The position numbers were made by a program, and so were the translations under genes. Below are positions 1-64,000 of a stretch of DNA of 64,000 bases, one piece after another. Origin of the DNA: a virus; the IMG/VR virus record IMGVR_UViG_3300019487_000002. One strand, written 5' to 3'. The notes beneath the pieces were generated by a model, which saw nothing but the letters and a program-made list of their open reading frames with translations, had not been told where the DNA came from and searched no databases. The first letter of the stretch is position 1. Each line of letters begins with the position of its first letter.

Positions 1-1969
1 GAGTCGGTTTGGCGTCATCGAGGGTCTTTCTCTAACCGTATTAAACAATACTATTACGGTAAATATTGGGAAAGCTTCGCTTGTCAATGGTGAAATTATC
101 GAAATTGATACTCCTTTGACCAAAGTTGTTGGCGCCTCTTTCGATACGGGTATTACGTCCTTCTTCGGCCTTCGTTTAGCAGAAGTTACTTCCAATCCGA
201 AGCCGCACGAGGTTGATCCTGTTACCTACGATACTCGTGCCGAGCCAAAACCAGTAGGGGAGTTCTTCATCGCCGCAGAGGCTACCGCTGAATCGGCCGA
301 TATCGCACGAACCAATGCTATCAATGCTCAGTTGATAGACGGCAATTTTATTCTTCTCGGAGAAGTAGAAGGAACAGGTACCGGGTTCGTCATTCGTCGG
401 AACACCCAGCTTCCGAAGACGAAAGGTGGTGTTCAACCGCTGGTGGGAGAGGAAGCCAAGTCGGGCGAACAGCTTACTCGTCTTCAGAACATCTACACCA
501 ACGAAAACAACGACGAATTCCCCGTTCACTCTGCAAACGACGATTTCCACCGGAGTTTGATTGGTTCGGGTCAGCCTTCGCCAAATAACCCTCATGGTAT
601 GACTATCGAGGATTTAGGCGGTGATAAGAATTCTTTAGAACATATTGAATTCGAGCATACCAACGGCTTGATAGGCCGTGATCCAACTTCAGGTACGAAT
701 AACTGGTTTGATGCCGGTACGGGTTCTCTGGCTTTTTCTACTGCCGATTCCCCGACAAATGCCGTTACAGTTGGACCCATCGTTTCTCCAGATACGCTCC
801 TTATTCGAGGCAATAGATTTAATTCAGGCTCTATCCCTACTACGACGATTTCTTTCGTGGGGAAAGCGGCCGGTTTATATTACATTGCTGCTAAATTCGG
901 GAGCGACTCTACAGACGTGGCTGTTGATGCGTTTTCCAAGACTACTATTGATGCTCTTTGTCCTTCGCATCAAGGAGTAGTGGAATTCCCCAATAATGCT
1001 TTTGAGTTCTCTGCCGTTTCTGGTCTGAATGAAAAGAAATACTTCATCATCGGCTTGGTGTTCTGGAACGGCTCTAACGCCTTCCGACAGATTGCCGAGG
1101 CAGGTATTATCGCTGTTCCAACTGGTGGTCAGCTTTCATTCACACCATTTGATTCCACAAGTCCATTTTTCGTTCCGGCGGGAAATAAAGCCCTCGATCT
1201 TCGTCGATATGGAGCAACTTCGAACTTCAACGTACAGCGCCGAAGCCTACGCCCTGATCGCATCACCATTCCTTTGCTTCCGCAGTCAACTTTCGTTGCT
1301 CACGCGGGGAATAATTCTCTCGCTTTGACTGGAACAACGGGAGTTCGCGCCGCCGCAGCAGCAGGTGTTCAAGGGCCAAATTTGTTTGGCGGCGACCAGA
1401 CTATTTTGAAGCACTTAACCGACTTCGATGCAAATAACTTGTTTGGTCATCGTGGAAATCGCGGTTCTACCCAGCATGCCGCTGTATTGAATGATGAATC
1501 CTCGGCTGCTCCACCTACTGATAAGCCGCAAAACTATGGTTTCCAGAGTAACCGAGACAAGTGGAAGCAAGACAACTTAACTATGACCATTTTGAAGTGG
1601 TCGGACTTGGCTGACATTGGCGGTAACAAGACTTTAGCAGACGGCGTTACGGCTTCTACTGGTAACGTTGAAAAGGCCGCTCGTTATGCGTTTGGACGTT
1701 CTGGATTTTTGTCAAACTTCTTGGCACGTGTAGCCAACAATCCGACTGCCGGGACTTTGAACATCGATCTTATAATAGGCAATGCTGTAACGCCCCTATT
1801 CACGTTTACATCGGCCGATCCCGCAGAAACTATTAAGTACGCAGCAGGACCAGTGAACTTCTCTGCGACATTCGCAGCCCCCAATACTATCGGAATGCGT
1901 AGAAATGCTTCCGCAAGCTGGGACGGTCGTAACTTGACTGTCACGTGTGAATATCACTACGAGAGCTAA
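1..1969 (+). CDS. virion structural protein, tail-fibre-like; 5' end outside window
   Basis: The frame of track ORF 116..1969 stays open back to nt 2 with no stop, so the CDS enters from the left edge. It is G/T/N/A-rich with no catalytic motif, and its stop overlaps the lysozyme start at 1969. Function is guessed from composition and position only. Confidence 0.5.
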   Translation, partial: SRFGVIEGLSLTVLNNTITVNIGKASLVNGEIIEIDTPLTKVVGASFDTGITSFFGLRLAEVTSNPKPHEVDPVTYDTRAEPKPVGEFFIAAEATAESADIARTNAINAQLIDGNFILLGEVEGTGTGFVIRRNTQLPKTKGGVQPLVGEEAKSGEQLTRLQNIYTNENNDEFPVHSANDDFHRSLIGSGQPSPNNPHGMTIEDLGGDKNSLEHIEFEHTNGLIGRDPTSGTNNWFDAGTGSLAFSTADSPTNAVTVGPIVSPDTLLIRGNRFNSGSIPTTTISFVGKAAGLYYIAAKFGSDSTDVAVDAFSKTTIDALCPSHQGVVEFPNNAFEFSAVSGLNEKKYFIIGLVFWNGSNAFRQIAEAGIIAVPTGGQLSFTPFDSTSPFFVPAGNKALDLRRYGATSNFNVQRRSLRPDRITIPLLPQSTFVAHAGNNSLALTGTTGVRAAAAAGVQGPNLFGGDQTILKHLTDFDANNLFGHRGNRGSTQHAAVLNDESSAAPPTDKPQNYGFQSNRDKWKQDNLTMTILKWSDLADIGGNKTLADGVTASTGNVEKAARYAFGRSGFLSNFLARVANNPTAGTLNIDLIIGNAVTPLFTFTSADPAETIKYAAGPVNFSATFAAPNTIGMRRNASASWDGRNLTVTCEYHYES

Positions 1970-2475
1970 TGAATCCCCTTAAGAAAGCTTTGAAGATGAT
2001 CCAGTCTTTCGAAGGAATTCCTGACGGAAATCCCAAGACGGTAAAGCTGGACCCATATCTTGATCCCGTAGGGATTTGGACAATTGGGTGGGGCCATGCA
2101 ATGCGAGACGCAGAAGGAAATTTCCTTCGTGGCGAGAAAGATCGACAAGCCGCCACGGACATGTACCCCACGGGAATTACAAAACGTGAAGCATTTGTGC
2201 TACTACGAGATGATATCCGGTCGGTTGTCGTTGGTATTCGCAGAGCCGTGACTTCTAAACTAAACGAAAATCAAATGGCTGCTTTGATTTCCTTCACTTT
2301 CAACGTCGGTATTGGGAATCTCAAAAGCTCCACTTTACTGAAGCACGTGAATCAATCTGAATTTGGACTAGCGGCAAAAGAATTTGCCAAGTGGAATAAA
2401 TCAGGTGGTAAAGTATTGAAGGGTTTGGTTCGGCGTAGAAAAGCCGAAGCAGAATTATTTAATCAGAAAATGTAA
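1969..2475 (+). CDS. endolysin, phage lysozyme (GH24-like muramidase)
   Basis: N-terminal SFEG...YLDPVGIWTIGWGH matches the EG..Y.D..G..TIG.GH signature of T4 e / P22 gp19-type lysozymes; 168 aa. Confidence 0.85.
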   Translation: MNPLKKALKMIQSFEGIPDGNPKTVKLDPYLDPVGIWTIGWGHAMRDAEGNFLRGEKDRQAATDMYPTGITKREAFVLLRDDIRSVVVGIRRAVTSKLNENQMAALISFTFNVGIGNLKSSTLLKHVNQSEFGLAAKEFAKWNKSGGKVLKGLVRRRKAEAELFNQKM

Positions 2476-2857
2476 GAGCTTGTACCGGAACGCTAGAGCC
2501 CTTCGAACACTCAGAGATAGTCTTCCCTGTTAACCCCGCAGCACCCTTTTTAAAGAAAATTAACACAGAACTGGCCCTGCTTAATACATAATTGGCGTAA
2601 AGATTGCGAAGAAGGCCCTTGCGCCTGCTCTGTTTGTCTTTTCCAAGCCACGAAGGTCTCGCTGGCTTGAGTTCATCGATAAAGATACCTCTTTTCGCTG
2701 CGATTTCTTTTATAAAATCATTGAATTTAGAGTTAGGAACTAGAATGAGTACCGAGGGGTTCATCCGCTCAATCTCATACTCAATCCTAGCTCTAATTGC
2801 TTGATTGTCTAGTAACAAAGAGCTTCCTACAACTGCCAGTTTTACACCTTTCGCCAT
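2459..2857 (-). CDS. hypothetical protein, possible SLOG/DUF2493-like fold
   Basis: 132-aa ORF. The pattern KLAVVGSS..VLILVPNS..GLTGKTISE resembles Rossmann-like SLOG proteins, but the match is weak. Its 3' end overlaps the lysozyme 3' end convergently. Confidence 0.45.
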   Translation of the reverse strand: MAKGVKLAVVGSSLLLDNQAIRARIEYEIERMNPSVLILVPNSKFNDFIKEIAAKRGIFIDELKPARPSWLGKDKQSRRKGLLRNLYANYVLSRASSVLIFFKKGAAGLTGKTISECSKGSSVPVQALTFSD

Positions 2858-3717
2858 TCCGTCTCCGCAAAAGGCAAACCGTCTGCACCTTTTACGATTT
2901 TGTAATCAGAAAATATTAGCGGGCTCACTTCTTTTAAGCAAATAAGCACTTTCCCAGCAAGAGCGCGGATTTGTAAATCTGCGGCCTTGTTACAGCGCAT
3001 TTCGATAAAATGCCTCCATCCTCGAACATTAGCAGTTACGACGATTGGTGCTTCTACCTCATTTGGAAGGCAAGAACGCGCAGCCTGGTTTACGCGCTTC
3101 CGCTTGTCTGTTGCATTTTCAGCCGACAAAAGGGAGTTAGCATCATCCTGTTGAATGGCGAGAAGATTTTGGGCTCGACTTTTGTATTCATCGTTTGCTT
3201 CTTCAATCCATTTTTCAAACCAATCGTGCAAAAGCATATCGCTGGAATATTCAGGACGTTCCACGAAGCGAAGAACCTTGCCATTCACGTATCGTTGACT
3301 AACCTGTGAAAAACCGAAACCAGCGCGGTGTCGTACAAGTTCATGAGTCACGCTGCGATCTATTCCATAAAAGAGGAATGTAAAATTAGCGTGCTCAAAC
3401 ACAGACCCGTGGCCTGAGCTTTTGATGTGACTAAGGTACTTCTCTGCTTGGTCATTCTTGCTTCTCTTTGGGCCAAAGCTCAGATAGCAGGTTTGTCCTG
3501 CCATTTTGCAGAGAGCGGCTGTGTCATCAATGTGCGTAGGGTCTTTAAGGTAATCGTTGAAGCCCAATTCTTCATCGAAACCATCGAGAAACTCACTCAT
3601 CCCGAAGAGATTAGTTTGCGTCTGTCCAACGAGAACAACGCCGGCTTCTTGCAGGTACGGAACTTTATGAGTAGTGGTGCGATGTACTTTTGCGTGTATG
3701 GATGGAAATTTATGCAT
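2842..3717 (-). CDS. thyX: flavin-dependent thymidylate synthase ThyX
   Basis: ThyX signature LVRHRAGFGFSQVSQRY (RHR...S.RY); 291 aa; ATG at 3717. Confidence 0.85.
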   Translation of the reverse strand: MHKFPSIHAKVHRTTTHKVPYLQEAGVVLVGQTQTNLFGMSEFLDGFDEELGFNDYLKDPTHIDDTAALCKMAGQTCYLSFGPKRSKNDQAEKYLSHIKSSGHGSVFEHANFTFLFYGIDRSVTHELVRHRAGFGFSQVSQRYVNGKVLRFVERPEYSSDMLLHDWFEKWIEEANDEYKSRAQNLLAIQQDDANSLLSAENATDKRKRVNQAARSCLPNEVEAPIVVTANVRGWRHFIEMRCNKAADLQIRALAGKVLICLKEVSPLIFSDYKIVKGADGLPFAETEWRKV

Positions 3718-3913
3718 TGGGTTTCGTGTCTGTTGCCATACGAATTACATAATCCGCAGCACGCTCACTGGTTTTGGTTTCTTCCTTGAAGATTACAATA
3801 GGAACTTCCCCAAATAGGCCCAAACTAATAGGGCCGGCTAAATACTCATTTCCTTGTTTGTCTTTTTTTACCCACAAGTAACCGATGGGGATTTTCGTCT
3901 GGTCGCGTAACAT
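3710..3913 (-). CDS. hypothetical protein
   Basis: 67-aa ORF tightly packed in the operon; its stop overlaps the thyX start. Confidence 0.55.
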   Translation of the reverse strand: MLRDQTKIPIGYLWVKKDKQGNEYLAGPISLGLFGEVPIVIFKEETKTSERAADYVIRMATDTKPNA

Positions 3914-4155
3914 TAGTATTTCTCCTTGTAAGAATCGACAACCTTGCGGAAATTGGAAAGCTTCCTAGAGGCTTCTTCTCTATACTCGTCTATTTTTACT
4001 CTTAGCTCCCCGACAGTTAATGAATCACTATCAGGACGATCTTTAATGAGATCATAAATCTTCGAAAAGATAATTGCGCCTTCATTCATCGCAATGTACT
4101 CATCGAACACTTCACCGATTACGCTTTTTGCGTCTGTGTTATCTACCTTTGGCAT
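3913..4155 (-). CDS. hypothetical protein
   Basis: 80-aa ORF with stop/start abutting its neighbours. Confidence 0.55.
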   Translation of the reverse strand: MPKVDNTDAKSVIGEVFDEYIAMNEGAIIFSKIYDLIKDRPDSDSLTVGELRVKIDEYREEASRKLSNFRKVVDSYKEKY

Positions 4156-4579
4156 ACAATCTATCCACGTCCTTCGGAGTTACATTAGAAGCCGCAATGT
4201 AGTATTGACCTTGGTTAGCTAGAGTTAAGAGATTTTCTGGCGCCAATATAAAGGTCTGCGTCACTCCGGGAATACTATTTATTTCCTCGCTCACCGCCGG
4301 CCAATGTTCTTCAATAAAAGCCGCAATGAGATATACTTCGAAAGCTCCTCCAATACCGTTATTGACCAACAAAACCAGCTTCTTGAGTGCGGGGTGTCCT
4401 TTTGGGAACATCATATTCATCAGTTGAATGAGTCCTCGGACAGCGACTTTATCACTATAAGGGAGTTCCCACACAACGCAGCGCGCCCCACCGAAGAATC
4501 GCCTATTCATGATCTTTTGGATTCGCCTGAATACAGCAGCGCACCCACGAGAAATTTTGAGGAGAGTAAAGTCAATCAC
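4139..4579 (-). CDS. hypothetical protein
   Basis: 146-aa ORF. GTG 4579 overlaps the primase stop (GTGATTGA); an internal ATG at 4510 is an alternative start. Confidence 0.5.
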   Translation of the reverse strand: MIDFTLLKISRGCAAVFRRIQKIMNRRFFGGARCVVWELPYSDKVAVRGLIQLMNMMFPKGHPALKKLVLLVNNGIGGAFEVYLIAAFIEEHWPAVSEEINSIPGVTQTFILAPENLLTLANQGQYYIAASNVTPKDVDRLYAKGR

Positions 4580-6926
4580 TGGGGAGCCATTTGGTGTTTG
4601 TTTCGTATGTATCCTTAAAACCTTGTTTTTCTCTTATGTAACCAAATGATACCAGAAGGGACAGCGCATTGTCAAGTCTTTGGCCGTGTGAATATGTCCA
4701 CCGGGCAGCATCGACTTGAGTAATTTCTTTTAATCGCTTTTGATGAATCATGGCCTTAATTTTTCGAGCGTCGTCATAATATGACGCTTCTTCCATGAGA
4801 CGGAATGCAGCGATGGCGTGAGCGGCATAGTATTGCCCGAGTTTACATGCTTTCTTTACAGTCTCCGGGTTGATTTCGAAATCATATGGGCTTGCTTCCA
4901 TGGCATTCTCAGCAAGACTCAAAAGCCCCGCTATACGAGCTACTTGACCGTGGAGTTTAGCAGCCCATTCTTTCACATAGTCGTTCTTTGAAAGTTCACC
5001 TTCTCGAATTTCTTTTAATTGCCATGCACGAAATTCACGAATTTCATGACGACCTTCCGGAGAGACGTTCAGGTAGTGTGCTGCTCTCATGTCATTTGTT
5101 TCATAATCTTCCCGGTAATTCATCTTAAGGAGAGCAAGGACGTTATCATAATAGACTTTCGCTACTTTGGTGGGTACTGCCGGTGCATCCAAGTCTACTT
5201 CCCCAAACTCCGGACGTACAGAAAAGAGAAATCGTGCAAAGAGGCCACGTCCGCTGCCGGCGTGGTTCAATAAGCCGCGCAATGCTTTTTTCTGGGCACA
5301 AATTCCTAGTGTTAGAGAAGCACGATATACCAGTTCTGAACGGCCAGACATACGGTTGACTTTCAACGTCTCACCGGAATATCCCTTGAGATACACGTCC
5401 ATATTAGGATCGCCATTTTTCTGGTAACGGCCCATCTGACTGAACATGCCCGGTTCGGAACTTAGTAGGGCAATGCGGCCTCCTTGTTCGTACATCATGG
5501 TTGATAACTTCTCGGGGGTAATATCGTCTACCATCAAATCAGGAGATTTTGCTTCTAACTGAAGCTTCTCAATGATGATGGCGAGTTCAGCCGCTTTGTT
5601 CAACTTCTCAAAGTCTTTGGAATCGGCTTCTTTAATCAGAGATTTGTATTCCTTTTCCAAGAGAAGAATTTGCGCTTCTGCTTTTTTTACGATAGGCGCT
5701 CTCAAGCTCTTTAGCTCTTTTTCGTACTGCTCAATGGGATAGATCATTGCCCCAAAGATCGGTGATTTCATAGTACCAGACTCCGAACAAACAAGGGTGT
5801 GCAAGCTCAAGGTCTTTTCCATCCAATCTCCTTGGACGGGTACTATAACCTTGCGAGCGCACGCCGTCGCCAAAACCGATAGCGCGACCGTTCCCGCCAT
5901 ATCGACAGGTGTTTGAGTCGTTTCTGCCACTGCTTCGACATAATTTCTTAGCCAAGCGGGGTATACCGCGACAGGGAAAGTGGGAAGATTTGGGTTATCA
6001 AAATCTACCGGTTCCTGCCATTCAGGACTTTGCAGGTAAGTCTTGTATGGTGAATTTAGGGTATAAGAAGTGCCTTCTGGGAATTTCTTGTACGCCCTTT
6101 GGACTTTGGCTATTGCAGTCTTCCGATCAAACGGAGGATCACAATTCGCCGCCGCCTCAGTAATAAGATTTACGGCAGCTTCGTAAGAGTAACCTTTTCC
6201 GCGAAAAGAACAAGCAGTCTTAAAGAGTTGTTCGTCTCGTTCACCTTCAGGAAAGCCATTAATGAAACGGAGCAAATCAGAAGCCGAGTAAGAACCTGTA
6301 TTTTCGAGAGAAGCCGCCGAGATCATACTCAGAAGCCACAGTGGCGCGGGTTGAATATCTACTATCCATGGGGCAAGTTTTTCCGCCCACATATATTGAC
6401 CGTTTGAATTCACAGAGGGGGTAAGAACAGCTTGACCGCCTTCCCCACGAACATCTATCCCCACTCCTGTTTCAAGTCGTGCTTTTGTGGGGATAACCAT
6501 ATCAGTGGGGAACGAAAAGACAATGTGGAGACCGTCGCTGCCTGTATGAGCGGTCGGGGTATTATATTTCCAGTTGTGTTTGGCAGTAAGTTCATCCCAA
6601 CGAGAAATCCCGCCTTCTTTCTGGTCAATATCTAAAATAAACATACCAGAACCTTTGCCGGTCACAACCCCAACATTCGCGCGGGGCCAACGAATCTCAA
6701 ACCACTCTCTAATTTGAGAGTCTTCAGTAGTCGCTTGTGTGACCCAATCGTCTAATCGAGGGTGTTTACCGCCGCTTTTGCAATCGGCTTTAAGATGGCA
6801 GGTACATTTGCCGTTTATGAATGTGTGGTTGGGAATGATTCTCCAACCAAGATGGGCATAGTACAGTGCGAATTCGAGAGGGGTCTTTGGAAGAGTAACT
6901 TCGATTTCAGTCTCAATCATACTCAC
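4572..6926 (-). CDS. bifunctional primase-polymerase with DUF3987-type helicase-like C-terminal domain
   Basis: N-terminal YYAHLGWRIIP..GKHP..ANVGVVTG..FILDID is the prim-pol signature; the large C-terminal domain is typical of phage and plasmid primase-helicases. Start is GTG 6926 or ATG 6920. Confidence 0.85.
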   Translation of the reverse strand: MSMIETEIEVTLPKTPLEFALYYAHLGWRIIPNHTFINGKCTCHLKADCKSGGKHPRLDDWVTQATTEDSQIREWFEIRWPRANVGVVTGKGSGMFILDIDQKEGGISRWDELTAKHNWKYNTPTAHTGSDGLHIVFSFPTDMVIPTKARLETGVGIDVRGEGGQAVLTPSVNSNGQYMWAEKLAPWIVDIQPAPLWLLSMISAASLENTGSYSASDLLRFINGFPEGERDEQLFKTACSFRGKGYSYEAAVNLITEAAANCDPPFDRKTAIAKVQRAYKKFPEGTSYTLNSPYKTYLQSPEWQEPVDFDNPNLPTFPVAVYPAWLRNYVEAVAETTQTPVDMAGTVALSVLATACARKVIVPVQGDWMEKTLSLHTLVCSESGTMKSPIFGAMIYPIEQYEKELKSLRAPIVKKAEAQILLLEKEYKSLIKEADSKDFEKLNKAAELAIIIEKLQLEAKSPDLMVDDITPEKLSTMMYEQGGRIALLSSEPGMFSQMGRYQKNGDPNMDVYLKGYSGETLKVNRMSGRSELVYRASLTLGICAQKKALRGLLNHAGSGRGLFARFLFSVRPEFGEVDLDAPAVPTKVAKVYYDNVLALLKMNYREDYETNDMRAAHYLNVSPEGRHEIREFRAWQLKEIREGELSKNDYVKEWAAKLHGQVARIAGLLSLAENAMEASPYDFEINPETVKKACKLGQYYAAHAIAAFRLMEEASYYDDARKIKAMIHQKRLKEITQVDAARWTYSHGQRLDNALSLLVSFGYIREKQGFKDTYETNTKWLPSD

Positions 6927-6929
6927 GCA

Positions 6930-8639
6930 TTATATCTCACACGCTCCATTCTTACAAGACAAACTTAGTGCTTCTTCCATGTCGAGCGGTTCAATTGGGC
7001 TTTCTCCTCTACTACCATCGCGGTATAGCGTAACGCCCTTCAAACCACCGACATACTTTCTCAGAATTGGGTCGAGATCGTCTCCCGTATAATTTCTTGG
7101 TAAATTAATCGTCTTTGAGATCGCATTGTCCACGTGTTTCTGACACAGTGCTTGAATTTCCAGATGATCCTTAACCGAAATATCCAAGGCTGATTCGTAA
7201 AGCTTTGCTCTTTTATCTTTTGCATTTCGAAGTAACGCGAACATTGGATGCTCTACAATCTCTTCAACTCTTTTGTCACCAGAATTGAACCGGCGACGAT
7301 ATGCAGCAGTGTACATTGGTTCGATTCCGCTCGTCACACCAGAAACAATACTCGTAGTTCCAGTAGGAGCAATCGTCAAAATCGCGCAGTTACGAATTCC
7401 GTTCTTAAGAATCCTCTCCCGCATACCAATGCTTAAGCTACTCTTACAAAATCCAGATTCAACGAACTTATGTCGATTCAGGGCAGGGAATTGTCCTTTT
7501 TCAATCGCAAGATCGATGCTGGCTTCATATGCCTTCTTTTTTATGAAACGAAAAACTTCTTCAATGCATTCTTTTCCGGCGTCGCTTGTATACTTCTTCC
7601 CCAATAGAATAAGCATATCGTGAAGGCCCATAACACCAAGCCCAATACGACGAACCTGTTTGCAATTTTCTTCAATGGCTTGAAGTGGATAATTATTCAC
7701 GTCGAGAACGTTATCCAAAAATCTTACAGCAGTGGCAATAGAACGGGCGAGTTCTCTCTTGTCCAATTCCCCATTAACAACGAAACGAGGAAGGACAAGC
7801 GCACCCAAATCACAGCAGCCATAGCTCTCAAGCCAAATCTCACCACAGGGGTTCGTGGAGATAAGGGGCTTGTGATAATAAATGTTGTTCATCTCATTGG
7901 CGAGAAATCCATTCAGAATTCCTGGTTCACCACATTGAACAGCATTGGTGAGAATCTTATTCCAAATTTCTCGCGCCGGGATTTCTCCTACTACTTGCTC
8001 GTTCCACAGCAAAGCGTGTTTCTCGTCGCGTTCTACTTTACGCAAAAAAGCATCAATAGATTCGTTCTGAAAAACAGTGCTCACGTTCGCATTGTTCAAC
8101 TGCCCGAGATCAAGTTTCTTATCGAGAAATTCTTTGAGATCAGGATGGTCATGGTTCAGACACAGCATCAATGCCGTTCGCCGTCCACCACCAGCACGAA
8201 TAACCTGTCCAGCGGCGTTGATAATCTCCATGAGAGAGACGGCTCCGGTAGCACGTCCCGAATGACCACGAATTTCGGCACCACGATGGCGAATAGGAGA
8301 AAAATTAATCCCCAGCCCGCCTCCGGTACCAGAAATAATAATAGATTCTTTGACTGTCTGTCCCCACCCTTCACGGGAGTCGTCGGTGGGGGTAACGAAG
8401 CAATTGAGCAATTGCCCCTTTGGTCTCCCAGAGCCGTACCAAATACGACCACCGGGCATAAATCGATTGTTGACTAGTTCATTGTAGAAAAATTCTTCAA
8501 ATTCTTTGACTTTACCATTTACTTCTGCGGAAGCCACAATTCGAGCAAGTCTTCGGCAAGCCTCTTCCCAAGTCTCCTCGTGGTTAATTGCATATCGTTC
8601 ATTAAAAATTCTTTCCGAAAACTCACTCCGTTCGCCCAT
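6930..8639 (-). CDS. nrdJ: ribonucleotide reductase, single-chain class II-like
   Basis: Active-site loop TNPCGEIWLESYGCC; 569 aa in a single chain with no adjacent small subunit; C-terminal CKNGAC pair. Confidence 0.8.
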   Translation of the reverse strand: MGERSEFSERIFNERYAINHEETWEEACRRLARIVASAEVNGKVKEFEEFFYNELVNNRFMPGGRIWYGSGRPKGQLLNCFVTPTDDSREGWGQTVKESIIISGTGGGLGINFSPIRHRGAEIRGHSGRATGAVSLMEIINAAGQVIRAGGGRRTALMLCLNHDHPDLKEFLDKKLDLGQLNNANVSTVFQNESIDAFLRKVERDEKHALLWNEQVVGEIPAREIWNKILTNAVQCGEPGILNGFLANEMNNIYYHKPLISTNPCGEIWLESYGCCDLGALVLPRFVVNGELDKRELARSIATAVRFLDNVLDVNNYPLQAIEENCKQVRRIGLGVMGLHDMLILLGKKYTSDAGKECIEEVFRFIKKKAYEASIDLAIEKGQFPALNRHKFVESGFCKSSLSIGMRERILKNGIRNCAILTIAPTGTTSIVSGVTSGIEPMYTAAYRRRFNSGDKRVEEIVEHPMFALLRNAKDKRAKLYESALDISVKDHLEIQALCQKHVDNAISKTINLPRNYTGDDLDPILRKYVGGLKGVTLYRDGSRGESPIEPLDMEEALSLSCKNGACEI

Positions 8640-8658
8640 CGTCTCCTTTCCTCACACA

Positions 8659-10413
8659 TTATTTTAAGTAATTCAATAGTTCCTCTTTTCCAAGTGCGAT
8701 CAGCTTCGCATCTTCCAGAGTAAGTGCATCAAACACGTCCTGGCGTCTCTTAAGTACCGCGTTTACTAATTGATCTACGCTACTCTCTGCCTCAATAGTG
8801 ATGATGAGTGCAGGATCGATATTTGCTCGCCGATCAATGCGATCTAGAGATTGCCGATATAAAGGCAAATACCACGGCTTCTCTAGATATACCGCTGTTC
8901 GGCATACCTTGAGCCAATCAACGCTTGTTCCAGCTTTTTCTGGGATGGCGACGACTATTCGAGCCTTTTTAGACAGGACGGCATCTCTGACTTCTGCATC
9001 ATCGCTGCCGCCGTAGTAGGCAATCGCACCATACATACTATATCTCTTCACGAGCAAATTTACAGCGTCTCTCCACTGAGTCCACACTAAAAGTTGAGAA
9101 TCGGGGTTGCTCAAAATTTCTTCACACACTTCATCCAGTTCTTCGTACTTTGCAGAATCCCCTGTGAACTTTGTGAAGCCTATCAAGCTAGGATGATTGA
9201 GAATTTGGCGCAGTCTCAAAACGCGGGTACTGGCTCCTAATACAGAAATTTGGTCTCCATCTTCAGTTTTAATTTCATTTCTTATGAGCCGCTTGACTTC
9301 ATTGTAAATTTTTTCTTGTTGACCACCAAGAGACACGATTCTGGTTTGGAAAATCTTCGAGGGCCGATTTAAAACCTCTGATTTGAGGAATCGAATGGAC
9401 GTATGTTCCATCCAGTCTTTTAAATGCTGGAGATTACGAAATCCAACCTCGACCATGACTCTTTTTCGACCAAAGAATCGCAATTGTCGCTCCACGAAAT
9501 GATTGTAAAATAGCTGATATGGAGGGAAATAGGTATTAGGACGATATTCAACTAATTTCAGTGTCGCCCAGGCACTCTTTGGGTTCCCGTCTATTGCTGT
9601 ACCCGTGGCAGCGACGAGCTTGATGGCGCCCCAGCTTTGAATAAGCTCCATGATGCGCTTATGACGCTTCGCTGACGGATTTTTGAGAGTGTGGACTTCA
9701 TCAAGAGCGACGAAACCAAACTTCATCTCCTTGAAGGTATCGAAGACGCGGACCTTGCTGCGAGCATCTGCAAAGATGGCATCATAATGGAGAATTAGGA
9801 GATCGTAATTGCCTTTTTTGAATTTCTCCAAATCCGCCAGTACATCTTGTGTCCCATTTCCGACACAAAGGGCTTTGAGATTGGTGTGGCGCTCAACTTC
9901 CGCTGTCCAATCCAATTTACCTGAATTTAGGCAAAGGATAAGACCTTTATTAACCTTCCCTACCGATTTCCAGTAGAGGTATGTGTAGAGAAGAATGAGC
10001 GTCTTCCCGATGCCTGTTTCGCCGGCTTCGAGTGAGCGACCGCGTTCAATGTGAAAATTAATGCACTGGAGTTGATCTGGAAAAGGTTTGGTTTTCCAGC
10101 CTTTGATTTTATCGAGCAGTGCTTCGTTCGGCGGCTCTTTTTTTGTTTCTAAATAATGCCGCCGGCGGTTTTCATATTCTTCGATCTGTTGGAGAGCTTC
10201 TTCGGTTGCTTCTCCGGGATCAGGAGCGTGCAACGAATCTAGACGAGACTTGAGAATGTGGAAATCATTTACGGCGATTAACCACAAACCTGTTTTGTCG
10301 TTATATTGAGCGGAGAGGAGGGACTGAACAGCCGCGACAGCTTGTTTTGATGCGACGGTGAGTTTTACGCTTAAGCGTCCTTTCTTTCCTGAGGCAACAT
10401 CTATTTCAATCAT
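8659..10413 (-). CDS. SNF2/RAD54-family helicase
   Basis: GETGIGKT (motif I), LDEVHTLKN (DExH box), ATGTAIDGNP (motif III) and a C-terminal helicase lobe. Confidence 0.8.
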   Translation of the reverse strand: MIEIDVASGKKGRLSVKLTVASKQAVAAVQSLLSAQYNDKTGLWLIAVNDFHILKSRLDSLHAPDPGEATEEALQQIEEYENRRRHYLETKKEPPNEALLDKIKGWKTKPFPDQLQCINFHIERGRSLEAGETGIGKTLILLYTYLYWKSVGKVNKGLILCLNSGKLDWTAEVERHTNLKALCVGNGTQDVLADLEKFKKGNYDLLILHYDAIFADARSKVRVFDTFKEMKFGFVALDEVHTLKNPSAKRHKRIMELIQSWGAIKLVAATGTAIDGNPKSAWATLKLVEYRPNTYFPPYQLFYNHFVERQLRFFGRKRVMVEVGFRNLQHLKDWMEHTSIRFLKSEVLNRPSKIFQTRIVSLGGQQEKIYNEVKRLIRNEIKTEDGDQISVLGASTRVLRLRQILNHPSLIGFTKFTGDSAKYEELDEVCEEILSNPDSQLLVWTQWRDAVNLLVKRYSMYGAIAYYGGSDDAEVRDAVLSKKARIVVAIPEKAGTSVDWLKVCRTAVYLEKPWYLPLYRQSLDRIDRRANIDPALIITIEAESSVDQLVNAVLKRRQDVFDALTLEDAKLIALGKEELLNYLK

Positions 10414-10838
10414 TCCAGGTATTCAATTTCAACATTTTCGTATTCGTGATCTTGACGGCGCTTTAGTACCTCAAAAGCCAGCTTTCCATCTCTGGTCTTT
10501 ACTGCCTTTTTAGCATCGTTGTAATCAGCTTTGAATTTCTCCCAATCAAGAATCTCCCGATTACGCTCTTTCCTCTTTCGGAGAGCGTCCAAACGGTACG
10601 ATTCAGGAAGGTTGGCGATTTGCTCGTCGGAGAGAGCTTCGACATGCACCCATTCTTCCATGGGGCCTGGGTCTTGAATGTATCCATACTCAGGATCAAT
10701 GCGCTCTTTGATAAGTTTCAGGGCAGAAGCGTACAATGCCTTGTCTGTACGAGCATCGAAAAAACGGGTAGCATGTTTTTCGTGAGCGACGAGAATGCGC
10801 TTATTCTTTGGCGACTCTTTCTCATATCTAATTCGCAT
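10410..10838 (-). CDS. hypothetical protein
   Basis: 142-aa ORF; its stop overlaps the SNF2 start (ATGA junction). Confidence 0.6.
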   Translation of the reverse strand: MRIRYEKESPKNKRILVAHEKHATRFFDARTDKALYASALKLIKERIDPEYGYIQDPGPMEEWVHVEALSDEQIANLPESYRLDALRKRKERNREILDWEKFKADYNDAKKAVKTRDGKLAFEVLKRRQDHEYENVEIEYLE

Positions 10839-11094
10839 TTCTACGACCTTTCTGCATTTTAGCGATATGCTCCGCTGAGAGAGTCTTTCCTGCTCTCGGT
10901 CGTTTCTTATTTGGAAGCTTTACCCAAGCTTTAGGGATTAACCAATCCCATGATCCTTCGGACAACTTCCGCGCTGGTCCTAAACGCTTCGTGAGTCTTT
11001 TTAAGACGGTAGGCGAGGAAGTTTGGACCCATGCAGAGTCTTCTTCCTCGTTCCAACCGATAATGGTCTCTCGTTCTAGTTTTGTGCGACTCAT
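10828..11094 (-). CDS. hypothetical protein
   Basis: 88-aa basic ORF in operon register. Confidence 0.55.
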   Translation of the reverse strand: MSRTKLERETIIGWNEEEDSAWVQTSSPTVLKRLTKRLGPARKLSEGSWDWLIPKAWVKLPNKKRPRAGKTLSAEHIAKMQKGRRNAN

Positions 11095-11558
11095 TACTTT
11101 GGAGTGTTCTGAACGAGATTAGCGAGATACTCAATGAGATATACTCGCGGAGCTACGAGAGTCTTCACAGCGACGAAGAGGTTGTTGAAGAACAGGTAAA
11201 AGCTGAAAACATGGCCTCCACCAATCACAACCCACGCAAACCCCGGCAGCGGTCCACCTTCATCCCAATCACGCCAGCAGCTAGTAACCGGCTTCTCATA
11301 CCACTTTTTCATCAGATAGCGCGAAGAAAGGAAAATAGCTACCGCCAGAACCATGTAGAGGATTGCTTCTGCAAAACCCCACTTGATGATTTCCTGAACC
11401 AGCAGTGGAACCTGTTCAGCAACGATATCCTTACCCTGCTTAGCCCAATCGAGCAATTCCTTTGCCCATTGCTTAATTACTAGCTCAACTACTACGGCAA
11501 CCTTCTGGGCGCCTTCAATAGTAGCGGTCGCAGCATCTTCGATCTTTTTTGTGTCCAT
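11094..11558 (-). CDS. hypothetical membrane protein
   Basis: 154 aa with several hydrophobic stretches (ILYMVLAVAIFL, FAWVVIGGGHVFSFYLFF). Confidence 0.6.
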   Translation of the reverse strand: MDTKKIEDAATATIEGAQKVAVVVELVIKQWAKELLDWAKQGKDIVAEQVPLLVQEIIKWGFAEAILYMVLAVAIFLSSRYLMKKWYEKPVTSCWRDWDEGGPLPGFAWVVIGGGHVFSFYLFFNNLFVAVKTLVAPRVYLIEYLANLVQNTPK

Positions 11559-11972
11559 TTAGTCCTCTATATCCAATAAATTTTCGATCAGTGCGTCTTT
11601 TTCTTCCTGCATGGTCTTTGCAGATATCACCTGCAATTTGCCCTTTAGCAAAGGATAGCTTTTAAACCCCACCCTAGGAACTCTGATTTCGATGACCGGG
11701 TAATCCGGGTTGACAGTGAACCATTGTTCCGTCGTGCGGTCTGAATCTTGTCCTTTTCCTCGGGCACCTACTTTCGTCTCCAATCTTATCACCTGACCTT
11801 CCTGTAGGTCAAGAGAAACAGCCCACCACGATTCACGACCGCGATGGGCTGGGTTAGAAACAAACTCTGCGCCTTCGGTATTGGCACTTAATTCTTTCTC
11901 GTCGAGAGTTATCTTGACGATATAGCCTTCCTTGAAGGACTTCTTGAAACCGTATAAAGCGAAAACTTCCAT
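11559..11972 (-). CDS. hypothetical protein
   Basis: 137-aa ORF with ATG at 11972. No SD and no promoter-like hexamers are visible upstream. Confidence 0.6.
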   Translation of the reverse strand: MEVFALYGFKKSFKEGYIVKITLDEKELSANTEGAEFVSNPAHRGRESWWAVSLDLQEGQVIRLETKVGARGKGQDSDRTTEQWFTVNPDYPVIEIRVPRVGFKSYPLLKGKLQVISAKTMQEEKDALIENLLDIED

Positions 11973-12212
11973 GAAGTAAGTTTCGTGACTACCGACGACG
12001 GCTGTTCAAGCAGAAGCTACTTGGTGTTTCGCCTTGCGGTTTTTCGATTCGGCTTTCCCCCGTGTGTCTTAACCACCGCCAAGCGGTACTCAAGCAAGGT
12101 GGGTCCAGCTACGCAGCTATTTACGCCATCAGAGATTAGGCCGATGGTATCTTGATGTACGTAGTGAACCCGGGGATACGGGCACACAAGGTACTGGAGT
12201 CACGAACTATAC
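11973..12212 (-). ncRNA. candidate structured RNA element, class unknown
   Basis: 240 nt without an ORF in an otherwise gap-free operon. The ends are complementary (11982-11990 with 12198-12206), and there are at least 6 internal hairpins (e.g. 12169-12182, 12126-12147, 12076-12086, 12107-12118, 11992-12001), plus a GCAA tetraloop closed by CC/GG at 12032-12039 (minus-strand sense). Confidence 0.4.
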
Positions 12213-12437
12213 TTAGTTCTGAGAGCCGCCAGCCGCAGCAATCGGAGCCTCGGCAGCATCAGCCTGCTCGAAAATGAACGTAGCGAGTAGACGGATGCGG
12301 TCACTCTGGCTCTTAGTCGCGGTCAGGCCGGTGACACCGAAGGTCTCCAAGTCCTTGAGGAGCGCATTCGAGCGCGCCCGAGCCCTGGGGTGCAACTGCA
12401 CGCCTTCGATATCGGTTGGTACTGATTTGTTAGCCAC
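12213..12437 (-). CDS. hypothetical small protein
   Basis: 74 aa. GTG start 7 nt after AAGGAGA; own consensus promoter upstream; G+C-rich relative to its neighbours. Confidence 0.6.
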   Translation of the reverse strand: MANKSVPTDIEGVQLHPRARARSNALLKDLETFGVTGLTATKSQSDRIRLLATFIFEQADAAEAPIAAAGGSQN

Positions 12438-12470
12438 TGTATTTCTCCTTTGTGAACGTTTGTACTTGCG

Positions 12471-12499
12471 ATTATAGATTAAAACTTACTTCGCGTCAA
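12471..12499 (-). promoter_or_regulatory. sigma70-type promoter
   Basis: Minus strand reads TTGACG-N17-TATAAT, about 27 nt upstream of the SD and start of the 74-aa gene. Confidence 0.6.
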
Positions 12500-12785
12500 C
12501 TGAAACTGGGACGCTCTGCGTAGTGCTCTGTACCTTGCGGGTACGAGAAACGAGAGGCGTAACTACGGTCACGACGCCATCACGGAGAGAAACCTTCACG
12601 TCCTCCACCTTTGCGTCGAGCGGAACAAGAATTTGGGTGGTCACAACGTCGCCACTGCGAACCGTGTGGACCGATTCGATGAAATCTGCCTCGGCCGCGA
12701 ATTCCCGCTCCGCATGAAGAATTTCGTCTTCAATTTCACGGAGAAGATCAACGAGCGGCGAGTTTACAAAAAGACTACGAGTCAT
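12486..12785 (-). CDS. hypothetical protein, weak Hsp20/alpha-crystallin-like pattern
   Basis: ATG 12785 is preceded by AAGGAGGA (the track ORF starts at 12818). ILVPLDAKVEDVKVSLRDGVVTVVTPL loosely resembles ACD beta-strands; this is not secure. Confidence 0.5.
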   Translation of the reverse strand: MTRSLFVNSPLVDLLREIEDEILHAEREFAAEADFIESVHTVRSGDVVTTQILVPLDAKVEDVKVSLRDGVVTVVTPLVSRTRKVQSTTQSVPVSVDAK

Positions 12786-12825
12786 GTTTACGATCCTCCT
12801 TTGGAATTTGTGATTCATATTGGGT

Positions 12826-12853
12826 ATCTTAACTCAGATTTGATTTTTGTCAA
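12826..12853 (-). promoter_or_regulatory. sigma70-type promoter
   Basis: Minus strand reads TTGACA-N16-TAAGAT, abutting the stop of the FEN-UDG gene. Confidence 0.55.
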
Positions 12854-14467
12854 CTATAACTGTTCGGCGAAGGTACGAATGAATTTCCAATCCTCAATAG
12901 ACTTCACTACGTCGCTATGCCCATTTGCGCCTTGCTGTAGACGCATGAGATACGATGGATGGAAAACGGGAATAAAAGTCACTCCCGGCCAATCATTGTG
13001 GTGATGAGGAATTCCCCGTGCTGAAGAAATTTTCTCGCCTTCGGGGAAAATAGCTTTGAAAGCCTTATCGCCGAGCAAAATTACCAGCTTAGGATTGACT
13101 AAACGGATATGCGCTCTGAGGCGAGGATTACACGCCGCGATTTCCTCTGAATCTGGAGGACGAATTTCGCCCGCTTCATTCGGAAAACACATAACGACAT
13201 TGGCGACGTGAATACTAGAACGCGGGATTCTTGCACACGCCAATAAAACTTTATCGAGGTACTTTCCAGCTTTTCCAATAAAAGGATCACCGTAAAAATC
13301 CTCGCTTGGCCCAGGCCCTTCCCCTAGAGCCATTATATTGGCGCGTTGAGGGCCAGAAAACTTCACAATCTTATTGCGGACTTGGTGTAGCTTGCAGCGT
13401 GTGCAATCACCCCAAATTTCGAATAGTTCGTCAAGTGTCTGTGCTGAGGCAAGCCTATTTTCGAGAGAATTGTCCACCAAATGCGTGCGAAGCTCGTTAC
13501 TGACTTTCTTGAGTTCGTAGGCATCTACGAATTGCTGTACTTCGATCCAGTCGATTGCAGGCGGGGTTTCCCATTGCTGCTTAAAGATTACCCGTTGATC
13601 TTCGTCTAACTGGTCGGGGTGTGACAATACATAGGACAATTCGTATGCCAGCTTGATTTGTTCTTCGTACTCAGGAATACGGCTCATGACAGCGGTTTTT
13701 GGTGATTTCGTCGCCTCTTTAAGCACGTCTTGTACCGTGCCACAATCACGAACCAGCTTAAGGGCTGTTTTTTCGCCGACACCGGGGACACCGGGAATAT
13801 CGTCGTTGGTGTCTCCCATCAACGCCTTAACATCAACCCACTGGCTCGGTTGAATCCCATATTTAGTCACGAAGTCTTGTAACGTGAAATGCTTTTTCTT
13901 AATTGGGTCATATTGCGATACTTTATCAGAAAGTAGCTGGTACAAATCCTGGTCAGAAGACACGACTACCACGTTTGCTGTTTCGCTTAAAGCGTCAGCA
14001 GCAATGCCAATCAAATCGTCACCCTCTACTTCGTGAATAACTAGTTGAGTCACTCCCAGATAGGGAAGAATGCTCTGAATAGCATCCATTTGCGGGAGCA
14101 TTTCTTCTTGGAATACGCGATGGTCTTCGTTTGTGCGACTCTTGTATCGACTCTCTTTATATTGAGAGGGGGTTTCACCAAGAATCTTCGCAGCCGTCGA
14201 TTCTGGATCGCGGCCAGCAAGTCGCTCTAGGCGCTCACGGTAATTCTTAAGAATACGCCGACGGTAGCGGGATTTATGGTCCCAGGCTACATACACTTTT
14301 TCTGGCTCAAACTGTTTTAGGATATGACAAAAGGATGAGAGAAAACCGTGAATAAGTCCCGAAGGAGTCCCATCTTTTGTTTTGAGCGTTTGGCCGCTTG
14401 TTGTGTGCCAAACTCTGTGGATCAGGTGATTTCCGTCGAAAATTACGTTGGTTTTATCGGCGGGCAT
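12854..14467 (-). CDS. 5'-3' exonuclease (FEN) fused to family-4 uracil-DNA glycosylase
   Basis: N-terminal FEN/PIN domain with H3TH motif GVPGVGEKTALKL. C-terminal UDG4 motifs CTRCKL, GEGPGPSEDFYGDPFIGKAGKYL and FHPSYLMR. The start at MPADKTNVIFDGNHL (14467) is preferred over track position 14536. Confidence 0.8.
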   Translation of the reverse strand: MPADKTNVIFDGNHLIHRVWHTTSGQTLKTKDGTPSGLIHGFLSSFCHILKQFEPEKVYVAWDHKSRYRRRILKNYRERLERLAGRDPESTAAKILGETPSQYKESRYKSRTNEDHRVFQEEMLPQMDAIQSILPYLGVTQLVIHEVEGDDLIGIAADALSETANVVVVSSDQDLYQLLSDKVSQYDPIKKKHFTLQDFVTKYGIQPSQWVDVKALMGDTNDDIPGVPGVGEKTALKLVRDCGTVQDVLKEATKSPKTAVMSRIPEYEEQIKLAYELSYVLSHPDQLDEDQRVIFKQQWETPPAIDWIEVQQFVDAYELKKVSNELRTHLVDNSLENRLASAQTLDELFEIWGDCTRCKLHQVRNKIVKFSGPQRANIMALGEGPGPSEDFYGDPFIGKAGKYLDKVLLACARIPRSSIHVANVVMCFPNEAGEIRPPDSEEIAACNPRLRAHIRLVNPKLVILLGDKAFKAIFPEGEKISSARGIPHHHNDWPGVTFIPVFHPSYLMRLQQGANGHSDVVKSIEDWKFIRTFAEQL

Positions 14468-14660
14468 TGCGGCCTTTCTTGCGATTCTTTCGGCACTTAT
14501 CAGTGCAATACTTGCGTACCGTTTGTCCTTTTTCACATTCGGCAGTTATCATAGGAATAATGATTCCACTGTTACACGTCTCACAAATACCAACAACGTC
14601 AACAAGAGGCGACCCTCCTCTGACTGAAACTGGAACCGTTATAAGCTGGTCTTGATTCAT
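14454..14660 (-). CDS. hypothetical Cys-rich protein
   Basis: 68 aa with CETC...CTDKCRKNRKK and a basic tail. Confidence 0.5.
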   Translation of the reverse strand: MNQDQLITVPVSVRGGSPLVDVVGICETCNSGIIIPMITAECEKGQTVRKYCTDKCRKNRKKGRNARR

Positions 14661-14661
14661 A

Positions 14662-14958
14662 TTACCTCTTTGGTAAAGCTGTAATTTCGAGAGCGTCTAA
14701 AATCAATTTAACATGGCGTCCGGTTGCACCCATGTAGCCTGAATAATACTTCGGGACGTTTATATCCCAGCTTTTGATTAGTAGCCAGATCGCCTCGAAA
14801 CGTGGATCGGCCTGTTCTTCCTCAGAAGGCGAAGGCATCTTGTGACGAGCGATAATCTCGTCAAGGGGAGACATTCGGTCAGCAGGAGGACTAGGAATCT
14901 CTGTTAATTTTTTAGACACCGCGAGAAACATCATACCCAAGGCTTTCAATATAGTCAA
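14662..14958 (-). CDS. hypothetical protein
   Basis: 98-aa ORF in operon register. Confidence 0.55.
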   Translation of the reverse strand: MTILKALGMMFLAVSKKLTEIPSPPADRMSPLDEIIARHKMPSPSEEEQADPRFEAIWLLIKSWDINVPKYYSGYMGATGRHVKLILDALEITALPKR

Positions 14959-15298
14959 TGATTTCTTTGGTGAAAGCCGTATGCTGTTCCCCGTGAAGCC
15001 AGAACTTCAAGTGAGCAAGTTCGTGCGCGAGCGTATTTAAAATGGTGCGGGTTTTAAGAGGACGGTTCGGACGGCCGTATTGGTGAATACGGATTTTGAT
15101 TATTTTCTCATTGCAGTTTTCTTCTTTGAATATTTTGGAATTGTAGCAACGGTCGCAGGCGGTGGCTTCTCCAAATAAGCCGTATTGACGCCTGGACGTG
15201 GAAGGCAGAATTTGACCGTAAGAGAGGTCGTATTTTCTACATACTTTATCTGAAATTTCGATAATATCCCGCCATAGCAGGATGGGTGTAGTAGCCAT
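14912..15298 (-). CDS. SprT-like zinc metalloprotease
   Basis: HExxH plus a downstream His: NTLAHELAHLKFWLHGEQH; 128 aa. Confidence 0.6.
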   Translation of the reverse strand: MATTPILLWRDIIEISDKVCRKYDLSYGQILPSTSRRQYGLFGEATACDRCYNSKIFKEENCNEKIIKIRIHQYGRPNRPLKTRTILNTLAHELAHLKFWLHGEQHTAFTKEIIDYIESLGYDVSRGV

Positions 15299-15342
15299 AC
15301 AGAAGTCTCCATTTTAGGAGAAGCTTCTCCTGTAAGCAACAA

Positions 15343-15726
15343 CTACTTTTTACCGTTCCAAGTTTGCATCTCTACGAAACCGTGTTCATCGGGCTGTCTA
15401 TCGCAGAGGAAAGTAATGGGCATTCCGTCCTGTTCATGGACTACCGTTTGATAATTCTTTGATGCCTTTTCGCGCACCTTTTTGTCAATAAAGGCTAGGG
15501 CCTTTTCGTCATTATCAAATGCGTATTCCTGGCGCTGTTTTGCAAATCGAATAAGATCAGAAGCGACCTTATTATGTCCATAATCGATGCGACCCCAGCT
15601 TACCCGTACTTTACCCGCTGGAACGTTCTCTACATCGTGAGGGTTCTGCCCCTCATATTCTGCCGCCCACATTTTGCGGCGGTTGTCGGTCGGGTCTTCA
15701 CAAATCATTAGGACTTCGATTTTCAT
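15343..15726 (-). CDS. WGR-domain protein
   Basis: Motif KVRVSWGRIDYG. ATG 15726 is preferred over the TTG at 15774. Confidence 0.55.
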   Translation of the reverse strand: MKIEVLMICEDPTDNRRKMWAAEYEGQNPHDVENVPAGKVRVSWGRIDYGHNKVASDLIRFAKQRQEYAFDNDEKALAFIDKKVREKASKNYQTVVHEQDGMPITFLCDRQPDEHGFVEMQTWNGKK

Positions 15727-15776
15727 TTTCTCACACAAAGACGCTGAACGCCAAACCAGCGCCGAAACCTTCAAGT

Positions 15777-16010
15777 CTAGGATTCCTGATGATCCACCCC
15801 GTTAGGACTAGAATCACTCCGAGAATGAACGGAGGGTTCATGCTTAGCTCCTCTCACGTGAAGTCGAATGAATTCATCCACTAGCTTATTCGCAGTCTCA
15901 ACAACTGGCGAGGGTTCTGCAACCGAAGGCGTGGCACCGATGCGGCAATGCACGCACGGTCTTTCCTCACCATCCCGATGGGTCTTTGACGGTCTTCCTC
16001 GACGTTCCAT
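15777..16010 (-). CDS. hypothetical protein
   Basis: 77 aa; ATG overlaps the upstream stop (TAATG). The region is G+C-rich, so coding status is less certain. Confidence 0.4.
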   Translation of the reverse strand: MERRGRPSKTHRDGEERPCVHCRIGATPSVAEPSPVVETANKLVDEFIRLHVRGAKHEPSVHSRSDSSPNGVDHQES

Positions 16011-16357
16011 TAGAACCTCTTTCTGTCTTGTAGGTAATCAGGTAGCTCAAGCACGACGCATCGCTTTCCGGTCTTGCGGTCTTTGACCGTGCGGACAAAT
16101 TCAAGTTTACTGATACAATTCCCGCCAGCGGTGAAGAATTGCCGGAAATCCGCGTGGAACGTCGGCATGACTTCAAGAGCCCGATGGGGAATGCGCTCAC
16201 CGTGCTCTACCGCGACGCTACGAGCCTGTTGCTCAATATAGGCCGCGTCTCTTTCGGACATGGGCGGGTTGGCGACTTTGAATGCGGTGTAGTGTGGTGC
16301 TTCCGCAAGCTCATGAACCCGGTCGTTGAGTACGAAAATGACGGTGTTAAATCCCAT
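16010..16357 (-). CDS. hypothetical protein
   Basis: ATG 16357 is preceded by GAGGA (track start 16408). Confidence 0.55.
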   Translation of the reverse strand: MGFNTVIFVLNDRVHELAEAPHYTAFKVANPPMSERDAAYIEQQARSVAVEHGERIPHRALEVMPTFHADFRQFFTAGGNCISKLEFVRTVKDRKTGKRCVVLELPDYLQDRKRF

Positions 16358-16550
16358 TCTTTTCCTCGAATAAGGCAAGTGTGTCGATATACGCCTGGGT
16401 ATCTTCACCCTCGATAAGAATTAAGGCTGCATTCGCCTTTCCCCTCTTATCAAAGAGGACGACTTTAGCACTCGCAGCTTCGCTCTCCCGCAAGATTGCG
16501 AGGAGAGCTTCTGCCGCCGCGCCAATTTTTTCCTTCTTGAAGACTTCCAT
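16347..16550 (-). CDS. hypothetical protein
   Basis: 67-aa ORF abutting the upstream gene. Confidence 0.5.
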   Translation of the reverse strand: MEVFKKEKIGAAAEALLAILRESEAASAKVVLFDKRGKANAALILIEGEDTQAYIDTLALFEEKNGI

Positions 16551-17068
16551 TAGTCCTTGAGAACCACCGGGAGCACGTCGCTCGCCATGAAGGCGCCAAT
16601 CTGGCCCTTGTACTCGCCAGCCACGCGAACGCTCACCTGTAGCGGGGCCTCACCCGTCTCGTCGCGCTTGATAAGCGCACTGAGGGTCTCTGCATCAACT
16701 ACCTTGGCGAGTGCCTCCTTGTTCACCTGCGAGATAAGCTCGACCAGATCACCCGCGTTGAGCTTGCCGTCAGCAAACAACTCAGCAACCTTCTGAGCAG
16801 CCGCCTTGTTGTCGAGGCGCTCGGGCTGCGAGAGAATCACCGTGGCAATGCCTTCGACCTTGGGATTGCTCCCCTTCTCGCCGACGTTGATCGTGATGGG
16901 GCATTCGTCAGCCGTCAGGTAATCCTCAACAGCCTTGCGAGCCTCTGTGTACTTCGCATCGAAGAAGTCAGCCGCAACCGACAGAGTGGCCGCCCGCTCG
17001 GTAAGCTGGACAAACTCACGGAAACCCGGCTTCTCAACTGCCTTCTTGCCCTTCTTTACGATAGCCAT
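16550..17068 (-). CDS. hypothetical protein
   Basis: ATG 17068 lies 11 nt after AGGAGG; about 172 aa, A/E/K-rich. Confidence 0.6.
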   Translation of the reverse strand: MAIVKKGKKAVEKPGFREFVQLTERAATLSVAADFFDAKYTEARKAVEDYLTADECPITINVGEKGSNPKVEGIATVILSQPERLDNKAAAQKVAELFADGKLNAGDLVELISQVNKEALAKVVDAETLSALIKRDETGEAPLQVSVRVAGEYKGQIGAFMASDVLPVVLKD

Positions 17069-17092
17069 TGTTTTCAATTCCTCCTAGAAAAG

Positions 17093-17121
17093 AGTATAAA
17101 CGGATTCGACAATACAGTCAA
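17093..17121 (-). promoter_or_regulatory. sigma70-type promoter with the GCGTATTGACT motif
   Basis: Minus strand reads GCGTA-TTGACT-N17-TATACT, upstream of the AGGAGG and ATG 17068. Confidence 0.6.
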
Positions 17122-17136
17122 TACGCAGACGCTATG

Positions 17137-18063
17137 TTACTTGTCCCCGCCCTTGAGGCTAGCCTTCTTCACATCGTCTGTAGTCTTTTCCCAAGTACAA
17201 GTCGCCGGCTCAACATCATCGCGGAAGCGATGCCACACCGGATGCCGAAACCGACCGTCCTTTGTGACTTCCTGAGCGAAAACATCAATCACGCGCCCCA
17301 TGTAGGCGTCTCGATTCTTCCAGATATCGTGCCGCTCGGCATCGGTCATACCAGAACACTTGCCGACTTCCACTAGTTTGCCGTCCTTGTAGACCGAAAA
17401 GAGGACCGCACCGAGAGTCGTGGCATACTTGCCGTTGCCCTGTTGATAGCCAGAAATGACTACCGAAAAATCAGAACGGCGCTTGCACTTCACCCAGCCC
17501 ATGCCATAAGAGGCGTCGAGATTCTTGATAACCATGCCTTCCTGACCGGCATCTACCAGCGCACGGAAATACGTAGCCTTATCTTTCGCCTGCACAACCG
17601 GCCAGATTGCCTCATGATTGTTCATGTCTCGGCACGTCTGCGCCAGTAGCTCCCGACGTTCACGGAGCGGCTTGCTTCGCACGTCTACCCCACGCAGAAA
17701 GAGAATATCGAAAACATGATACTTCACCTTGCCGACTTTCTCTTGCGTGGCAATCGCCTTTGCCGGAAGGCTATTCATGATGCCGGTCGTATCGCCAAGC
17801 TGCTCCTGGCCCGGAAGCATGATTTCGCCATCGAGCATCGTGCCCTCGAAGCCGGGATATGGCTTTGCAATATGTGGAACGTTTGCAGCCTTGTCGATAG
17901 CAGGGAACCGCTGGCGGCTATACAGATGGACGCTACCATCGTGGTCGAGATACAACATATACCTCGCGCCATCAAGCTTTGGCTCCGCGATATAGCGGTC
18001 GTTGTCGAGCAGAGAATCGTCGTAGGCGCCGGTACAGCGCGACGGTGCAATTCTAGGCAGCAT
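17137..18063 (-). CDS. ATP-dependent DNA ligase
   Basis: Adenylation motif EPKLDGARYML (KxDG); about 308 aa; ATG 18063 overlaps the upstream stop (TGATG). Confidence 0.85.
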   Translation of the reverse strand: MLPRIAPSRCTGAYDDSLLDNDRYIAEPKLDGARYMLYLDHDGSVHLYSRQRFPAIDKAANVPHIAKPYPGFEGTMLDGEIMLPGQEQLGDTTGIMNSLPAKAIATQEKVGKVKYHVFDILFLRGVDVRSKPLRERRELLAQTCRDMNNHEAIWPVVQAKDKATYFRALVDAGQEGMVIKNLDASYGMGWVKCKRRSDFSVVISGYQQGNGKYATTLGAVLFSVYKDGKLVEVGKCSGMTDAERHDIWKNRDAYMGRVIDVFAQEVTKDGRFRHPVWHRFRDDVEPATCTWEKTTDDVKKASLKGGDK

Positions 18064-18353
18064 CAAAACAATTCCTCAAGAGGAAGGTACCGATACGTAG
18101 ACGCGAGACTACCGCCAGTGATAAAGATGGTGATGCCTCCCTCGTCTACCTCGAAACGCTCGACCGTCTCTTCCTTCGTGAGCGTCCCGCCGCGCTTGAG
18201 CATGGTGGCTAGACGAGTAAAAGACACTGTGAAGCATGTTCCTCCGGTTGAACGGGTCTTTGTATAGAAGGACCCCGCCGGGTAGGTGACTCCATACTTC
18301 GTGCAACGCTTGTTAGGCTTGAAAGCCACTGGCTTAGAACGACGCTTCTTCAT
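18063..18353 (-). CDS. hypothetical basic protein, apparently leaderless
   Basis: ATG 18353 lies 7 nt downstream of TATATT. The track start at 18389 is a TTG inside the -35 hexamer. Confidence 0.55.
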   Translation of the reverse strand: MKKRRSKPVAFKPNKRCTKYGVTYPAGSFYTKTRSTGGTCFTVSFTRLATMLKRGGTLTKEETVERFEVDEGGITIFITGGSLASTYRYLPLEELF

Positions 18354-18360
18354 ATTGTCT

Positions 18361-18389
18361 AATATAGACGGATAAGCGAAAGGAGTCAA
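18361..18389 (-). promoter_or_regulatory. sigma70-type promoter (start of the minus-strand block)
   Basis: Minus strand reads GCGATA-TTGACT-N17-TATATT, then 7 nt to ATG 18353. Confidence 0.6.
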
Positions 18390-18408
18390 TATCGCACGCC
18401 CTGTGTGC

Positions 18409-18435
18409 TTGACACCGCCCCACTATCCGTATAAA
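18409..18435 (+). promoter_or_regulatory. sigma70-type promoter, divergent partner
   Basis: TTGACA-N15-TATAAA, then 8 nt to ATG 18444. The spacer is short. Confidence 0.45.
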
Positions 18436-18443
18436 AAGGGTGC

Positions 18444-18671
18444 ATGACGGAACGATGGTTCAACGATTGTGCGACCGATGCTGAGCGACTTGCTCAGGAG
18501 TCTGAGGAAGTCCAGATTGCAGAGGAATTCGACGCATGGCGCCATGAATGCGGCCTTGATTTGCCGCTTGAGGGCGACGAGTGGGAGGAGTTTCTCCGTA
18601 GCAAATGGGAAGAGAATCATCCCCAGCATGTGCAGTACGACGGTCCTGAGGAAGACGACATAGCGTTTTAA
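18444..18671 (+). CDS. hypothetical highly acidic protein
   Basis: 75 aa, rich in D/E/W; first gene of the plus-strand block. Confidence 0.55.
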   Translation: MTERWFNDCATDAERLAQESEEVQIAEEFDAWRHECGLDLPLEGDEWEEFLRSKWEENHPQHVQYDGPEEDDIAF

Positions 18672-18707
18672 TATGCAAAAGAGAGTGTTAAAGAACGCAC
18701 CATTTGA

Positions 18708-18741
18708 GTCATCTTCGACAATCAAAGTTATCGAAGATGAC
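18708..18741 (+). other. perfect 11-bp hairpin
   Basis: GTCATCTTCGA, a 12-nt loop, then TCGAAGATGAC, downstream of the acidic gene. There is no U-tract. Confidence 0.4.
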
Positions 18742-18973
18742 CCAGAATGGGCAGTCGCTTACGCCAATTGGCTACAGGGGCGGAATCCGACATCTTCGCC
18801 AGAATGGAAGAGGGGAGTTTTTTTCGCGTTTATTGAGCTATAGCAAGCCGCAAGGTGAGGCGTAGGCGGTAATAGCGCCATTATCCTGTTTATCAGTCCA
18901 TAAATGCTGGACTTGTGGGAGCCGTAATCTCGTGCCGTCGTGGGTAAACGGTACATGCTATAGTGTCCGCGTA

Positions 18974-19002
18974 TTGACTAATACGAAATAACCGTGTATA
19001 AT
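18974..19002 (+). promoter_or_regulatory. sigma70-type promoter with the GCGTATTGACT motif
   Basis: GCGTA-TTGACT-N17-TATAAT, then 6 nt to ATG 19009. Confidence 0.65.
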
Positions 19003-19008
19003 GAACCC

Positions 19009-19347
19009 ATGACAAACAAGCCGGAATTCAAGGACTTCATCGAGGGTGTTCAGAGCTTGGTCAACAGCGACTTTGCCAAGCATTACCCGACTCTGGTTCC
19101 TAACCTCATTACTTTTGAGGAGGGCCGTCGCTACGTTCGCATCGTCTCTGTGCGCCGCCACAAGGATTCGCAGACGGGCGAAATCAAGAGCGAAGGCCGT
19201 TCAGTGTGGGGCTTCGTGGACAAGACCAACGGCGACATTCTCAAGGCGGCTGGCTGGAAGGCCCCCGCGAAGCATGCTCGCGGCAACATCTTCTCTGCCA
19301 ATCCGTTTCAGGGCTGTGATTGGACCGGCCCGGCGTACCTTCGATAA
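19009..19347 (+). CDS. hypothetical protein, apparently leaderless
   Basis: ATG 19009. The track start at 18994 is a GTG inside the -10 region. Confidence 0.6.
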   Translation: MTNKPEFKDFIEGVQSLVNSDFAKHYPTLVPNLITFEEGRRYVRIVSVRRHKDSQTGEIKSEGRSVWGFVDKTNGDILKAAGWKAPAKHARGNIFSANPFQGCDWTGPAYLR

Positions 19348-19348
19348 C

Positions 19349-19525
19349 ATGAACGACCGATGGCTAGAACAAGCGATGGTCATGCTCTCTGAGGCTTATA
19401 GAGCCTTGGCGCATGACTTCGCCCGGCAATACGAGCACAACGCAAGAGTGTGGGGCTCGACCATGCGTGATCGTCACGCAAGAGCCATCAGGAATATCTA
19501 CACCGCGCCCGAACCGAGGGCTTGA
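19349..19525 (+). CDS. hypothetical protein
   Basis: 58-aa ORF starting 2 nt after the upstream stop, in a G+C-rich region. Confidence 0.4.
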   Translation: MNDRWLEQAMVMLSEAYRALAHDFARQYEHNARVWGSTMRDRHARAIRNIYTAPEPRA

Positions 19526-19583
19526 CAAGCGAAACGCATCCGTATAGAGTCTAAGTCGTAGCAAAAAACCGAAAGGGAGAAAC

Positions 19584-20885
19584 ATGAGTCAGCTAGGGAA
19601 ACTGAGAATTTCGGAGGCGAAGGACACCATTCGGCTGTTCCTCAATCCGCCTCAGCAGGTGGTGCCGTTCATGCGGTCAACGCCTGGGGTCGGCAAGTCT
19701 GCCATTGTGTACCAGCTTGCCGTTGATAAGTGCGCCGATTATACTCTCGGCGCGGAGAAGTGTGCGGGGTGCCGTGAGCGCACGGGCGATCCGACCAAGC
19801 ACACTGAGGGTTGCGCGGCGTACCACAGCCCCGAGGGCTGCGCGCTGTGCATCAAGGGCGTCCTGTCGGTATCTTACGATAATGGTGTGCCCAGCATCGC
19901 GGTTGGTCCCGCACCCATGCACATTCGCGTGGACGATATCCGGCTGTCCCTTTTCGATCCTATCGAAGTCAAGGGCCTTCCGCTGGCCGACGCCGATACG
20001 AATTCGACACGCTGGCTCAAGCCGGAATACCTGAACACGAATGACGCCGTTTACTCGATCCTGTTTCTGGACGAGTTTTCCAATGCGGCGGCCGCCGTTC
20101 AGAATGCTGCGCTCCAGCTTGTGTACGACAAGCGGAGCCACAAGCACGCTCTCTCGAAGCGGTGCATGATCGTGCTCGCGGGTAACACCGAGAGTGATGG
20201 CACGCACGTCGCCAAGATTTCGAGCGCGCTCAACAACCGCGTTGCACACTTGGAGATTGAGGCCGATGCCGACGATTTCCTCAAGTGGGCGCGGGATAAT
20301 TACATTCGGATGGAGATTATCGGTGCCATCAGTACGTATCCCGACCTTCTTCCGACGAAGTTTGACAAGAACCTTGCCGCGCAGCCTACGCCGCGCACCT
20401 GGGAAATGCTTTCCCGGATTATCGACCAGACTGGCGCAAAGACGGAGAAGGACATTCGCCGGCTCGCTCTCCCGCTGATTGGGCATGGGGCGACCACGAA
20501 TTTCATGGCCTTCCTCGGTCAGTTTCAGAAGGTGAAGCCTGAGGAAATCATCAACGAGGGCAAGATGCCTACCTACGATACTGACGATATCAGCCAGCGG
20601 TACGCTTATTCTTGCGCCGTGTCGCATTGGGTCAAGACCCACGCCAAGGAAGTCAAGGACAAGCATCAGGCAGAGAACATCTTCAAGTTTCTCAAGACGC
20701 TCAAGCAGATTGAGCTTCGCGTCAAGACCTTGCAGGACATGAGCCTTGCAACCGAGCCACGGCTGGTGGCTTTCTTTCGTCAGAATGCGAAGGATGACTT
20801 CAACGAGCTTATGTCCCGCCTTTCGGTCGCCGTAGTGGACGCGAAAGAGAAAGATTCCGCAGCCGCAAAGAAGGTCAAGAAGTAA
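19584..20885 (+). CDS. AAA+ ATPase, MoxR-like, with Cys-rich insertion
   Basis: Walker A STPGVGKS and Walker B ILFLDEFSNA. A Cys-rich segment (CAGCRERTG..CAAYHSPEGCALC) is inserted after the P-loop. SD AAGGGAGA lies upstream. Confidence 0.75.
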   Translation: MSQLGKLRISEAKDTIRLFLNPPQQVVPFMRSTPGVGKSAIVYQLAVDKCADYTLGAEKCAGCRERTGDPTKHTEGCAAYHSPEGCALCIKGVLSVSYDNGVPSIAVGPAPMHIRVDDIRLSLFDPIEVKGLPLADADTNSTRWLKPEYLNTNDAVYSILFLDEFSNAAAAVQNAALQLVYDKRSHKHALSKRCMIVLAGNTESDGTHVAKISSALNNRVAHLEIEADADDFLKWARDNYIRMEIIGAISTYPDLLPTKFDKNLAAQPTPRTWEMLSRIIDQTGAKTEKDIRRLALPLIGHGATTNFMAFLGQFQKVKPEEIINEGKMPTYDTDDISQRYAYSCAVSHWVKTHAKEVKDKHQAENIFKFLKTLKQIELRVKTLQDMSLATEPRLVAFFRQNAKDDFNELMSRLSVAVVDAKEKDSAAAKKVKK

Positions 20886-20894
20886 GAACCTCAT

Positions 20895-20924
20895 GGCAAC
20901 CCCGGGAATCGTCCCGGGGTTGCC
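20895..20924 (+). terminator. perfect 13-bp G+C-rich hairpin, possible U-tract-less terminator
   Basis: GGCAACCCCGGGA, loop ATCG, then TCCCGGGGTTGCC, 10 nt after the ATPase stop. No T-run follows. Confidence 0.4.
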
Positions 20925-20942
20925 TGGAAATGAGAAAAGAAA

Positions 20943-21071
20943 ATGAATAAGCGAATCGCCAAGAAGATTGTCAGCAAGACTTTCAATCGTGATGGCTCGC
21001 TCAATCGTACCCCGTCGTGCTATTACACGAACGACCAGATCAAGCGATCAAGCGAGCACTGCGAAAGCTAG
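20943..21071 (+). CDS. hypothetical small protein
   Basis: 42-aa ORF (MNKRIAKKIV...), not in the track because it is below the 60-aa cutoff. Confidence 0.35.
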   Translation: MNKRIAKKIVSKTFNRDGSLNRTPSCYYTNDQIKRSSEHCES

Positions 21072-21079
21072 GTAAGTAA

Positions 21080-21352
21080 ATGGACCTTGAAGATATTCTT
21101 CATGGAACCCCAAAATGGAACGACGTTTCATTTTATTTCCAGAATGGGGAATTCTTCGAGGAGCACTATCTGGTAGAGGCTATCACAAAGCATCTGCTAA
21201 CCCCACCCCAGCGTGCTTGGCTGCATCGTGAGGCTCTAAGCATAGAAGATATGCTTAATGGCCGAATTGAAGGCAATCTTCGCCAAAAGTACGCACAGCA
21301 AATTTTTGACGAATGGAACCAAAAGCTGGGGTTTAAGCATTTCGGGGCTTGA
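21080..21352 (+). CDS. hypothetical protein
   Basis: 90-aa ORF. Confidence 0.5.
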   Translation: MDLEDILHGTPKWNDVSFYFQNGEFFEEHYLVEAITKHLLTPPQRAWLHREALSIEDMLNGRIEGNLRQKYAQQIFDEWNQKLGFKHFGA

Positions 21353-21377
21353 TTTTCAAATACAATCCGGGTATAAT
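21349..21377 (+). promoter_or_regulatory. sigma70-type promoter
   Basis: TTGATT-N17-TATAAT, then 6 nt to ATG 21384. The -35 overlaps the upstream TGA stop. Confidence 0.6.
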
Positions 21378-21383
21378 ACAACC

Positions 21384-22712
21384 ATGAGCACAATGAACCA
21401 CGGGCACGGGCAGCGTCATGAGCAGCTACACCTTCCGATGCCTTCGGATGCAGAGAAGCCGGCGCTAATCGACAAGGCGGCGGAATCGATCTCTCACAGC
21501 ATCATTCAGCTTCTCACCCGTCAGCCGTTTTTCGGCCAGTTGCTTTGCGGCCTTCGCCTCGTTCCTACGTGGTCAATGCCGACGATGGGTGTAGACGGCA
21601 TCAATCTTTTCTTCAATCCGTCATTTACGCTCGCGCTTTCTAAGCCACAGCGACGCGGCGTGCTGTGCCACGAGGTTATGCACCTTGCGCTTAGCCACAT
21701 TACTCGGCGTCGTCAGCGTCAGGACCGGCTCTGGAATGCGGCGTGCGATTACGCGGTCAACCTGATTGTGAAGGACGATCTTGACCTTGAGCTACCGAAT
21801 TGGGTTCTCTATCGCCAGGATTTCAAGGAAATGTCCGCAGAGGAGATTTTCCGTAAGCTGTGCGAGGAAAAGGCCAGCGGCGGTATGAAAGGCAAGCAGA
21901 AGGGTCAGGGAGGCCAGGGCCAGAAGGGTCAGGGCGGCGGTCAGGGTCAGCAGGAAGATGGCGACGGTGAGGATGATCCAAATTGCCCATACTGCCAGAA
22001 TGGTGACGGGGACGGGGACGGCCTCGATTCTTTTGACACGCACATTTTCAATCCTGACCTAGACGAAGATGCGTTGACCGACAAGCTGGTCCGTGCTGCC
22101 GAGCAGGCAAAGCGCCGTGGGCGCCTTCCCGCTGGGATTGAGCGGATTATCGACAAGCTGCGTGAAGCCAAGGTTGATTGGCGGACGCTGATTCGCGGCC
22201 GTGCGCTGGATATCTTCCAGAAAGTTGATTATCATGGCGAGCTACGTTCGCTCTTGACGGGTTCCGTCCTGGGCGGTCGCACGTGGCTTCCCGGCCTTGC
22301 GAAAGAGGAGGCGTCGTTGCTGGTTCTCTGCATCGATACGTCGGGCTCTATCAGCCCCGAGATTCTCAATGCATTCGCAGCCGAAATCAAAGAAGTAATC
22401 ACGATGGCAGATAAGACCATCATCATGACGTGCGACGCGGACGTGCATGAGTGTGTCGAGGTTGGCAAGTTTGACCAAATATTTGATGCCGTCAAGTTCA
22501 AGGGCGGCGGCGGTACTGACTTCCGCCCGGCCTTCGACAAGATTCATAAGATGGGGCTCAATCCCAATCTGTTTGTGTACTTCACGGACGGATATGGGTG
22601 CTTTCCTGACTCAATGCCGCAGTATCCGGTTCTGTGGGCCTTCACGAAGGATCACCAGCCGGCCCCGTGGGGCGAGAGTGTCACGGTAGATGCCGCGACG
22701 TATGAAAACTAG
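21384..22712 (+). CDS. metallopeptidase-like (DUF2201-type) / VWA-domain protein
   Basis: HEVMHLALSH motif, a G/Q/D-rich linker, and a C-terminal VWA fold with LVLCIDTSGS (DxSxS). This is the usual partner of MoxR ATPases. ATG 21384 rather than track position 21258. Confidence 0.75.
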   Translation: MSTMNHGHGQRHEQLHLPMPSDAEKPALIDKAAESISHSIIQLLTRQPFFGQLLCGLRLVPTWSMPTMGVDGINLFFNPSFTLALSKPQRRGVLCHEVMHLALSHITRRRQRQDRLWNAACDYAVNLIVKDDLDLELPNWVLYRQDFKEMSAEEIFRKLCEEKASGGMKGKQKGQGGQGQKGQGGGQGQQEDGDGEDDPNCPYCQNGDGDGDGLDSFDTHIFNPDLDEDALTDKLVRAAEQAKRRGRLPAGIERIIDKLREAKVDWRTLIRGRALDIFQKVDYHGELRSLLTGSVLGGRTWLPGLAKEEASLLVLCIDTSGSISPEILNAFAAEIKEVITMADKTIIMTCDADVHECVEVGKFDQIFDAVKFKGGGGTDFRPAFDKIHKMGLNPNLFVYFTDGYGCFPDSMPQYPVLWAFTKDHQPAPWGESVTVDAATYEN

Positions 22713-22890
22713 CGCGATGAACAAAAGACAACGGTGGTTTTTTGAGAAAAAGCTAAATCGCCTTCGGTCATTGAAGGATACGCTGTACAGTAAGTACAAA
22801 AGTACGGGCCAGGAAATTCAGCAAATTGAAGACTTGCTAAGACAAGACCAAGTTGATAAACTGATTCACGGAAAGGCAACCAATGCTTAA
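22702..22890 (+). CDS. hypothetical protein
   Basis: About 62-aa coiled-coil-like ORF; the start is uncertain (22702 or 22717). Confidence 0.45.
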   Translation: MKTSAMNKRQRWFFEKKLNRLRSLKDTLYSKYKSTGQEIQQIEDLLRQDQVDKLIHGKATNA

Positions 22891-23257
22891 GGAAACTTTT
22901 ACATGGTACGTGGACGCGGAGCAACCAAAGAAGGGCTTTCAAAGCCGGCATGTCGCTACCGTGGTAATCCGTCGTAAGGACGGGCTGGATGGAACGCCGG
23001 TTTATTACGTCGGCGTGGCTTCTAAGCACCCAAAGGATAAGCTGCCATTTGTGAAGTCCGAAGGCCGCACGCTGGCTACCACTCGCGCCGTGCATGCTAA
23101 TGCGTGCTTCTCAATGGACGAGCTTCTCCGGGAGACACGACGGGCACTGTGTCGTGAAGTCAAGGACACACAGACGCTTTTGCTTATCGATAGCAAGCGC
23201 CTGTTTGAACGCATTAAGTTTGTACTGGAGAAGTACAATGAACGAGCGGCGTCGTAA
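22883..23257 (+). CDS. hypothetical protein
   Basis: 124-aa ORF. Confidence 0.55.
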   Translation: MLKETFTWYVDAEQPKKGFQSRHVATVVIRRKDGLDGTPVYYVGVASKHPKDKLPFVKSEGRTLATTRAVHANACFSMDELLRETRRALCREVKDTQTLLLIDSKRLFERIKFVLEKYNERAAS

Positions 23258-23402
23258 GACTAAGATCATTGTCAGTGCGCGGTTTGACGAAGCCAAAAAG
23301 AAGGCCGTAGTCGAGTATCCCGACGAGAATCAACCAGAGCAGGTTTTTTTCTGCCCCGATTGTGGAGAGCCTGCCGTTCCTGACCATCGTTGCCCCGCGT
23401 GA
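23238..23402 (+). CDS. hypothetical small zinc-ribbon protein
   Basis: 54 aa starting MNERRRK and ending CPDCGEPAVPDHRC. Confidence 0.4.
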   Translation: MNERRRKTKIIVSARFDEAKKKAVVEYPDENQPEQVFFCPDCGEPAVPDHRCPA

Positions 23403-24214
23403 AGGATTCCCTTGGCGATAGGATGAAGGGATATGAACGGGCGCACCTTTCGCGTGCGTTGCCGGGTATCCCTGTTTGCGCCCGACTAGATGGCCGAGCT
23501 TTCCACAGTTGGTGCAGCGATTTGCACCGCCCGTGGGATAACAGCTTCCATCAGATTATGGACCGAGCTACGGCTTTTCTTGTAGAACAGACTAATGCCA
23601 AGATCGGCTATACACAGAGCGATGAAATTACGCTGATTTATTACGCCGATTCTCCTGAATCGCAAATATTCTTCGACGGAAAGATTCAGAAGATGACAAG
23701 CGTTCTAGCGTCCATGTGTACGGCAAAGTTCAACGAGGCTGCACGCCTTTTTCCTGATACTACACATAAGCCTTTAGCATTTTTTGATTGCCGTGTGTGG
23801 CAAGTCCCCAATCTCCGGGAAGCCGTCAGTGTACTAATTTGGAGAGAGGCAGACGCTCGACGCAATTCGATTATGATGGCGGCGCAAAGCTTCTATAGCC
23901 ATAAACAGCTTCTTGGGAAAAGTTCAAAAAAACAGCAGGAAATGCTACACGAAAAAGGCCTCAACTGGAGCAAGGAATACCCTGACCGATTCAAGCGCGG
24001 CGCATATTTTGCTCGCCGCATGGGTTATCGCGTAATGACCATGAGCGAGTTCTCACACATTCCTGAGGCACACCGCCCTGCGGCTCCACCTTTGGTTGAG
24101 CGCCGCGTCGTGAAGAACTTGCAGCTTGGTCCGATGCGACGTATCGTCAATAGTATTGACGTTGTTTTCAACGAAGCGGAGCCGGTGTATGGAACCTGTA
24201 ACGAGCACCCATAG
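23390..24214 (+). CDS. Thg1-like protein (tRNA-His guanylyltransferase family, 3'-5' nucleotidyltransferase)
   Basis: GDRMKGYE, ARLDGRAFH, YTQSDEITL, FDCRVW and WREADARRNS line up with Thg1/TLP conserved blocks. The start is TTG 23390 or GTG 23399, upstream of the first ATG. Confidence 0.8.
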   Translation: MPRVKDSLGDRMKGYERAHLSRALPGIPVCARLDGRAFHSWCSDLHRPWDNSFHQIMDRATAFLVEQTNAKIGYTQSDEITLIYYADSPESQIFFDGKIQKMTSVLASMCTAKFNEAARLFPDTTHKPLAFFDCRVWQVPNLREAVSVLIWREADARRNSIMMAAQSFYSHKQLLGKSSKKQQEMLHEKGLNWSKEYPDRFKRGAYFARRMGYRVMTMSEFSHIPEAHRPAAPPLVERRVVKNLQLGPMRRIVNSIDVVFNEAEPVYGTCNEHP

Positions 24215-25268
24215 AGCCGATATTGTAGAAGTTGTGCTTGGGCCGCACCCCAATGCCGATAGCCTTTCTATCGTCAAAATCTACGACGGTGGTTTTCAGG
24301 TTATTGTCAAAACCGAAGATTGGGTAGAGCGATATCGAGGCGTTTACATTCAGCCAGATAGTATTGTCCCCGACAAGCCTGAATTTGCCTTTCTAGAAAA
24401 GCGGCGAATCAAAGCCAAGAAATTGCGAGGCGAATGGTCCGCTGGCCTTCTTGTTCCTGTTCCACCGGAGTTTGAGCATTTGGAAACGGGCACTGATTTG
24501 GCTCCGCTCATGGGGATCGAACATTATGAGCCACCGCCGTCCATGCCCGGCCTAACGGGTGGTCTGACCGATTCGAGTCCAAAGTTCATCCGCAAGCAGC
24601 GAAAAGATGGAAAGTATGATGCGGAATTTATCGGCTTTGAATACCCGAAATACGATGTAGAGTCTTTTCGGAAATATGGAAAGCGGGTATACGAACCGGG
24701 TGAAATCATTTGGATAACAGAAAAGATACACGGCTCTAACGGTCGTTGGCTTTTCGACGGTAAACGGTTTTATTGTGGGAGCCGCACCGAATGGAAGAAA
24801 GAAGACCCACAGAACCTTTGGTGGCGTGCCCTCAATTATTACCCCACTCTTCAAGAATTCTTGAAGGCAAATCCTGGCGTGGCGGTGTATGGAGAAGTAT
24901 ACGGACAGGTACAGGATTTGAAATACGGAGTCCCAAAAGGGGAAATTCGAGTCGCAGTGTTTGATATCTTGCGGGAAGGAAAATGGATAAACGCGCTGGA
25001 GGCATGGAAGATAGGAAAGGATAATGGCTTGCCTTGGGTTCCCCTTCTTATGGGTGCAACCTATGACAGTCTCCCCGAGCCTGACTTGCTGCCTCGATTC
25101 GATTTTGACATGCTGATTGAAATGGCAGAAGGCCCGAGCCAGATTCCCGACGCGAACCATATTCGAGAAGGTATTGTCGTGAAGCCATGGGAAGAACGTT
25201 GGCACCCTAAAATGCAAGGACGTGTCTGCACCAAAATTGTAGGCAATGGGTATTGGGCAAGAAAGTAA
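24189..25268 (+). CDS. ATP-dependent RNA ligase with N-terminal OB-fold tRNA-binding-like domain
   Basis: Motif I ITEKIHGSN (KxHGxN, as in Rnl2/Rnl5-type ligases). The N-terminal HPNADSLSIVKI...IQPDSIVP resembles the Trbp111/EMAPII-type OB domain. ATG 24189. Confidence 0.75.
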   Translation: MEPVTSTHRADIVEVVLGPHPNADSLSIVKIYDGGFQVIVKTEDWVERYRGVYIQPDSIVPDKPEFAFLEKRRIKAKKLRGEWSAGLLVPVPPEFEHLETGTDLAPLMGIEHYEPPPSMPGLTGGLTDSSPKFIRKQRKDGKYDAEFIGFEYPKYDVESFRKYGKRVYEPGEIIWITEKIHGSNGRWLFDGKRFYCGSRTEWKKEDPQNLWWRALNYYPTLQEFLKANPGVAVYGEVYGQVQDLKYGVPKGEIRVAVFDILREGKWINALEAWKIGKDNGLPWVPLLMGATYDSLPEPDLLPRFDFDMLIEMAEGPSQIPDANHIREGIVVKPWEERWHPKMQGRVCTKIVGNGYWARK

Positions 25269-25290
25269 TTGACCCGGAGTTATAATACAT

Positions 25291-25539
25291 ATGGAGAGAT
25301 CAGAAGAACTCATTCAGCAAATAAGAAAAGACATTAGCGATCTTCAAGAATTCCTCCGTAATTTTAAAACGACTGCACTTAAGCCTCCCATGCCTTCTCG
25401 GGTGTTTTACACAACGCCTGAGGTAATGGAAAAAGCACGCCGACAGCTTGAGAATCTTCGTTTGAGAGCTATTGAGCTTCAAGGCGAAGTCGAAGACCTT
25501 CATGAAGATTTAGAAGACTTGGAAAATTCTCGCCGGTAA
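25291..25539 (+). CDS. hypothetical coiled-coil protein
   Basis: 82-aa ORF. Confidence 0.5.
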   Translation: MERSEELIQQIRKDISDLQEFLRNFKTTALKPPMPSRVFYTTPEVMEKARRQLENLRLRAIELQGEVEDLHEDLEDLENSRR

Positions 25540-25545
25540 GGTATA

Positions 25546-25719
25546 ATGGCTAAGATACCATTCTGTCCCAAGTGTGGGCGCACAGATTTTCACAAATTCC
25601 GTAGTGGGACATTGATGTGCCTGCATTGTAGCAGGACATGGAGCAGAGAAATTATCTATGGCACGCTTGAAGAAGGTTCCGAACCAACCTTTGGTAATAA
25701 ACGAGATAGCGAAACCTGA
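25546..25719 (+). CDS. hypothetical zinc-ribbon protein
   Basis: 57 aa with CPKC...CLHC. It overlaps the start of the next ORF by about 60 nt. Confidence 0.35.
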   Translation: MAKIPFCPKCGRTDFHKFRSGTLMCLHCSRTWSREIIYGTLEEGSEPTFGNKRDSET

Positions 25720-26314
25720 ATTCAAAGGGGATAAGCAGCGTTTAATTCAAATCGTTGAAGGAACTAGCGAGCCTGTCTTAGCCGAGTCAATTCCATACTG
25801 TTTTTCGGACCCCAATCTAGAATCTGGAATTTGTAATCCACACCTTCCTCTCCAAGAGGGGGAGCCGTGTGAATGCGTATTTGCGAAGTCTTGTCTGGTC
25901 GCAAAACTCCTAGCAGAAAACATTTCCATAAACGCGGTCAAGTGCTCACAAAAGCCATATGAGCAAGTATTGGCCGAAGCCGATGAGTTGTTTGAGAAGC
26001 AGCAGGCTGAGCACGTAGACGTTTCCACAGAACAGTTGGATCGTCAACATCTCCGTGCTCATACAACAAGCATTTCTCTCCAAAAGCCGATTAATCCTTT
26101 TCGAAAGAATTCATTACGTAGGCTCGTATTGGATATTCTCATTCGAGATTGGATAACATTAGGTGATTTGAAGGCGGCTGTGCTATCATTGAGGAAAGAC
26201 GCCGCACGTATTGACAGTATTATTGGGCAAGTTACCGCAATCACTACACAAGAAGCCAACGGCTACCGGATATTGGAATCGTTCGGAAAGTTCAAGGCGT
26301 TCAAGAAAGGATAG
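25658..26314 (+). CDS. hypothetical protein
   Basis: 218-aa ORF directly upstream of polA. Confidence 0.55.
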   Translation: MARLKKVPNQPLVINEIAKPEFKGDKQRLIQIVEGTSEPVLAESIPYCFSDPNLESGICNPHLPLQEGEPCECVFAKSCLVAKLLAENISINAVKCSQKPYEQVLAEADELFEKQQAEHVDVSTEQLDRQHLRAHTTSISLQKPINPFRKNSLRRLVLDILIRDWITLGDLKAAVLSLRKDAARIDSIIGQVTAITTQEANGYRILESFGKFKAFKKG

Positions 26315-28464
26315 TGCCGACTAAAACAGAAATTATACCCGCGAAAGAAGGGGTTGAAAGCTCCATCATTCTTCCGCCTTCAGTAAGACCCTGCCCCAAC
26401 CTTTTTCGCCCTATTCTCGTAGAGTCCATTGAGTCTCAACGAGAATTAGAACGCAAAATCTCCGCAGCAACTCGTCTCGCAGTCGATACTGAAACCACCG
26501 GCCTCAAAGTAGACCGCGATAAGATCATAGGTATTTGTATCGCCGCTCCTCCATGGGAAGAAGGTTTTTATGTTCCCATGTTCAACAGCCCAGAAGGAAC
26601 CATATACTGGCAAAGCCAGAAACGCTTTGAGTGGTTCATTGATTTTTTCAAGGCAATCCTGGAGAGTGATATCGAGAAGTATTTCCATAATCTTTTATAC
26701 GACGTTCCTATTCTCTATTTTAATTTCGACATTGTAGTGCGGGGTATCAAGGGTGACACTATGTTGAAGTCTCACATAGTAGATGCAGACTCGGAACATG
26801 GATTGAAAGAGCTTGCCGTAAAGAAAATTCACCCCGAGGCAGATTGGTACGAACAGGAATTAAAGCGATGGAATAAAGCTGTAGGAGGGACAGAGGACAA
26901 TCCGAAATATTGGCTTATCCCAGCCCAAGAAGTCGCCAACTACGGTGCAGGCGACGTGGTATGGACGGGACGCCTCGAAGACAATCTTGAAACAGGATTA
27001 ATCGAAACGACGAAAGCGGTTTATGACGTTATCACTATGCCGCTAACCACCAATTTACTGGATATGCGAGTCCACGGAGTTAAACTCGACAAAGAATATC
27101 TAGAAAATGGTGAACGTTGGTACGACGCTGAAATGGAAGTCCTTATGGACAAAATCCGTAAAAGCGTTGGCGATCCTGCATTTAATCCCAGTTCATCCGA
27201 TCAACTCCGCGAGAAATTATACGATCAATTAAAACTTCCCGGTGGTCGGAAGACCAAAAAGGGATACAGCACAGACGAGACTGAGCTTAAACGCCTAAAG
27301 GGAATGCACCCCCTTGTTGATAGCATTATTGAATATCGTGCAGCAGAAAAGCTAAAAGGTACCTATTTCACGGGACTTCTTTCTGACATAGGGCCGGATG
27401 GGTTTTACCGTACAGACCCTAAAGTCCACGGGACACGCACTGGTCGTTTAAGTATGGCTCGATTGCATCAGATTCCCCATGGGCCGTTGGTACGTCAAGC
27501 GTTTATTGCAGAAGACGGCTGGGTGCTAGTAGGCGGTGACCACTCACAGCTAGAAGCTCGTGTCCTCACTCATTACTGCCAAGACCCAGAGCTACTTAAT
27601 ATTTACCGGGAAGACCGCGATATTCATTCGGCGACCGCTAAATTCATGATGGGCTTACCGTGTCTCGTAGAGGAAGTAGAGGAACTATTCCCCGAAGCCA
27701 GACGCCTGGGGAAGTCAGTAAACTTCGCTTTATTGTACCTCGAAACGGTATATGGCCTCATGCGTCAGCTTGAGATTGATAAAGAAACCGCCCAAAAGTA
27801 TTATGATAAGTTCTTCCAGCTATACACTAAAATCAAGCCTTGGGCCAAAAAAGAAGTGTTTGAAGCAAAAGCGAATGGATTTGTCGAAATGCTTTTTGGT
27901 CGAAGACGGTATATCCCCGATCTTAAAAAAATTCCTCCGCATGAGGCTCCTCGATATCCAAGGCCCCGTCCTAGCTGTTACGGCGTATTAAAGAAATATG
28001 GCGGAATAGCCATGTCGGTGCAGTATGAGTTGAGCATGGATTTGGAAGAATGGACAAAAGAAATAGCCGAGGGAATTCGCCCATTGCTTAAAAGTGCTAA
28101 AAAGGATGCATGCTCGACTTGCCCTTTTCTCTGGGAGTGCTATTATACAACTGAGTTCAAGCGTTCGTTCAAAGAAATTGAACACGTGGAGAGACAGGCT
28201 GTTAATACGAAGATTCAAGGGTCAGCAGCAGATTTGACTAACCTTGGAATTGTACGAACAGGAGAAATGATTCGTCGTCACGGCTACAACGCGATCCTTA
28301 CAAACTATGTCCATGACGAAGTTATATTTAGGGTGCCGGCAGATTCAAATGTGGATCAATTCAAAAAGGATTTTGAACGAGAAATGACAAGTGTGTCTGA
28401 ATACATCAGCGTTCCATTAAAGTTCAAGCCAAAAGTCGCCAAAGATTGGGCGCATCTCAAGTAG
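26314..28464 (+). CDS. polA: family A DNA polymerase with 3'-5' exonuclease domain
   Basis: ExoI DTETTGL; pol motif A GGDHSQLEARVL; motif B KSVNFALLY; NTKIQGSAADL; motif C YVHDEVIF. GTG start overlaps the upstream stop. Confidence 0.9.
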   Translation: MPTKTEIIPAKEGVESSIILPPSVRPCPNLFRPILVESIESQRELERKISAATRLAVDTETTGLKVDRDKIIGICIAAPPWEEGFYVPMFNSPEGTIYWQSQKRFEWFIDFFKAILESDIEKYFHNLLYDVPILYFNFDIVVRGIKGDTMLKSHIVDADSEHGLKELAVKKIHPEADWYEQELKRWNKAVGGTEDNPKYWLIPAQEVANYGAGDVVWTGRLEDNLETGLIETTKAVYDVITMPLTTNLLDMRVHGVKLDKEYLENGERWYDAEMEVLMDKIRKSVGDPAFNPSSSDQLREKLYDQLKLPGGRKTKKGYSTDETELKRLKGMHPLVDSIIEYRAAEKLKGTYFTGLLSDIGPDGFYRTDPKVHGTRTGRLSMARLHQIPHGPLVRQAFIAEDGWVLVGGDHSQLEARVLTHYCQDPELLNIYREDRDIHSATAKFMMGLPCLVEEVEELFPEARRLGKSVNFALLYLETVYGLMRQLEIDKETAQKYYDKFFQLYTKIKPWAKKEVFEAKANGFVEMLFGRRRYIPDLKKIPPHEAPRYPRPRPSCYGVLKKYGGIAMSVQYELSMDLEEWTKEIAEGIRPLLKSAKKDACSTCPFLWECYYTTEFKRSFKEIEHVERQAVNTKIQGSAADLTNLGIVRTGEMIRRHGYNAILTNYVHDEVIFRVPADSNVDQFKKDFEREMTSVSEYISVPLKFKPKVAKDWAHLK

Positions 28465-28472
28465 GAGTACAA

Positions 28473-29081
28473 ATGGAAGTTATCGTCCAAGGACAATCCA
28501 CCAAGAACTTTCTGATTATCGTAAAAGATGAACATGGTGAGGACCAATTCAATATTTCTGATCTTCTATTGATTGATGAAAACGATCTAGAGCGTGAGGT
28601 TAAGCATTGCGCGGCGGATGAACATTATTGGCACCAGCTTGCCATCGACGCCGATCATCAGCGTGAAGAATTCGAGAAAATTGACTATGCTCAGTATATT
28701 GCTCATACAGAGAAGTACGCGAAGTATTACTTGAAAGGTTCTGGCGATAAGAATTTCACTGGTGCTGCTCGTGAGAGTGCTGCTATGCTGATTTTCTCTC
28801 GTAAAGCGACGGAGGATGATAAAAAGGTATACGCAGAAACAGCGTACAAAGGTTATACTTCGGAAACATCGAGCATCGGTGTAAAATCGAAGAGTTTGGG
28901 AGAATTTACCGACGATATGTTTTTATATGATCCGACATATGAAGACGCCCAGACGCACTTGCTTGCATTGAAGCACCGTGCTGAGCGGCTCAAGGCGGTT
29001 TCATCAGCATTCAATACAAAAAGCTGGAGCATCAAGACTTTAGCCGCAGATCGTCGGGCGGCAATGCAGAGCAATATTTAA
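28473..29081 (+). CDS. hypothetical protein
   Basis: ATG 28473 follows AGGAG; 202 aa. Confidence 0.6.
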   Translation: MEVIVQGQSTKNFLIIVKDEHGEDQFNISDLLLIDENDLEREVKHCAADEHYWHQLAIDADHQREEFEKIDYAQYIAHTEKYAKYYLKGSGDKNFTGAARESAAMLIFSRKATEDDKKVYAETAYKGYTSETSSIGVKSKSLGEFTDDMFLYDPTYEDAQTHLLALKHRAERLKAVSSAFNTKSWSIKTLAADRRAAMQSNI

Positions 29082-29951
29082 TGGCGAAGGAAACTCAATA
29101 CAGTCATATTGACGATTCCGTTAACTTCATTGATAAGTTTGGCCCAGGGTCGTATTTTGAATCTCGCTATGTACGTCGGCATCCAGAATATGTCGCGTGT
29201 TACCTTTCAACGCAGACCGGCTGCGAACACAACTGCCGCATGTGTCATTTAACTATCACCGGGCAAAACAAAAACGTCAAAGACGCTTCAATAGTTGATT
29301 TATTCCTTCAGGCTGAAGATGTTTTAACTCATTATGCCAAAACGTCAGAGAAGCGGGCTTCAGTAGTCCATTTACAACTTCATGGCAAGGGGAGAACCGC
29401 TCGCAAGCACCGCGATCTTACTCAAAAATGAAGAATTGTTCCTGGGATTGGCACGCTTAGCTAAGCACCATGATCTCAGGCCACGCTTTTTGATTTCTAG
29501 CATATTGCCACAATCCTTCACTCGGGAATTTGAAGAAGTATTTCCTATTATTCACCCAGAAATATATTATTCTTTATACAGTCTGAACGAGGATTTCCGA
29601 AAGCGATGGGTTCCACAAGCGATGCCGGTTATTGAGGCGCTTGGGAAACTATATAGGTGGCAGAGGTATTCCAAAAAAATTATTCGTATCCATCACGCAC
29701 TCATTGCAGGCGAGAACGATAGTGACGAAGATGCAAAGGCAGTAGGTCATGCAATTACCACGTGTAGATTGCGCGCCGACTTCACACTTGTTCGTTATAA
29801 TCCACCGAATGAAAGCAGCCGAGAATCGGAATGGTACGAACGGTATGCTCAAACGCTCAAGAAATGGTCTCCCAACGAAACACGCATAAAAGTGCTCAAT
29901 CGTGTGGGATATGACGTGAAAGCTTCATGCGGAATGTTCGTAGGCCCATAG
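29081..29951 (+). CDS. RlmN/Cfr-family radical-SAM methyltransferase-like gene, interrupted by a +1 frame change near 29371-29373
   Basis: CYLSTQTGCEHNCRMC (the upstream Cys plus CxxxCxxC) is in ORF 29081..29431. FMARGEPL, TLVRYNPP and the C-terminal GYDVKASCGMF are in ORF 29382..29951. Skipping one T of the TTT run gives a continuous VVHYNFMARGEPL. Confidence 0.7.
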
Positions 29952-30208
29952 GCAACTGCTACGTGACTTCAGAGGCGTTGTTTCATCTTCTTGGTGGAAA
30001 ACGCGCTGGATGGAAGCCCATGCGTGTCAAAATGACGAAAGGCACTCATTGGTTTTTACAGCACGCGACCGGCATCATTGTAGACCCCACGAAGAAGCAA
30101 TTTGGGATTAATCGCGTTCCATACGGTAAAGCAGTGGGTTGTGGATTTTTGACAAAGAAGCCTAGTCATAGAGCGAAAAAATTAATGAAAACTTTGGTGT
30201 GGCAATGA
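29927..30208 (+). CDS. hypothetical protein
   Basis: 93-aa ORF. Confidence 0.55.
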   Translation: MRNVRRPIGNCYVTSEALFHLLGGKRAGWKPMRVKMTKGTHWFLQHATGIIVDPTKKQFGINRVPYGKAVGCGFLTKKPSHRAKKLMKTLVWQ

Positions 30209-30423
30209 GGGGATTTGGTAAAGGCGTTCAGATCATAGAACAAGAAAGCGGAGAGATAGAATTCACCTTCGTTTCCCACAATCGATATGTATTCGCCAGT
30301 CCAATCACAGTAAGGTATTTGTTCCCATCATGGACAAGCGCCGTCAATTTTCTCAAAATGTGGGACGTATTTGAGAACGTCCAGTGGTGGGATACGCAAG
30401 GAAATGAATTGACGCCAAGCTGA
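30199..30423 (+). CDS. hypothetical protein
   Basis: 74-aa ORF. Confidence 0.5.
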   Translation: MAMRGFGKGVQIIEQESGEIEFTFVSHNRYVFASPITVRYLFPSWTSAVNFLKMWDVFENVQWWDTQGNELTPS

Positions 30424-30464
30424 TAAATGCTATCATTAAACTTGAAAATAGTTAGGAGGACACA

Positions 30465-31586
30465 ATGGTCGATATTGATTACCCACACGAATTAGATTTT
30501 GAAGATGAGACGCAGAAGGAAGGTTCACGCAAGGAGTTCAAGCGTGATCCAAACCTTTTCCGCATGCTGCCATCAGAAGATAGGAAAAAGGAAGACAATC
30601 GCCTATTCTTCTTGTCCTTCAACCTCAATCGATTCAGCTTCTTCCAGGGTTGGCCGGATATGGGCAACTTTTACGCGAAGCTTGCTGTTCACTGGGTTGA
30701 ACAGGCCGACGAAAACGGAAATGTTCGTCGCGTGATGGTGCTCTGCGAACGTAAGATGAACGAATACGCGAAGGCACTCTCTCAGGCCAATAAGCCGGTT
30801 CCGGCTGTATTCGAAGACAACGACTGTGCTTTTTGTACTCGTTCCCAGCTTTATTGGGATGATTACCGCGACAAGCGCAAGGAAGCTGGCATCGAGAATC
30901 TGTCCAAGGAAGAGTTCAAGGAAGTCATGTCCAAGCATCCCGAAGTCACTAAGATTCGTGAGCTAGCGCGTGAATGGCAAGCCAATGACCGTTTCTACTT
31001 CGCGGTCTACGACGTAGATAAGGCCCAGGGAAACAAAGACCTTGACCCAGGCGACGAGGGCGTGGTTCGTATTCAGGGATATTTTGGCCCCGACTCGATC
31101 ATGTCCCAGCTATATCGGAAGTTCAAGAATAAGAATCGCTTCTTCAAGTTTGATACAAACGAATATCGAGTCGTTAATGTGACGCGGGACAATACCCGTA
31201 GTGCCCAGTTTTGTGAATACCTGCTCGATATCGAAGGAGAAATTCCAGATGTTCCAGCCGAAATCCTCACTTACTTGCAGGCTGGAGAAGATATTCCTGA
31301 TCCAAGTCAGTGGGTTCAGTTATGGACCCCCGAACAGAAGCAGGCATATGTCGATAACTTCGGCGCTGGTGCTCCGACTAAGGCGACTAAGCCGGCTGTC
31401 TCTCGGCCAGCGGTAGCGAAACCGACTATTGCTCCCGCTCCTCCAACTCCTGCCCCAAGGCAGGCGTCGTCGGTTCCCACACGCCCGGTGCGTCCGACAG
31501 TGACTCCTACCGCACCGTCTACACCGGCAGCCACTACTACTGATTCACCGTCTGTTCCGAAGCGGCCTCGCGCTTCTTGGAGGTAA
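30465..31586 (+). CDS. ssDNA-binding protein, T4 gp32-like
   Basis: SD AGGAGG. FRMLPS (compare gp32 RFLPS), a Cys pair CAFC, then FYFAVYDV, matching gp32 block order. It sits directly upstream of recA. The C-terminal tail is P/T/A-rich. Confidence 0.6.
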   Translation: MVDIDYPHELDFEDETQKEGSRKEFKRDPNLFRMLPSEDRKKEDNRLFFLSFNLNRFSFFQGWPDMGNFYAKLAVHWVEQADENGNVRRVMVLCERKMNEYAKALSQANKPVPAVFEDNDCAFCTRSQLYWDDYRDKRKEAGIENLSKEEFKEVMSKHPEVTKIRELAREWQANDRFYFAVYDVDKAQGNKDLDPGDEGVVRIQGYFGPDSIMSQLYRKFKNKNRFFKFDTNEYRVVNVTRDNTRSAQFCEYLLDIEGEIPDVPAEILTYLQAGEDIPDPSQWVQLWTPEQKQAYVDNFGAGAPTKATKPAVSRPAVAKPTIAPAPPTPAPRQASSVPTRPVRPTVTPTAPSTPAATTTDSPSVPKRPRASWR

Positions 31587-32596
31587 TCTTGGTTCCTCGT
31601 AAACCAGCCGAAAAGGTGGCCTTTGTATCTCCTCCGGGAGCGGCACAGGCCATCGGAAATTATCTAGAAGGATTCAAAAAACAATTTGGGGCTGAATCTG
31701 CTTTCACGCTAGATGGAGACAGTCTTCCAAGTGTCGAGGTTATCCCAACAGATATCTACACACTGGATAAAGCTCTCGGCGTAGGTGGAATTCCCCGAGG
31801 CCGAATTATAGAAATTTATGGCCCTGAATCAACGGGGAAATCTACGCTTGCTATTCATATTGCCGCAAAGGCTCAAAACCTGGGCGGCATTGTGCATTAC
31901 ATCGATGCGGAACATGCGCTTGATTTAGAATATGCTTCTAAGCTGGGGCTCGATTTAGCACAAGTCCCGATCTCCCAACCCGATAACGGAGAACAGGCGT
32001 TGTCTATGACAGTATTTGCCGCAGAGAGACACGCAAATATTGTCGTCGTAGATTCGGTAGCTGCGCTGGTTCCTAAATCAGAAATTGAAGGTGATATGGG
32101 CGATCCTCAAATGGGCTTACAAGCTCGCCTCATGTCTCAAGCTATGCGAAAACTGGCAGGCATTGCTAGTAAGAACAATACAACCATTGTTTTCATCAAT
32201 CAGCTACGCATGAAGATCGGAGTCATGTTTGGCAATCCAGAAACCACTACGGGCGGTAATGCGTTGAAATTCTACTCTTCTATTCGTCTTGATGTACGGA
32301 AAGTCGGAACTCTTAAGAAAGATGATGAAGCAATCGGCCATACCATGAAAATCAAAATTGTGAAAAACAAAGTAGCACCGCCATTTCGAGAAGCCGAAGT
32401 AGACTTAATATATGGAAAAGGTTTTGATACCGTTAAGCCATATTTAATTGGCGGCGTGGAAAAAGGACTAGTAGAAAAAGCCGGTGCATGGTATTCTTTC
32501 AACGGCGAGCGAATCGGGCAGGGAGAAGCAAATGCGTGTGATTTTCTACGCACAAACCCGGAAAAGCTCGACAATCTAAAAAGGAGTCTCCTATGA
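31577..32596 (+). CDS. recA: RecA recombinase
   Basis: IEIYGPESTGKSTLA (Walker A) and IVVVDSVAALVP (Walker B); full-length RecA core. TTG start at 31577. Confidence 0.9.
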   Translation: MEVILVPRKPAEKVAFVSPPGAAQAIGNYLEGFKKQFGAESAFTLDGDSLPSVEVIPTDIYTLDKALGVGGIPRGRIIEIYGPESTGKSTLAIHIAAKAQNLGGIVHYIDAEHALDLEYASKLGLDLAQVPISQPDNGEQALSMTVFAAERHANIVVVDSVAALVPKSEIEGDMGDPQMGLQARLMSQAMRKLAGIASKNNTTIVFINQLRMKIGVMFGNPETTTGGNALKFYSSIRLDVRKVGTLKKDDEAIGHTMKIKIVKNKVAPPFREAEVDLIYGKGFDTVKPYLIGGVEKGLVEKAGAWYSFNGERIGQGEANACDFLRTNPEKLDNLKRSLL

Positions 32597-32748
32597 TCGG
32601 TGATGATGAAGATTTGGACCGCTGCGCTGATTGTGGTGAATATGTAGATGAGTGTGTCTGCTACATATCCTATGACGGCGAAGAATACGGGCCGTATGAT
32701 GGTTATGACGGCGAATACGATACATATGACGGTGAAGAAGACGAATGA
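32593..32748 (+). CDS. hypothetical very acidic Cys/Tyr-rich miniprotein
   Basis: 51 aa. AAGGAG lies 6 nt upstream. ATGA junctions with recA and with the next gene. CADCGEYVDECVC is followed by YDG(E) repeats. Confidence 0.45.
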   Translation: MIGDDEDLDRCADCGEYVDECVCYISYDGEEYGPYDGYDGEYDTYDGEEDE

Positions 32749-33161
32749 CTCGTCTGGAATCTACAGGCTCCAAGAGAAAAGTGTTTGTCCTTTACTCTTG
32801 GGAAGATTTTGAAAATGATCTTCGACAGATCAAAGTATTTCTTGAAGGTCGAAGTAGACTCTACACCGGAATTTATGCAATTCCCAGAGGCGGGCTGGTC
32901 TTAGGCGTCAGGCTGTCTCATGAGTTGGATTTACCGCTTATCTATGGCGGTGTAACGTCAGATACGTTAGTAGTAGATGAAATCGCGGACACTGGGGATG
33001 CCCTTCACCCATATTTGAAGAAGTGCGATACCATTGTTCTGCATCGAAATATTCGTTGCCCGATAAAGCCTACATTTTGGGCGCAGGATTCTGATGGATA
33101 TGTTATTTATCCTTGGGAATCACGAACGAGGGAAATAGAAAGATGCTCCATAGAGGATTGA
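32745..33161 (+). CDS. purine phosphoribosyltransferase-like
   Basis: PRPP-binding motif LVVDEIADTGDAL; 138 aa. Confidence 0.7.
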   Translation: MTRLESTGSKRKVFVLYSWEDFENDLRQIKVFLEGRSRLYTGIYAIPRGGLVLGVRLSHELDLPLIYGGVTSDTLVVDEIADTGDALHPYLKKCDTIVLHRNIRCPIKPTFWAQDSDGYVIYPWESRTREIERCSIED

Positions 33162-34213
33162 CGTTTGATGACGTTTTATTGGTCCCAAACTATAATGACT
33201 TCCGTTCACGTTCAGCCGTAACGACCATTGCTTCGCTCGACCGGCTTACTTTTAATATTCCAATTATAGCTGCAAACATGGACACCATTTGTGGTGCCGA
33301 AATGGCCCGCAAAATGTGGACATTGGGCGGATTAGGAATAATCCATCGGTTCATGCCAGTGGATCAGAACGTTGAAGAATACAAGAAAGCCGCCGAGCCT
33401 ATTTATTATGGACATTCTGCAAGAGGATATCTTGTTCCTTCTCATATGGATACACCTATCATCGGCGTGACTGTCGGTGTCAACGAAGGCTTAGAACGGG
33501 CAGAAGCGTTATATACCGCCGGCGCGTGGTTATTCTGTGTAGACGTAGCCCATGGGCACTCTCGCCTAACAGGTAAGATGGTCAAGGCTTTACGGGAGCG
33601 ATTCAATCAGGAAATCTTTATTATCGCTGGGAACGTCGCTACTTACGCAGGTGCCGATTACTTAGCTGGATGCGGTGCCGACGCTATCAAAGTTGGCATC
33701 GGCCCTGGTTCAGTTTGTACCACGCGCATGAAAACGGGATTCGGTGTTCCACAGATAACAGCCATTATGGAATGCAGTCGGTCACGTCGTCCTATTATTG
33801 CTGATGGTGGGATGCGTTCTCCCGGCGATGTAGTCAAAGCTCTTGCAGCCGGCGCCAGTATGGTTATGCTCGGTGGTATGTTGGCTGGAACATTAGAAAC
33901 CCCCGGCGAGGTTATATACCCAGAAGGGGAAGGTCCGGTTGGGCCAATAAAGGTCTTCCGAGGCATGGCTTCAGAAGAAGCCCACAGCGATTATTATGGG
34001 GATTTGCCTGATTGGAAAACAGCAGAAGGCGTGAGCATTACAGTACCGGCCCGTGGTAGCGTTGAAGAAGTCGTCAAGGACGTTGTGGGCGGATTACGTT
34101 CGGGCTTGACGTATTGCGGTGCATCTAATGTAACTGAACTACAGAGCAGAGTCGAATTTATAGAAGTTACGCGAGCGTCTTATGTCGAAGGTACACCCCA
34201 TGGCAAGCAATAA
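33143..34213 (+). CDS. GMP reductase-like (IMPDH/GMPR family, no CBS insert)
   Basis: [12 protein letters not shown], catalytic loop [14 protein letters not shown], and [22 protein letters not shown] 33143 follows GAGGGA. Confidence 0.8.
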
Positions 34214-34403
34214 AACATACCCCGTAATTAAATGGCTTAATAAAGAAAAGACAATCTTTAGAACCAGCCTTCAGTGCCCACGCTGTAACTCTCTTGAGCG
34301 CATTAGTCATACAACGGCCTATACCGGCTCCGACTGTCGGAAGTGTGAAGCCAATAGAGCAAATAAACAAGTTTGGTTTAAAAGAGGGGAATTACATACT
34401 TGA
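34200..34403 (+). CDS. hypothetical zinc-ribbon protein
   Basis: 67 aa with CPRC...CRKC. Confidence 0.45.
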   Translation: MASNKTYPVIKWLNKEKTIFRTSLQCPRCNSLERISHTTAYTGSDCRKCEANRANKQVWFKRGELHT

Positions 34404-34442
34404 CTCCCGAAAACGGTGAAGGCCGCAAGGAGGGACTGTCGC

Positions 34443-34766
34443 ATGAGTAAACTACTGGACCGCCCATTGACCTCTCTGACCGTCATGCCGCTGCATCCGA
34501 AGGGCGCACGGGACTACTGGGGCCATGACCTGCGCACCCGGCCAGGCGACCAGCTCCCCGCTCTCGATGAATACGTGGTGCAGTGGGACTGGCGCTGTCG
34601 CGGCTGCATCGAGAACGCCGAGACCTACGTCGCCTTCGGTCAGGACGCGCCGCTATGGTGGCAGCCAGCACCCGATGAGGAGCGGCTCTCGACGTTGTTG
34701 TCTGCGATGGTCGCGCGGAGCAGACGCTTCTGGGCGGATACGGTCGAAGAGGACGCGGGGGAGTGA
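34443..34766 (+). CDS. hypothetical protein in a G+C-rich island
   Basis: ATG 34443 follows AAGGAGGGA. All three overlapping frames are open here because of composition. Confidence 0.45.
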   Translation: MSKLLDRPLTSLTVMPLHPKGARDYWGHDLRTRPGDQLPALDEYVVQWDWRCRGCIENAETYVAFGQDAPLWWQPAPDEERLSTLLSAMVARSRRFWADTVEEDAGE

Positions 34767-34886
34767 AGTACGTAATTCCCTAAAAGAGGAGAAGAAAGAA
34801 AAAGATTTCGACCGGGGCGTTTTTCCGAGGCATTAAAACAAGGATGGATTTCTGAATCCGTTGCAGTCGGGCCAAGTCGAAAGAAA

Positions 34887-35381
34887 ATGACCCAATCTCT
34901 TAAGGAGATCGCGCTCCGTTGTTTTACAACACCTATAAAAGCAGGAAAAGGTCAGCGTCAAGAAGTTCGGGTCAGTAGACCTACCGGATTGCCACGGCAG
35001 GTAAAGTCAAGGATAGAATTTCTCGAAGCTATCCAAAAATTTAACGAAAAATGCTCTGCATGTCAAAATCCATTCGGCGTTTGTTACGCCATATTTATGG
35101 AAAATAGGTTTGAGCAAAACATACCCGAACATAGCCATTTTGGATTAACAAAGGCTCAGGGAAAGAGAATGAATGTTGCTACAGATGGTTGTGACTACCC
35201 AATGTGCGTGGCTTGTCAATTAATCCTAGGCAACAATAAAAGTGATGAATGGGATTCACTAGCTGATTTTGGAAATTACTCTGCGAATTTGCAGAAAGAA
35301 AGAGGGTACAAGGTACTTCGGAGGCGGGATGAAGACGGTAAAGTCTTATTCGAACCCATAAATGCGCTTAATAGTTTTTAG
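34887..35381 (+). CDS. hypothetical Cys-rich protein
   Basis: 164-aa ORF. Confidence 0.55.
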   Translation: MTQSLKEIALRCFTTPIKAGKGQRQEVRVSRPTGLPRQVKSRIEFLEAIQKFNEKCSACQNPFGVCYAIFMENRFEQNIPEHSHFGLTKAQGKRMNVATDGCDYPMCVACQLILGNNKSDEWDSLADFGNYSANLQKERGYKVLRRRDEDGKVLFEPINALNSF

Positions 35382-36429
35382 CGATGGTCATATCGGCGAA
35401 TATGCAGAAGGAAGCATTGATCCAGGAACAGGGTTGAATACTCGCCTTCTTGATACTCTCGATGTTTGGGACTGGGCGCTCACACTTGCCAAACAAGAAC
35501 GTGCAGACTTAGTAGTATTTGGTGGCGACCGTTTTAAACCTCACAACCCTCCCATGTGGATGCGTGACCTTGCCGATGAACGTTTAAATCGTTTTCGGCA
35601 AGAAGAAATGCCGATAGCTTGTCTTCTTGGCAATCACGACATATATGACAAGACCGGGAAGTGGCATAGCTTCCGTGGGGTCCAAACGTGGAACAAGAAT
35701 CTCATAAGCATCTTTGATAAGCCCGGAATACTTGATTACGACGGTATTGTCTTTTCTTTTCTTCCTTTTGGATACCGCGAATTAGATCGAGGATACTCCC
35801 ACACCGATAAAAACATTTTGTTCTTTCATGATTCCATTATTGGAATGTCGAGGGACGGTAAATATACCGCCAATTCCGGTATTCAACGGGAAGCACTGGA
35901 TAAAGATGAATTCTCTTTAATCCTTGGGGGACATATTCATTTACGACAAGAGCTAGCCTTTCACAATGCTCCTGCGCTTCATATTGGCACACCTTTGGAG
36001 CGCATACAGGACGGAGACCAAGGGCCAAAAGGGGCTCTTATTGTGTATATTGACAAGGAAGTCTCGCTTAAATTCGTAGAATCACCATTCCCAAAGGTTC
36101 TCCATTTTGTGAAGACGTGGAGAGGTGATCTAGATGAAATGCTGCAATTTGATCGACCAGTAGCCAGCAATGTCGTCATGTTACTCATAGAGCATGGCGG
36201 TGATGCGCCTTCATCTATCCGTCGAGAGCTAGAAAAGAGAATTCTCAGCCTTGGTGCTTTTTCGGCGCGGGTGCGCCTACAAGCCAAAGTCGCGCCGCCA
36301 TTGAATACGAATGCAAAAGTAGACAAGAAAACTTCTATCGGAGACCAGCTTATCTCTTACGCGAGCCAGGTTGAAAGCGACAGCGAAGTGTTACAGCACA
36401 TGAAAGAAATTCGAGAACGGATCGGATAA
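35362..36429 (+). CDS. sbcD: SbcD/Mre11-type nuclease
   Basis: Phosphoesterase motifs SDGHIG, GGDRF, GNHD and GGHIH. Confidence 0.85.
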   Translation: MRLIVFSDGHIGEYAEGSIDPGTGLNTRLLDTLDVWDWALTLAKQERADLVVFGGDRFKPHNPPMWMRDLADERLNRFRQEEMPIACLLGNHDIYDKTGKWHSFRGVQTWNKNLISIFDKPGILDYDGIVFSFLPFGYRELDRGYSHTDKNILFFHDSIIGMSRDGKYTANSGIQREALDKDEFSLILGGHIHLRQELAFHNAPALHIGTPLERIQDGDQGPKGALIVYIDKEVSLKFVESPFPKVLHFVKTWRGDLDEMLQFDRPVASNVVMLLIEHGGDAPSSIRRELEKRILSLGAFSARVRLQAKVAPPLNTNAKVDKKTSIGDQLISYASQVESDSEVLQHMKEIRERIG

Positions 36430-38444
36430 TGCAGATTGGAAAGCTGGAAATAGAGGGCTACCGCTCTTACGGCGAATGTCAGGTAATCGAATTTCTCCCC
36501 GGTCACTTATACATTCTTACTGGAGAGAATAGAGATCGAGGAAAGTCGTCAGCGGCCGGCAAATCATCTATCTTCAAGGCCATTACTACCGTACTGTTTG
36601 ATGAGAATGATGACGATTCAACGAATGATAGAGCGATCAATACCATCGTTCCTGAAATGGGGTGTCGTGTAGCACTTTCATTTACCGATGACTATGGAAA
36701 TCACTTTTACGTTGTGTATGCCCGTCAGCACCCGGTAGAAGGCACGCATTGGACGCTGTACCGATGGAACGGGGAAGCGTGGGAAGCCAAGAAAGGCGCT
36801 CGTGAAAAGGACACCAAGAAGATCATTCATGAAGTCATTAAGATGACGTATGACCAATTCGTGAATCAAGCCTATATCCCACAATCCAAAGTCGCAGACT
36901 TCATTGGTCGGACTGATAAAGAACGAAAGGAAATTTTTGGTAATATCCTTGGCTTAGATGAGTGCGATAAATATGCTAAAGCCGCCGGTGATTGGCGAAA
37001 AGAGGTTGAAAAGAATCTCACCAAAGGTGAAGGAGCCTTGGCTTTACTAAATCAACAGATTGAAACCGCTAAGAAGGCTGTCCCTGCCGTTGACAGTGTG
37101 TCCGAAAAGGACCGTCTCAATGCACTCAACGGGAAATTTGAAGCTATTCGAGTACAGATAGAAGAATTAGATAAGGAGCTTGAAAAGCTCAAGATTATCA
37201 GAGAACTCAAGTCTAAAGAAAAACTTCTTTCCCGGCAAGCGGACGAAGCTGAACGAAAAGTAAAGGCCGCCTATTCTCAGCTATACTTGAAAAGTTCAGA
37301 GGTACTCAGTAATGAACACGAGAGGTTAATAGAGCAGGTGGAGGATTTACGGCAACGTTATTCTGAAGTAAATGCTGAATGCCTTCTTGCTGAAAAGAAC
37401 CTCCACAAGTCGCAGGCTCTATCCGAGACATGCCTGGAATGCGAACAGAAAATATCCTCTGAAACGAAAAAGGAACAGGTTAAACGATACCAGCTTCTAT
37501 TCAATACCCTGAAGACGAAAAGAGAGGGTCTAGAGCAAGCTCGGGATGCTGCCATTGAAGAACTGGCCGAAAATGAAACCACGTTACGAGAATCTCAGCA
37601 GAAAGAGATTTACTATTACACTTTTCACAGCCAGTGGAGCGCAATTCTTAAAGAATTGAACGAAGTTCAGGCTTCCATCTCTGAGATAGAAGGTATAGTA
37701 GGAAACGGCATAAATATCCCTGAAGAAGTGGAAGCTGAACGAGACGCTTTACTTCAGGAGCGTATGACTCTCTCTAATGAGATTACCATTCTTTCCATGG
37801 CGTTGGACACTCACCAACGGTCTCTTGATAATTTAGCTCAATTGGAGTTCGCAATTAGCGAGCAATTAACTCGTAATCAGCACAACGAAAAACTAGCCAA
37901 TCAGCTTAGGCGCTGCGAAGAAATCATCGGTGATAAAGGCTTCAAGTCCTACAAGATTCACTCTAGCCGTGATTCGTTCAACAATTCAATCGCCGAGTAC
38001 CTCTCTATTCTCACCGAAGGCGAAGTGAACGCGGAGCTTGTCACGGAAGTTCCAAAAGCAGACGGGAAAGGTATGAAGACTGAACTAGATATTCTTGTCA
38101 AAGACGGAGCTAAAAAACAGGTTCCTATTAAACAATATTCTGGAGGAGAAAAGGCTTCTATCGGATTAGCGATAACAGGTGCCTTTGGCGATTTATCGAA
38201 GGAACAAGCGGATTCAAGTGTCAATCTTCTCTTGCTGGATGAACCATTTGCTAATTTGGATTCTTATGGTGAAACTCAAATGTGCAAGCTTCTTGAAAAG
38301 CTCACAGAAAATGATAGAATCGTGTTAGTGGTAACGAATCATCTTGGAGTTAAGGATAAAGCAAAATTTGATCGAGAGATTCGAGCAGTGAAAGAAAACC
38401 ATATTTCACGAATCGAAGAATACGATCTCTCAGAGGAACATTAA
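36429..38444 (+). CDS. sbcC: SbcC/Rad50-type ATPase
   Basis: N-terminal P-loop AAGKSSIFKAI, a long coiled coil with a CLEC zinc hook, signature SGGEKASIGLA, and Walker B LLLDEPF. Confidence 0.85.
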   Translation: MQIGKLEIEGYRSYGECQVIEFLPGHLYILTGENRDRGKSSAAGKSSIFKAITTVLFDENDDDSTNDRAINTIVPEMGCRVALSFTDDYGNHFYVVYARQHPVEGTHWTLYRWNGEAWEAKKGAREKDTKKIIHEVIKMTYDQFVNQAYIPQSKVADFIGRTDKERKEIFGNILGLDECDKYAKAAGDWRKEVEKNLTKGEGALALLNQQIETAKKAVPAVDSVSEKDRLNALNGKFEAIRVQIEELDKELEKLKIIRELKSKEKLLSRQADEAERKVKAAYSQLYLKSSEVLSNEHERLIEQVEDLRQRYSEVNAECLLAEKNLHKSQALSETCLECEQKISSETKKEQVKRYQLLFNTLKTKREGLEQARDAAIEELAENETTLRESQQKEIYYYTFHSQWSAILKELNEVQASISEIEGIVGNGINIPEEVEAERDALLQERMTLSNEITILSMALDTHQRSLDNLAQLEFAISEQLTRNQHNEKLANQLRRCEEIIGDKGFKSYKIHSSRDSFNNSIAEYLSILTEGEVNAELVTEVPKADGKGMKTELDILVKDGAKKQVPIKQYSGGEKASIGLAITGAFGDLSKEQADSSVNLLLLDEPFANLDSYGETQMCKLLEKLTENDRIVLVVTNHLGVKDKAKFDREIRAVKENHISRIEEYDLSEEH

Positions 38445-38641
38445 TGGCTAAAAAGGCAAAGAAAGATTATAGCGCCTACGTTAGACTCAACGCACTCTTA
38501 AGCTTCACGGTAAGTGGGGAATCTCCCGAAGATGCTCTTGCAAGAGCCCGCGAAGAAGTAAAAACTACTCGCTTCGTTGATGAGGCTATTGAGTATGTAG
38601 ACGGTACCGAAATTCTAACAGGAATAGTGGAGAACGAATAA
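38444..38641 (+). CDS. hypothetical protein
   Basis: 65-aa ORF with ATGA-type junctions. Confidence 0.5.
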   Translation: MAKKAKKDYSAYVRLNALLSFTVSGESPEDALARAREEVKTTRFVDEAIEYVDGTEILTGIVENE

Positions 38642-38928
38642 TGGCACGCACGAGTAAATTTACTGTCGTTACCAACCGGAACGACCCCAGCACAGTAAGA
38701 ATGTTTTCAAAGCTGGAGGAAGCACAAGCGTTTGTAGGACCAGAATATGACCAAAAGGGGTTTGTATTAACCACCTTTGAGAAAAAGACCGAAACCTTCT
38801 TTAGTGTCGTAGAAGATGAAACTGAAAGCCCAATGTCTGCGTGGGATCGTGAAGAATTGGCACAGGAAGAACTTCAAGAAGAACAGCGCGCAGAGGATCG
38901 GAGAGCCCGTCAATTTGTGAGGGAGTAA
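38641..38928 (+). CDS. hypothetical protein
   Basis: 95-aa ORF. Confidence 0.5.
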   Translation: MARTSKFTVVTNRNDPSTVRMFSKLEEAQAFVGPEYDQKGFVLTTFEKKTETFFSVVEDETESPMSAWDREELAQEELQEEQRAEDRRARQFVRE

Positions 38929-39413
38929 TGAAAGACCTACAGTATCTCCGTCAGGCTTATGAAGAAGCCAAGTGCTTAAGCACTGACCCCAGTACCCAAA
39001 ACGGCTCGGTCCTCGTCAATCCAATCGGTATTGTGATTGCTACTGCCGCCAATCACTTCCCTTACGGTGTAAAAGAAACACCGGAACGTTGGGATCGTCC
39101 GTTGAAATATCACTACGTCGAGCATGCTGAGAGGAATGCTCTCTACAAAGCCGCTCGGATGGGCCATAAGACAGAAGGGGCAACGATGTATGTTCCTTGG
39201 TTTGCCTGTGCGGATTGCGCTCGCGGAATTATACAGTGTGGGGTAGAGGAAGTGGTAGGACACCAGAAAATGTACGACGGCACACCTGACCGATGGAAGG
39301 AAAGTATCCACGCGGCGTGGGAAATGCTGGACGAAGCGGGAGTTAAACATCGTCTTGTGGTGGCGGATTTCGGAATTAAAATTCGATTCAATGGTGAGGA
39401 ATGGGTCTCCTAA
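38928..39413 (+). CDS. dCMP deaminase
   Basis: VEHAERNAL (HAE) and PWFACADCARGI (PCxxC zinc site). Confidence 0.8.
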   Translation: MKDLQYLRQAYEEAKCLSTDPSTQNGSVLVNPIGIVIATAANHFPYGVKETPERWDRPLKYHYVEHAERNALYKAARMGHKTEGATMYVPWFACADCARGIIQCGVEEVVGHQKMYDGTPDRWKESIHAAWEMLDEAGVKHRLVVADFGIKIRFNGEEWVS

Positions 39414-39634
39414 TGACTCACGTTACCGTCTTGATTGAAGAAGACAATCACGGTGTCGATAAACTTTACCTTCCACGCAAGACCAAGATTGCTCGATTGG
39501 CATTCCCCAGCGATAGGAAGGTAGATACAGTGCGCGTGGGATGCGACGACGGTAGTTACATTTTCGCTAATATTATGAATATGGTCCCAGAGGATGAAAA
39601 TGCCAGTAAGCCGGAACAAAAGAAAAGACGGTAA
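39413..39634 (+). CDS. hypothetical protein
   Basis: ATG 39413 overlaps the deaminase stop (TAATG). Confidence 0.5.
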   Translation: MTHVTVLIEEDNHGVDKLYLPRKTKIARLAFPSDRKVDTVRVGCDDGSYIFANIMNMVPEDENASKPEQKKRR

Positions 39635-39723
39635 GCGTCATAAGAATAAGCGCCGACATTTGAGCACGCAGGAAATTATCCTTGCGAATCTCATTCGAGT
39701 CGGTAAAATTAAGACAGAGAAAA

Positions 39724-40263
39724 ATGAAGAAGCGGTCGCCAGTATTGACGCCGCTCCTAAGGAAGAACATGCTCACGAAGTCTGCGAAAGCGAAGGGACG
39801 ACGGCTCCAGCAAGCAGTAGTCCAGAAGATACGAGTAACGCATAATCTATCTGCCGACGACGTAGCCTCAACCACTATGGGTGAATCGGGCTGCGATGTT
39901 AAGCTTTCGAGTGCTGCCAAAGCGAAATTCCCTTTTGCGGTGGAATGTAAGAATCAAGAAAATCTTAATATTTGGGCTGCTCTCCGTCAAGCTGAAGACC
40001 ACGCTACCAAAAGTAACACGGTTCCTCTAGTTGTCTTTACTCGCAACCGCTCGCAAGTATATGTAGCGTTACCTTTAGATGATTTCCTTCTTATCCAAGG
40101 CAGTTCCCAACTCACGATAGTTCCAGGTGGATATAAAGAAGAATCTCTTTCGGGATTCCCCGGATATGCGGGTGATCCGCCAACCGCTTCCAATTACGAA
40201 GAAATGATGGAAAGGTCTCATAGAGAACTAAATAAAGTCAAATATAACAAGGAGACTAAGTAA
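39724..40263 (+). CDS. PD-(D/E)XK nuclease, resolvase-like
   Basis: GCDVKL...FAVECKN gives the D...ExK motif. The start is uncertain (TTG 39682, ATG 39724 or ATG 39769). Confidence 0.5.
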   Translation: MKKRSPVLTPLLRKNMLTKSAKAKGRRLQQAVVQKIRVTHNLSADDVASTTMGESGCDVKLSSAAKAKFPFAVECKNQENLNIWAALRQAEDHATKSNTVPLVVFTRNRSQVYVALPLDDFLLIQGSSQLTIVPGGYKEESLSGFPGYAGDPPTASNYEEMMERSHRELNKVKYNKETK

Positions 40264-40733
40264 TGCCCTACGTTCCCAGCGAAAAAACGAATCCTCCCGC
40301 AACAGATAGGAAGCAATTAGAACCATTTGCAGAATCCGTTGCCGATACAATTGCAGGCGTCGCAGCTAAGTATGGCTATGAAGGTGCCTTTGCCGGCGAG
40401 CTTAATTATTTCCTAACACGCTTGTTAAACCACCTTCCGCGTTCTTTGGTAAACGCGGGGGTTCTCAAAGAAGAAATACGGTATTGGATACAGCCACTTA
40501 TGTACGGTGTTCTTTTGGACGTAGCTCTAGAACACAAGCGTCGAGTTAACGTATCTTATGAAGCGGCTCAAATCGTTAAGTCTGGAGATTGTTACGACAC
40601 TCCATACTACACTCGATTGGTTGAAGTGGTTGACCAAGACGGAAATCATATGGGGTACCAGGAGGTTATGTTGAAGCGCGGTGAAGACACTCTAACGAAA
40701 GATGTAGTTGGTAAAATTACGGTGAGGAAATAA
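40263..40733 (+). CDS. hypothetical protein
   Basis: 156-aa ORF. Confidence 0.6.
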   Translation: MPYVPSEKTNPPATDRKQLEPFAESVADTIAGVAAKYGYEGAFAGELNYFLTRLLNHLPRSLVNAGVLKEEIRYWIQPLMYGVLLDVALEHKRRVNVSYEAAQIVKSGDCYDTPYYTRLVEVVDQDGNHMGYQEVMLKRGEDTLTKDVVGKITVRK

Positions 40734-40734
40734 C

Positions 40735-41196
40735 ATGAAGGTATATCTTGCAGGTACCATTGCTACTACTGATGACTATTTCCAGAGATGGCGTCTAGAT
40801 GCGTGTAAGTTTCTCAAGAATCATGGGGTGATGCCCCTGTCGCCGCTGTCTCAAAAAGAAGCGGGAACATCACAAGATGGAGGGATTACATCAGCCATTC
40901 CGAACGATGCCATTCTTATGCGAGACTATGCAATGGTGAAATCTTCTCACTTAGTCCTTGCGAATTTGAAGATCATTGGCGACAAAGGAAAAGTAGAAAA
41001 GCCAATCATTGGTACTTTCTTCGAAATGGCGTGGGCTTGGGAAGCGAATAAACCTATTATTGCAGTTGTAGAACCTGACAATTATTTATTCAATATGCAC
41101 CCGTTCCTAGCAAAGACTATAACACAAAAGTTCCCTACTCTCGAAGATGCACTGGATAATATCGTGAGCTACTGGAACTGGCATTATGAAAAGTAA
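40735..41196 (+). CDS. nucleoside 2-deoxyribosyltransferase-like protein
   Basis: MKVYLAG N-terminus and GTFFEMAWAWEANKPIIAVV. Confidence 0.65.
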   Translation: MKVYLAGTIATTDDYFQRWRLDACKFLKNHGVMPLSPLSQKEAGTSQDGGITSAIPNDAILMRDYAMVKSSHLVLANLKIIGDKGKVEKPIIGTFFEMAWAWEANKPIIAVVEPDNYLFNMHPFLAKTITQKFPTLEDALDNIVSYWNWHYEK

Positions 41197-41377
41197 AGAA
41201 ATACTACGCATTTTCGATTCTGCATGCACTGAATTCGAAGAAGGAATGAAAAACCTTCGTTTCAATACGATCAGCAAACTGCAAAACAAATTGAGGACAG
41301 CCTACACAAAAGACGAATTTTCTCATATTCTCAACACTGATAACGAGAGTGGGAAAAAAGTTCATTCCTCCAGATAA
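41186..41377 (+). CDS. hypothetical protein
   Basis: 63-aa ORF. Confidence 0.4.
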   Translation: MKSKEILRIFDSACTEFEEGMKNLRFNTISKLQNKLRTAYTKDEFSHILNTDNESGKKVHSSR

Positions 41378-42278
41378 GAATACAATTGTAGCCAATATAA
41401 ACCCCTGGTTAAAAGGCTTCATTCACAAAGAATACGGTACTCATACCAATCCAGATGATAGAGCAGATTTGGAACAGGAGGGGTATGTCAACCTCCTTAA
41501 TCTGCTTGCCAAGATGGATAAGCAACCTCCCCGGTTTGATTCGGAAGAGGATTTTTATTTTTACATCAAAGCAGTAATCCGTAACGCTATTCGGGATTAT
41601 ATTCTCAAATTCCGCTCGCGTTTCGGTATCTCTCTATTCAAACTTCGTCGAGAGTTAAAAGGCAAAGACGAGACGGACAATAAGATCGAGAAGCGCCTAG
41701 GTGATTTCATGAATTCTGTGGGCGAGGAGTATGTGTATCTCACAGAATCTCCAATAGAAGATTCTATTGAATACAGTGTTCGGCAACGGCGTTTAAGCTT
41801 GTTGAGTCAAGCCGCACATAACTGCCGAGACTTAGCACCAGAAGACGCGAAGAAACTCCTTTTCGATGTTATAGAGGAGTACAAGAAGACGGAATCAGTG
41901 GGGGTGGCTTTCGAACCTCCTGAACCTCAAGAAATTCCCAATACCGTTAACATTCCGTCCATCACGGGGCAGTTCTTTAAACGAACACCTGTACCTGGAC
42001 GGAAGACTGAAAAGAAGTGTGCGAGTCGGTTTTGTGACAACGATCTTCACCCTTCTAAGATTATTCTCGAAAAAGGTTTTGGATATTGTTCAAAACGCTG
42101 CAAGAAGGAGTGGCCCCCGAGTATTAACAAGATTCAATCCTCTTATGGCAATACTCCTATTGAAGTAATCTTGGTTATTTCCTTGAAATTGTTTAAATCC
42201 AAGAGACGCGCCGCTGAAATACTTGATGTGAGTGTCACAACGTTTGAAAAACTGTCTACTAAGTTTAGTATTGAATAA
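41349..42278 (+). CDS. sigma70-family-like transcription factor with Cys-rich insert
   Basis: Region-2-like DLEQEGYVNLLNLLAKMD...FYFYIKAVIRNAIRDYI; Cys cluster CASRFC..CSKRC; C-terminal HTH-like RRAAEILDVSVTTFEKL. GTG start. Confidence 0.5.
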   Translation: MGKKFIPPDKNTIVANINPWLKGFIHKEYGTHTNPDDRADLEQEGYVNLLNLLAKMDKQPPRFDSEEDFYFYIKAVIRNAIRDYILKFRSRFGISLFKLRRELKGKDETDNKIEKRLGDFMNSVGEEYVYLTESPIEDSIEYSVRQRRLSLLSQAAHNCRDLAPEDAKKLLFDVIEEYKKTESVGVAFEPPEPQEIPNTVNIPSITGQFFKRTPVPGRKTEKKCASRFCDNDLHPSKIILEKGFGYCSKRCKKEWPPSINKIQSSYGNTPIEVILVISLKLFKSKRRAAEILDVSVTTFEKLSTKFSIE

Positions 42279-42362
42279 TATGATAAGTAACAAACACAAC
42301 GATTTTCGTTTCCTGCCTTCCGAAAAATAGTTTAAATATCGGATCATATCTTAGGAGGAAAC

Positions 42363-42989
42363 ATGGGAACGACTCGCTTTAATTGGGAAAGTCTACGAGA
42401 GTGGGTAGACGGCCGTAATAATGAGCATATCGTGCTGACTGCTCAAACAGTCATTAAAAGGTCAGACTTGGAAAAGGTAGGCGGGTTATTCCGCGTGAGA
42501 GACGATTATGAAACAGTCTGGAAAATGGAAGCAGGAGAGGATGGGCGCTCCTACATCACTCGAATTGGAGAGGAAGGAACCGAAGAAAGGATACTTGTCT
42601 CCGAGGATGATTCGTCAGAGAATTACTCGAAAACTGCCTATCGCACGATAAAAGAGGGTCTTGCTCATATCGTATGGGAATGTGAGGAGTGTAATACTCC
42701 AAACATCACCAAAGAAGGAAACAAGTACGAATGTGACGGTTGCCACCATCAGTTTCCTGAAGTCCTTAGTCATAATCCAAAACCAGAAGTCTATGACCGT
42801 GCTGCCGTTGCTGAGCTATACGGCGATTGGGCTGTAGAGAAGATGCGTCGAGAAGGCATCAACAAGATCAACGCAGACCTTTTGGAAATGTGGAAGAAAG
42901 AAGCGGGCGGGGCGGATTGTCCACGCTGGGGTGACTATGTTGACCCCATGTTCAAAGAGAAGCACAAGAAAAACTGTCCAGGGGCGTAA
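42363..42989 (+). CDS. hypothetical zinc-ribbon protein
   Basis: SD AGGAGG; CEECN...CDGC. Confidence 0.6.
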   Translation: MGTTRFNWESLREWVDGRNNEHIVLTAQTVIKRSDLEKVGGLFRVRDDYETVWKMEAGEDGRSYITRIGEEGTEERILVSEDDSSENYSKTAYRTIKEGLAHIVWECEECNTPNITKEGNKYECDGCHHQFPEVLSHNPKPEVYDRAAVAELYGDWAVEKMRREGINKINADLLEMWKKEAGGADCPRWGDYVDPMFKEKHKKNCPGA

Positions 42990-43261
42990 TGAAACTCAGT
43001 AAAAAAGCCTTTCAGAAGCATGCTGATCCGAACGCTTACGGCGGTGGAGTAGCGCCGATGGCTGGAGGCGGCAATTCTACGGGCGGTGGAGCCTCAGGCG
43101 GGCAAGTTAACCCCAATTACACAGCCGGTCCTTCTATCGCTGCACCGGATGGCATCGGAAATTGGAAGTGTCAGTTTCCCAATTGCCGCAGAACGTTTTC
43201 TAACGGAGGGGATTTCCGAGATCACTTGTGGAAAGATCACGAAGTCCGAGACATTGGGTAA
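42989..43261 (+). CDS. Gly-rich protein with one canonical C2H2 zinc finger
   Basis: WKCQFPNCRRTFSNGGDFRDHLWKDH fits C-x4-C-x3-F-x5-F-x2-H-x4-H. Confidence 0.6.
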   Translation: MKLSKKAFQKHADPNAYGGGVAPMAGGGNSTGGGASGGQVNPNYTAGPSIAAPDGIGNWKCQFPNCRRTFSNGGDFRDHLWKDHEVRDIG

Positions 43262-43905
43262 TGGCTAACGACGCAAGCATTCCAGCCGCAATCATCTTCA
43301 TTGATTCTCTAGGCACAACCCTTCCCTTCAGGAATCGGTTCACCTTCAAAGAACTCGATGACTTCTGTAAAAAAGAAGGCATAGCGGGAATCTCTAATGG
43401 TGAAGTTTCCGAGCCTGATCTAATTAAGATTGCCTACTTTGTGGAAGGCATTACTAATGGTCATGTCAAGATTGTAGCCGGGCCGACCGAGAGCAAGGTT
43501 CGTAGCCCATTATCAAAGATTGATCTCCACATTGCACATAGAAAAGCTGAAAACGAATGCAAGCGTTGTGGCGATCCTTCCGGTGACAAGATGCTTTGCG
43601 AAGGCTGCACGCAAGCCATTGAATTCAAACGCCAAGCTGCGGAAACTGTACGAGATTCTGTCGAACCGATACGTCTCTTTGCTCACGCCCAGTTAAAAGA
43701 TGGTCCGCTAGTTCACGTAGTAGAGATTCGTGGCGACCGGTACATCGGCGTAGATGATGATTTCGTCGCGCACGAATTCAAAACTTCTGAAGTAAATAAT
43801 TACACCAATATGGAAGAACCTCTGATGCGCTATGGATCATGTGATCTATGCGGGACGGAGAAGTTTGACCCAACTTGCGCGAATTGTGGTAATCATGCCG
43901 CGTAA
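43261..43905 (+). CDS. hypothetical protein
   Basis: ATG 43261 overlaps the upstream stop. Contains Cys pairs (CKRCG..CEGC, CDLCG..CANCG). Confidence 0.6.
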   Translation: MANDASIPAAIIFIDSLGTTLPFRNRFTFKELDDFCKKEGIAGISNGEVSEPDLIKIAYFVEGITNGHVKIVAGPTESKVRSPLSKIDLHIAHRKAENECKRCGDPSGDKMLCEGCTQAIEFKRQAAETVRDSVEPIRLFAHAQLKDGPLVHVVEIRGDRYIGVDDDFVAHEFKTSEVNNYTNMEEPLMRYGSCDLCGTEKFDPTCANCGNHAA

Positions 43906-44371
43906 CTACAAAAGACCTAGACCGGAAAAGCTATACGGTGAAGCTAACGCCCTGACCATTGCCGGCGTTGGTCGTAATAAGCTCATCTCATTCGTGGCCG
44001 AATTGGGACTTCCGGTGTTCGCAACATGGAGCCACTTCAAGACGGATATCGAATCTCTATGGGCAGATGGCTCGCTAAGAAATGCCATTGCATATTTCTC
44101 TGGCAAGATGCAGGCCACTGGTCGAGATTCAAAATATGAGTTAGTCGTTCCTATTGTCATTCGAGAGGGTGTCCTGCTTGACCCCGCTATTTTCCGCACG
44201 GGAGAGAAAACGGATATTTTTACCAAAGAAGCTATTGATTCTCTATTTAGTACACAGCAATTCCCACGACCTATGTTGGACCGAGAGTACATATTTGCTC
44301 CTCCTCCATTGCCCGGTGTGATCCCCCCAAACAGAACACTCACGGACCCATATCGTCCACTGGTTCGATAA
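43895..44371 (+). CDS. hypothetical protein
   Basis: ATG 43895 (track start 43832). Confidence 0.55.
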   Translation: MPRNYKRPRPEKLYGEANALTIAGVGRNKLISFVAELGLPVFATWSHFKTDIESLWADGSLRNAIAYFSGKMQATGRDSKYELVVPIVIREGVLLDPAIFRTGEKTDIFTKEAIDSLFSTQQFPRPMLDREYIFAPPPLPGVIPPNRTLTDPYRPLVR

Positions 44372-44372
44372 C

Positions 44373-44897
44373 ATGAAATTGCTAAGAATTTTGATGCTGT
44401 TTTGCCTGCTTGTGTCAACAGGTAAAGCGGCTGATGACCCGTTCAAAGGATTCCCAGAAGAAGACCTTAATCGTCCTCCGTTCTTCTCGGAACTTCCGTG
44501 TGATGACGGGTATTTATTCGTGTACAAGTTCACACGAAATGTAAGCGAGCGCCAAGCCTTTTGGATGGTGAGTGCTCATATGGAAGTGGCAGAAACGCGG
44601 AAAATGAACCTTGCTCGCAAGACGTATATCGTTTCATTCAAAGGTCCAACTCGGACAGTCACCGTCACCGCTGACTTTTTGAAGAATGTTTTGGAATTGC
44701 GGCATGATTGGAATGGAAAAGATCACTTCTACGAAAAAGTATGGTATGGGGATATCAAACCTGCCATTGATTATCTCGCCGAAGGATATGAAGGCACACC
44801 AAAAATAAACAAAGGAAGACCTTCTAAAGAAGTCTATCCTCCTGTTGATCCATATGACCCATGTGCGGCGAAAAGACAGGAGGCACGAGAAACCTAA
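44373..44897 (+). CDS. hypothetical secreted protein
   Basis: N-terminal signal-like MKLLRILMLFCLLVSTGKA. Confidence 0.6.
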   Translation: MKLLRILMLFCLLVSTGKAADDPFKGFPEEDLNRPPFFSELPCDDGYLFVYKFTRNVSERQAFWMVSAHMEVAETRKMNLARKTYIVSFKGPTRTVTVTADFLKNVLELRHDWNGKDHFYEKVWYGDIKPAIDYLAEGYEGTPKINKGRPSKEVYPPVDPYDPCAAKRQEARET

Positions 44898-45154
44898 TGA
44901 CAGCCGCCGAAGCCATAACCCAAGCAGGACGAGCACTGCATACAGTAATAATCAATTATACTGACGTAGAAGGTCAGGCAACTACCCGTGAAGTAGAGCC
45001 CTATAGCTGGCGACCCGGGAAAGACCCCGGTACCATTCGCTTCTTTGGCTTTGATATCAACAAAGGACAAATACGAGGATTCCGTATGGACCGCGTTTCC
45101 CAGGCGCAGGTTACAGAACGGACATTCGTGCCTAAATGGGTTGTAGAAGTTTAA
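44897..45154 (+). CDS. stand-alone WYL-like domain protein
   Basis: REVEPYSW...IRFFGFD...IRGFRMDRV resembles the WYL core (FRLDRI). ATG 44897 overlaps the upstream stop. Confidence 0.5.
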   Translation: MTAAEAITQAGRALHTVIINYTDVEGQATTREVEPYSWRPGKDPGTIRFFGFDINKGQIRGFRMDRVSQAQVTERTFVPKWVVEV

Positions 45155-45229
45155 GCCGCGCTTTTCTTCTTGCCTATACTTTTGTGTTTGGTATTATGAT
45201 CCTCAGTCTAACTCCATTCATAGTATTTC

Positions 45230-46039
45230 GTGATAATCGACGGCGTTAAGAACCTCACTGGTCTCCTAGAATACACCGAAAACGTCTGGCTTACTAACTG
45301 CGAATTCAATAATGCACAGTTAGCCATTGACGGAGACTTGTATGTGGACGGTCCATGTGTCTTCACCAATACAGACATTCACTGTACCGGAGACATTGTT
45401 TTTCGCATTGAAACAATAGTAAAAGGCGGCGTCACAGCACAGTCAGTATTCACCCACGATCCCTGCCGATTCGACAATATAACTTGCAAAAAACTTTTTA
45501 CCAAAGGAGAGGTCCATTTTGACACATTGGTATGTGAAACAGCCCGTTTCTATGGGTCTTGCTTTGGTAATCGTATTTGGGCCTTCGCTGTTTGGATGGA
45601 TGGGGATATTATCGCTAATTTAATTAAGGCTGGGGAAGTTTACGTCGAGAGAGGCTCTATTCTCGTTAAGCGATTGGAAGTGGAAAAAGCAAAAGCTGAT
45701 ATCATTGGCAATTACTCCCGTGACAGGCTCAACGAAGAAATACACAAATTCAAATGGGCACGTCCGATGGTTGAAGGAGCCGAACCGAAGACTTCTGAAA
45801 GCTCTGACACTATCCTCAATGGGTATTTAGTGTTAAAATCATGTATCAGTCATATACCAGAACTGGCTTATGTGCTTGAGAAATACTCAAAGGTCAATTC
45901 TTGTACCGAGTTTTCGTCAGAAAAAGAGACTATTTTTTCTGACATTAAGAAATACTATTCTCGTCTTAGCCCCGCGTCGCAGCAATTCATAGAATGCATA
46001 GAAGCTCATGGATTCCCTGATCTCATGTGGCGATTCTAG
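45230..46039 (+). CDS. hypothetical protein
   Basis: 269-aa ORF with a GTG start. Confidence 0.55.
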   Translation: MIIDGVKNLTGLLEYTENVWLTNCEFNNAQLAIDGDLYVDGPCVFTNTDIHCTGDIVFRIETIVKGGVTAQSVFTHDPCRFDNITCKKLFTKGEVHFDTLVCETARFYGSCFGNRIWAFAVWMDGDIIANLIKAGEVYVERGSILVKRLEVEKAKADIIGNYSRDRLNEEIHKFKWARPMVEGAEPKTSESSDTILNGYLVLKSCISHIPELAYVLEKYSKVNSCTEFSSEKETIFSDIKKYYSRLSPASQQFIECIEAHGFPDLMWRF

Positions 46040-46067
46040 TTGACTCATCGTTTCAATAAGTTATAAT
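46040..46067 (+). promoter_or_regulatory. sigma70-type promoter
   Basis: TTGACT-N16-TATAAT, then 7 nt to GTG 46075. Confidence 0.55.
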
Positions 46068-46074
46068 CAACTTC

Positions 46075-46845
46075 GTGCCAAAAATAAGTTCTCACTGCTC
46101 TATTTGTAAATTACCTACCGCCGACCGTGATGGTTTTCACACTGACAAATGGGTCAATCATTTTACCCACGCTCAATTGGCGACCAAGTATTTTCCACAG
46201 AGGTCTATAGCTACTGTTCTCAAGTCTTGTACTGTCCACTTCGAGAAACATTTTCCCTTTGACGAATTCGTCAATGAAATCGTTGACGAAAAGACAAAAG
46301 CAGATAGCACTAATCTTCCCACTATATCAGCCACAGAAAGAGCAATATTTACTGAAGCGTATCAATCGCGCTTAGATTCAGTTCGAACCATCGAGTCCAT
46401 GATGCGGACGCTGATGGATAGAGCAAACGTCATCCAGGAAGAATGGAATAAGGTTCACATTGCCACGAAATGTGAGGAATGCGGTCGAGATGATACTGGA
46501 CCCAACCTTGTGAAAATTCTCGCAGTATTCCGCGAGCTTCGTGAACAGGTAGACCAATGGACTAAGATGCGGAATCCCATGGGGGCCGTTAATAAGATTG
46601 CCGAGAAGGCATTCGTAACGTTCGTGGAAGAAATGACTGACGTGTACGTCTTAGTCATGTCTGACAAGTCTCGACTGATTCGAGATGCGGTAAATGACTT
46701 TCTTGCTGAGAAAATAAATCAAGGCATGTTCGCCAAGCGTATAACGGAAGCATTAGACGATTTTGGCGGAGATAGGATTTCGTCGTCGGCCCAAGAGAAG
46801 TACCAGAAGATATTTTCAACGGTGATGAAGGAGTTGAAGTTGTAA
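46075..46845 (+). CDS. hypothetical protein
   Basis: 256-aa ORF with a GTG start and no SD. Confidence 0.55.
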   Translation: MPKISSHCSICKLPTADRDGFHTDKWVNHFTHAQLATKYFPQRSIATVLKSCTVHFEKHFPFDEFVNEIVDEKTKADSTNLPTISATERAIFTEAYQSRLDSVRTIESMMRTLMDRANVIQEEWNKVHIATKCEECGRDDTGPNLVKILAVFRELREQVDQWTKMRNPMGAVNKIAEKAFVTFVEEMTDVYVLVMSDKSRLIRDAVNDFLAEKINQGMFAKRITEALDDFGGDRISSSAQEKYQKIFSTVMKELKL

Positions 46846-48047
46846 TGGCGAAGAAGACGATAGCGGTTTACGCAGACACCCCCACGGTCTGCACCGGATT
46901 TGGAAACGTTACCAAAAGTATTTTCACTAATCTTGGTGATGAATACGAGATTAAAATTGTAGGTATTAACTACAATGGGTATCCTCATAATTACCCTAAT
47001 CTGAAGATTTACCCAGCGTGTAATCCCTTGTATGTAGGCGGCGGCGTAGATTACTACGGTAGAGAACACCTAAAGCGTTGGGTAGAAACTGAACACTTTG
47101 ATCTATTCTTCATGCTCAACGACGGATGGCTTCTTCGTGATTTTGCACCAGACGTGGTAGAACGCATCAAGAAGAAAGGGAAAAGTATTCCTACTGTCTG
47201 TTATTTCCCTATCGATTGCGATGAGACCGAAGGCGCGTGGTATGATTGGATGATGGACGTGGAAGTCCCTGTGACGTACACAGAATTCGGCCTGAACATC
47301 GTGAAGAAAATATTTCCTGCTCTGGGACTAAGAACAAAAGTAATCCCTCACGGCGCGGACGTTGACACGTTCAAGCCAATCCCACGCGGTTCCGATCAGA
47401 AAGTTGCTCATTATCGCAATCTCGTAGGGGGAGAGTTCGCGTTCATCAACGTCAACAAGAATCAGGTTCGTAAGAACGTACCCGGGTCTATTGCGGCCAT
47501 GCGAGAGTACCAACGCATGATTGATAATGGCGATACTATGGTTCTTCACATGAACGAAGAAGAAGGTGTGGGATGCCACGTTCGAATAATTGCGAACAGC
47601 CTCGAATTTCAGAAGAAGAACACAATCCGTATTTCCCCTGCTCGATTGGATGAGGAACATCTTAACTGCATGTATAACGCTTGCCAAGTAGCTATGACTA
47701 CTTCCGCAGGTGAAGGATGGGGATTGAGTATTTCCGAAGCTATTTGTGCGGGGATACCAGTTATTGCTCCTCGGCACACGTCTTTCCCTGAGGTAGTCCG
47801 TGAGTTTGGATATCTCTATGATCCTGGGATGCGTCATTGTGCATTACCTCTTAGTACGGATAGAAGCAATTGGCGATATTACGCCGATCCAAAAGTCGTC
47901 GCTGAAGCGATGCTCGACGTGCGTAAGAACTATGTCCGCTACAAGGAAATGGCCCTTAAAGGTCGGAAGTGGTATGAAGAAAACCGGACATGGAAACATC
48001 ATATCGTCCCTGAATGGAGAGAGTTGTTTGCTCAACTCATGTCATAA
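46845..48047 (+). CDS. GT-B glycosyltransferase (family 1/4-like)
   Basis: SAGEGWGLSISEAICAGIPVIAP (E-x7-E motif). Confidence 0.8.
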   Translation: MAKKTIAVYADTPTVCTGFGNVTKSIFTNLGDEYEIKIVGINYNGYPHNYPNLKIYPACNPLYVGGGVDYYGREHLKRWVETEHFDLFFMLNDGWLLRDFAPDVVERIKKKGKSIPTVCYFPIDCDETEGAWYDWMMDVEVPVTYTEFGLNIVKKIFPALGLRTKVIPHGADVDTFKPIPRGSDQKVAHYRNLVGGEFAFINVNKNQVRKNVPGSIAAMREYQRMIDNGDTMVLHMNEEEGVGCHVRIIANSLEFQKKNTIRISPARLDEEHLNCMYNACQVAMTTSAGEGWGLSISEAICAGIPVIAPRHTSFPEVVREFGYLYDPGMRHCALPLSTDRSNWRYYADPKVVAEAMLDVRKNYVRYKEMALKGRKWYEENRTWKHHIVPEWRELFAQLMS

Positions 48048-48211
48048 TGAATACAAACGACATTAGAACTAGAATTCTAGGCACTAGCAAAGGCGAGCCA
48101 TCATACGACGGTATGATGATCCTACTCCTCTGCGATATCTCCGATAAGCTTTCCGAATTGCTGGATGCTACATCACACTCCCATGACTGTGATGGAGAAA
48201 TCGGCTCTTGA
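48047..48211 (+). CDS. hypothetical small protein
   Basis: 54 aa; TAATG junction. Confidence 0.4.
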   Translation: MNTNDIRTRILGTSKGEPSYDGMMILLLCDISDKLSELLDATSHSHDCDGEIGS

Positions 48212-48236
48212 CTTGCTTCCCCTAACCGTCTAAGAT
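48208..48236 (+). promoter_or_regulatory. sigma70-type promoter
   Basis: TTGACT-N17-TAAGAT, then 7 nt to ATG 48244. Confidence 0.5.
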
Positions 48237-48243
48237 TGCCTCT

Positions 48244-48387
48244 ATGGCAAAGACCCATACCTCACGCGAGGAGTTCTGGGCTACCGTCCAGGCTCTTGTT
48301 ACCGACTATCAGAACAAGCAAGACGACGCAGGAAAGTTTCTAGCCAAGCTGGCGGAAGTCCGCGACGAGCCTGTCCGCGAAGTGTAA
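48244..48387 (+). CDS. hypothetical small protein
   Basis: 47 aa; its stop overlaps the next start. Confidence 0.45.
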   Translation: MAKTHTSREEFWATVQALVTDYQNKQDDAGKFLAKLAEVRDEPVREV

Positions 48388-49025
48388 TGCCAAAGCCATA
48401 CACGCTCGTTACCGCTGATAAGTCAGTCTATCACAGCGATGAATGGGGCGTACTTCATCAAATTGACGCCAAGCCTATAGCGTATGATGCAGCTTACCTT
48501 ACGCAGCATACCTCTAAGCCAAACTACAAAGAGAATTCATTAATCCTTAATGGTCTACGCCTGGGCTTCCTAGTCGGAAGCATGGGCTATGTGCCACGTA
48601 TGTTACTAGATTATGGCTACGGTGACGGGAGTTTTGCCGCTCTGGCCGCACGAATTGTGCCATACGTTTACGGCTACGATATAGGCGATTATCCAATACA
48701 CTCAACGTGCTGCCGAACCAAGAATCCCAAAACATTACACGTTGAAGTGGTCACGTATTGGGATTCATTAGAGCACGTTCCTGATCTAGAAGTGGCTCTT
48801 GATACGCCGGCTAAATATGTCGCTGTCAGTGTCCCGTGCCTGCCGCATGTAAGCGTCTTCGAGGATTGGAAACACCGCCGCCCCAACGAACATCTTCATC
48901 ATTTCACAGAGAATTCACTCAAAGCCTGGATGGCGTGCCACGGTTGGGTGCATCGTGCGAGTGCCCCTCTTGAAGAAGCTATTAGAGATGATATAATCAC
49001 GGCACTTTTTCAAAGGAGAGACTAA
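48387..49025 (+). CDS. class I SAM-dependent methyltransferase
   Basis: Motif I LLDYGYGDGSFAALA; 212 aa. Confidence 0.7.
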   Translation: MPKPYTLVTADKSVYHSDEWGVLHQIDAKPIAYDAAYLTQHTSKPNYKENSLILNGLRLGFLVGSMGYVPRMLLDYGYGDGSFAALAARIVPYVYGYDIGDYPIHSTCCRTKNPKTLHVEVVTYWDSLEHVPDLEVALDTPAKYVAVSVPCLPHVSVFEDWKHRRPNEHLHHFTENSLKAWMACHGWVHRASAPLEEAIRDDIITALFQRRD

Positions 49026-49201
49026 TGCCAACAAGAAAGAATTTCCGGGAGCGCCGACAGAAGCGCCATGAGGAAGCTGAAAAGCGCGCCAAGGCTCGCA
49101 TTGAGCGTACCGAAGCGGCACAGATAGAGCTGCTCAGGAAGCGTCCTGGCGCCTCGTATAAAGAAATTGCTCGCCTAACGGTCAAAGCGTATGAAGCGTA
49201 A
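49025..49201 (+). CDS. hypothetical basic protein
   Basis: 58-aa R/K/E-rich ORF. Confidence 0.4.
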   Translation: MPTRKNFRERRQKRHEEAEKRAKARIERTEAAQIELLRKRPGASYKEIARLTVKAYEA

Positions 49202-49304
49202 GGGCATTTTTATGCCTTCGCCCGTTCCTTGCCCATACTGTGAGGCCAAGACATATCCGCCAAAGTATGAGCAGCATAAATCCGACTGTCCGATCTCTAG
49301 GCCG

Positions 49305-51197
49305 TTAAGGCCGACCAAAGTGAACGGCCCGTCCGAACATGCTTGAACGTTGATCCAATGCTCGCTGTTGTCCAACCTCAGGACTGACTAGAATCTTCGC
49401 CAACCGAGCAAGACAGACTGCCAAGTCGCTAGAAGAAAATGGTGAGTGATCGACCTTCCCGTTTTCTTTAAGCTGTAAGTTCTTCAATTCCCAAATAAGC
49501 CGACTTGCTCCATGGCCTCCAACAAGAGGGTGGAGTAAGTGTATCTGACGGTTGTAGAATAGAGCCGCGAGCATATCCCAATCTTCTTTTTTGAGTGGGA
49601 TTTTCTCTGCGTCAATGCCCGACGCCTGCAAGTCCTGAATCTGTAGGACTGACTGCCATTGGTCGTACACCACTTTGTCGAGTACCCAATGATTTGCAAA
49701 TTTATAGATGCATTGTAGAACATTTCGGAAATCGACTTCGATTAATGGCTTCTCTTTTGGTTCCCATGGGAGCACCGCGCCCACGAACATATGTTCTTCA
49801 ATACCACGGGCGGTTCGTACTGGCTTTACATACGCAAGAATCATACCGAATGAGTCCATGCGGTGGCCTGGGTCGCAGCCAATAGAAATATGCTGAGTAG
49901 TGGGAACGTCCAGCACCATGCTTTTGATATCCTTGGCGACCATTGTAGTCTGCTTCCCTTTGACGATAAGAGAGTGTACGTAATCCCGCGCGAAAACGAG
50001 ATTCGCAATATCTGAATCTACGCAATCATCTATTCGCCATTCCTCAGGCATCCAGGGGTCAAGAGCACCGGGCGGGTCAGCGCCGAAGTCACGCTTCGCT
50101 GCTACCGGATTCTTCTTAAATTCATCCTGAATAAATGGATCGTCAAATGTAATGTTTGGATTAAAGTCCCAAGTGGCGTGCTTGAATATAATAGTAGTAG
50201 ATAACTTATTTTCTTTTTTATTTTCGGCTATGTGTTTTTTGGCATCTTCGTAAAGTCTCATTATTTTGTCTATTTTAGTCATGGGAGATGAAATACAAAT
50301 CATTTTAGACCCGTGAGAAGAAAGAGTAAGCAACGATGCCTTTAAAGTGTCATAAACAGCATCAACCCCCATACGAGAATCGGTTTCCACGAACCTAGCT
50401 ATTTCATCCATGACCACGATTTTTCGTGTTTTCCCCGCAATACCCGCCGAATTTGCCCCAGTAACATCAATGAATAGTTGCTTATGGAGAAATCTGAATT
50501 CACTTAAATTTGCGACATAAACACTTTCAACTGGAACAGCTTGCTGTTTGGCGCTTGCTTTGAGTGCGTTGATGTATCGAATAAACCACGGTGAATTGGT
50601 AAGCAAACCATCTACCGCCGCAAAAATAGTGTCCTTTGCTTGTTCACCTTTTGTAGTGCAACAGGTGTAGTACACCTCCTGCCCCGGAGCCAGACCCCAA
50701 TCCTTTTGGGGATCATCTAAAAGTAAATCACAATGCAATTCATAAAGTAATATTAGAGCACTAAGAATAGTCTTAGAGGATCGCATTCCAGCTATACCAA
50801 TGAGTTCTTTATAATTTGGAACACGAGCGTCTTTCTGTAATATCCCACATTTGGGACACTCATAGTGACCAGCGGGGTTCTTCTCGAAAAGAATATCCTC
50901 TTGTAATTGTTGAGGCGATTTTCCCCAAGTATCATAAGGCATTTCAGGATTAGAACCGGCTTCGTTACAGGGGGGACATATCAATGAGTACATATCTCTC
51001 AGATATTGATACTGGCGATTGAAATTGTAAAGCGTTGAAAGAGCAAGTCCTTCTGGGTTAGTTACAAAATCTACAGCATTTTTAAATCGCCTAAATTGAC
51101 TTGAGACTAGAGATATTTTTGGCACTCCTCGTGCTATTTTCCCTTTAATCGCCTCGTCGATTTTTTGGTTGACTTCTATGAATGAGATTTCTTCCAT
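49305..51197 (-). CDS. terL: terminase large subunit
   Basis: P-loop-like IGIAGMRSSKT, Walker B KIVVMDEIARF, and a C-terminal nuclease-like ISIGCDPGHRMDSFG. A CPPC..CPKC ribbon precedes the P-loop. Confidence 0.8.
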   Translation of the reverse strand: MEEISFIEVNQKIDEAIKGKIARGVPKISLVSSQFRRFKNAVDFVTNPEGLALSTLYNFNRQYQYLRDMYSLICPPCNEAGSNPEMPYDTWGKSPQQLQEDILFEKNPAGHYECPKCGILQKDARVPNYKELIGIAGMRSSKTILSALILLYELHCDLLLDDPQKDWGLAPGQEVYYTCCTTKGEQAKDTIFAAVDGLLTNSPWFIRYINALKASAKQQAVPVESVYVANLSEFRFLHKQLFIDVTGANSAGIAGKTRKIVVMDEIARFVETDSRMGVDAVYDTLKASLLTLSSHGSKMICISSPMTKIDKIMRLYEDAKKHIAENKKENKLSTTIIFKHATWDFNPNITFDDPFIQDEFKKNPVAAKRDFGADPPGALDPWMPEEWRIDDCVDSDIANLVFARDYVHSLIVKGKQTTMVAKDIKSMVLDVPTTQHISIGCDPGHRMDSFGMILAYVKPVRTARGIEEHMFVGAVLPWEPKEKPLIEVDFRNVLQCIYKFANHWVLDKVVYDQWQSVLQIQDLQASGIDAEKIPLKKEDWDMLAALFYNRQIHLLHPLVGGHGASRLIWELKNLQLKENGKVDHSPFSSSDLAVCLARLAKILVSPEVGQQRALDQRSSMFGRAVHFGRP

Positions 51198-51655
51198 TTG
51201 TTTAAATACTCTATAGCCCCTTCTAATATAGGAATGTTGTCATTGGCGCAACCCAATAGTAAATTACATTTACAACACAAAATTTCTCGAACATTTCCGG
51301 TGCTGTGGTCGTGGTCTAATTGCCAACCTTTTTTTCCTTGAGGAGAAGAAGATAGGCATTGAATATTTGCACATTTGCTGTTTTGTCGAAGGAAAATTTG
51401 CTCAAATTGTTCTAGAGTTATTCCGTATTCTCTACGATAATGTCTATCTCTGATTTTTTCAGGGTAGGCGTTTCTGTATTTTTTGGCATATTTGAGCTTT
51501 TCGTTTCTATTATCTCGATAATACTCCTTCATTTTTTTAAGATATTTTTCGCGGTTTTTTTTATATCGTTCAGCATAATAGGCTTTGAGCTTTTCTTTAT
51601 TACGCTCTCTATAAGCGGTATGATAAGCCTTGCGTTTTTCCTTTGCTTGACTCAT
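51176..51655 (-). CDS. endonuclease VII-type (HNH-superfamily) nuclease
   Basis: LDHDHSTGNVREILCCKCNLLLG matches the Endo VII core. The N-terminus is repetitive and basic (YRERNKEKLKAYY-like). Confidence 0.75.
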   Translation of the reverse strand: MSQAKEKRKAYHTAYRERNKEKLKAYYAERYKKNREKYLKKMKEYYRDNRNEKLKYAKKYRNAYPEKIRDRHYRREYGITLEQFEQIFLRQNSKCANIQCLSSSPQGKKGWQLDHDHSTGNVREILCCKCNLLLGCANDNIPILEGAIEYLNKWKKSHS

Positions 51656-51688
51656 GTTATATGATATAACTGTTTTGAATGAACAAGC

Positions 51689-51717
51689 TTGACTAATTTT
51701 TTACACACGTGTATATA
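51689..51717 (+). promoter_or_regulatory. sigma70-type promoter
   Basis: TTGACT-N17-TATATA, then 6 nt to ATG 51724. Confidence 0.6.
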
Positions 51718-51723
51718 TTCATT

Positions 51724-52089
51724 ATGAAGCCACATTTCATTAATCTAGCCAAGAAGGCCGCAAAATGCAGTCGCCATCAGTTTAAGGTCGGGACTGTCAT
51801 TGTGCGTAAAAATAGACTAATAAACTGGGGACATAACAAGCCTGACCGCACCCATCCTCGTAGTAAAAATGCCTGGAATCGTATTCACGCAGAGCTTGAT
51901 GCAATTCTTGGTGTCCCTCTTGAGGACTTGAAAGGCGCAGAGGCTTACGTCGTTCGTATTACGAATACGGGGCTTCTGGCGATGAGTCGTCCATGCGAAC
52001 ACTGTATGGCTCTCCTCAAAGAAGTAGGCATCCGAAAAGTTTATTACACTGATAATAAACGAGCGGTGCAGATGGAACGTGTCAGCTAA
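51724..52089 (+). CDS. small CDA-fold zinc deaminase
   Basis: HAELDAI and SRPCEHCMALL (HAE + PCxxC); 121 aa. Confidence 0.7.
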   Translation: MKPHFINLAKKAAKCSRHQFKVGTVIVRKNRLINWGHNKPDRTHPRSKNAWNRIHAELDAILGVPLEDLKGAEAYVVRITNTGLLAMSRPCEHCMALLKEVGIRKVYYTDNKRAVQMERVS

Positions 52090-52360
52090 AATTCACATTA
52101 AATCCAAGCCTCCTCAAGTTGGCCCCCCTCCCTCTAAGGGAGTCACCGTCCACGAATTCGCACCTAACGTCCCATCGTTTAGAAAAACAGCAGAACAAAT
52201 CGCTGCCGGCTATGTCCCGCTCTTAGAGGAGTTGGGTATTATCGTTACTTTCGAGGAAGTTCTGGCCGCAGTCCGTGGACTAGCAGAGCCTTGTATTATG
52301 ACTACTATCGTTGAAGGATGGGTAGAAGATGAAAAGAAAAGAGGAATCAGAATTATCTAA
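52079..52360 (+). CDS. hypothetical protein
   Basis: 93-aa ORF with a GTG start. Confidence 0.5.
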   Translation: MSAKIHIKSKPPQVGPPPSKGVTVHEFAPNVPSFRKTAEQIAAGYVPLLEELGIIVTFEEVLAAVRGLAEPCIMTTIVEGWVEDEKKRGIRII

Positions 52361-52607
52361 AGGAGCTAAAATTTTGGAATTTAAAAAGCCAGTACCGAAG
52401 CCGAACATTTTAGATTTGGAAGCAGCATTTCGAGAAGTATTTCCCAATGAGAAATTGAACGACGCTGAGTTTAAACTTGATGGGGAACGAGTAATTATTA
52501 CTCTACACAGTGAGTTACCGCCTACACGCGGGATCAAGACTCGGACCTATGCTCATTACAGCGGGACATATCAAGAGCTATTTTTGAATACTCCCGAACT
52601 AGATTAG
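52329..52607 (+). CDS. hypothetical protein
   Basis: 92-aa ORF. Confidence 0.5.
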   Translation: MKRKEESELSKGAKILEFKKPVPKPNILDLEAAFREVFPNEKLNDAEFKLDGERVIITLHSELPPTRGIKTRTYAHYSGTYQELFLNTPELD

Positions 52608-52640
52608 CCTTTTAATCTATAGCAAATAGTTAATAGATTA

Positions 52641-52952
52641 GTGGGAAAAAAGGCCCGTAATTCGGAGCCGCTCATTATCAGGGAGCCGCCACCGCTAGAT
52701 ATTCGAGATTTAGTGAACAGCATGAAAGATTTCGTTAATGTGGCGTATTTGATATTACGCCGCGTTGAAGGAATTTCACGAGACCTAGGTAAAATAGTCG
52801 CGTATCAGGAGAAGAATGATGAAAATTTCCGCAGCAGAAGTTCTGAGAAAGATGGGAGCGCCCCTTCCGGGAGCAGCGGGATTCCCGCCTCGCCCGAAGA
52901 TGCAGCCGCCATCACCCCAGCCGACCGACCCGACTCCACGAATTCCGGGTGA
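52641..52952 (+). CDS. hypothetical protein
   Basis: 103-aa ORF with a GTG start. Its 3' third overlaps the next, better-supported ORF. Confidence 0.35.
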   Translation: MGKKARNSEPLIIREPPPLDIRDLVNSMKDFVNVAYLILRRVEGISRDLGKIVAYQEKNDENFRSRSSEKDGSAPSGSSGIPASPEDAAAITPADRPDSTNSG

Positions 52953-53322
52953 TGAACCACCTGTAGAGGAAGCCGTCGCGCCTGAGCAGGAGCCTGGAGC
53001 ACAAGAAGGCCCGCAGTCTGTTCAGCAGATTGTGCAGCGTCTTGGTGAACACTTCTCCGATGATAAGATTTCGGATATTAATGATAGTATGTTGACCTTG
53101 ATGAAGGTGGTCCCACCAGATACCGCAGAAAAGGTAGCCAAGGTCTTCACCAAGCTCATGGAAGCCATGATGGCGCTAAAGGCAAATATCGTCGCCTTGC
53201 AGGTTATGTCTATGCCAGCCCAGCAGCAAAACCAGATGATGCAAAGAAATCTGGAACAGCTTAATCAAGCGGCGGGACAGGGTGCCGCAGGCCAGGGTAT
53301 CAAAAGCGGGCCTATTACTTAA
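52816..53322 (+). CDS. hypothetical P/Q/A-rich protein
   Basis: AGGAGA lies before ATG 52816; 168 aa. Confidence 0.55.
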   Translation: MMKISAAEVLRKMGAPLPGAAGFPPRPKMQPPSPQPTDPTPRIPGDEPPVEEAVAPEQEPGAQEGPQSVQQIVQRLGEHFSDDKISDINDSMLTLMKVVPPDTAEKVAKVFTKLMEAMMALKANIVALQVMSMPAQQQNQMMQRNLEQLNQAAGQGAAGQGIKSGPIT

Positions 53323-53584
53323 AGTCGTCGTCAAGTGCCCACAGAGGCACGATTTCTTCCGTCCAAGTATTACGGACGCGAATGAAAGTCGGTTCAATTC
53401 TCAAAGGCTGAGTGCGAAGTATTTTTCGTGACTCGGCCTTTCTTTTTTCTCGTGTCTCCAGCAGCATAATGCATTCTTCAAAAGTGGTAGGCTTCATATA
53501 TTTGAGCGTCTTCGGAATCATCCACGGCACCCATGGGCCTTCTTCTGAGTCGCCACTTTCCAGTATCCAGAAGTCTTCCTTCAT
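53315..53584 (-). CDS. hypothetical protein, apparently leaderless
   Basis: ATG 53584 lies 6 nt after TATAGT (track start 53611). Confidence 0.55.
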   Translation of the reverse strand: MKEDFWILESGDSEEGPWVPWMIPKTLKYMKPTTFEECIMLLETREKRKAESRKILRTQPLRIEPTFIRVRNTWTEEIVPLWALDDDFK

Positions 53585-53590
53585 GTTTCT

Positions 53591-53618
53591 ACTATAGCAT
53601 TCTCCGTCCAATCGTCAA
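53591..53618 (-). promoter_or_regulatory. sigma70-type promoter
   Basis: Minus strand reads TTGACG-N16-TATAGT, then 6 nt to the ATG. Confidence 0.6.
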
Positions 53619-53677
53619 CGTACAAAAGTGTTCAAGACCGTCTTAATTGCGACGAGAAAGCGTCATTTTAATACATA

Positions 53678-53705
53678 TTGACTCGCTGCGAAAACCGTGT
53701 AGGAT
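53678..53705 (+). promoter_or_regulatory. sigma70-type promoter
   Basis: TTGACT-N16-TAGGAT, about 60 nt upstream of the SD (AAAGGAGAA) and ATG 53770. Confidence 0.5.
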
Positions 53706-53769
53706 TATTTTCGTGGGAGCAAAGTCAAAAATCTAACCCAACCAAATCCAAAGGAGAATCAATAAACAT

Positions 53770-54240
53770 ATGAAGAAGTTTCTTGCAATCCTGGCTCTCG
53801 TTGTGACGTTCGCGGCCCCCGCGTTCTCTACGAATCAGCCCAACCCGTGTGGCAATCACGGCAACAACTGTCAGTGTGAGACTGTAGACACTGGCGTAGA
53901 AGTTGATACCACAGTCGTCTGTGCCGCCGTCGCGGAGGCGTATGCCGTTGCCTTCGCCAAGTCCGTTTCCACCGCCGTTTCTACGGCTGTTTCTGAATCG
54001 AATTCAAGTGCATCTGCTAGCTGCGAGGCTGCTCAGGCTTCGTGTGAGTTGAGCGCGGCTAACAGCAACGAGGCCAATGCGTCGTGCGGTAATACGAGCG
54101 TCGTGTGTGGCTACACCGGGGACATTGACGAGCGCCTCTGTGAGAAGGTCCGTTTCAAGTACAACGCTGATGGTCAGCTTAAGTCGAAGCGTTGCGTCCG
54201 TTGGGTGTCTGGCCCTGTCGTTCCGGGTCCGACCCTCTAA
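53770..54240 (+). CDS. secreted Cys-rich A/S/V-rich protein
   Basis: Signal peptide MKKFLAILALVVTFAAPAFS; the mature part has multiple Cys. Confidence 0.65.
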   Translation: MKKFLAILALVVTFAAPAFSTNQPNPCGNHGNNCQCETVDTGVEVDTTVVCAAVAEAYAVAFAKSVSTAVSTAVSESNSSASASCEAAQASCELSAANSNEANASCGNTSVVCGYTGDIDERLCEKVRFKYNADGQLKSKRCVRWVSGPVVPGPTL

Positions 54241-54268
54241 TCCGAGTCCCAAATCCTCCCACAAAAGG

Positions 54269-54308
54269 AAGCCGGTTGGGTCTCTTGACTCAGCCGGCTT
54301 TTCCGTTT
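54269..54308 (+). terminator. intrinsic terminator
   Basis: AAGCCGG, an 18-nt loop, then CCGGCTT followed by TTTTCCGTTT. Confidence 0.55.
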
Positions 54309-54313
54309 ATAGT
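54285..54313 (+). promoter_or_regulatory. sigma70-type promoter embedded in the terminator
   Basis: TTGACT-N17-TATAGT, then 8 nt to ATG 54322. Confidence 0.5.
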
Positions 54314-54321
54314 ATAAACAC

Positions 54322-54534
54322 ATGACACGAGAAATGCAAATCCTAGCCGAATTTGCTGCACGCGCTTTACAAGTAGACGTATACGGCGCTCATGGTGTGC
54401 AAAAGACCTTCGAGGCTCTACGACCGGACGGAGGAGAGGATGCGCTAAAGCATCGGACTTGGCCGATCATGGGAAAGTTCTCGATGGCCGACGTAAAGTC
54501 GGTCCTGGCCCTCTTGAAGAAGGAAGGATTCTAA
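54322..54534 (+). CDS. hypothetical protein
   Basis: 70-aa ORF. Confidence 0.5.
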   Translation: MTREMQILAEFAARALQVDVYGAHGVQKTFEALRPDGGEDALKHRTWPIMGKFSMADVKSVLALLKKEGF

Positions 54535-55065
54535 ATGATCTACTTTACCTCAGACACTCATTTCGGCCATACCAATATCATCAAGTATTGTGATCGGCCG
54601 TTTGCGAACGTAGACGAAATGAATCGGGTCATGACCGAGCGATGGAATAGCGTGGTCAAGCCTGAGGATACCGTCTTTCACCTTGGCGACGTGGCAATGG
54701 GTCCAAAGCATCTGATTCCGAGCTATATGGCGGGCCTCAACGGGAAGGTCATTCTCATTGCTGGCAATCATGATCGCGTAACTGAATTTCTCAAGCTGAG
54801 TATTGAGGTTCACGAGGAATACCGGATGCCGATTGGCAATGATAGCTATATCTATATGCATCATGAGCCATATTACATGGCGGAACCTGATCCGATGATG
54901 CTGTTCTTCCTGTGTGGGCATATCCACCAGCAGTATCGGCGCCGCACCTACGGCAATGGTCAGAAGATTATCAACGTCGGCGTAGACGTTTGGGATTTTA
55001 CTCCTCGCACCCTCTATCAGCTTATGGAAGGTGACAACGAAGGGACTACGGAGAATTGGGTATGA
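54535..55065 (+). CDS. metallophosphoesterase
   Basis: YFTSDTHFGH, HLGDV, GNHD and GHIH motifs. Confidence 0.75.
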   Translation: MIYFTSDTHFGHTNIIKYCDRPFANVDEMNRVMTERWNSVVKPEDTVFHLGDVAMGPKHLIPSYMAGLNGKVILIAGNHDRVTEFLKLSIEVHEEYRMPIGNDSYIYMHHEPYYMAEPDPMMLFFLCGHIHQQYRRRTYGNGQKIINVGVDVWDFTPRTLYQLMEGDNEGTTENWV

Positions 55066-55241
55066 GTTTTATCGAAATGTGGTTTTTCCTTGCAATGACA
55101 GCAAACGGTATTCCCGTTCATACGGGGCCATTTAAGACCGAGACTGATTGCAAGGCGGCTATGCATGTGGCGACCACTCAGCCACACGATATTACGATGC
55201 CTCGAATGTTTGTTGTTCTTCCGTGCTGGCGGGGTCAGTGA
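55062..55241 (+). CDS. hypothetical small membrane protein
   Basis: ATGA junction; hydrophobic N-terminus. Confidence 0.45.
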   Translation: MSFIEMWFFLAMTANGIPVHTGPFKTETDCKAAMHVATTQPHDITMPRMFVVLPCWRGQ

Positions 55242-55627
55242 ATCTCTATGAGATTCTAGTTCCTACCGTGCGTCCAAACGGGCGACCGATACGGACGAAG
55301 TGTCACCGCCAATGGGATGAACAGGTACGCCGCATTACGTCGGGGCTTACTATTCTCAATCCGACGAAGGGACAGTGGATTTCCCCTTCTGGCGAATTAT
55401 TCATAGAGCGCATGATCCCTGTACGCATCATGTGTACGCAGAAGCAGATTGAGCAAATTGCCTTGATGACGATTAAGTTTTACGAGCAGCAAGCGGTGAT
55501 GTACTACCGTGTCAGTGATGAAGTAAAGATCGTGTACGCACCGGAAAAGAAAATCAAATGTTCTTACCGTGGTTCTTCTCGGCGGTGTAAAAGAGAATCA
55601 GGACATATGGGCGCGCACGTAATTTAA
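55238..55627 (+). CDS. hypothetical protein
   Basis: GTG 55238 overlaps the upstream stop; begins VNLYEILVPT. Confidence 0.55.
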   Translation: MNLYEILVPTVRPNGRPIRTKCHRQWDEQVRRITSGLTILNPTKGQWISPSGELFIERMIPVRIMCTQKQIEQIALMTIKFYEQQAVMYYRVSDEVKIVYAPEKKIKCSYRGSSRRCKRESGHMGAHVI

Positions 55628-56049
55628 CAATAAGTTCCGGCACGCCTGAATCGCGTTCTTCGCTTGTGACAGTTTGCACAGGCAATCTCACATTTATCAA
55701 TTTCTTTTTCTATCCTCCACCACGGCCAGCCTTGATAAACTGCGACAGAAACGTCAACAAGCTTGTCCCGCAAATGATCGAACTCCAGAACAATCGGGTC
55801 GTCTTCTCCGCAATCTTTGCAAGGATTGTCCCTTAGATATTCTAGGACTCTTTTCTTATTCTCAGCCACTATTAGCCTCTTTCTTGTGGCAACGAGCTTG
55901 ATATGATTTTCTCTATTTCTTTGATAATACCGTGCGCTTTTTGCGCGGCTACATAATTTGCATATTGTTTGATAGCCGTCTCTTTTGGTTTTATTTTTGT
56001 TGAAGCTTGACTTAGGTTTAGGAATCTGGCAAAGTGAGCATGTCTTCAT
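55624..56049 (-). CDS. HNH endonuclease
   Basis: CSLC..CKLC N-terminal ribbon, LEFDHLRDK, and CANCHKRRT. Confidence 0.75.
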   Translation of the reverse strand: MKTCSLCQIPKPKSSFNKNKTKRDGYQTICKLCSRAKSARYYQRNRENHIKLVATRKRLIVAENKKRVLEYLRDNPCKDCGEDDPIVLEFDHLRDKLVDVSVAVYQGWPWWRIEKEIDKCEIACANCHKRRTRFRRAGTYC

Positions 56050-56084
56050 GTACTTTTAAACTCTTTTGCTACTTAAAAGTACAT
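56048..56084 (-). promoter_or_regulatory. 12-bp perfect hairpin covering the first 2 nt of the HNH start codon
   Basis: ATGTACTTTTAA, a 13-nt loop, then TTAAAAGTACAT. The A and U of the minus-strand AUG (56049-56047) lie in the 3' arm. Confidence 0.45.
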
Positions 56085-56091
56085 AGTGTTT

Positions 56092-56165
56092 GGGAGCATA
56101 GCTCAGGTTGGTAGAGCTACCGCCTTTTAAGCGGAAGGTCGCAGGTTCGACCCCTGCTGCTCCCA
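56092..56165 (+). tRNA. tRNA-Lys (anticodon UUU)
   Basis: Manual cloverleaf: a 7-bp perfect acceptor stem, D arm GCTC/GAGC, anticodon loop CTTTTAA, T arm GCAGG-TTCGACC-CCTGC, discriminator A. Positions 27:43 form an A-A mismatch. Confidence 0.9.
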
Positions 56166-56181
56166 CTAAAGCACTCGCGTA

Positions 56182-56210
56182 TTGACTTAATGACCAATAA
56201 CCCTTATAAT
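56182..56210 (+). promoter_or_regulatory. sigma70-type promoter with the GCGTATTGACT motif
   Basis: GCGTA-TTGACT-N17-TATAAT, then 7 nt to ATG 56218. Confidence 0.65.
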
Positions 56211-56217
56211 ACACGAC

Positions 56218-57003
56218 ATGCATCGTTCATGGCCTGAGCACTGCATACTCCCTGAGGGGAGGTATGTGGTCGTGGGTGATCTCCAGAATGGGTATGGTGC
56301 TATGCCTTACCTTGAGGAGCGTACCGACCTTATCAAGCTTTTTATTGGGGATTACCTCGATAGCTGGATTGCTACGCCCGCAGCGCAGGTGCGTGAACTC
56401 CAGCGCATTCTTAACCTCATAGAGCGTGGGGAGGCGGTTGCTGTGTGGGGAAATCACGATGCCCATTACTTCGGTCCTGGCTTTATTCAGGGCTCTGGAT
56501 GGAATCCAACTACGAAGGCGCTTGTAACGCCTATGAGAATGGCAATGGAGAAGCTTATTCGGCCTTTCCTTTACCATGAGCGGAGCCGGGCTCTGTTCAC
56601 GCATGCCGGCCTTACCAAGAAGCTTTGGGATAGGTGCGAGCTTGATTTCGATTCGCTGGTGCCCACGCTTCACGGTTGGAGCCTCAACTACGATAGCCCG
56701 TTTTTCAACATCGGATATGGTCGCGGAGGTTTCGGTATTGGTGGTCCTCTCTGGTGTGATTGGCATACAGAGTTTGAGCCCGTTCCTGGGCTTACACAGG
56801 TAGTCGGCCACACTGGTAGCTTCCACAAGAAGCCAAAGGTAGACGGCGACCGATGGGGATACCTCCGATGCAAGGGCGGAAACAACTGGAACACGGATTG
56901 TCTTGGCCGTGATGACAGTTATGACTTCCTCATTTTTGATACATCAGACGCTTCTTTCTCGGGACTCCGCGTCGAGAAGAACGGAAACATATATCAGTCG
57001 TAG
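56218..57003 (+). CDS. calcineurin/lambda-phosphatase-type metallophosphoesterase
   Basis: VVGDLQNGYG, GDYLDSW, WGNHD, THAG and VGHT motifs. Confidence 0.75.
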   Translation: MHRSWPEHCILPEGRYVVVGDLQNGYGAMPYLEERTDLIKLFIGDYLDSWIATPAAQVRELQRILNLIERGEAVAVWGNHDAHYFGPGFIQGSGWNPTTKALVTPMRMAMEKLIRPFLYHERSRALFTHAGLTKKLWDRCELDFDSLVPTLHGWSLNYDSPFFNIGYGRGGFGIGGPLWCDWHTEFEPVPGLTQVVGHTGSFHKKPKVDGDRWGYLRCKGGNNWNTDCLGRDDSYDFLIFDTSDASFSGLRVEKNGNIYQS

Positions 57004-57007
57004 AGAA

Positions 57008-57022
57008 TATGAGAGATATTAC
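57008..57022. repeat. inverted partial copy of the 23-bp repeat
   Basis: TATGAGAGATATTAC is the reverse complement of GTAATATCTCTCATA. Confidence 0.6.
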
Positions 57023-57077
57023 TTTAAGCGCCGATAAAGTGCTTGAAAACTCAAGGCGAAATGCGTAAAACGCAAAG

Positions 57078-57123
57078 TCTGTAATATCTCTCATACAGAA
57101 TCTGTAATATCTCTCATACAGAA
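57078..57123 (+). repeat. perfect tandem duplication of a 23-bp unit (candidate operators)
   Basis: TCTGTAATATCTCTCATACAGAA twice with no spacer. Each unit carries TCTGTA / TACAGA inverted arms. The repeat ends 12 nt before the ligase ATG. Confidence 0.9.
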
Positions 57124-57135
57124 CATGATAAACAT

Positions 57136-58299
57136 ATGAGTGACTTTTGGAACATACGAGTAGAAAATGGTATGCGGCTTATTACGCCGTCGCACTCTGC
57201 GGCGGTCGGGAATGCGGCATGGTCCCGCGACAATCTGTGGTGGCGCTCGCGTGTCGAGACGGTCAAGGGTGAACTTGTTTCTCAGGGCTTTGGAAAGTTT
57301 TTCAACCTGGGGATGGGTCCGCTCGATCTGAATATTGGTCTTGCAGACGTAGCGAAGGCGGTAGATCGTGGAGACGCCTTGGCGACTCTCAAGCTGGATG
57401 GATCGCTCCTCATTCGATCGGTGTATAAGGGGAAGGTCATACTCCGCACGCGGGGCTCGTTTACCTATGAGCACTTGGACAATGCATTCGAAATGGAGGA
57501 GTTCAAGCGCAAGTACCCGCTGCTTTTCGATCCGATCTTTGCGTATAACTACTCTTTGCTTCTGGAGTGGGTATCTCCTAATAACGTAATTGTTATTAAG
57601 TACCCCGAGCCTGAGCTTGTGATCGTCGGCGCGGTAGACCACCGCACTATGTCGTATGTGCGAGCAGAGGAATTGAAGGCGTTCGCGGAAATGACGGATA
57701 TGACGGATATGAAGATGGTTGATTTCTTCCCTTTGACCAAAAAGGGCTGGGAAGATTTGTATGCGAATCTCGACTCCAATCATGAGGTTGAGGGATACGT
57801 CATTCGCCTGAATAACGAGCAGCGTCTTGTTAAGGTCAAGTGTGCGCCGTATCTGACGAAGCATTCTCTTAAGTCGCGCCTGGATTCGGAGACACTCGCG
57901 GATATGTATTTCCAGTACGGCCGCCCTGACTTCTCGGGATTTGTTACGGAGTTTGGAAAGTCCTTTGACGAGGAAGTCGCTATGTGGGCCATGCCGGCGA
58001 TTGCTTCGTTGTATGATGGTGTTCGTGAGCTTAACGCTATCGAGCGTCATATTACGGAAAAGGTTGCAAAGCGTCGTGAGGGGGGTCTTTCTCGGAAAGA
58101 GTTTGCTATCGTGACGCAAAACGAGTATGGTAAGACGAAGAAGTTTGCATTCGCCATGAACCTGTTTCTTGGGATTCACGGAGACAAGAACGATAAGCTT
58201 CTCAAGTCGATTCTTTTGCAGAATACAAAGCAGATTGAAATGTCTTTCTTGAAGGCCGGTCGGGATGATCTAGAGCCTGATGATGGCTTGGAGGTTTAA
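57136..58299 (+). CDS. rnlA: T4 Rnl1-type RNA ligase
   Basis: FGKFFNL, motif I LKLDGSL, LEWVSPNNVIVIKY, EGYVIR and VKVKCAPYLTKH are collinear with T4 RnlA blocks; 387 aa. Confidence 0.85.
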   Translation: MSDFWNIRVENGMRLITPSHSAAVGNAAWSRDNLWWRSRVETVKGELVSQGFGKFFNLGMGPLDLNIGLADVAKAVDRGDALATLKLDGSLLIRSVYKGKVILRTRGSFTYEHLDNAFEMEEFKRKYPLLFDPIFAYNYSLLLEWVSPNNVIVIKYPEPELVIVGAVDHRTMSYVRAEELKAFAEMTDMTDMKMVDFFPLTKKGWEDLYANLDSNHEVEGYVIRLNNEQRLVKVKCAPYLTKHSLKSRLDSETLADMYFQYGRPDFSGFVTEFGKSFDEEVAMWAMPAIASLYDGVRELNAIERHITEKVAKRREGGLSRKEFAIVTQNEYGKTKKFAFAMNLFLGIHGDKNDKLLKSILLQNTKQIEMSFLKAGRDDLEPDDGLEV

Positions 58300-58658
58300 T
58301 GCGCGCTAGAAGTTTCTTTGGACAATCAGGATTTTCTTATCCGATTATTTCTTCTCCATTGATTTCCATAGCTGTTTTGACAGCTTTGGGGTATATTCCA
58401 CTATGGGTCACGGCCACATATTTGGGCCTTCTTGGCGTTTCGACGCTTTACCTCAAGTATTTGAGAATTCCGCATCTTAAGCGGGTCGCTGTATGTCTCA
58501 CTTACTTTGGAATGGTCCGTTGTCCACATGGCAAGTATCTCCCCGATCAGATTTGTGAAACGTGTGCCGAAGCTTTTATTGCACGCCAGGAACAAGCATA
58601 TGTGAATTTGATTCAACAGCAGACTCAGGCGCCTGGGCCTAAAGAAACAGTTCATTAA
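58299..58658 (+). CDS. hypothetical membrane protein
   Basis: Two hydrophobic helices, then CPHG..CETC. Confidence 0.55.
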   Translation: MRARSFFGQSGFSYPIISSPLISIAVLTALGYIPLWVTATYLGLLGVSTLYLKYLRIPHLKRVAVCLTYFGMVRCPHGKYLPDQICETCAEAFIARQEQAYVNLIQQQTQAPGPKETVH

Positions 58659-58661
58659 TAC

Positions 58662-58745
58662 GCCGGTATGGCGGAATTGGCAGACGCAGAGGATTCAAAA
58701 TCCTCCGCCTTAAAAGGCATGGGGGTTCGACTCCCTCTACCGGCA
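58662..58745 (+). tRNA. tRNA-Leu (anticodon CAA), type II with long variable arm
   Basis: Manual fold: acceptor GCCGGTA/TACCGGC, anticodon stem GAGGA/TCCTC with loop TTCAAAA, variable arm GCC-TTAAAA-GGC, T loop TTCGACT. Confidence 0.9.
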
Positions 58746-58749
58746 CTCT

Positions 58750-59043
58750 ATGAGTAAAAGAGAACGTGAGCGAAAGTATTACTTAGAAATTCGCAAGCGA
58801 GTAATGCATTGGTTGGGTAAGGTCTGTGAAAGGTGCGGAGAAAAAGATTTTCGTGTCCTTCAAATATCGCACTTCAAACCGATTAGAAGGAAAACTCGTA
58901 CTTCATCCGACAGTGGAAGCGCCTTAGTTCGATTCCTTAATAAAAAAGGACAGAGTTATACGGTTAAGAATTTTCGATTATTGTGTGCTAACGATCACTT
59001 ACGTAGGACATGGGAAAACGGTGAGTGGTGTAATAGAAAATGA
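58750..59043 (+). CDS. HNH-like endonuclease
   Basis: [13 protein letters not shown] and [11 protein letters not shown]. It starts 4 nt after the tRNA-Leu. Confidence 0.65.
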
Positions 59044-60020
59044 CTCATAGCAAAGCCTACCAAATCCTTGGGCTTGAATCGGGAGCTAGCTCGGAAGATA
59101 TTCAGAAAGCATTCCGGCGGCTTTCTAAAAAGTATCATCCAGATAAGAACGCGGGAAGCAAGGAAGCAGAAGAAAAATTCAAAGAACTCAACGAAGCCAA
59201 GGAATCCCTACTCTCCAAGGACGGTTCCATTCGAGACGAGGAAGACTACTTCTCGGCACAGATGCGGGAGTACCAAGATACCGCTTTTGAGCATCTATTC
59301 CGTAACATGACTTCGCGCTCCCGCGCTGGGGATGATTTGCACCACATTCTCGAAATTACGCTAGAAGAAGCCGCATTAGGAGGGATGAAAACTTTCACTA
59401 CTATGCGGCTAGTAAAGTGTGAGCCTTGTCATGGGCGAGGCGGGACAGGGGAAGAAGCGTGTAATCAGTGTGGCGGACATGGGCATACGGCATCTACGAT
59501 GGGCTCGATATTTATGCAGCAAGTCTGTTTTGTCTGCCAAGGTCGTGGTTCACAGATAAAAAGCAAATGTAGCGTGTGTAGAGGAGAAGGACGCTTTCCA
59601 AAGGAAGAAGTGGTGACGGTTCAACTCAAGCCAGGGATAGATGATGGATTTACGCTAATGAAGCGAAATTCCGGCCATGCTGGCAAAGATGGAGGCCGCC
59701 CCGGTAACTTCTTTGTGCATATCGTACAGAAACCCCACTCCACATTCCAAAGAGACGGATTAAATCTTAATACGGAAATTGCTATTCCCTTTCACCTAGC
59801 AGCACTTGGGGGCGATATTGAAATTCCGACGTTAGTGGGACCGAAGGTGAAATTGAAAATTCCACCCGGTACACAACCAATGACAGAATTTCGTTTGCAA
59901 GGGAAGGGCATTCAATGCGATAGTGTTACCGGAGACCTAATGGTTGCTGCTCGGGTTGAAATACCCACCGTTTTAAGCGATAAGCAAAAAAGGCTTCTAA
60001 AAGAATTTGCGAGGTCATAA
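59040..60020 (+). CDS. dnaJ: DnaJ-type co-chaperone
   Basis: J domain [14 protein letters not shown]. Four CxxCxGxG repeats ([32 protein letters not shown]). C-terminal substrate-binding domain. Confidence 0.85.
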
Positions 60021-60021
60021 A

Positions 60022-60201
60022 ATGTCAAAAGATGAATTGATTAGTTCCATTGAGAATGAAGTGAAGTACCGGCTGGAGAGCTTGATACCTGGAGCCGTTG
60101 TGACAACGTATACCGACCTTGATTCAGCTCCGTCACGACACGGGCTGAACGTGAAAGGCGATGAATGGGAAATCGAAATCGCAATCTTTGCGAAGCCGTA
60201 A
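60022..60201 (+). CDS. hypothetical protein
   Basis: 59 aa; the ATG lies 2 nt after the dnaJ stop. Confidence 0.45.
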   Translation: MSKDELISSIENEVKYRLESLIPGAVVTTYTDLDSAPSRHGLNVKGDEWEIEIAIFAKP

Positions 60202-60373
60202 AGAATCTTACGGTATCCAAAGAGCAATTCGTAACATGCCTACGCCAGATATATGTGGGCTGTGCAATCGTGACAGGCGTGCTTTTAATCGCTTGTTTTG
60301 TGAGGGCTGTAATCTTCAGGTGAAAGACCTTTTCGACCGAGGGAAGGTTGACGGATAGCATAGCATCTGCGTA

Positions 60374-60402
60374 TTGACTAATTAACGCTCTCCGTATATA
60401 TT
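60374..60402 (+). promoter_or_regulatory. sigma70-type promoter with the GCGTATTGACT motif
   Basis: GCGTA-TTGACT-N17-TATATT, then 6 nt to ATG 60409. Confidence 0.6.
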
Positions 60403-60408
60403 GGCAGC

Positions 60409-61158
60409 ATGTACGTATATCGCCCCTTTGGGAATACTGAAATCTGTGTAGAGGATTTGTACCACACGCTGGGTCTTCTGCCCAATGGCAAGTACCCAGG
60501 AGTTTGCCAGCACTGTGGCAAGACCGGAATTCGGTATATCGCGCATGTGAAGCAGGACGTGGCTGACACGCTCGCCCGCGCGCTGGGCAACGAGACACAT
60601 AACGGCTCTCCCATCGAACGCTCCGAGGAGGAGCAGAACGACCTTTCCGCCGCTATGCTGGAAGGCAAAGAATTCAAGCAGATCGACGTTGGTTGTGTGT
60701 GCGTCGCCAAGTATTTCCTCGACTGTGGCGTTGACGCCGGTATGGCGCAGCGCGCTCAGGACGAGGTTTCCAAGATCATGCAGCTTTTGCAGCAGATGGC
60801 TGCTCTTGAGGCCGACCGTGATCCCGCCCGAATGACTGAGATTGAGAAGAATTGGCGCCTTGTCTGTGCCCTTCGCTCGCGCTACCACGCGGTTTCTAGT
60901 GTGAAGTATTGGCAGGAGCCGGCGCTTTCCGATCCTACCGCGCAGAATGAGTACATGAAGCTTCGTTTCAAGGTCAAGGACGAATACGAGAAGGCTGCGG
61001 AGCGGTGGAAGCGGGAGGCTCACGGGTACAAGTCTTACTTCATTGAGACGCGCCCCTTTGATCCCGCACAGCTTCTTGCGTACTACGACAGCAAGATCGT
61101 TTCACTCCAGCATAAGCTGGCCGTTTACCAGAGGGGAGTGCAGTACACCAATGGCTAA
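60409..61158 (+). CDS. hypothetical protein, apparently leaderless
   Basis: 249-aa ORF. Confidence 0.6.
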   Translation: MYVYRPFGNTEICVEDLYHTLGLLPNGKYPGVCQHCGKTGIRYIAHVKQDVADTLARALGNETHNGSPIERSEEEQNDLSAAMLEGKEFKQIDVGCVCVAKYFLDCGVDAGMAQRAQDEVSKIMQLLQQMAALEADRDPARMTEIEKNWRLVCALRSRYHAVSSVKYWQEPALSDPTAQNEYMKLRFKVKDEYEKAAERWKREAHGYKSYFIETRPFDPAQLLAYYDSKIVSLQHKLAVYQRGVQYTNG

Positions 61159-61708
61159 TACAAGCATGCGTTCGGTTCTTCCAGACATAAAGCTGGAAGA
61201 TGGAGACCACGAGAAGATTCGTCATGCACTCGCAATACTTTCTGAGGCTGGGCTGGATGAATCGACCATGGACTCCGTTAGCGGAAGCATTTCTATTAGT
61301 CACTGTGAAGGATGCTTTCGTTTCTGGCTGAATCGACAGCTTCATTACACCCCAAGCTGGGTGCCTGACATCTATGGCCGTGGGCGCCGCGTCGATACAA
61401 ACGAAATTCACAAAAAGCTGACCGAAGCAGGACACAAGACGGTATACCACTGTGAGGATTGCATCCTCAAAAGCGCCGAAGTAATGGCAAAGGCTGTTTT
61501 GACGTTAGCTAACAAAGATATGCGCCGCTTCTTCAAGCTGTACGCTCATAAGATCGAGCAGCTTACGTACAACCGAGGCTATCAGGATTCTCTCCCGTAT
61601 CGCTTCCATGTTGCTGTGGCGACTTCGCTTGTTCGCACCCTTCCTGCCAAGCAGCGGAAGTCCTTTGCGACCCTCTCAGAGATTCTCGCTAAGATGGAGA
61701 TTCTGTGA
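61151..61708 (+). CDS. hypothetical protein
   Basis: ATG 61151 (track start 61043). Confidence 0.55.
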   Translation: MANTSMRSVLPDIKLEDGDHEKIRHALAILSEAGLDESTMDSVSGSISISHCEGCFRFWLNRQLHYTPSWVPDIYGRGRRVDTNEIHKKLTEAGHKTVYHCEDCILKSAEVMAKAVLTLANKDMRRFFKLYAHKIEQLTYNRGYQDSLPYRFHVAVATSLVRTLPAKQRKSFATLSEILAKMEIL

Positions 61709-62118
61709 AGCCTGAAATTCCTGAAATTCCCGAGACAGACGAAGTAGTGGAAGAATACCCCGATGTTCTGATAGACCGCGTTGGAGTATCTGAGATTGAT
61801 GATACAAGTGAGGCAGTAGATACCGAGGAATTCTTCGCCCGTGATCCTTTTTTGGAGCCTGAGAAGCGCCTGATGTTCGCAGTCCTTGAAGACGCGGTTC
61901 AGGATTTCCTTAAATACGCAAATAGCTCCGACATGGAGGAACATCGCTTGTTCCGTCGTGCTGTCCGCTATCTTTGGAGTGACGACGTAACTTGGCCCTT
62001 TTCTTTTGTCAATCTCTGCCATGTGCTGGGGGTTGACGAAATCAATCTTCGTGGTAAACTAAGCCGATGGAGACGGCTTTTTGCTCCCGAGTCTTTTGAA
62101 GCCACGAAGAAGCTTTGA
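61705..62118 (+). CDS. hypothetical acidic protein
   Basis: 137-aa ORF with a GTG start. Confidence 0.5.
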   Translation: MKPEIPEIPETDEVVEEYPDVLIDRVGVSEIDDTSEAVDTEEFFARDPFLEPEKRLMFAVLEDAVQDFLKYANSSDMEEHRLFRRAVRYLWSDDVTWPFSFVNLCHVLGVDEINLRGKLSRWRRLFAPESFEATKKL

Positions 62119-62321
62119 ACTATTATTGGACAATACCCACCCTCTGCGTTCAGTGTCTTAGACCAGCGGAAGAATCCGTTGGTTCTTCTAATTTGTGCAA
62201 GCGTTGTAGTAGAGTCGATAGAGGAGAAGTAGCGTGGTGCCCGGCATGCTCACCGCCTATGCACACTAAAGATACTTGTCCTTTGTGCAAGGGAGAAGGC
62301 GTCATTCCATACATGACTTGA
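62115..62321 (+). CDS. hypothetical Cys-rich protein
   Basis: Four CxxC pairs, including CPLCKGEG. Non-ATG start. Confidence 0.4.
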   Translation: MNYYWTIPTLCVQCLRPAEESVGSSNLCKRCSRVDRGEVAWCPACSPPMHTKDTCPLCKGEGVIPYMT

Positions 62322-62345
62322 AAATCTATCAAGAGAGAGTATAAT
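62318..62345 (+). promoter_or_regulatory. sigma70-type promoter
   Basis: TTGAAA-N16-TATAAT, then 6 nt to ATG 62352. Confidence 0.55.
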
Positions 62346-62351
62346 CCAACC

Positions 62352-63113
62352 ATGGCTAAAGTGTACGTAGGCGTAGTCATTCATGGAAGCCCTGATTACG
62401 TCACCCCCGGTCTTGATTCCCTGCTGAACAGTGAATTCGATTTCCCTACCCGATTTGTCATCCTCGATAATGGCTCACCGAATCCCGGAGATATTAAGCA
62501 TATCCTCGATTCCGTGAATCGAGATTATTCCCATCTTGCAGAAACACATGTAAGCTTAGAGAATAAAGGCTGCTCGGGTGGCTGGAATTTTTGTATTCGT
62601 CGGGCTTACGAAGACCCTGAATTTGAATACATGATTCTCGCGGGGCCGGATATCATCGTCCACAAGAAGACGTTAAGCAATCTTGTCCATCGTTATATCC
62701 GTGGAGGAGTGGACATTACCTCAGGAGTGGACGTAGCATATGAACAGCCAATGCCTGAGCCGGTAGAGCAGGAAGTCTTTGGCGCGAATTTCTCTCTCAT
62801 TATGCTGCCCAAAACCACGATTGATGCCGTGGGTCTCTTTGATGAGAATATTTGGCCGGCATATTTTGAGGACAACGATTACCATTTTCGCGCTATCCTT
62901 GCCAACAAAGGCAACGGTGTCTGGACATGGCTTGCTCCATTTCGTCATTCTCGCTCGTTGACTGTAAGAAACTACTCTCAAATTATCCAGCATTTTGCCA
63001 AGAATCAATCGTACTTTATCGCTAAATGGGGTGGTCTCCCCAATGACGTTCTGCAAAAGAATGATGCACTCCGCGAGGGCTGGAAGCGATATGAAAACCC
63101 TCATAATCCCTAA
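62352..63113 (+). CDS. family 2 glycosyltransferase
   Basis: GT-A N-terminus VVIHGSPDY...FVILDNGS, plus an acidic pair FEDND that may correspond to the DxD motif. Confidence 0.75.
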   Translation: MAKVYVGVVIHGSPDYVTPGLDSLLNSEFDFPTRFVILDNGSPNPGDIKHILDSVNRDYSHLAETHVSLENKGCSGGWNFCIRRAYEDPEFEYMILAGPDIIVHKKTLSNLVHRYIRGGVDITSGVDVAYEQPMPEPVEQEVFGANFSLIMLPKTTIDAVGLFDENIWPAYFEDNDYHFRAILANKGNGVWTWLAPFRHSRSLTVRNYSQIIQHFAKNQSYFIAKWGGLPNDVLQKNDALREGWKRYENPHNP

Positions 63114-63811
63114 TGAGTTGCACAGTCGTCGGAGGCAATAACGGGCTTGGTGACGTTCTTTGGCTTCTTAACGCAGCAAAACACGAACCAGATATTACCT
63201 TCGTTGGTATCCCTCGTACTGTTGAATTAATCGAAGTCATTCGTGATCTGACTACGGTGGATATTCAGAATATCGTTACTTTCACAGACCCCGAAGCTTG
63301 TAAAGACGCACCTGGAATTCCCGAGTATCAAAATTGGCTTAAGAAGTGGTATAGGTCTAGTGAAGGCAAAGAATACTTTTTCGATTATAAGCACCACGGT
63401 AACTTTGGTAGCGCACCGCTGAGAAATCCTCGCGCCCCTCAGGGGTACATTGTTTCACAATTATTCTCGCACCGCCAACCACATCATTTCTGGCCTCCTA
63501 CCGTTGACGCATTAAACGAATGTGGTAGAATGGTGTATACCGTTACGATGACCAGTGATGAACCTGCATCGGGTACGCGATATATTGGCACCATTCGTGA
63601 TGTTGCCAACTTGCTGCTTGGAGCCAATCTTTTTGTAGGATTGGCGTCTGGCATTAGTACCTTGGCTGTATTCTTGGGTGTCCCAACGATCATGGCCGCA
63701 GCAACGGCCGAAGATATGTTAAGCATCCCTGAGCACATGGAATACGTCGTAAGGCCAACAAAAGAATATATACTTTCTGATATAGAAAGGATATGGCAAA
63801 AGAACAGTTAA
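63113..63811 (+). CDS. GT9 (heptosyltransferase)-like glycosyltransferase
   Basis: GLGDVLWLL N-terminus; C-terminal LLLGANLFVGLASGISTLAVFLGVPTI resembles the GT9 DSG..H.AaAlg.P block. Confidence 0.55.
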   Translation: MSCTVVGGNNGLGDVLWLLNAAKHEPDITFVGIPRTVELIEVIRDLTTVDIQNIVTFTDPEACKDAPGIPEYQNWLKKWYRSSEGKEYFFDYKHHGNFGSAPLRNPRAPQGYIVSQLFSHRQPHHFWPPTVDALNECGRMVYTVTMTSDEPASGTRYIGTIRDVANLLLGANLFVGLASGISTLAVFLGVPTIMAAATAEDMLSIPEHMEYVVRPTKEYILSDIERIWQKNS

Positions 63812-64000
63812 AAGAAATTCCGTTATTTACAGTATTCATGAGTGCAGACGTGGATAAACCACTTCTGGACGTTTTGCACTCTGGGTATATTGGGCAAGGA
63901 CCAAAGGTAGACGAGTTAGAGAAATACCTCGCAAACCTTTTTGGTTTCAAAAATATTCTCACGCTAAACAGCGGCACCAGTGCCTTACATCTTGCGTTGA
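63793..64000 (+). CDS. DegT/DnrJ/EryC1-type sugar aminotransferase, 3' end outside window
   Basis: ATG 63793 follows GAAAGGA, and the frame is open to the window edge. GYIGQGPKVDELE...LNSGTSALHLAL matches the family N-terminus. It is absent from the track because no stop falls in the window. Confidence 0.7.
   Translation, partial: MAKEQLKEIPLFTVFMSADVDKPLLDVLHSGYIGQGPKVDELEKYLANLFGFKNILTLNSGTSALHLAL

Follow-up and report, generated by a model that had tools for sequence, protein, structure and literature searches.

A conserved, folded RNA at a coupled stop–start junction in a phage operon, with a closing helix that may preserve translation of the downstream gene

The 240 nucleotides at 11973–12212, minus strand, of the window (that is, of the whole 64,000-nt stretch of DNA analysed here) appear, from comparison with related sequences, to form a conserved, folded sense-strand RNA without a known family. 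The fold is conserved and under selection, the insertion lies at a translationally coupled junction, and the helix that closes the RNA joins the stop codon of the upstream gene to the downstream gene's start codon. We suggest that the RNA may be a looped-out module whose closing helix preserves the termination-coupled translation of a downstream gene that lacks a Shine-Dalgarno (SD) sequence, a role to which we give slightly less than an even chance. A structure joining stop and start, and a downstream start with neither an SD nor a promoter, are both present. A preliminary description of this DNA listed several functions; of these, a translation element serving the downstream gene has the best support, since the insert lies between a coupled stop and start that the predicted closing helix would place side by side again.

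The phage is large and uncultured, and the insert lies in its replication block; DNA of the window is present in cave and soil metagenomes. Genes of the block encode a FEN-UDG fusion, an SNF2 helicase, RNR, PrimPol-D5, ThyX, a DNA ligase and PolA, together with two RNA ligases and a Thg1-like enzyme. All of the genes surrounding the insert are on the minus strand, and they are as tightly packed as the preliminary description had stated: where neighbours on the same strand do not overlap, the gap between them is at most 48 nt. The small upstream gene, which encodes 74 amino acids, does have the promoter of its own that had been assigned to it (TTGACG-17-TATAAT at 12499–12471), and an SD also precedes its GTG start at 12437. 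This promoter is conserved in two related loci, L002 and L004, and would be expected to transcribe the 74-aa gene, the insert and the downstream 137-aa gene together.

The start of the downstream gene, ATG 11972, had been described as having neither an SD nor a promoter, and reading of the sequence confirms that no SD precedes it. No promoter was found within 11973–12212 of the window copy or within the insert in L002 and L004, and no terminator was found in the window copy; an intrinsic terminator or attenuator, in the form of a G+C-rich hairpin followed by a U run, has no such site within 11973–12212. The marks of an independent small-RNA gene, a promoter and a terminator of its own, were seen neither in the window copy nor in L002 or L004. 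The start of the 137-aa gene is fixed by the N-terminus of its product, (V/I)FAL(Y/F)GF, which is conserved among relatives. Neither the 74-aa nor the 137-aa protein has a match in Pfam or PHROGs. Structure prediction for the 137-aa protein gave a poor model (pLDDT 63.6), with no meaningful match in the PDB and no informative Atlas cluster, and the sole match of a 154-aa gene further downstream is a PHROG of unknown function.

The features of the region are given below in window coordinates. Position p of the insert in the sense direction corresponds to window coordinate 12213 − p, and H1 to H8 are the helices and hairpins of the consensus fold.

12471–12499, minus strand: sigma-70-like promoter, TTGACG-17-TATAAT, ahead of the 74-aa gene
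12213–12437, minus strand: upstream 74-aa gene; GTG start, SD AAGGAG; no family assigned
11973–12212, minus strand: structured RNA insert of 240 nt, supported by folding, covariation, conservation and a covariance model
12198–12215, minus strand: 5′ arm of H1, including the stop codon TAA (12213–12215); core UUCGUGACU at 12198–12206; invariant in six variants
12183–12191, minus strand: 5′ strand of H2, CCUUGUGUG; closes a large inner domain; three pairs with two-sided changes in L002
12101–12171, minus strand: long helix H3 (sense positions 42–55 with 98–112) and apical H4 (sense positions 63–90)
12068–12094, minus strand: hairpin H5, CUUGA.G.UACCGC UUG GCGGUG.G.UUAAG
12058–12066, minus strand: 3′ strand of H2, CACACGGGG, from the consensus fold and covariation
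12031–12053, minus strand: A-rich segment with a CC-GNRA-GG hairpin (H6); near-invariant although mostly unpaired
12007–12023, minus strand: variable hairpin H7, CAAGUAG CUU CUGCUUG
11991–12002, minus strand: invariant hairpin H8, GCCG-UCGU-CGGU, directly abutting the 3′ arm of H1
11970–11990, minus strand: 3′ arm of H1; core AGUCACGAA at 11982–11990; runs into the start codon ATG (11970–11972)
11559–11972, minus strand: downstream 137-aa gene, without an SD; no family assigned

The 137-aa protein falls into eleven clusters at 90% identity among 5.8 billion proteins. Five loci in which this protein is 93–95% identical to that of the window (L002, L004, L005, L006 and L007) carry a homologue of the insert, 245–254 nt long, at the same place; two others, L070 and L071, are identical to the window. 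The comparative set comprises six variants, 76–97% identical across the insert, which amount to about four distinct haplotypes, with L002 and L005/L007 contributing most of the covariation. Indels of 2, 4 and about 13 nt distinguish the variants, and no reading frame is open in all of them. The claim that the 240 nt carry no ORF on either strand fails when taken literally, because two 56-aa ORFs with GTG starts lie inside the insert, at 12017–12187 on the minus strand and at 11985–12155 on the plus strand; what holds is that none of the frames is uninterrupted in all six variants. On this ground the insert was judged not to be coding. The same lack of a conserved frame leaves the notion that the region is a decayed protein gene, against which the RNA interpretation was to be checked, without support.

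Further copies were sought widely. BLAST, and a covariance model built from the six copies, found no second copy in the window or in any of the fetched loci; within these sequences the insert is single-copy and belongs to one narrow lineage. No homologue was detected in GenBank phages, either by DNA or by the 137-aa protein, nor in IMG/VR by two flanking proteins, protein alignment and two conserved words of the insert, and protein alignment against JGI metagenomes gave only two relatives, both insert-less. An invariant 18-mer has 56 matches in prokaryote genomes (one per species), which were rejected as chance because the similarity ends after 20–50 nt. Reads of four metagenome DNA runs contained no new variants, X3 and X4 being of the L002 and L007 types, respectively, and X1 probably being the sample from which the window derives.

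The supposition that the RNA matches no family is upheld: no Rfam model matches over the insert even at E ≤ 10. At the gathering threshold, 4227 Rfam covariance models find two tRNAs only in the whole window; at E ≤ 10, a search that covered the insert region, the L006, L007 and L011 loci and the insert region of L002 gave nothing over the insert. No tRNA or tmRNA was found at the insert. A retron msr-msd was considered and rejected: terminal repeats are present, but the downstream 137-aa gene, which has no assigned family, is also found without the insert, and no reverse transcriptase domain was found among the 28 window proteins scanned.

The sense RNA of the window copy has a minimum free energy of −86.4 kcal/mol (z −3.89), and none of 200 dinucleotide shuffles folds as well. 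The antisense RNA folds at chance level (z −1.09), and in five of the six variants the sense strand folds better than its complement. When 3190 overlapping 240-nt windows of the 64-kb stretch are compared with correction for composition, the insert has a z of −2.8; only ten are more extreme, and a 372-nt gap at 20886–21257 folds even better than the insert. The fold of the insert is therefore unusual but not unique.

Pairing between the two ends, as originally described, is exact, with TTCGTGACT at 11982–11990 complementary to AGTCACGAA at 12198–12206; it extends to a 17-nt imperfect inverted repeat, and the terminal inverted repeats of the insert match at 13 of 15 positions. Copies of the 240-nt type have 11–14 end-to-end pairs, against 2.1 in shuffles (p 0.003–0.02). 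In the RNAalifold consensus, H1 encloses a domain closed by H2, which holds H3/H4 and H5, followed by H6, H7 and H8, and the fold of the window copy is kept. H1 itself is 17–19 bp long with bulges and encloses an independently folded body; its 5′ arm has a pair probability of 0.9 when the flanks are no longer than 20 nt. The hairpins listed in the preliminary description survive in part. CCATC/GATGG, CCGC/GCGG, CCG/CGG and CC-GCAA-GG are present in the conserved consensus; CCCG/CGGG, GTAC/GTAC and AGCT/AGCT are absent from it, their bases being unpaired or otherwise paired.

Comparison of the variants adds weight to this fold. Across the six, 98.1% of cells are paired in the consensus. Two-sided compensatory changes are seen at seven pairs; column shuffles give an average of 1.7 ± 1.1, and none of 500 reaches seven. 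Kinship among the variants can inflate such a test, but controls in which the partner is slid by 1–3 columns retain that kinship and yield 0–2 covarying pairs. In H2, L002 has UUCUGGGUG/CACUCAGAA where the window has CCUUGUGUG/CACACGGGG; H4 contains three covarying pairs and H3 one. At the apex of H4, three versions that differ in sequence and length sit on a retained stem; where H7 would be, L005 and L007 have another hairpin instead, CGCGG ... CCGCG. The GNRA loop is GCAA in the window and GUAA in L006. H5 shows one-sided changes only, which an alternative CCACC/GGUGG pairing would also fit.

H1 never covaries. It is invariant apart from one change from U-A to U-G, which is wobble-compatible and accounts for one of the four variable columns of the 3′ arm; two of the others are bulges, and the last is an A-C mismatch seen in the window copy only. 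Over the insert as a whole 71% of columns are invariant. The fraction is 75% for paired columns (101 of 135) and 66% for unpaired columns (65 of 99), and 47% for the four-fold sites of the flanking genes (42 of 89). Covariation, together with invariance above that of four-fold sites, indicates, on the basis of some four haplotypes, that the insert is under purifying selection, in part for base pairing of the sense strand. The earlier proposal of a structured RNA read from the minus strand thus stands, borne out by strand-specific folding, by compensatory changes in five diverged copies and by conservation above the neutral level. Conservation and covariation, which were to be looked for in related genomes, are both present there.

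Relatives in which the 137-aa protein is 60–76% identical to that of the window lack the insert. In these, stop and start codons overlap (TAATG in L008, L009 and L012; GTGA in L003) or nearly touch (TAATATG in L001; a stop-to-start spacing of +5 nt in L010), and no clear SD precedes the 137-aa homologue in any of them. Because of this arrangement, the ancestral junction was in all probability one of tight termination-coupled translation of an SD-less gene. The copies of 240–254 nt form one clade, and the insert appears to be a gain in that clade, placed exactly between stop and start.

The closing helix places these two codons opposite one another. The stop codon of the 74-aa gene lies in the base of H1, and in the consensus fold its U, A and A are matched with two U residues and the first base of the AUG. 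In single-sequence folds, pairing of stop with start is seen in five of the six variants, compared with about 5% of shuffled inserts. The exception is the window copy: there the helix is displaced by a few bases, owing to an additional UA and to a C at −1, and the stop codon is unpaired.

Other phages of the group carry different sequences at the same junction. Homology of these to the 240-nt insert was rejected, as the covariance model finds neither. A 53-nt insert in L072 and L073, two loci found through the 74-aa protein, folds with a z of −4.9 into a small three-way structure whose closing helix pairs UAA with UU and the A of the AUG, like that of the 240-nt type. A 135-nt insert in L011 folds with a z of −3.9; its closing helix of 11 bp begins six bases past the stop codon and ends ten before the AUG. 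The first ~10 nt of the L011 insert resemble the 240-nt insert.

All three of the non-coding inserts with readable DNA (53, 135 and 240–254 nt) are closed by a stem. By the coarse count of end-to-end pairs, p is about 0.2 each for L011 and L072, so that closure is individually significant only for the 240-nt type; by the test of stop–start pairing, two of the three independent inserts are positive, with a chance expectation of about 5% each. In P0006, from sample SRR16971108, about 138 extra nucleotides are in frame with the 137-aa homologue and encode a LAGLIDADG-like motif, YFAGLFDGEGTIGIY, which falls below threshold against Pfam LAGLIDADG_1 (E 0.094). With states of 53, 135, about 138 and 240–254 nt at one and the same place, the junction is a hot spot for insertions.

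These features suggest how coupling might persist. A single transcript from the promoter at 12499–12471 would contain the 74-aa ORF, the insert and the 137-aa ORF; H1 would loop out the 240 nt and sequester the SD-less AUG opposite the stop codon. A ribosome arriving at the stop codon would have to melt the 5′ strand of H1, and melting would free the AUG at the place where the ribosome terminates, whereby coupling of the 137-aa gene would outlive the insertion. Either of the coupling models, RNA unfolding or re-initiation, would apply. From the modelled fold we infer that coupling works through the closing helix. That the second gene depends on ribosomes finishing the first is suggested by the ancestral overlap of stop and start without a clear SD, and no alternative route to expression of the 137-aa gene was found as an SD before ATG 11972 or as an internal promoter (window, L002 and L004). 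A tight interior fold would also spare the long untranslated stretch from being naked RNA, and in our own view such compactness may protect it against Rho and nucleases.

The predicted ensemble depends on how much coding sequence is included. With at least 30 nt of coding flank, H1 gives way to a hairpin that forms locally around the stop codon (GAACUA/UAGUUC), and the AUG region pairs with downstream codons; in energy, the two alternatives differ by only about 3 kcal/mol. In vivo, the coding flanks carry ribosomes.

A plain looped-out spacer leaves two things unaccounted for: the conservation of unpaired segments (66% of columns invariant, compared with 47% of four-fold sites) and the retention of 240 nt where 53 nt serve elsewhere. 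A broader and more speculative proposal is that bridge helices are a general and hitherto undescribed way for phage operons to tolerate or host non-coding cargo of up to about 250 nt between coupled genes, the terminating ribosome being passed over the loop, and that the cargo here is a new functional RNA class, with a ribozyme-, riboswitch- or RNP-type fold and tertiary contacts; we regard the two parts taken jointly as doubtful, though worth entertaining. For the 240-nt cargo considered by itself, there is a fair chance that it represents a new functional RNA class.

It is possible instead that the insert gives rise to a processed, stable non-coding RNA, in which case H1 would be a processing stalk. 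Cleavage would free the interior of about 200 nt as a trans-acting RNA or RNP component, and little leader would then remain on the 137-aa mRNA. A bulged helix of 17–19 bp around an independently folded body is what such a stalk might look like, and the conservation of unpaired positions and the kept GNRA loop would fit tertiary contacts or a protein partner. The lack of a promoter and terminator of its own is also compatible with processing, since any discrete RNA must then be cut from the operon transcript. Against this, no antisense target above chance was found in the window, where the best complementarity is 16 of 18 nt (E 0.8), and the insert is single-copy and confined to one narrow lineage. 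The 53-nt insert, moreover, has the same closing geometry around an interior too small for a non-coding RNA. We consider the reading as a whole unlikely.

A riboswitch-like sensor would make similar use of the closing helix. A junction closed by H1, acting as a P1 helix, might bind a metabolite, an ion or a protein, and binding would stabilise H1, thereby controlling whether the 137-aa gene and those coupled after it are translated. The 3′ strand of the closing helix abuts the start codon, the junction strands are conserved, and the peripheral H4 and H7 are variable; the length of 240 nt also lies within the size range of the large riboswitch classes. The position of the stop codon argues the other way, for it belongs to a translated ORF and lies inside the closing helix, so ribosomes would open the helix whatever the ligand. 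Even at E ≤ 10 the 4227 Rfam families yield no match, and the downstream genes give no clue to a ligand: the 137-aa protein has no match in Pfam or PHROGs, and for the 154-aa protein the one match is a PHROG without an assigned function. The insert is too narrowly distributed to reveal the broad conservation that riboswitches typically show. Gating of translation by a ligand therefore seems distinctly unlikely.

The insert might also be the relic of a mobile element, or a passenger, in a permissive intergenic hot spot: an intron without an ORF, a remnant of a homing-endonuclease cassette or a MITE-like palindrome, with no function for the phage beyond leaving coupling intact. The four insertion states at one junction agree with such an origin, as do the 13 of 15 matching positions in the terminal inverted repeats and the LAGLIDADG-like motif of P0006, subthreshold as it is. 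Free-standing homing endonucleases are known to occupy sites between conserved phage genes (PMC2988022), and provide a precedent for intergenic placement. A group I intron was weighed seriously because of the size of the insert and its patchy presence, and was rejected on several grounds. There is no covariance-model match at E ≤ 10; by manual mapping, the topology, in which H2 encloses H3/H4 and H5 and is followed by H6–H8 inside H1, does not correspond to that of the intron; and no P3/P7-like pair, and hence no pseudoknot of that type, was found among all conserved complementary segments. The candidate exon-guide hairpin, GAACU/AGUUC, pairs the U of the putative 5′ splice site with A rather than G, and the flanking ORFs, which splicing would join, are separate genes in all relatives. 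Group II introns likewise give no match at E ≤ 10.

A MITE or palindromic repeat was rejected too, even though inverted repeats are present. No target-site duplication was seen at the insert ends, and searches of the window, the relatives and three public collections revealed no second copy. Covariation and conservation above the neutral level, finally, speak against a decaying relic. Taking these points together, we judge a mobile-element origin of this kind improbable.

Lack of any function is very improbable. The insert would then be a tolerated non-coding leftover, its structure the product of chance and of shared ancestry among a few close sequences. With six variants and about four haplotypes, kinship may indeed inflate the shuffle tests, and ten other 240-nt windows fold equally well or better for their composition. 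The slid-partner controls, which keep kinship, nevertheless give far fewer covarying pairs than the true pairing; whole hairpins have been exchanged for other hairpins; and invariance reaches 71% for insert columns, whereas four-fold sites of these genomes show 47%. A DNA-level site, whether the origin of replication that the preliminary description had also offered or a site for single-strand initiation or recombination, is scarcely credible: although the insert sits among replication genes (FEN-UDG, SNF2 helicase, RNR and PrimPol-D5) and its hairpins could form in single-stranded DNA too, the fold needs the G-U pairs of the transcribed sense strand and the opposite strand folds at chance level, direct repeats and iterons are absent from the insert, its G+C content of 52% is above that of the flanks and not AT-rich, the cumulative GC-skew minimum lies elsewhere (near 16–18 kb), and relatives replicate without the insert. 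Strand asymmetry, covariation and conservation make both of these last readings unlikely.

Translational coupling is thought to fail when more than a few tens of nucleotides separate stop from start. Here three unrelated inserts (53, 135 and 240–254 nt), each closed by a helix, occupy one coupled junction without an SD. If the helix carries the ribosome across, as we favour, the known coupling distances would be extended several-fold. If true, this would also supply a simple rule for how non-coding RNA or mobile DNA can settle in dense phage operons without polar damage, and it would offer a compact natural part for operons with an embedded RNA cargo. Structured RNAs without a family in uncultured phages are, in addition, a source from which new ribozymes and riboswitches have tended to emerge.

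Several known systems share features with the insert. In RNase III stalks, such as those of T7 early mRNA, rRNA precursors and the intervening sequences of 23S rRNA, a helix is formed from the flanks of a folded RNA within a longer transcript; the 23S intervening sequences are lineage-specific inserts that are excised. The helix described here differs from these in that it carries a stop and a start codon, and no match of the insert to a family, by sequence or by structure, was found. The lysine and cobalamin riboswitches resemble the insert in having a P1-type closing helix that abuts the start, conserved junction strands and variable peripheral hairpins. Unlike them, the insert has neither an Rfam match nor a candidate ligand, and its place is after a translated ORF and not within a 5′ leader.

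With phage group I introns and homing-endonuclease cassettes the insert shares the size of an ORF-less intron and patchy presence at a fixed intergenic site, and the LAGLIDADG-like remnant at the same junction in one relative adds to the likeness to the cassettes. It differs from group I introns in lacking a model match, a P3/P7 pseudoknot and a G-U pair at the 5′ splice site, and in its intergenic location.

The closest parallels are with translational coupling and with split ribosome-binding sites. In genes VII/IX of phage f1, in the coat-lysis pair of MS2 and in rpmI-rplT of E. coli, the start codon is locked in a structure that the upstream ribosome opens (PMC12548453), and the same is proposed here. 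Under the RNA-unfolding and scanning models, coupling is documented at spacings of up to +52 and +62 nt (PMC12548453), whereas stop and start are here +240 to +254 nt apart. What inhibits the AUG by pairing with it would also differ, being the region of the stop codon on the far side of a folded insert.

In phage T4, hairpins in genes 38 and 25 loop out 22–27 nt and so unite translation signals (PMC3014915). Like the insert, these split sites bring distant translation signals together through RNA structure, in an intercistronic position (the gene 26-25 junction) and in one sub-lineage (PMC3014915). The T4 hairpin bridges an SD and an AUG; here a stop and a start are bridged, with no SD, and 53–254 nt are predicted to be looped out in place of 22–27. 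The largest of the inserts at the present junction has, in addition, a conserved multi-helix interior of its own. Structure-mediated translational coupling and cis-acting phage RNAs are already known as kinds, and the insert is a variation on them.

The junction between the stop of the 74-aa gene and the start of the 137-aa gene, which holds the 240-nt structured element in the phage, carries other inserts in homologous loci of metagenome contigs. The features recorded at this junction and in the genes near it are:

L072:2723-2775 and L073:1237-1289, the same 53-nt insert, flanked by the 74-aa and 137-aa homologues
L011:1088-1222, a 135-nt insert occupying the site of the 240-nt element
P0006 residues 1-45 (SRR16971108 contig), the N-terminal extension of a 137-aa homologue, containing the LAGLIDADG-like motif YFAGLFDGEGTIGIY
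Window 11783-11851, minus strand, a hairpin and a promoter-like site within the 137-aa gene
Window 12854-14536, a FEN/5'-3' exonuclease fused to a UDG-superfamily (PF03167) domain, found also in L001-L005, L070 and L072

The 53-nt insert is unrelated in sequence to the 240-nt element. It is predicted to fold stably (z -4.9 against shuffled sequences) into a small three-way shape, whose closing helix would pair the UAA stop with UU and the A of AUG. The L011 insert differs in sequence from the other inserts at the junction, has a predicted fold z of -3.9, and is closed by an 11-bp helix, GU.GUGGCGGG/CCCGCCAC.AC, in which the dots mark one C-C mismatch. Its 5' end (AUAGUCGUG) resembles the beginning of the 240-nt element; the covariance model built from six copies of that element gave no match to the insert.

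The P0006 extension may be the remnant of a homing endonuclease at the junction used by the inserts; its match to Pfam LAGLIDADG_1 is sub-threshold (E 0.094).

At 11851-11819 (minus strand), within the 137-aa gene, lies a terminator-like 14-bp hairpin with a weak U run, and immediately after it a promoter-like TTGACC-18-TAAGAT (11812-11783, minus strand). Each is kept in L002 and L004, and both fall within the codons for PAHRGRESWWAV. Either chance within the coding sequence or an attenuator and promoter internal to the gene could account for them. The FEN-UDG fusion is kept as a single ORF in every fetched relative that spans the locus, including where the neighboring 137-aa gene is only about 60% identical.

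Elsewhere in the window, the following were recorded:

20886-21257, a 372-nt gap separating a MoxR-like ATPase gene from a DUF2201 metallopeptidase/VWA gene
23390-24214, a Thg1-like enzyme
24126-25268, an RNA ligase of RNA_ligase/OB type
33113-34213, an IMPDH/GMP-reductase-family gene
56092-56166, tRNA-Lys(UUU)
57136-58299, a T4 Rnl1-like RNA ligase
58662-58746, tRNA-Leu(CAA)
59040-60020, a DnaJ homologue

The 372-nt gap, which ranks first in the window-wide fold scan, has very stable folds for either strand (z -6.1 and -5.4). Directly after the ATPase stop it opens with a perfect 13-bp G+C-rich hairpin, and it may comprise a terminator and an additional structured region. The same scan showed 240-nt windows unusually stable for their composition (z about -3.3) at 16281-16680 and 47161-47440, both on the minus strand.

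The two RNA ligases, one of them T4 Rnl1-like, form with the Thg1-like enzyme and the two tRNAs a set rich in RNA-repair functions.

Follow-up and report, generated by a model that had tools for sequence, protein, structure and literature searches.

What does the region 29081-29951 of the window (the whole stretch of 64,000 nucleotides of viral DNA that was analysed) encode, a working RNA methyltransferase of the RlmN/Cfr type or the remains of a related enzyme? The first-pass annotation had described two overlapping open reading frames with a 1-nt frame change, which together were said to contain every hallmark of this family, and had offered a sequencing error, a recent pseudogenisation and a +1 recoding event as explanations. 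We consider it rather probable that the locus holds a phage copy of an uncharacterised radical-SAM family of ~290 aa, the nearest sister to RlmN and Cfr, and that this copy was very recently pseudogenised by one extra base.

Gene layout and family membership

Both reading frames lie on the plus strand. ORF1 (29081-29431, 116 aa) overlaps by 50 nt with ORF2, which is open from 29367, has an ATG at 29382 and stops at 29951 (189 aa, +1 frame). The N-terminal coding part (29081..29371, residues 1-97) is in frame with the ATG at 29081, aligns to residues 1-103/104 of the two nearest relatives L001 and L002 and shares 78-81% amino acid identity with them. It is followed by an out-of-frame tail, LQLHGKGRTARKHRDLTQK and then a stop (29372..29431), for which no counterpart was found in the homologues. 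The C-terminal coding part (29373..29951, residues 98-289) continues in the +1 frame, aligns to residues 98-289 of L001 and L002 with 80-81% identity and holds FMARGEPL, VRYNPP and the C-terminal Cys loop. When one base is taken out of CATTTAC, a 289-aa protein results, which is collinear over its full length with intact 289-aa orthologues (82% identity). This reconstruction agrees with the earlier one: all motifs quoted there are present and the whole length is matched by PHROG 27142 (5.9e-82, residues 6-287 covering profile positions 9-299 of 300).

PHROG 27142, described as 'Fe-S-cluster redox domain-containing', includes gp434 of Pseudomonas phage 201phi2-1 and homologues from Psa21, Phabio, D6, Caulobacter CcrColossus and Brevundimonas jumbo phages. 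The 201phi2-1 protein resembles the repaired protein in its Tyr/Cys pattern and length, and the two structures superpose with a TMq of 0.92, while the window protein is at most 45% identical to a protein of any sequenced phage. Family members were found in jumbo phages, megaplasmids, Myxococcota and Planctomycetota. The family is rare among cellular genomes: in a scan of one genome per species (185,579 species), 106 stretches carry both exact family motifs and 91 of them encode a relative. Since the whole family is ~290 aa long (275-315 aa), the short N-terminus is its normal form. The RlmN N-terminal extension is indeed absent, and most of it had been noted as missing at first, but the term 'truncated' is misleading. 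In contrast to the split window copy, the PHROG 27142 phage genes are intact: an uninterrupted ORF of ~290 codons was found in all 27 phage homologues, each recovered as a single unbroken tblastn piece, and in P0001 and P0002.

The stop of the upstream gene (28473..29081, plus strand, ~202 aa, unknown function) overlaps the start of the radical-SAM gene (TAATG). This gene is syntenic in L002 (81% identical) and gave no Pfam or PHROG match. Downstream follows a small, weakly YunG-like gene (29927..30208, plus strand) with a match to PHROG 12251 (1.1e-20) and a score of 20.6 bits for Pfam YunG, under the cut-off. In the relatives the radical-SAM stop and the ATG of this small gene share bases (ATGA), and in the window the ATG is changed to ATA.

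The one-base insertion

In a DNA alignment with L001 and L002 (~80% nucleotide identity) exactly one indel was found over the 870 nt. It lies in CATTTAC (29369..29375, plus strand), where the window reads CATTTACAAC, L001 CACTT-CAAC and L002 CATTA-CAAC, and this sole indel, which causes the +1 shift, is located where the frame change had been placed before. It is very unlikely that the true gene is intact with 289 codons for amino acids and that sequencing or assembly introduced the additional T (or A) as an indel error, although the base adjoins a short homopolymer and its removal leaves a flawless ORF. Homopolymer errors typically need runs longer than three T. Moreover, three contigs, which stem from at least two sequence datasets and from different assembly pipelines, carry calls of the exact 116-aa and 189-aa products, namely a Logan contig (SRR7811987, 34.9 kb, 100% identical to the window across 6.5 kb), an ENA contig (ERZ27251176, 2.9 kb, k141-style contig names, one SNP, CATTTAC identical) and a third contig of 50-200 kb. 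One of the three represents a second haplotype, as contig L184 carries CATTTAC together with the SNP A31263G, which is common to the JGI contig L003. These contigs have distinct run or assembly accessions and represent two haplotypes; their independence is partly established, since some may share an environmental site or project. In the 20 syntenic neighbouring genes (~13 kb) no other frame break was observed.

An intact allele of >82% identity was found neither in the protein database nor in the viral or metagenome contig collections, and a megablast search of 50,697 phage records with the 2.2-kb region as query gave zero matches. Junction patterns tolerant of either allele gave 0 matches in viral_contigs and metagenome_contigs, so that the window and an intact allele are both missing from these two collections, and protein-guided scans of viral and metagenome contigs returned a closest match of 54% identity. 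In the best reading, the insertion is a real, heritable mutation that every genome sampled from the lineage carries. This conclusion is drawn from assembled contigs, and an intact minority allele could exist within the samples.

A real insertion might still leave a functional gene, either by +1 ribosomal frameshifting at CAU-UUA-C or by a two-piece enzyme made of the ORF1 and ORF2 products. The presence of the frameshift in every sampled genome of the lineage speaks for this, and so do the two stop-free halves with every invariant residue kept, the in-frame ATG of ORF2 (29382) and the 50-nt overlap of the ORFs. Programmed +1 frameshifting is well known from prfB (RF2), where a Shine-Dalgarno sequence precedes the shift site CUU UGA C, and a +1 shift is what joining ORF1 and ORF2 would need. 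However, the window copy differs from prfB: its P-site codon is not slippery, its A-site holds neither a stop nor a rare codon, a Shine-Dalgarno stimulator is missing and the orthologues do not share the arrangement. As read from the sequence, neither tRNA-His on CAU nor tRNA-Leu on UUA could re-pair in the +1 frame, so CAU UUA C is no slippery site, and TTA is not rare (11.1 per 1000 codons). No Shine-Dalgarno sequence was found 5' of the shift site or 5' of ATG 29382, and the RNA downstream of the shift site is no more structured than shuffled sequence (z = +0.68). Because one frame suffices for the protein in the nearest orthologues and in the 27 phage homologues, the frameshift is not a conserved feature; the comparison with orthologs that had been suggested thus found L001, L002 and all these phage genes intact. 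A split at ATG 29382 would, in addition, remove YNF from the core strand 95-100 and add a 19-residue tail of no use. The retained residues are uninformative about selection since the insertion, as the two haplotypes differ by one SNP over 2.9 kb. Taken together, we regard a functional gene as unlikely.

Since recoding signals are absent, recent pseudogenisation is the best reading of the three explanations that had been offered, the +1 recoding event finding no supporting signal at the site and the sequencing error being improbable for the reasons given above. The extra base breaks the frame within beta-strand 95-100, just 5' of the FMARGEPL SAM-binding motif. ORF1 would then yield a 97-residue fragment with the cluster motif plus 19 out-of-frame residues, and ORF2 lacks a ribosome-binding site. 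All 39 family-invariant residues are kept in the window copy and dN/dS versus the orthologues is <0.1 with saturated dS, which argues for a recent inactivation and not for long decay. Lineage-specific dN/dS gives no date for the insertion, given a saturated dS to the nearest relatives and two haplotypes that are one SNP apart. For the phage the outcome is modest, as an accessory gene was recently lost; the enzyme would accordingly be dispensable in at least one lineage. Secondary lesions are wholly absent from the window copy, which is compatible also with a gene expressed through an unrecognised bypass.

Relation to RlmN and Cfr

RlmN of E. coli is a class-A radical-SAM methyl-synthase that forms m2A2503 in 23S rRNA and m2A37 in tRNA, and Cfr of S. 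aureus is an m8A2503 methyl-synthase that confers PhLOPSA resistance. In both enzymes the C-terminal Cys is first methylated and then delivers a methylene radical to the adenine, and a second cysteine (RlmN C118, Cfr C105) is needed for resolving the enzyme-RNA adduct. Placing the repaired protein near these enzymes was right in so far as they are its closest known relatives by sequence and fold, while its scores remain far below the curated cut-offs. It matches the RlmN model NCBIfam TIGR00048 with 6e-17 (61.6 bits, cut-off 290) and the Cfr models with 1e-12 to 3e-13 (NF000424, 49.7 bits vs cut-off 530; TIGR04432, 47.7 bits vs 550); for the second RlmN model, NF008396, it scores 36.1 bits vs 633. 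With the family profile, Cfr was the best sequence match in the PDB (8.9e-21), followed by RlmN (4e-11 to 8e-13). The AlphaFold2 model (pLDDT 92.4, pTM 0.90) predicts an RlmN-type fold with partial TIM barrel, N-terminal beta extension and C-terminal Cys loop. RlmN structures occupy the first ten places of the Foldseek search (TMq 0.70-0.77), and Cfr comes next; the leading ones are 6fz6, 4pl1, 3rfa and 5hr7 (E 1e-14 to 2e-12), and other radical-SAM folds reach a TMq of up to 0.58.

As in RlmN (PDB 3RFA, 5HR7), the fold is combined with a CX3CX2C motif, a GEPL SAM motif, an (I/V)xxNP strand and a C-terminal A-x-C-G loop, and the motifs common to RlmN and Cfr (PDB 9P0P) are kept. The cysteines of the putative [4Fe-4S] cluster site (C48, C52 and C55; 29222..29245, plus strand) occur without exception in 81/81 members, and the residues aligned to them are C125/C129/C132 in RlmN and C112/C116/C119 in Cfr. 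C283 (29928..29930, plus strand) in DVKASCGMF aligns with DIDAACGQ, the A-A-C-G loop of RlmN/Cfr, is kept in 81/81 and 221/222 members and is the equivalent of the methyl-carrying Cys (RlmN C355, Cfr C338). On the other hand, identity to RlmN is ~18%, FMARGEPL, in which the Arg is invariant, stands in place of the MGMGEPL of RlmN, and ~80 N-terminal residues of RlmN including the accessory RNA-binding domain are absent from the family. In line with this, position 9 of the family profile corresponds to residue 88 of RlmN and position 21 to residue 85 of Cfr.

A further difference concerns the second mechanistic cysteine, seven residues ahead of the cluster motif, which the family does not have. 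The codons for C40 (TGT) and Y41 (TAC) lie at 29198..29203 (plus strand), and in HMMER alignments to RlmN and Cfr, which show no gaps between the Y41 position and the cluster motif, the Tyr pairs with the Cys of tlCVSSQVGC in RlmN and sfCISSQCGC in Cfr. This residue is Tyr in 222/222 members, whereas canonical RlmN/Cfr-like sequences recovered by the same searches (L093-L096) retain the Cys. C40, which is one residue off the C118/C105 position, occurs in 44/81 and 72/222 members and is replaced by V, A, I, L or T in the remainder. The statement that every hallmark is present therefore does not hold. In a published model (doi 10.1101/2025.09.18.677109) C105 of Cfr lies within 5 Å of A2503, and, to judge from the titles of the PDB entries 5hr6 and 5hr7, RlmN C118A traps a covalent enzyme-tRNA adduct.

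Should the family nevertheless consist of true RlmN/Cfr orthologues, it would be expected to methylate A2503 of 23S rRNA and/or A37 of tRNA by the canonical two-cysteine route and could alter the drug sensitivity of the ribosome. RlmN and Cfr are the best matches in sequence and structure, the family keeps the C355-equivalent Cys along with the cluster and GEPL motifs, and several phage records annotate homologues accordingly. We nevertheless think that true orthology is improbable, given the invariant Tyr at a position where loss of the Cys leaves RlmN in an adduct, the missing N-terminal domain and scores that lie 4-10 times under curated cut-offs. Because the scores are that low, an A2503/A37 activity or a resistance role is not inferable by orthology, and the suggestion of such methylation and of Cfr-like resistance is not carried by the comparison with the models. 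rRNA targeting and resistance are known for Cfr and are not supported for the family. The databases and several phage records label it 'RlmN' or 'rRNA methyltransferase N' (in the phage records 'ribosomal RNA large subunit methyltransferase N'). Since the family lacks two defining RlmN/Cfr features, this label is unsafe, as is any conclusion on ribosome methylation and Cfr-like resistance drawn from it.

Proposed chemistry and genomic neighbourhood

Homology and gene neighbourhood are the basis for what can be proposed about the reaction of the intact family. The SAM/[4Fe-4S] site is kept, as is the C-terminal cysteine of the RlmN/Cfr type, and for this reason our best guess is that the family methylates a base of a nucleic acid by radical C-methylation, with tRNA or rRNA as the most plausible target. 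Target recognition and adduct release would have to differ from RlmN/Cfr, due to the missing N-terminal RNA-binding domain and the invariant Tyr, and the loss of the C118-equivalent cysteine could also mean a wholly different reaction. With a methyl-carrier cysteine that is kept and a resolving cysteine that is replaced by an invariant tyrosine, the family offers a natural test case for the release of covalent intermediates by class-A methyl-synthases.

A more speculative view, which we hold tentatively and judge possible rather than probable, is that the family forms a third, mechanistically distinct class-A radical-SAM branch, which would combine a single catalytic cysteine with an invariant tyrosine, lack an RNA-binding domain of the RlmN type and modify tRNA or another nucleic acid as a weapon or counter-weapon in the conflict between phage and host. 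In bacteria the enzyme would be used together with a neighbouring AbiEii/MenT-like nucleotidyltransferase; jumbo phages and megaplasmids would encode it without this partner. In the strongest version of this view, the window copy would still be produced via an unconventional +1 bypass.

Among the PADLOC models none covers the radical-SAM protein, and nothing relevant was found in the literature on a phage RlmN-like family or on AbiEii together with radical SAM. At phage and metagenome loci no conserved neighbour was detected, the best neighbour cluster occurring at 13 of 63 loci. FtsH/MoxR 'fvmX' genes (eLife paper PMC7159879) and a second small radical-SAM gene lie 3' of a homologue from Polyangiales and at first suggested a functional link, but this arrangement is confined to that single genome. 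At 31 of 75 bacterial genome loci an AbiEii-like nucleotidyltransferase gene is divergently adjacent. The RNA-repair content that had been ascribed to the phage genome was confirmed, as the window contains two RNA ligases and two tRNA genes (tRNA-Lys and tRNA-Leu); the RNA ligases, the tRNA genes and the AbiEii-like neighbour are consistent with an RNA or tRNA target. The pairing with the AbiEii-like nucleotidyltransferase, which is conserved in two bacterial phyla, Myxococcota and Planctomycetota, provides a concrete lead to the substrate.

Origin of the frame change

The radical-SAM gene of the window belongs to an uncharacterised family related to RlmN and Cfr and carries a genuine frameshift of recent date. 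The gene is split into two overlapping reading frames, ORF1 (29081-29431, 116 aa) and ORF2 (open from 29367, ATG at 29382, stop at 29951, 189 aa), the latter one base out of phase with the former. Alignment with L001 and L002, contigs of the two nearest relatives from public assemblies (∼80% nucleotide identity), revealed one indel only in 870 columns, reading CATTTACAAC in the window, CACTT-CAAC in L001 and CATTA-CAAC in L002. The ORF coordinates and the lone indel bear out the 1-nt frame change described in the first-pass annotation, and the frameshift is confirmed. Deletion of one base yields a protein of 289 aa, the length of the intact orthologues P0001 and P0002 (82% identity, 100% coverage), which matches PHROG 27142, a family of short radical-SAM proteins, end to end (5.9e-82). 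Comparison with orthologues, suggested as a check in the same annotation, found the protein encoded unbroken and in one frame in L001, L002 and 27 phage genomes, the latter by single-segment tblastn matches.

Three contigs have gene calls that reproduce both products exactly, the 116-aa one with its out-of-frame tail and the 189-aa one: a Logan contig of 34.9 kb (SRR7811987; 100% identity with the window across 6.5 kb), contig k141_580041 of ENA ERZ27251176 (2.9 kb) and a contig of the 50-200 kb size class. The ERZ27251176 contig keeps CATTTAC (29369-29375) and differs from the window by a single SNP, A31263G, which recurs in L003, a JGI contig of metagenome 3300019458 beginning 77 nt past the junction. 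Since the ERZ27251176 contig combines A31263G with CATTTAC, the insertion is shared by two haplotypes and was recovered by different assembly pipelines. Along ∼13 kb syntenic with L001 and L002, twenty other genes gave single-segment alignments with no frame break, so the window assembly is not indel-prone. This recurrence in three contigs and the unbroken neighbours make a sequencing or assembly artefact a very improbable source of the frameshift. No intact allele above 82% identity was found in a collection of 5.8 billion proteins, in viral contigs or in metagenome contigs. We therefore take the inserted base to be a real mutation, borne by all sampled genomes of this phage lineage.

The split gene is probably a recent pseudogene. 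A functional bypass of the frameshift or a split enzyme would agree with the low dN/dS against the orthologues (<0.1, with dS saturated) and with the retention of 39/39 invariant family residues; these same features indicate that the lesion is recent relative to the history of the lineage, and the two haplotypes are too alike to inform on selection after the insertion. However, keeping the conserved segment H-(Y/F)-N-F-M-A-R-G-E-P-L needs a +1 shift inside CAU-UUA-C, where, as read directly from the sequence, +1 re-pairing is impossible for tRNA-His on CAU and tRNA-Leu on UUA. TTA is an ordinary codon in the phage genome (11.1 per 1000), a Shine-Dalgarno-like element was not found 5' of the shift site, the 85 nt downstream of it show no excess of folding over shuffled sequence (z = +0.68), and the frameshift is not common to the orthologues. 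As for a split enzyme, the ATG of ORF2 has no ribosome-binding site, while its neighbours have one (for example AGGAGG for the gene at 30465), and the break would interrupt a core strand (residues 95-100) of the barrel in the predicted structure. Both possibilities thus appear unlikely. Taken alone, the frameshifted locus is of low interest.

The JGI 3300019458 contig and the ERZ27251176 contig, which have A31263G in common, both stop at window 31655, suggesting strain-level variation that breaks assemblies just past there.

Relation to RlmN and Cfr

RlmN and Cfr are the closest known proteins to the repaired protein. NCBIfam models for RlmN (TIGR00048, 6e-17) and Cfr (3e-13 to 8e-12) matched with bit scores of 36-62, far under their curated cut-offs of 290-633. 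In the PDB, a profile of 81 family members matched only Cfr (9p0p, 8.9e-21) and RlmN (6fz6, 3rf9, 4pl1 and 5hr6; 8e-13 to 8e-11), and the best ten Foldseek hits of the AlphaFold2 model (pLDDT 92.4, pTM 0.90) were all RlmN (TMq 0.70-0.77), followed by Cfr (0.58) and other radical-SAM enzymes. Shared with both enzymes are the conserved [4Fe-4S] motif (C48/C52/C55 of the repaired protein), the GEPL motif, the VRYNP strand and a conserved C-terminal loop in which C283 is the equivalent of RlmN C355 and Cfr C338. The family lacks ∼80 N-terminal residues of RlmN, with profile position 9 matched to RlmN residue 88, and unlike both enzymes it has FMARGEPL with an invariant Arg instead of MGMGEPL and a nearly invariant H-L-T after the cluster motif. 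The short N-terminus, previously read as a truncation, is the native architecture of a family of 275-315 aa (436 clusters at 50% identity, E <= 1e-30), and the window phage has no truncation. The earlier RlmN/Cfr assignment holds in part: the gene belongs to a radical-SAM family related to these enzymes, but the protein lacks two of their defining features and scores below every curated threshold. The gene is an orthologue of neither RlmN nor Cfr, and there is no justification for claiming that it methylates A2503/A37 or confers antibiotic resistance.

The residue that had been named the mechanistic upstream Cys, C40, is not conserved: it occurs in 44/81 aligned and 72/222 motif-matched members and is elsewhere V, A, I, L or T, which is the pattern of a buried hydrophobic position. 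The position of RlmN C118 and Cfr C105 is taken by Tyr41, present in 222/222 members and paired with both cysteines in three independent HMMER alignments, gapless up to the cluster motif (Cfr numbering checked against the published Cfr model, doi 10.1101/2025.09.18.677109). Canonical RlmN/Cfr-like sequences from the same scan (24-26% identity) retain the Cys (SVCISSQVGC). RlmN C118A traps a covalent enzyme-tRNA adduct, the source of entries 5hr6 and 5hr7 (PDB titles). Because of the conserved residues, SAM-dependent methylation of Cys283 and subsequent activation by a 5'-deoxyadenosyl radical would likely be common with RlmN/Cfr. The family-wide replacement of the resolving Cys by Tyr is modestly novel and testable.

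Distribution and gene neighbourhoods

Homologues are present in the Pseudomonas jumbo phages 201phi2-1, Phabio, Psa21 and D6, in jumbo phages of Caulobacter (CcrColossus, CcrPW) and Brevundimonas, in IMG/VR contigs of 180-430 kb and on Pseudomonas megaplasmids (∼1 Mb). They are scattered in Alphaproteobacteria and Actinobacteria and numerous in Myxococcota and Planctomycetota, where some lie on complete chromosomes of 7.8-9 Mb. A different jumbo phage (IMGVR_UViG_3300019458_000020, 250.8 kb), from the same JGI metagenome as the near-identical contig L003, encodes an intact homologue with 45% identity to the window protein. No conserved neighbour was found at the phage loci.

Of the 75 genome loci that extend far enough upstream, 31, all in Myxococcota or Planctomycetota, have an AbiEii-like nucleotidyltransferase (Pfam PF08843, 71 bits; PADLOC AbiEii, 5e-37) in divergent orientation, 30-300 nt upstream of the region matched. 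On its strand come next a leucine-rich-repeat protein, at 29 loci, and a sulfotransferase-like one, at 22. This conserved cassette, with the three genes on one strand and the short radical-SAM gene divergent beside them, spans 4798-8897 in L097 (Polyangiales chromosome OZ245758) and about 2700-6850 in the bacterial loci L104-L163; we take the N-terminus of its leucine-rich-repeat protein to be TIGR02996-like. AbiEii/MenT-type enzymes nucleotidylate tRNA 3' ends, and the pairing may therefore point, weakly, to tRNA as a common target of both proteins. The association is modestly novel and testable. The radical-SAM gene of L097 is followed (8897-16897) by another small one (193 aa, Fer4_12) and by FtsH/MoxR 'fvmX' conflict-system genes, an arrangement that recurs at none of the other loci compared (L115 is the same chromosome).

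In the window the radical-SAM gene lies inside a replication and nucleotide-metabolism block with PolA, RecA-like, GMP-reductase-like, SbcCD and dCMP deaminase genes. The RNA-repair content noted earlier holds, with two RNA ligases, one at 24126-25268 (Pfam RNA_ligase and PHA02142 OB domain) and a T4 Rnl1-like one at 57136-58299, the latter flanked by tRNA-Lys(UUU) (56092-56166) and tRNA-Leu(CAA) (58662-58746) in an arrangement (56092-58746) suggestive of a module for repairing or replacing tRNA. In L001 and L002 the ATG of a small downstream gene overlaps the radical-SAM stop (ATGA); the window has ATA there (29945-29965), so this gene would have to start at ATG 29927 or GTG 29963, altering the translational coupling of the relatives. 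A 324-aa gene of L001 (5307-6281) is missing from the syntenic interval 34182-35381, where three small ORFs that match no Pfam family are found instead. Other accessory genes encode ThyX (2842-3717), an ATP-dependent DNA ligase (17137-18066), a 'GT4-conflict' glycosyltransferase (46845-48047) and full-length DnaJ (59040-60020), and together with ribonucleotide reductase, primase-helicase and SbcCD they fit a large, possibly jumbo, phage genome.

Follow-up and report, generated by a model that had tools for sequence, protein, structure and literature searches.

A candidate RNA end-healing and sealing island beside two tRNA genes in a large uncultured phage

The window, the 64-kb stretch of DNA analysed here, comes from a large uncultured phage with a genome of ~181 kb. 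On its forward strand, a sigma-70-like promoter (TTGACT-17-TATAGT, 54285–54313), which ends 8 nt before an ATG at 54322, is the probable start of a transcription unit containing MPE1 (54535–55065), a 176-aa metallophosphoesterase (MPE) of the COG4186/aq_1665 type (phrog_547). Next comes a forward-strand 159-aa ORF with no assigned function (55148–55627; called as 59 and 129 aa in the ENA assembly), which is present in this phage only and is missing from the relatives designated L002 and L004. The HNH endonuclease gene on the reverse strand (55624–56049; phrog_2255, 1.2e-34) is missing from both relatives and is therefore likely a mobile insertion beside the tRNA; MPE1 is absent from them as well. 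The remaining features all lie on the forward strand. The tRNA-Lys(UUU) gene (56092–56166) precedes a second sigma-70-like promoter (TTGACT-17-TATAAT, 56182–56210; 11/12 matches), which ends 7 nt before the ATG of MPE2 (56218–57003), a 261-aa metallophosphoesterase; a similar element is found upstream of MPE2 in L002. Then follow a 387-aa Rnl1-family ATP-dependent RNA ligase (57136–58299), a 119-aa ORF with a start codon overlapping the stop codon of the ligase gene (ATGA; 58299–58658), tRNA-Leu(CAA) (58662–58746) and, directly 3' of it, a second small HNH endonuclease (58750–59043) with no counterpart in L002 or L004. The 119-aa ORF, which encodes two hydrophobic helices and a Cys-rich tail, found no match in family searches and is kept 3' of Rnl1 in L002 and L004. 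MPE2, Rnl1 and this ORF are read as one unit under the strong sigma-70-like promoter, from which tRNA-Leu is probably transcribed too. Another RNA ligase, of the DraRnl/DRB0094 type (24126–25268, forward strand; PHA02142 OB domain and PF09414 RNA_ligase domain), lies 32 kb from Rnl1 in this phage and often close to Rnl1 in relatives. The initial annotation omitted both HNH genes, the ligase-coupled 119-aa ORF and the DraRnl-type ligase; its gene order is corrected here to MPE1, HNH (reverse strand), tRNA-Lys, MPE2, which puts the tRNA between the two phosphoesterases.

ARAGORN and Rfam agree on both tRNA genes, with Rfam scores of 65.4 bits for tRNA-Lys (gathering score 29) and 54.5 bits for tRNA-Leu, which is also found 3' of Rnl1 in L002, in L004 and in the L010 clade. 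The tRNA-Lys gene does not encode CCA and has the anticodon loop CUUUUAA. Its anticodon stem reads ACCGC/GCGGA, so the A27–A43 mismatch, from which a nuclease-resistant variant had been suggested, is real. As evidence of resistance the mismatch is poor, because a weak or mismatched pair at this position is frequent among the phage tRNA-Lys genes examined and because the nearest clade in which tRNA-Lys adjoins Rnl1 has a normal C–G pair at 27:43.

The ligase, previously recognised as an Rnl1 homolog bearing KLDGSL, is a genuine Rnl1-family enzyme. It matches Pfam PF09511 (2e-12), TIGR02308 (4e-18) and, across residues 27–366, phrog_562 (4.5e-39), and it carries all nucleotidyltransferase motifs: motif I at K86-LDGSL (57391–57408), motif III at E144, motif IV at E219-G220 and motif V at K233/K235, together with a helical, Rnl1-type C-terminal domain. 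Motifs I, III, IV and V and an upstream KFFN element show no or almost no variation across 29 homologs. The sequence is only about 20% identical to that of T4 Rnl1; the AF2 model of the ligase (pLDDT 89.6) has T4 Rnl1 as its best PDB matches over the full length (5TT6, 2C5U and 9DO4; E ~1e-17, 379–388 alignment columns).

Pfam matches support the earlier report of two metallophosphoesterases. MPE1 matches Metallophos_2 (7.6e-10) and phrog_547 (1.4e-46), and its catalytic motifs are all intact (SDTHFGH, HLGD, GNHD, HH and GHIH); it is a candidate RNA 3'-end healing enzyme. Its best matches in cultured phages are 'phosphoesterase' genes of Streptomyces BE-cluster phages, at about 40% identity, and it weakly matches PdeM (NCBIfam: ligase-associated DNA damage response endonuclease). 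MPE2 matches Pfam Metallophos at only 2.1e-5 and carries the motifs GDLQN, GDYLDS, GNHD, THAG and VGHT; every motif quoted in the initial annotation (GDLQNGYG, GDYLD, GNHD, VGHT and KLDGSL) is present at the locus. In keeping with the lambda-phosphatase type proposed for it, the AF2 model of MPE2 (pLDDT 80) predicts a PPP/lambda-phosphatase-like fold, with the phosphatase domain of Clostridium thermocellum Pnkp (CthPnkp; 4J6O) as top PDB match, followed by PP5 and calcineurin. GDLQN stands where the canonical GDxHG would, which means that MPE2 in this clade has Gln instead of the first metal-binding His (DLQ in place of DxH). In CthPnkp, 2',3'-cyclic phosphate ends are healed by the MPE domain (PMC2190708, PMC3675462); the H189Q change reduced its activity, and its Mn-dependent monoesterase activity requires His189 and Arg237 (PMC2190708), equivalents of which are missing from MPE2.

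No Walker-A kinase was found in the 64-kb window, where P-loops occur only in RecA, an SNF2 helicase and similar proteins, and a profile built from the Pnk-like kinases of related loci matched none of the window's ORFs even at E < 100. A search beyond the window, covering 10 kb on each side, likewise yielded no Pnk-like kinase, and no DxDxT (HAD) phosphatase occurs in the 84 kb thus inspected. The earlier statement that a kinase is lacking consequently stands for the window and extends to 84 kb of the ~181-kb genome only. The closest relatives (L002, L004, L010 and L005) also have no kinase within 10 kb of Rnl1. The kinases found in other relatives match phrog_505 (polynucleotide kinase); a P-loop Lys and one Arg are kept in 9/9 aligned sequences and an SSD..R motif in 6/9, residues that would correspond to catalytic ones of T4 Pnk.

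To characterize the neighbourhood of the ligase, ORFs within 7 kb of Rnl1 were clustered at 119 non-redundant loci with no prior labels. The top neighbour families were MPE1-like (29), Pnk-like kinase (23), MPE2-like (17) and DraRnl-type ligase (17). The order MPE2, Rnl1, 119-aa ORF is kept in L002 (Rnl1 69% identical) and L004 (60%), and MPE2 lies directly 5' of Rnl1 in these two loci and in L171 and L011. Of the 16 loci having both kinase and MPE1-like genes, 13 have them side by side, and the two overlap by 8 nt in 11 loci; all 13 pairs fall within one Rnl1 lineage and thus represent roughly one evolutionary event. The kinase also adjoins an MPE2-like gene in L073, L138 and L159 and a lambda-PP-type MPE in L012, and in L001 it lies 0.5 kb upstream of an MPE–Rnl1 fusion (P0088, 637 aa). 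Overall, kinase–MPE adjacency is seen in at least four separate lineages. Among the 47 Rnl1 loci flanked on each side by 4 kb or more, an MPE is present in 14/18 kinase-bearing versus 8/29 kinase-less loci; 16 of the 47 have no kinase, MPE1-like, MPE2-like or DraRnl-type neighbour. The initial annotation had singled out MPE2 as the healing enzyme, a choice that these data do not favour: MPE1-like genes are the commoner Rnl1 neighbours, are kinase-coupled (in one lineage only) and retain an intact active site. As a candidate for healing, MPE1 equals or surpasses MPE2.

We estimate a probability of roughly 55% that the locus is an island for healing and sealing RNA ends, most likely those of tRNA, next to the phage's two tRNA genes. 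A 'heal and seal' reading fits best because MPEs and a T4-Pnk-like kinase recur by Rnl1 and because an MPE is fused to Rnl1. After cleavage by a metal-independent anticodon nuclease, one or both MPEs would strip the resulting 2',3'-cyclic or 3'-phosphate, and the Rnl1-type ligase would seal the broken tRNA. Of the two MPEs, MPE1 has the intact active site and MPE2 is the ligase's conserved operon partner; a division of labour between them, like the substrates and any link to a given host nuclease, is inferred. The 5'-OH kinase needed would be the small T4-Pnk-like protein of related phages, which in this phage may either lie within the ~99 kb outside the inspected part or have been lost. Weighing against a healing island are the lack of a kinase in 84 kb and near Rnl1 in the closest relatives, the DxQ in MPE2, the occurrence of both MPE families without Rnl1, the near-single origin of the kinase–MPE1 pairs and the Rnl1 loci devoid of such neighbours. 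Of the repair-and-replacement island proposed initially, the healing and sealing role is backed, and mismatch-based resistance is not.

A possible, if rather unlikely, explanation is that the genes are merely neighbours and form no pathway. Rnl1 would then act alone or with other partners, the MPEs would dephosphorylate proteins as lambda NinI does, break down cyclic-nucleotide defence signals or process DNA ends, and the tRNAs would supply AAA and UUG codons poorly read by the host. Calcineurin-like phosphodiesterases have indeed been predicted to counter nucleotide signals (PMC7824862). The MPE1 family spans 1503 phage records, most without nearby Rnl1, L169 and L170 have MPE2-like genes but no Rnl1, and L002 and L004 lack MPE1, the HNH gene and the ORF at 55148; the weak PdeM match of MPE1 and the phage's codon use (AAA, 44% of Lys codons; UUG, 16% of Leu codons) point the same way. 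Such an explanation is difficult to reconcile with the fusion of an MPE to Rnl1 in P0088, the persistence of MPE2–Rnl1 adjacency down to 60% ligase identity, the rank of both MPE families among the top Rnl1 neighbours in unbiased clustering and the recurrence of kinase–MPE adjacency across lineages.

More doubtful is a repair that needs no kinase, in which the ligases reseal 3'-OH/5'-phosphate nicks from metal-dependent nucleases (Toprim AriB-like, possibly PIN VapC-like) and the MPEs treat occasional 3'-phosphate ends only, or serve another role. DraRnl-type ligases seal nicks in duplex RNA, and this phage encodes one in addition to Rnl1. The kinase-less 84 kb and closest relatives fit such a repair, as does a separate clade (L027, L037, L044, L096 and others) that combines Rnl1, MPE1-like genes and tRNA arrays and shows no kinase over as much as 10 kb; AriB, moreover, cleaves tRNA-Lys(UUU) after position 40, before position 41, to leave a 3'-OH and, as expected, a 5'-phosphate (PMC12409363). 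However, about 99 kb of the genome lies outside the inspected part, relatives carry a kinase near the ligase (L012, L001 and L006, with 51%, 43% and 41% ligase identity), and the conservation of MPEs beside Rnl1 would be left without explanation if the ends needed no healing. That the Rnl1 homolog is mainly a virion-assembly factor, like T4 gp63 in tail-fibre attachment, with ligase activity and neighbours incidental, is highly improbable: phrog_562 is annotated as 'RNA ligase and tail fiber protein attachment catalyst' and the ligase adjoins baseplate genes in L005, but here the gene has early/metabolic genes around it, follows a sigma-70-like promoter and is remote from the structural genes, its catalytic residues are all strictly conserved, and its recurrent neighbours are RNA-end enzymes.

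The putative healing and sealing island resembles the T4 pair of Pnkp (PseT) and Rnl1 (gp63) in ligase family, catalytic motifs and Rnl1-type C-terminal domain, and in the presumed heal-then-seal logic by which T4 repairs PrrC-cleaved tRNA-Lys. It differs in that T4 has Pnkp, whereas the 84 kb inspected here contain no kinase or HAD phosphatase and the candidate 3'-healing enzymes are stand-alone metallophosphoesterases. T4 is not known to encode a tRNA-Lys, unlike this phage. With CthPnkp the locus shares a lambda-phosphatase-type dinuclear metallophosphoesterase for 3'-end healing, and the modules of relatives (L001), taken together, match the kinase, MPE and ligase composition of the bacterial Pnkp–Hen1 system. 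Here each component is a protein of its own instead of part of a single polypeptide, the ligase belongs to the Rnl1 type and not to that of the Pnkp ligase domain, and Hen1 was not found, the sole nearby methyltransferase (48387–49025) being unlike Hen1 structures.

The nearest cultured analogues are Streptomyces BE-cluster phages such as Karimac (NC_048724), in which tRNA genes, Leu(CAA) and Gln(UUG) among them, are interspersed around an Rnl1-type ligase (24% identical) in a region that also has a dCMP deaminase, an SprT-like protein, HNH genes and an MPE. Karimac, in contrast, carries a full T4-like Pnkp (kinase plus HAD, 296 aa) 0.8 kb from the ligase, of which no homolog occurs in the window or close relatives, and MPE2 has no counterpart in Karimac or other cultured phages (one weak match among 50,697 records). 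A further likeness is to T5, whose tRNA-Lys(UUU) is a replacement tRNA resistant to PARIS (AriB): this phage too encodes a tRNA-Lys(UUU), and its anticodon stem presumably differs from that of E. coli tRNA-Lys. Positions 40–41 are C–G here versus the C–A cut by AriB (PMC12409363). The 27:43 mismatch is not what marks the T5 tRNA. PrrC and PARIS had been treated together as threats. PARIS AriB cleaves the anticodon stem to leave 3'-OH and 5'-phosphate ends (PMC12409363), which are ligatable and require no phosphoesterase and no kinase. Threats of the PrrC type and of the PARIS type are therefore better considered separately.

Calcineurin-like phosphatases were proposed earlier for RNA repair in jumbo phages (Iyer et al. 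2021, PMC7824862), whose systems likewise combine ATP-grasp RNA ligases (Rnl1, Rnl2) with kinases, phosphoesterases and phage tRNAs. In contrast to that catalogue, two MPE families are defined by sequence in our analysis, and this phage, at ~181 kb, is slightly under the usual 200-kb threshold for jumbo phages. Large-phage systems of this kind have already been described, and the locus looks like a familiar kind of tRNA repair-and-replacement island; what is new here is the overlapping kinase and MPE1-like genes, the MPE–Rnl1 fusion and the DxQ variant of MPE2.

The tRNA, metallophosphoesterase and RNA ligase genes that the initial annotation had placed at 54535-58745 proved to be a real set, subject to four corrections. 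The set opens with the metallophosphoesterase MPE1 (176 aa; 54535-55065, +), which matched Pfam Metallophos_2 (7.6e-10), phrog_547 (1.4e-46) and PDB 1XM7, aq_1665 (1.9e-11). An ORF with no assigned function (55148-55627, +) and an HNH endonuclease gene (55624-56049, -) follow, and only then comes tRNA-Lys(UUU) (56092-56166, +), which had been placed ahead of both metallophosphoesterases and actually lies between them. The second metallophosphoesterase, MPE2 (261 aa; 56218-57003, +), matched Pfam Metallophos at only 2.1e-5 and had no PHROG match. Downstream lie the Rnl1-type ligase (387 aa; 57136-58299, +; PF09511, 2e-12; phrog_562, 4.5e-39), ORF119 (119 aa; 58299-58658, +), tRNA-Leu(CAA) (58662-58746, +), a small HNH gene (58750-59043, +) and a full-length DnaJ gene (59040-60020). 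ARAGORN and Rfam agreed on both tRNA genes. The genes first named were thus correct, but the two HNH genes and ORF119 had been overlooked. Both HNH genes adjoin tRNA genes, are missing in the closest syntenic relatives (L002 and L004) and are likely mobile homing-endonuclease insertions. ORF119, kept in both relatives, combines two hydrophobic helices with a Cys-rich tail and matched nothing in Pfam or PHROGs; its start overlaps the Rnl1 stop codon (ATGA), by which it is predicted to be translationally coupled to the ligase. Nor is Rnl1, the one ligase first reported, alone: another RNA ligase, of DraRnl/DRB0094 type, is encoded at 24126-25268 (+; PHA02142 OB domain and PF09414; TIGR02306, 1.3e-33).

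Megablast of the 6-kb region against 50,697 phage records returned no match, and judged by its sequence the phage is novel. The database entry of Rnl1 resides on a 180,775-bp contig, and an ENA assembly (ERZ27251177) has the same phage in two contigs, k141_473305 of 148,550 bp and k141_128790 of 32,371 bp; we read 84 kb of this ~181-kb genome, namely the window and 10 kb past each end (L007 and L168). The window is rich in replication and nucleotide-metabolism genes (PolA, Prim-Pol/helicase, RNR, ThyX, RecA, SbcCD, DNA ligase). It also encodes a 560-aa protein (12854-14536, -) in which a FEN-like 5'-3' exonuclease is fused to a uracil-DNA-glycosylase-superfamily domain, and an ATPase (phrog_1297; 19584-20885) followed by a DUF2201 metallopeptidase/VWA-like protein (21258-22712), whose PHROGs label "HNH endonuclease" (phrog_1314) Pfam does not support. 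Auxiliary genes at 33113-34213, 38928-39413, 40735-41196, 46845-48047, 51709-52089 and 59040-60020 comprise an IMPDH/GMP-reductase-like gene, two cytidine/dCMP deaminases, a nucleoside 2-deoxyribosyltransferase, a GT4 "conflict-system" glycosyltransferase and the full-length DnaJ; L002 also encodes HSP20. The closest matches among cultured phages come from the Streptomyces BE cluster, which hints at an actinobacterial host despite a GC content of 47%.

Sigma-70-like promoters (TTGACT-17-TATAAT, 11/12 matches, and close variants, TTGACT-N17-TATAxT) were predicted at 54285-54313, 56182-56210 and 60374-60402. Only 6-8 nt separate the end of each promoter from an ATG (54322, 56218 and 60409), which suggests leaderless-type transcripts. 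On this layout MPE2, Rnl1 and ORF119 share one transcription unit, which probably also includes tRNA-Leu. The ATG at 56218 is supported as the true MPE2 start because an N-terminal extension, MHxxxxExCxLPxG, is conserved among MPE2 homologs.

The homology of the ligase to T4 RnlA, first noted from the sequence, was borne out by its motifs, by PF09511 and by a full-length structural match to T4 Rnl1. An alignment of 29 homologs revealed invariant residues in motifs I (K86, D88, G89, S90), III (E144), IV (E219-G220) and V (K235), with K233 of motif V kept in at least 90% of homologs; the ligase thus carries the covalent nucleotidyltransferase motifs KxDGS, E, EG and KxK. Two features specific to Rnl1 are also present: an N-terminal KFFN segment, in which K54, F55 and N57 are invariant, and an all-helical C-terminal domain. 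The AlphaFold model (pLDDT 89.6) is helical over residues 237-362, and its first matches were T4 Rnl1 structures (E ~1e-17, 379-388 alignment columns), followed by fungal Trl1 ligase domains and archaeal Rnl3. The phrog_562 match covers residues 27-366 and the TIGR02308 match residues 48-364. Membership in the Rnl1 (T4 RnlA) family is therefore well supported by sequence and model, yet distant, given an identity to T4 of ~20% and a TIGR02308 score of 65.6 against an equivalog cutoff of 242; identity to any cultured-phage homolog is below 27%. As a family member it is a candidate for sealing 3'-OH/5'-PO4 breaks in tRNA anticodon loops. A scan of genome contigs for this clade recovered three MAG contigs only, and the clade is therefore essentially confined to phages and metagenomes. 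One homolog, at 3922-5952 of locus L171 (ENA ERZ27247320, k141_417650), is split by an intein with LAGLIDADG-like motifs that sits exactly within ligase motif I (KLDG/C...HN/SLLIRS); contiguous MPE1-like and MPE2-like genes precede it.

By fold and gene neighbourhood, MPE1 and MPE2 are both candidates for the 2',3'-cyclic phosphodiesterase/3'-phosphatase that heals broken 3' ends. The MPE2 family is large, with 5913 representatives at E<=1e-3; its members are stand-alone proteins ~230-260 aa in length and are nearly absent in cultured phages. The MPE2 model (pLDDT 80) has a PPP-like fold whose best Foldseek match was 4J6O, the phosphatase domain of Clostridium thermocellum Pnkp (CthPnkp; E 1.7e-5, TM 0.52), ahead by a narrow margin of PP5, calcineurin and then PP2A; matches to LTA4H in a PDB sequence search were spurious. 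Because of this model and its best match, the original label "lambda-phosphatase type" is fair at fold level. The active site is another matter, since MPE2 retains GNHD, THAG and VGHT but departs from the full PPP signature (DxH...GDxxDR...GNH[DE]...H...GH). The GDLQN motif picked out earlier is indeed present, but it occupies the slot of the expected GDxHG: the DxH position reads DLQ here and DxQ in all close homologs, and DPH, DLH or DIH in more remote members of the family, among them the ones encoded near Rnl1 in other phages. Likewise, GDxxDR is replaced by GDYLDS, and the Arg is absent throughout the family. In CthPnkp, the equivalent His189 and Arg237 are required for the Mn-dependent monoesterase and dispensable for the diesterase; H189D is a pure 2',3'-cyclic phosphodiesterase making 2'-phosphate ends, which yeast tRNA ligase seals and T4 Rnl1 does not, and the activity of H189Q falls below that of H189A (PMC2190708, PMC1920235). 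With both equivalents gone, MPE2 may have a bias towards diesterase activity, a changed function or reduced activity. In three separate settings an MPE2-like gene begins 11-52 nt past a tRNA gene: the window (56166-56218), L004 (8758-8769) and L170 (1607-1632), where 12 arrayed tRNA genes precede it and no Rnl1 lies closer than 6.7 kb.

In MPE1, by comparison with aligned relatives, all canonical motifs are intact (SDTHFGH, HLGD, GNHD, HH, GHIH), and sequence and motifs place it among the COG4186/aq_1665/phrog_547 metallophosphoesterases. Its absence from L002 and L004 had led us to regard it as an unrelated insertion, a view we revised after ranking the neighbours of Rnl1 and finding MPE1-like (59% identical), MPE2-like (53%) and Rnl1 genes contiguous in L171. 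MPE1 is a 3'-healing candidate at least equal to MPE2.

The other healing step of the T4-type pathway is performed by a P-loop 5'-OH polynucleotide kinase, which we did not find in the 84 kb read. Regular expressions for Walker-A motifs, in a strict and a relaxed form, tblastn searches with the L001 kinase or the Pnkp of the Streptomyces phage Karimac, and an iterated kinase HMM (E<100) each detected no Pnk-like kinase in the window or the 10 kb on either side of it, and Pfam scans of ~60 window ORFs revealed none. The absence of a recognisable kinase, as first remarked, thus holds for the window and flanks, 84 kb of ~181 kb. One P-loop protein in L007 (16937-17929) was rejected as a kinase; it corresponds to phrog_1250, which has no assigned function, and is not Pnk-like. 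No kinase lay within 10 kb of Rnl1 in L002, L004, L010 or L005, and one was found close to Rnl1 in relatives at 51% (L012), 43% (L001) and 41% (L006) ligase identity. A profile search with nine kinases against a 5.8-billion-protein database gave 4412 matches; among the best 120 of them, none stood on a contig with the length of this phage or its close relatives. As to other healing enzymes, the 84 kb contained no HAD/DxDxT Pnkp phosphatase, and the scanned window ORFs had no Pfam match to the 2H, HD, KptA/Tpt1, RlaP, RtcB or CCA-adding families. The Methyltransf_23 methyltransferase at 48387-49025 was rejected as a Hen1 candidate, as the structures it matched were all of UbiG-like enzymes. This gene follows the glycosyltransferase, a position taken in L002 by a PolyA_pol-family gene (1239-1886), from the Pfam family to which CCA-adding enzymes belong; CCA is not encoded in the window's two tRNAs.

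To place the locus among its relatives, we collected 167 loci with related ligases (119 non-redundant), clustered the ORFs within 7 kb of the ligase without prior labels, and ranked them, omitting antisense artefacts and one unassigned 173-aa family. MPE1-like genes led the ranking with 29 loci; MPE2-like genes lay near Rnl1 in 17, the window being counted in both sets, and DraRnl-type ligases also in 17. A kinase-only protein of ~152 aa, matching PF13671 and phrog_505 (polynucleotide kinase), occurred in 23 loci; the P-loop Lys and one Arg were invariant in all nine aligned kinases, and an SSD..R motif was present in six. Kinase and MPE1-like genes were adjacent in 13 of the 16 loci having both, with an 8-nt overlap in 11, though all 13 belong to one Rnl1 lineage and so represent roughly one evolutionary event. 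There are independent cases: the kinase adjoins an MPE2-like gene in L073, L159 and L138 and a lambda-PP-type MPE in L012; in L001, such an MPE is fused to Rnl1 (P0088, 637 aa), with a kinase 0.5 kb upstream. Within the window's own clade, the order MPE2-Rnl1-ORF119 is kept in L002 (Rnl1 69% identical) and L004 (60%). These neighbourhoods support a shared role of the genes in RNA end healing and sealing. The 173-aa family lies directly upstream of Rnl1 in 25 loci (for example, L117 6550-7071), and an RF-1/GGQ-domain protein (Pfam RF-1, 2.7e-26) lies nearby in 11 (for example, L032 2-469).

Because no fused Pnkp, HAD domain or Hen1 was seen, the locus is, on its gene content, neither of the T4 Pnkp/Rnl1 nor of the bacterial Pnkp architecture. 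Its presumed mode of action is that of the T4 pair, but the 84 kb inspected carries no fused Pnkp or HAD domain. Bacterial Pnkp-Hen1 resembles it in the healing fold of MPE2, but consists of a single kinase-MPE-ligase polypeptide with the 2'-O-methyltransferase Hen1, whereas here the genes are separate, the ligase is of the Rnl1 type, and neither kinase nor Hen1 was seen. Among cultured phages, those of the Streptomyces BE cluster, Karimac for example, come closest: they have an Rnl1-type ligase with a full Pnkp gene 0.8 kb from it, as well as an MPE, and tRNA genes are interspersed. Iyer et al. (PMC7824862) had described sets of RNA-repair genes in jumbo phages, a few of them with calcineurin-like phosphatases.

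The two tRNAs may have a simpler role. The A27-A43 mismatch reported in tRNA-Lys is real, as the anticodon stem reads ACCGC/GCGGA, but it is not a conserved phage signature, since position 27:43 varies: the window and L037 share A.A, L004 has G.A, the L010 clade C-G, and other loci G.U, U.G or A-U; the anticodon loop is the canonical CUUUUAA throughout. Codon supply stays a simple alternative for both tRNAs, because the phage uses AAA for 44% of its Lys codons and UUG for 16% of its Leu codons. L004 and the MPE2-lacking L010/L009/L088/L089 clade likewise have tRNA-Lys(UUU) upstream and tRNA-Leu(CAA) downstream of Rnl1, and L002 has tRNA-Leu only; these shared layouts belong to few lineages. 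That phage tRNA-Lys(UUU) and rnl genes coincide was noted previously (PMC10264068). The PARIS effector AriB cleaves tRNA-Lys in the stem between 40 and 41, leaving a 3'-OH and an expected 5'-phosphate (PMC12409363); given such ends, AriB-type nicks would need only a ligase.

A bolder reading is that the repair chemistry of this lineage has diverged from the T4 scheme into a kinase-less tRNA repair route, to which we give about one chance in ten. In one variant, MPE2 would be a pure 2',3'-cyclic phosphodiesterase leaving 2'-phosphate/3'-OH ends, like CthPnkp H189D, which is conceivable because it has lost the residues that CthPnkp needs only for the monoesterase (His replaced by Gln, Arg missing); completion of repair, with no canonical Pnk kinase, would fall to the Rnl1 homolog, to MPE1 or to a partner yet to be recognised. 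In the other, only breaks already bearing a 5'-phosphate would be repaired.

Cleavage of tRNA is a widespread anti-phage strategy, employed by PrrC, RloC, PARIS, retron effectors and Schlafen-like nucleases, and phage countermeasures are now being catalogued. This locus and ~120 related loci indicate that uncultured large phages assemble their repair functions from separate proteins, namely an Rnl1 ligase, a small Pnk with a kinase domain only and members of two metallophosphoesterase families still uncharacterised, and do not employ the fused kinase-HAD Pnkp of T4. They offer MPE1-like and MPE2-like enzymes, the MPE-Rnl1 fusion P0088 and a natural DxQ active-site variant for assay. Such repair sets are in principle known from the literature, so the locus adds to them incrementally; its significance could rise if this lineage truly repairs tRNA without a polynucleotide kinase.
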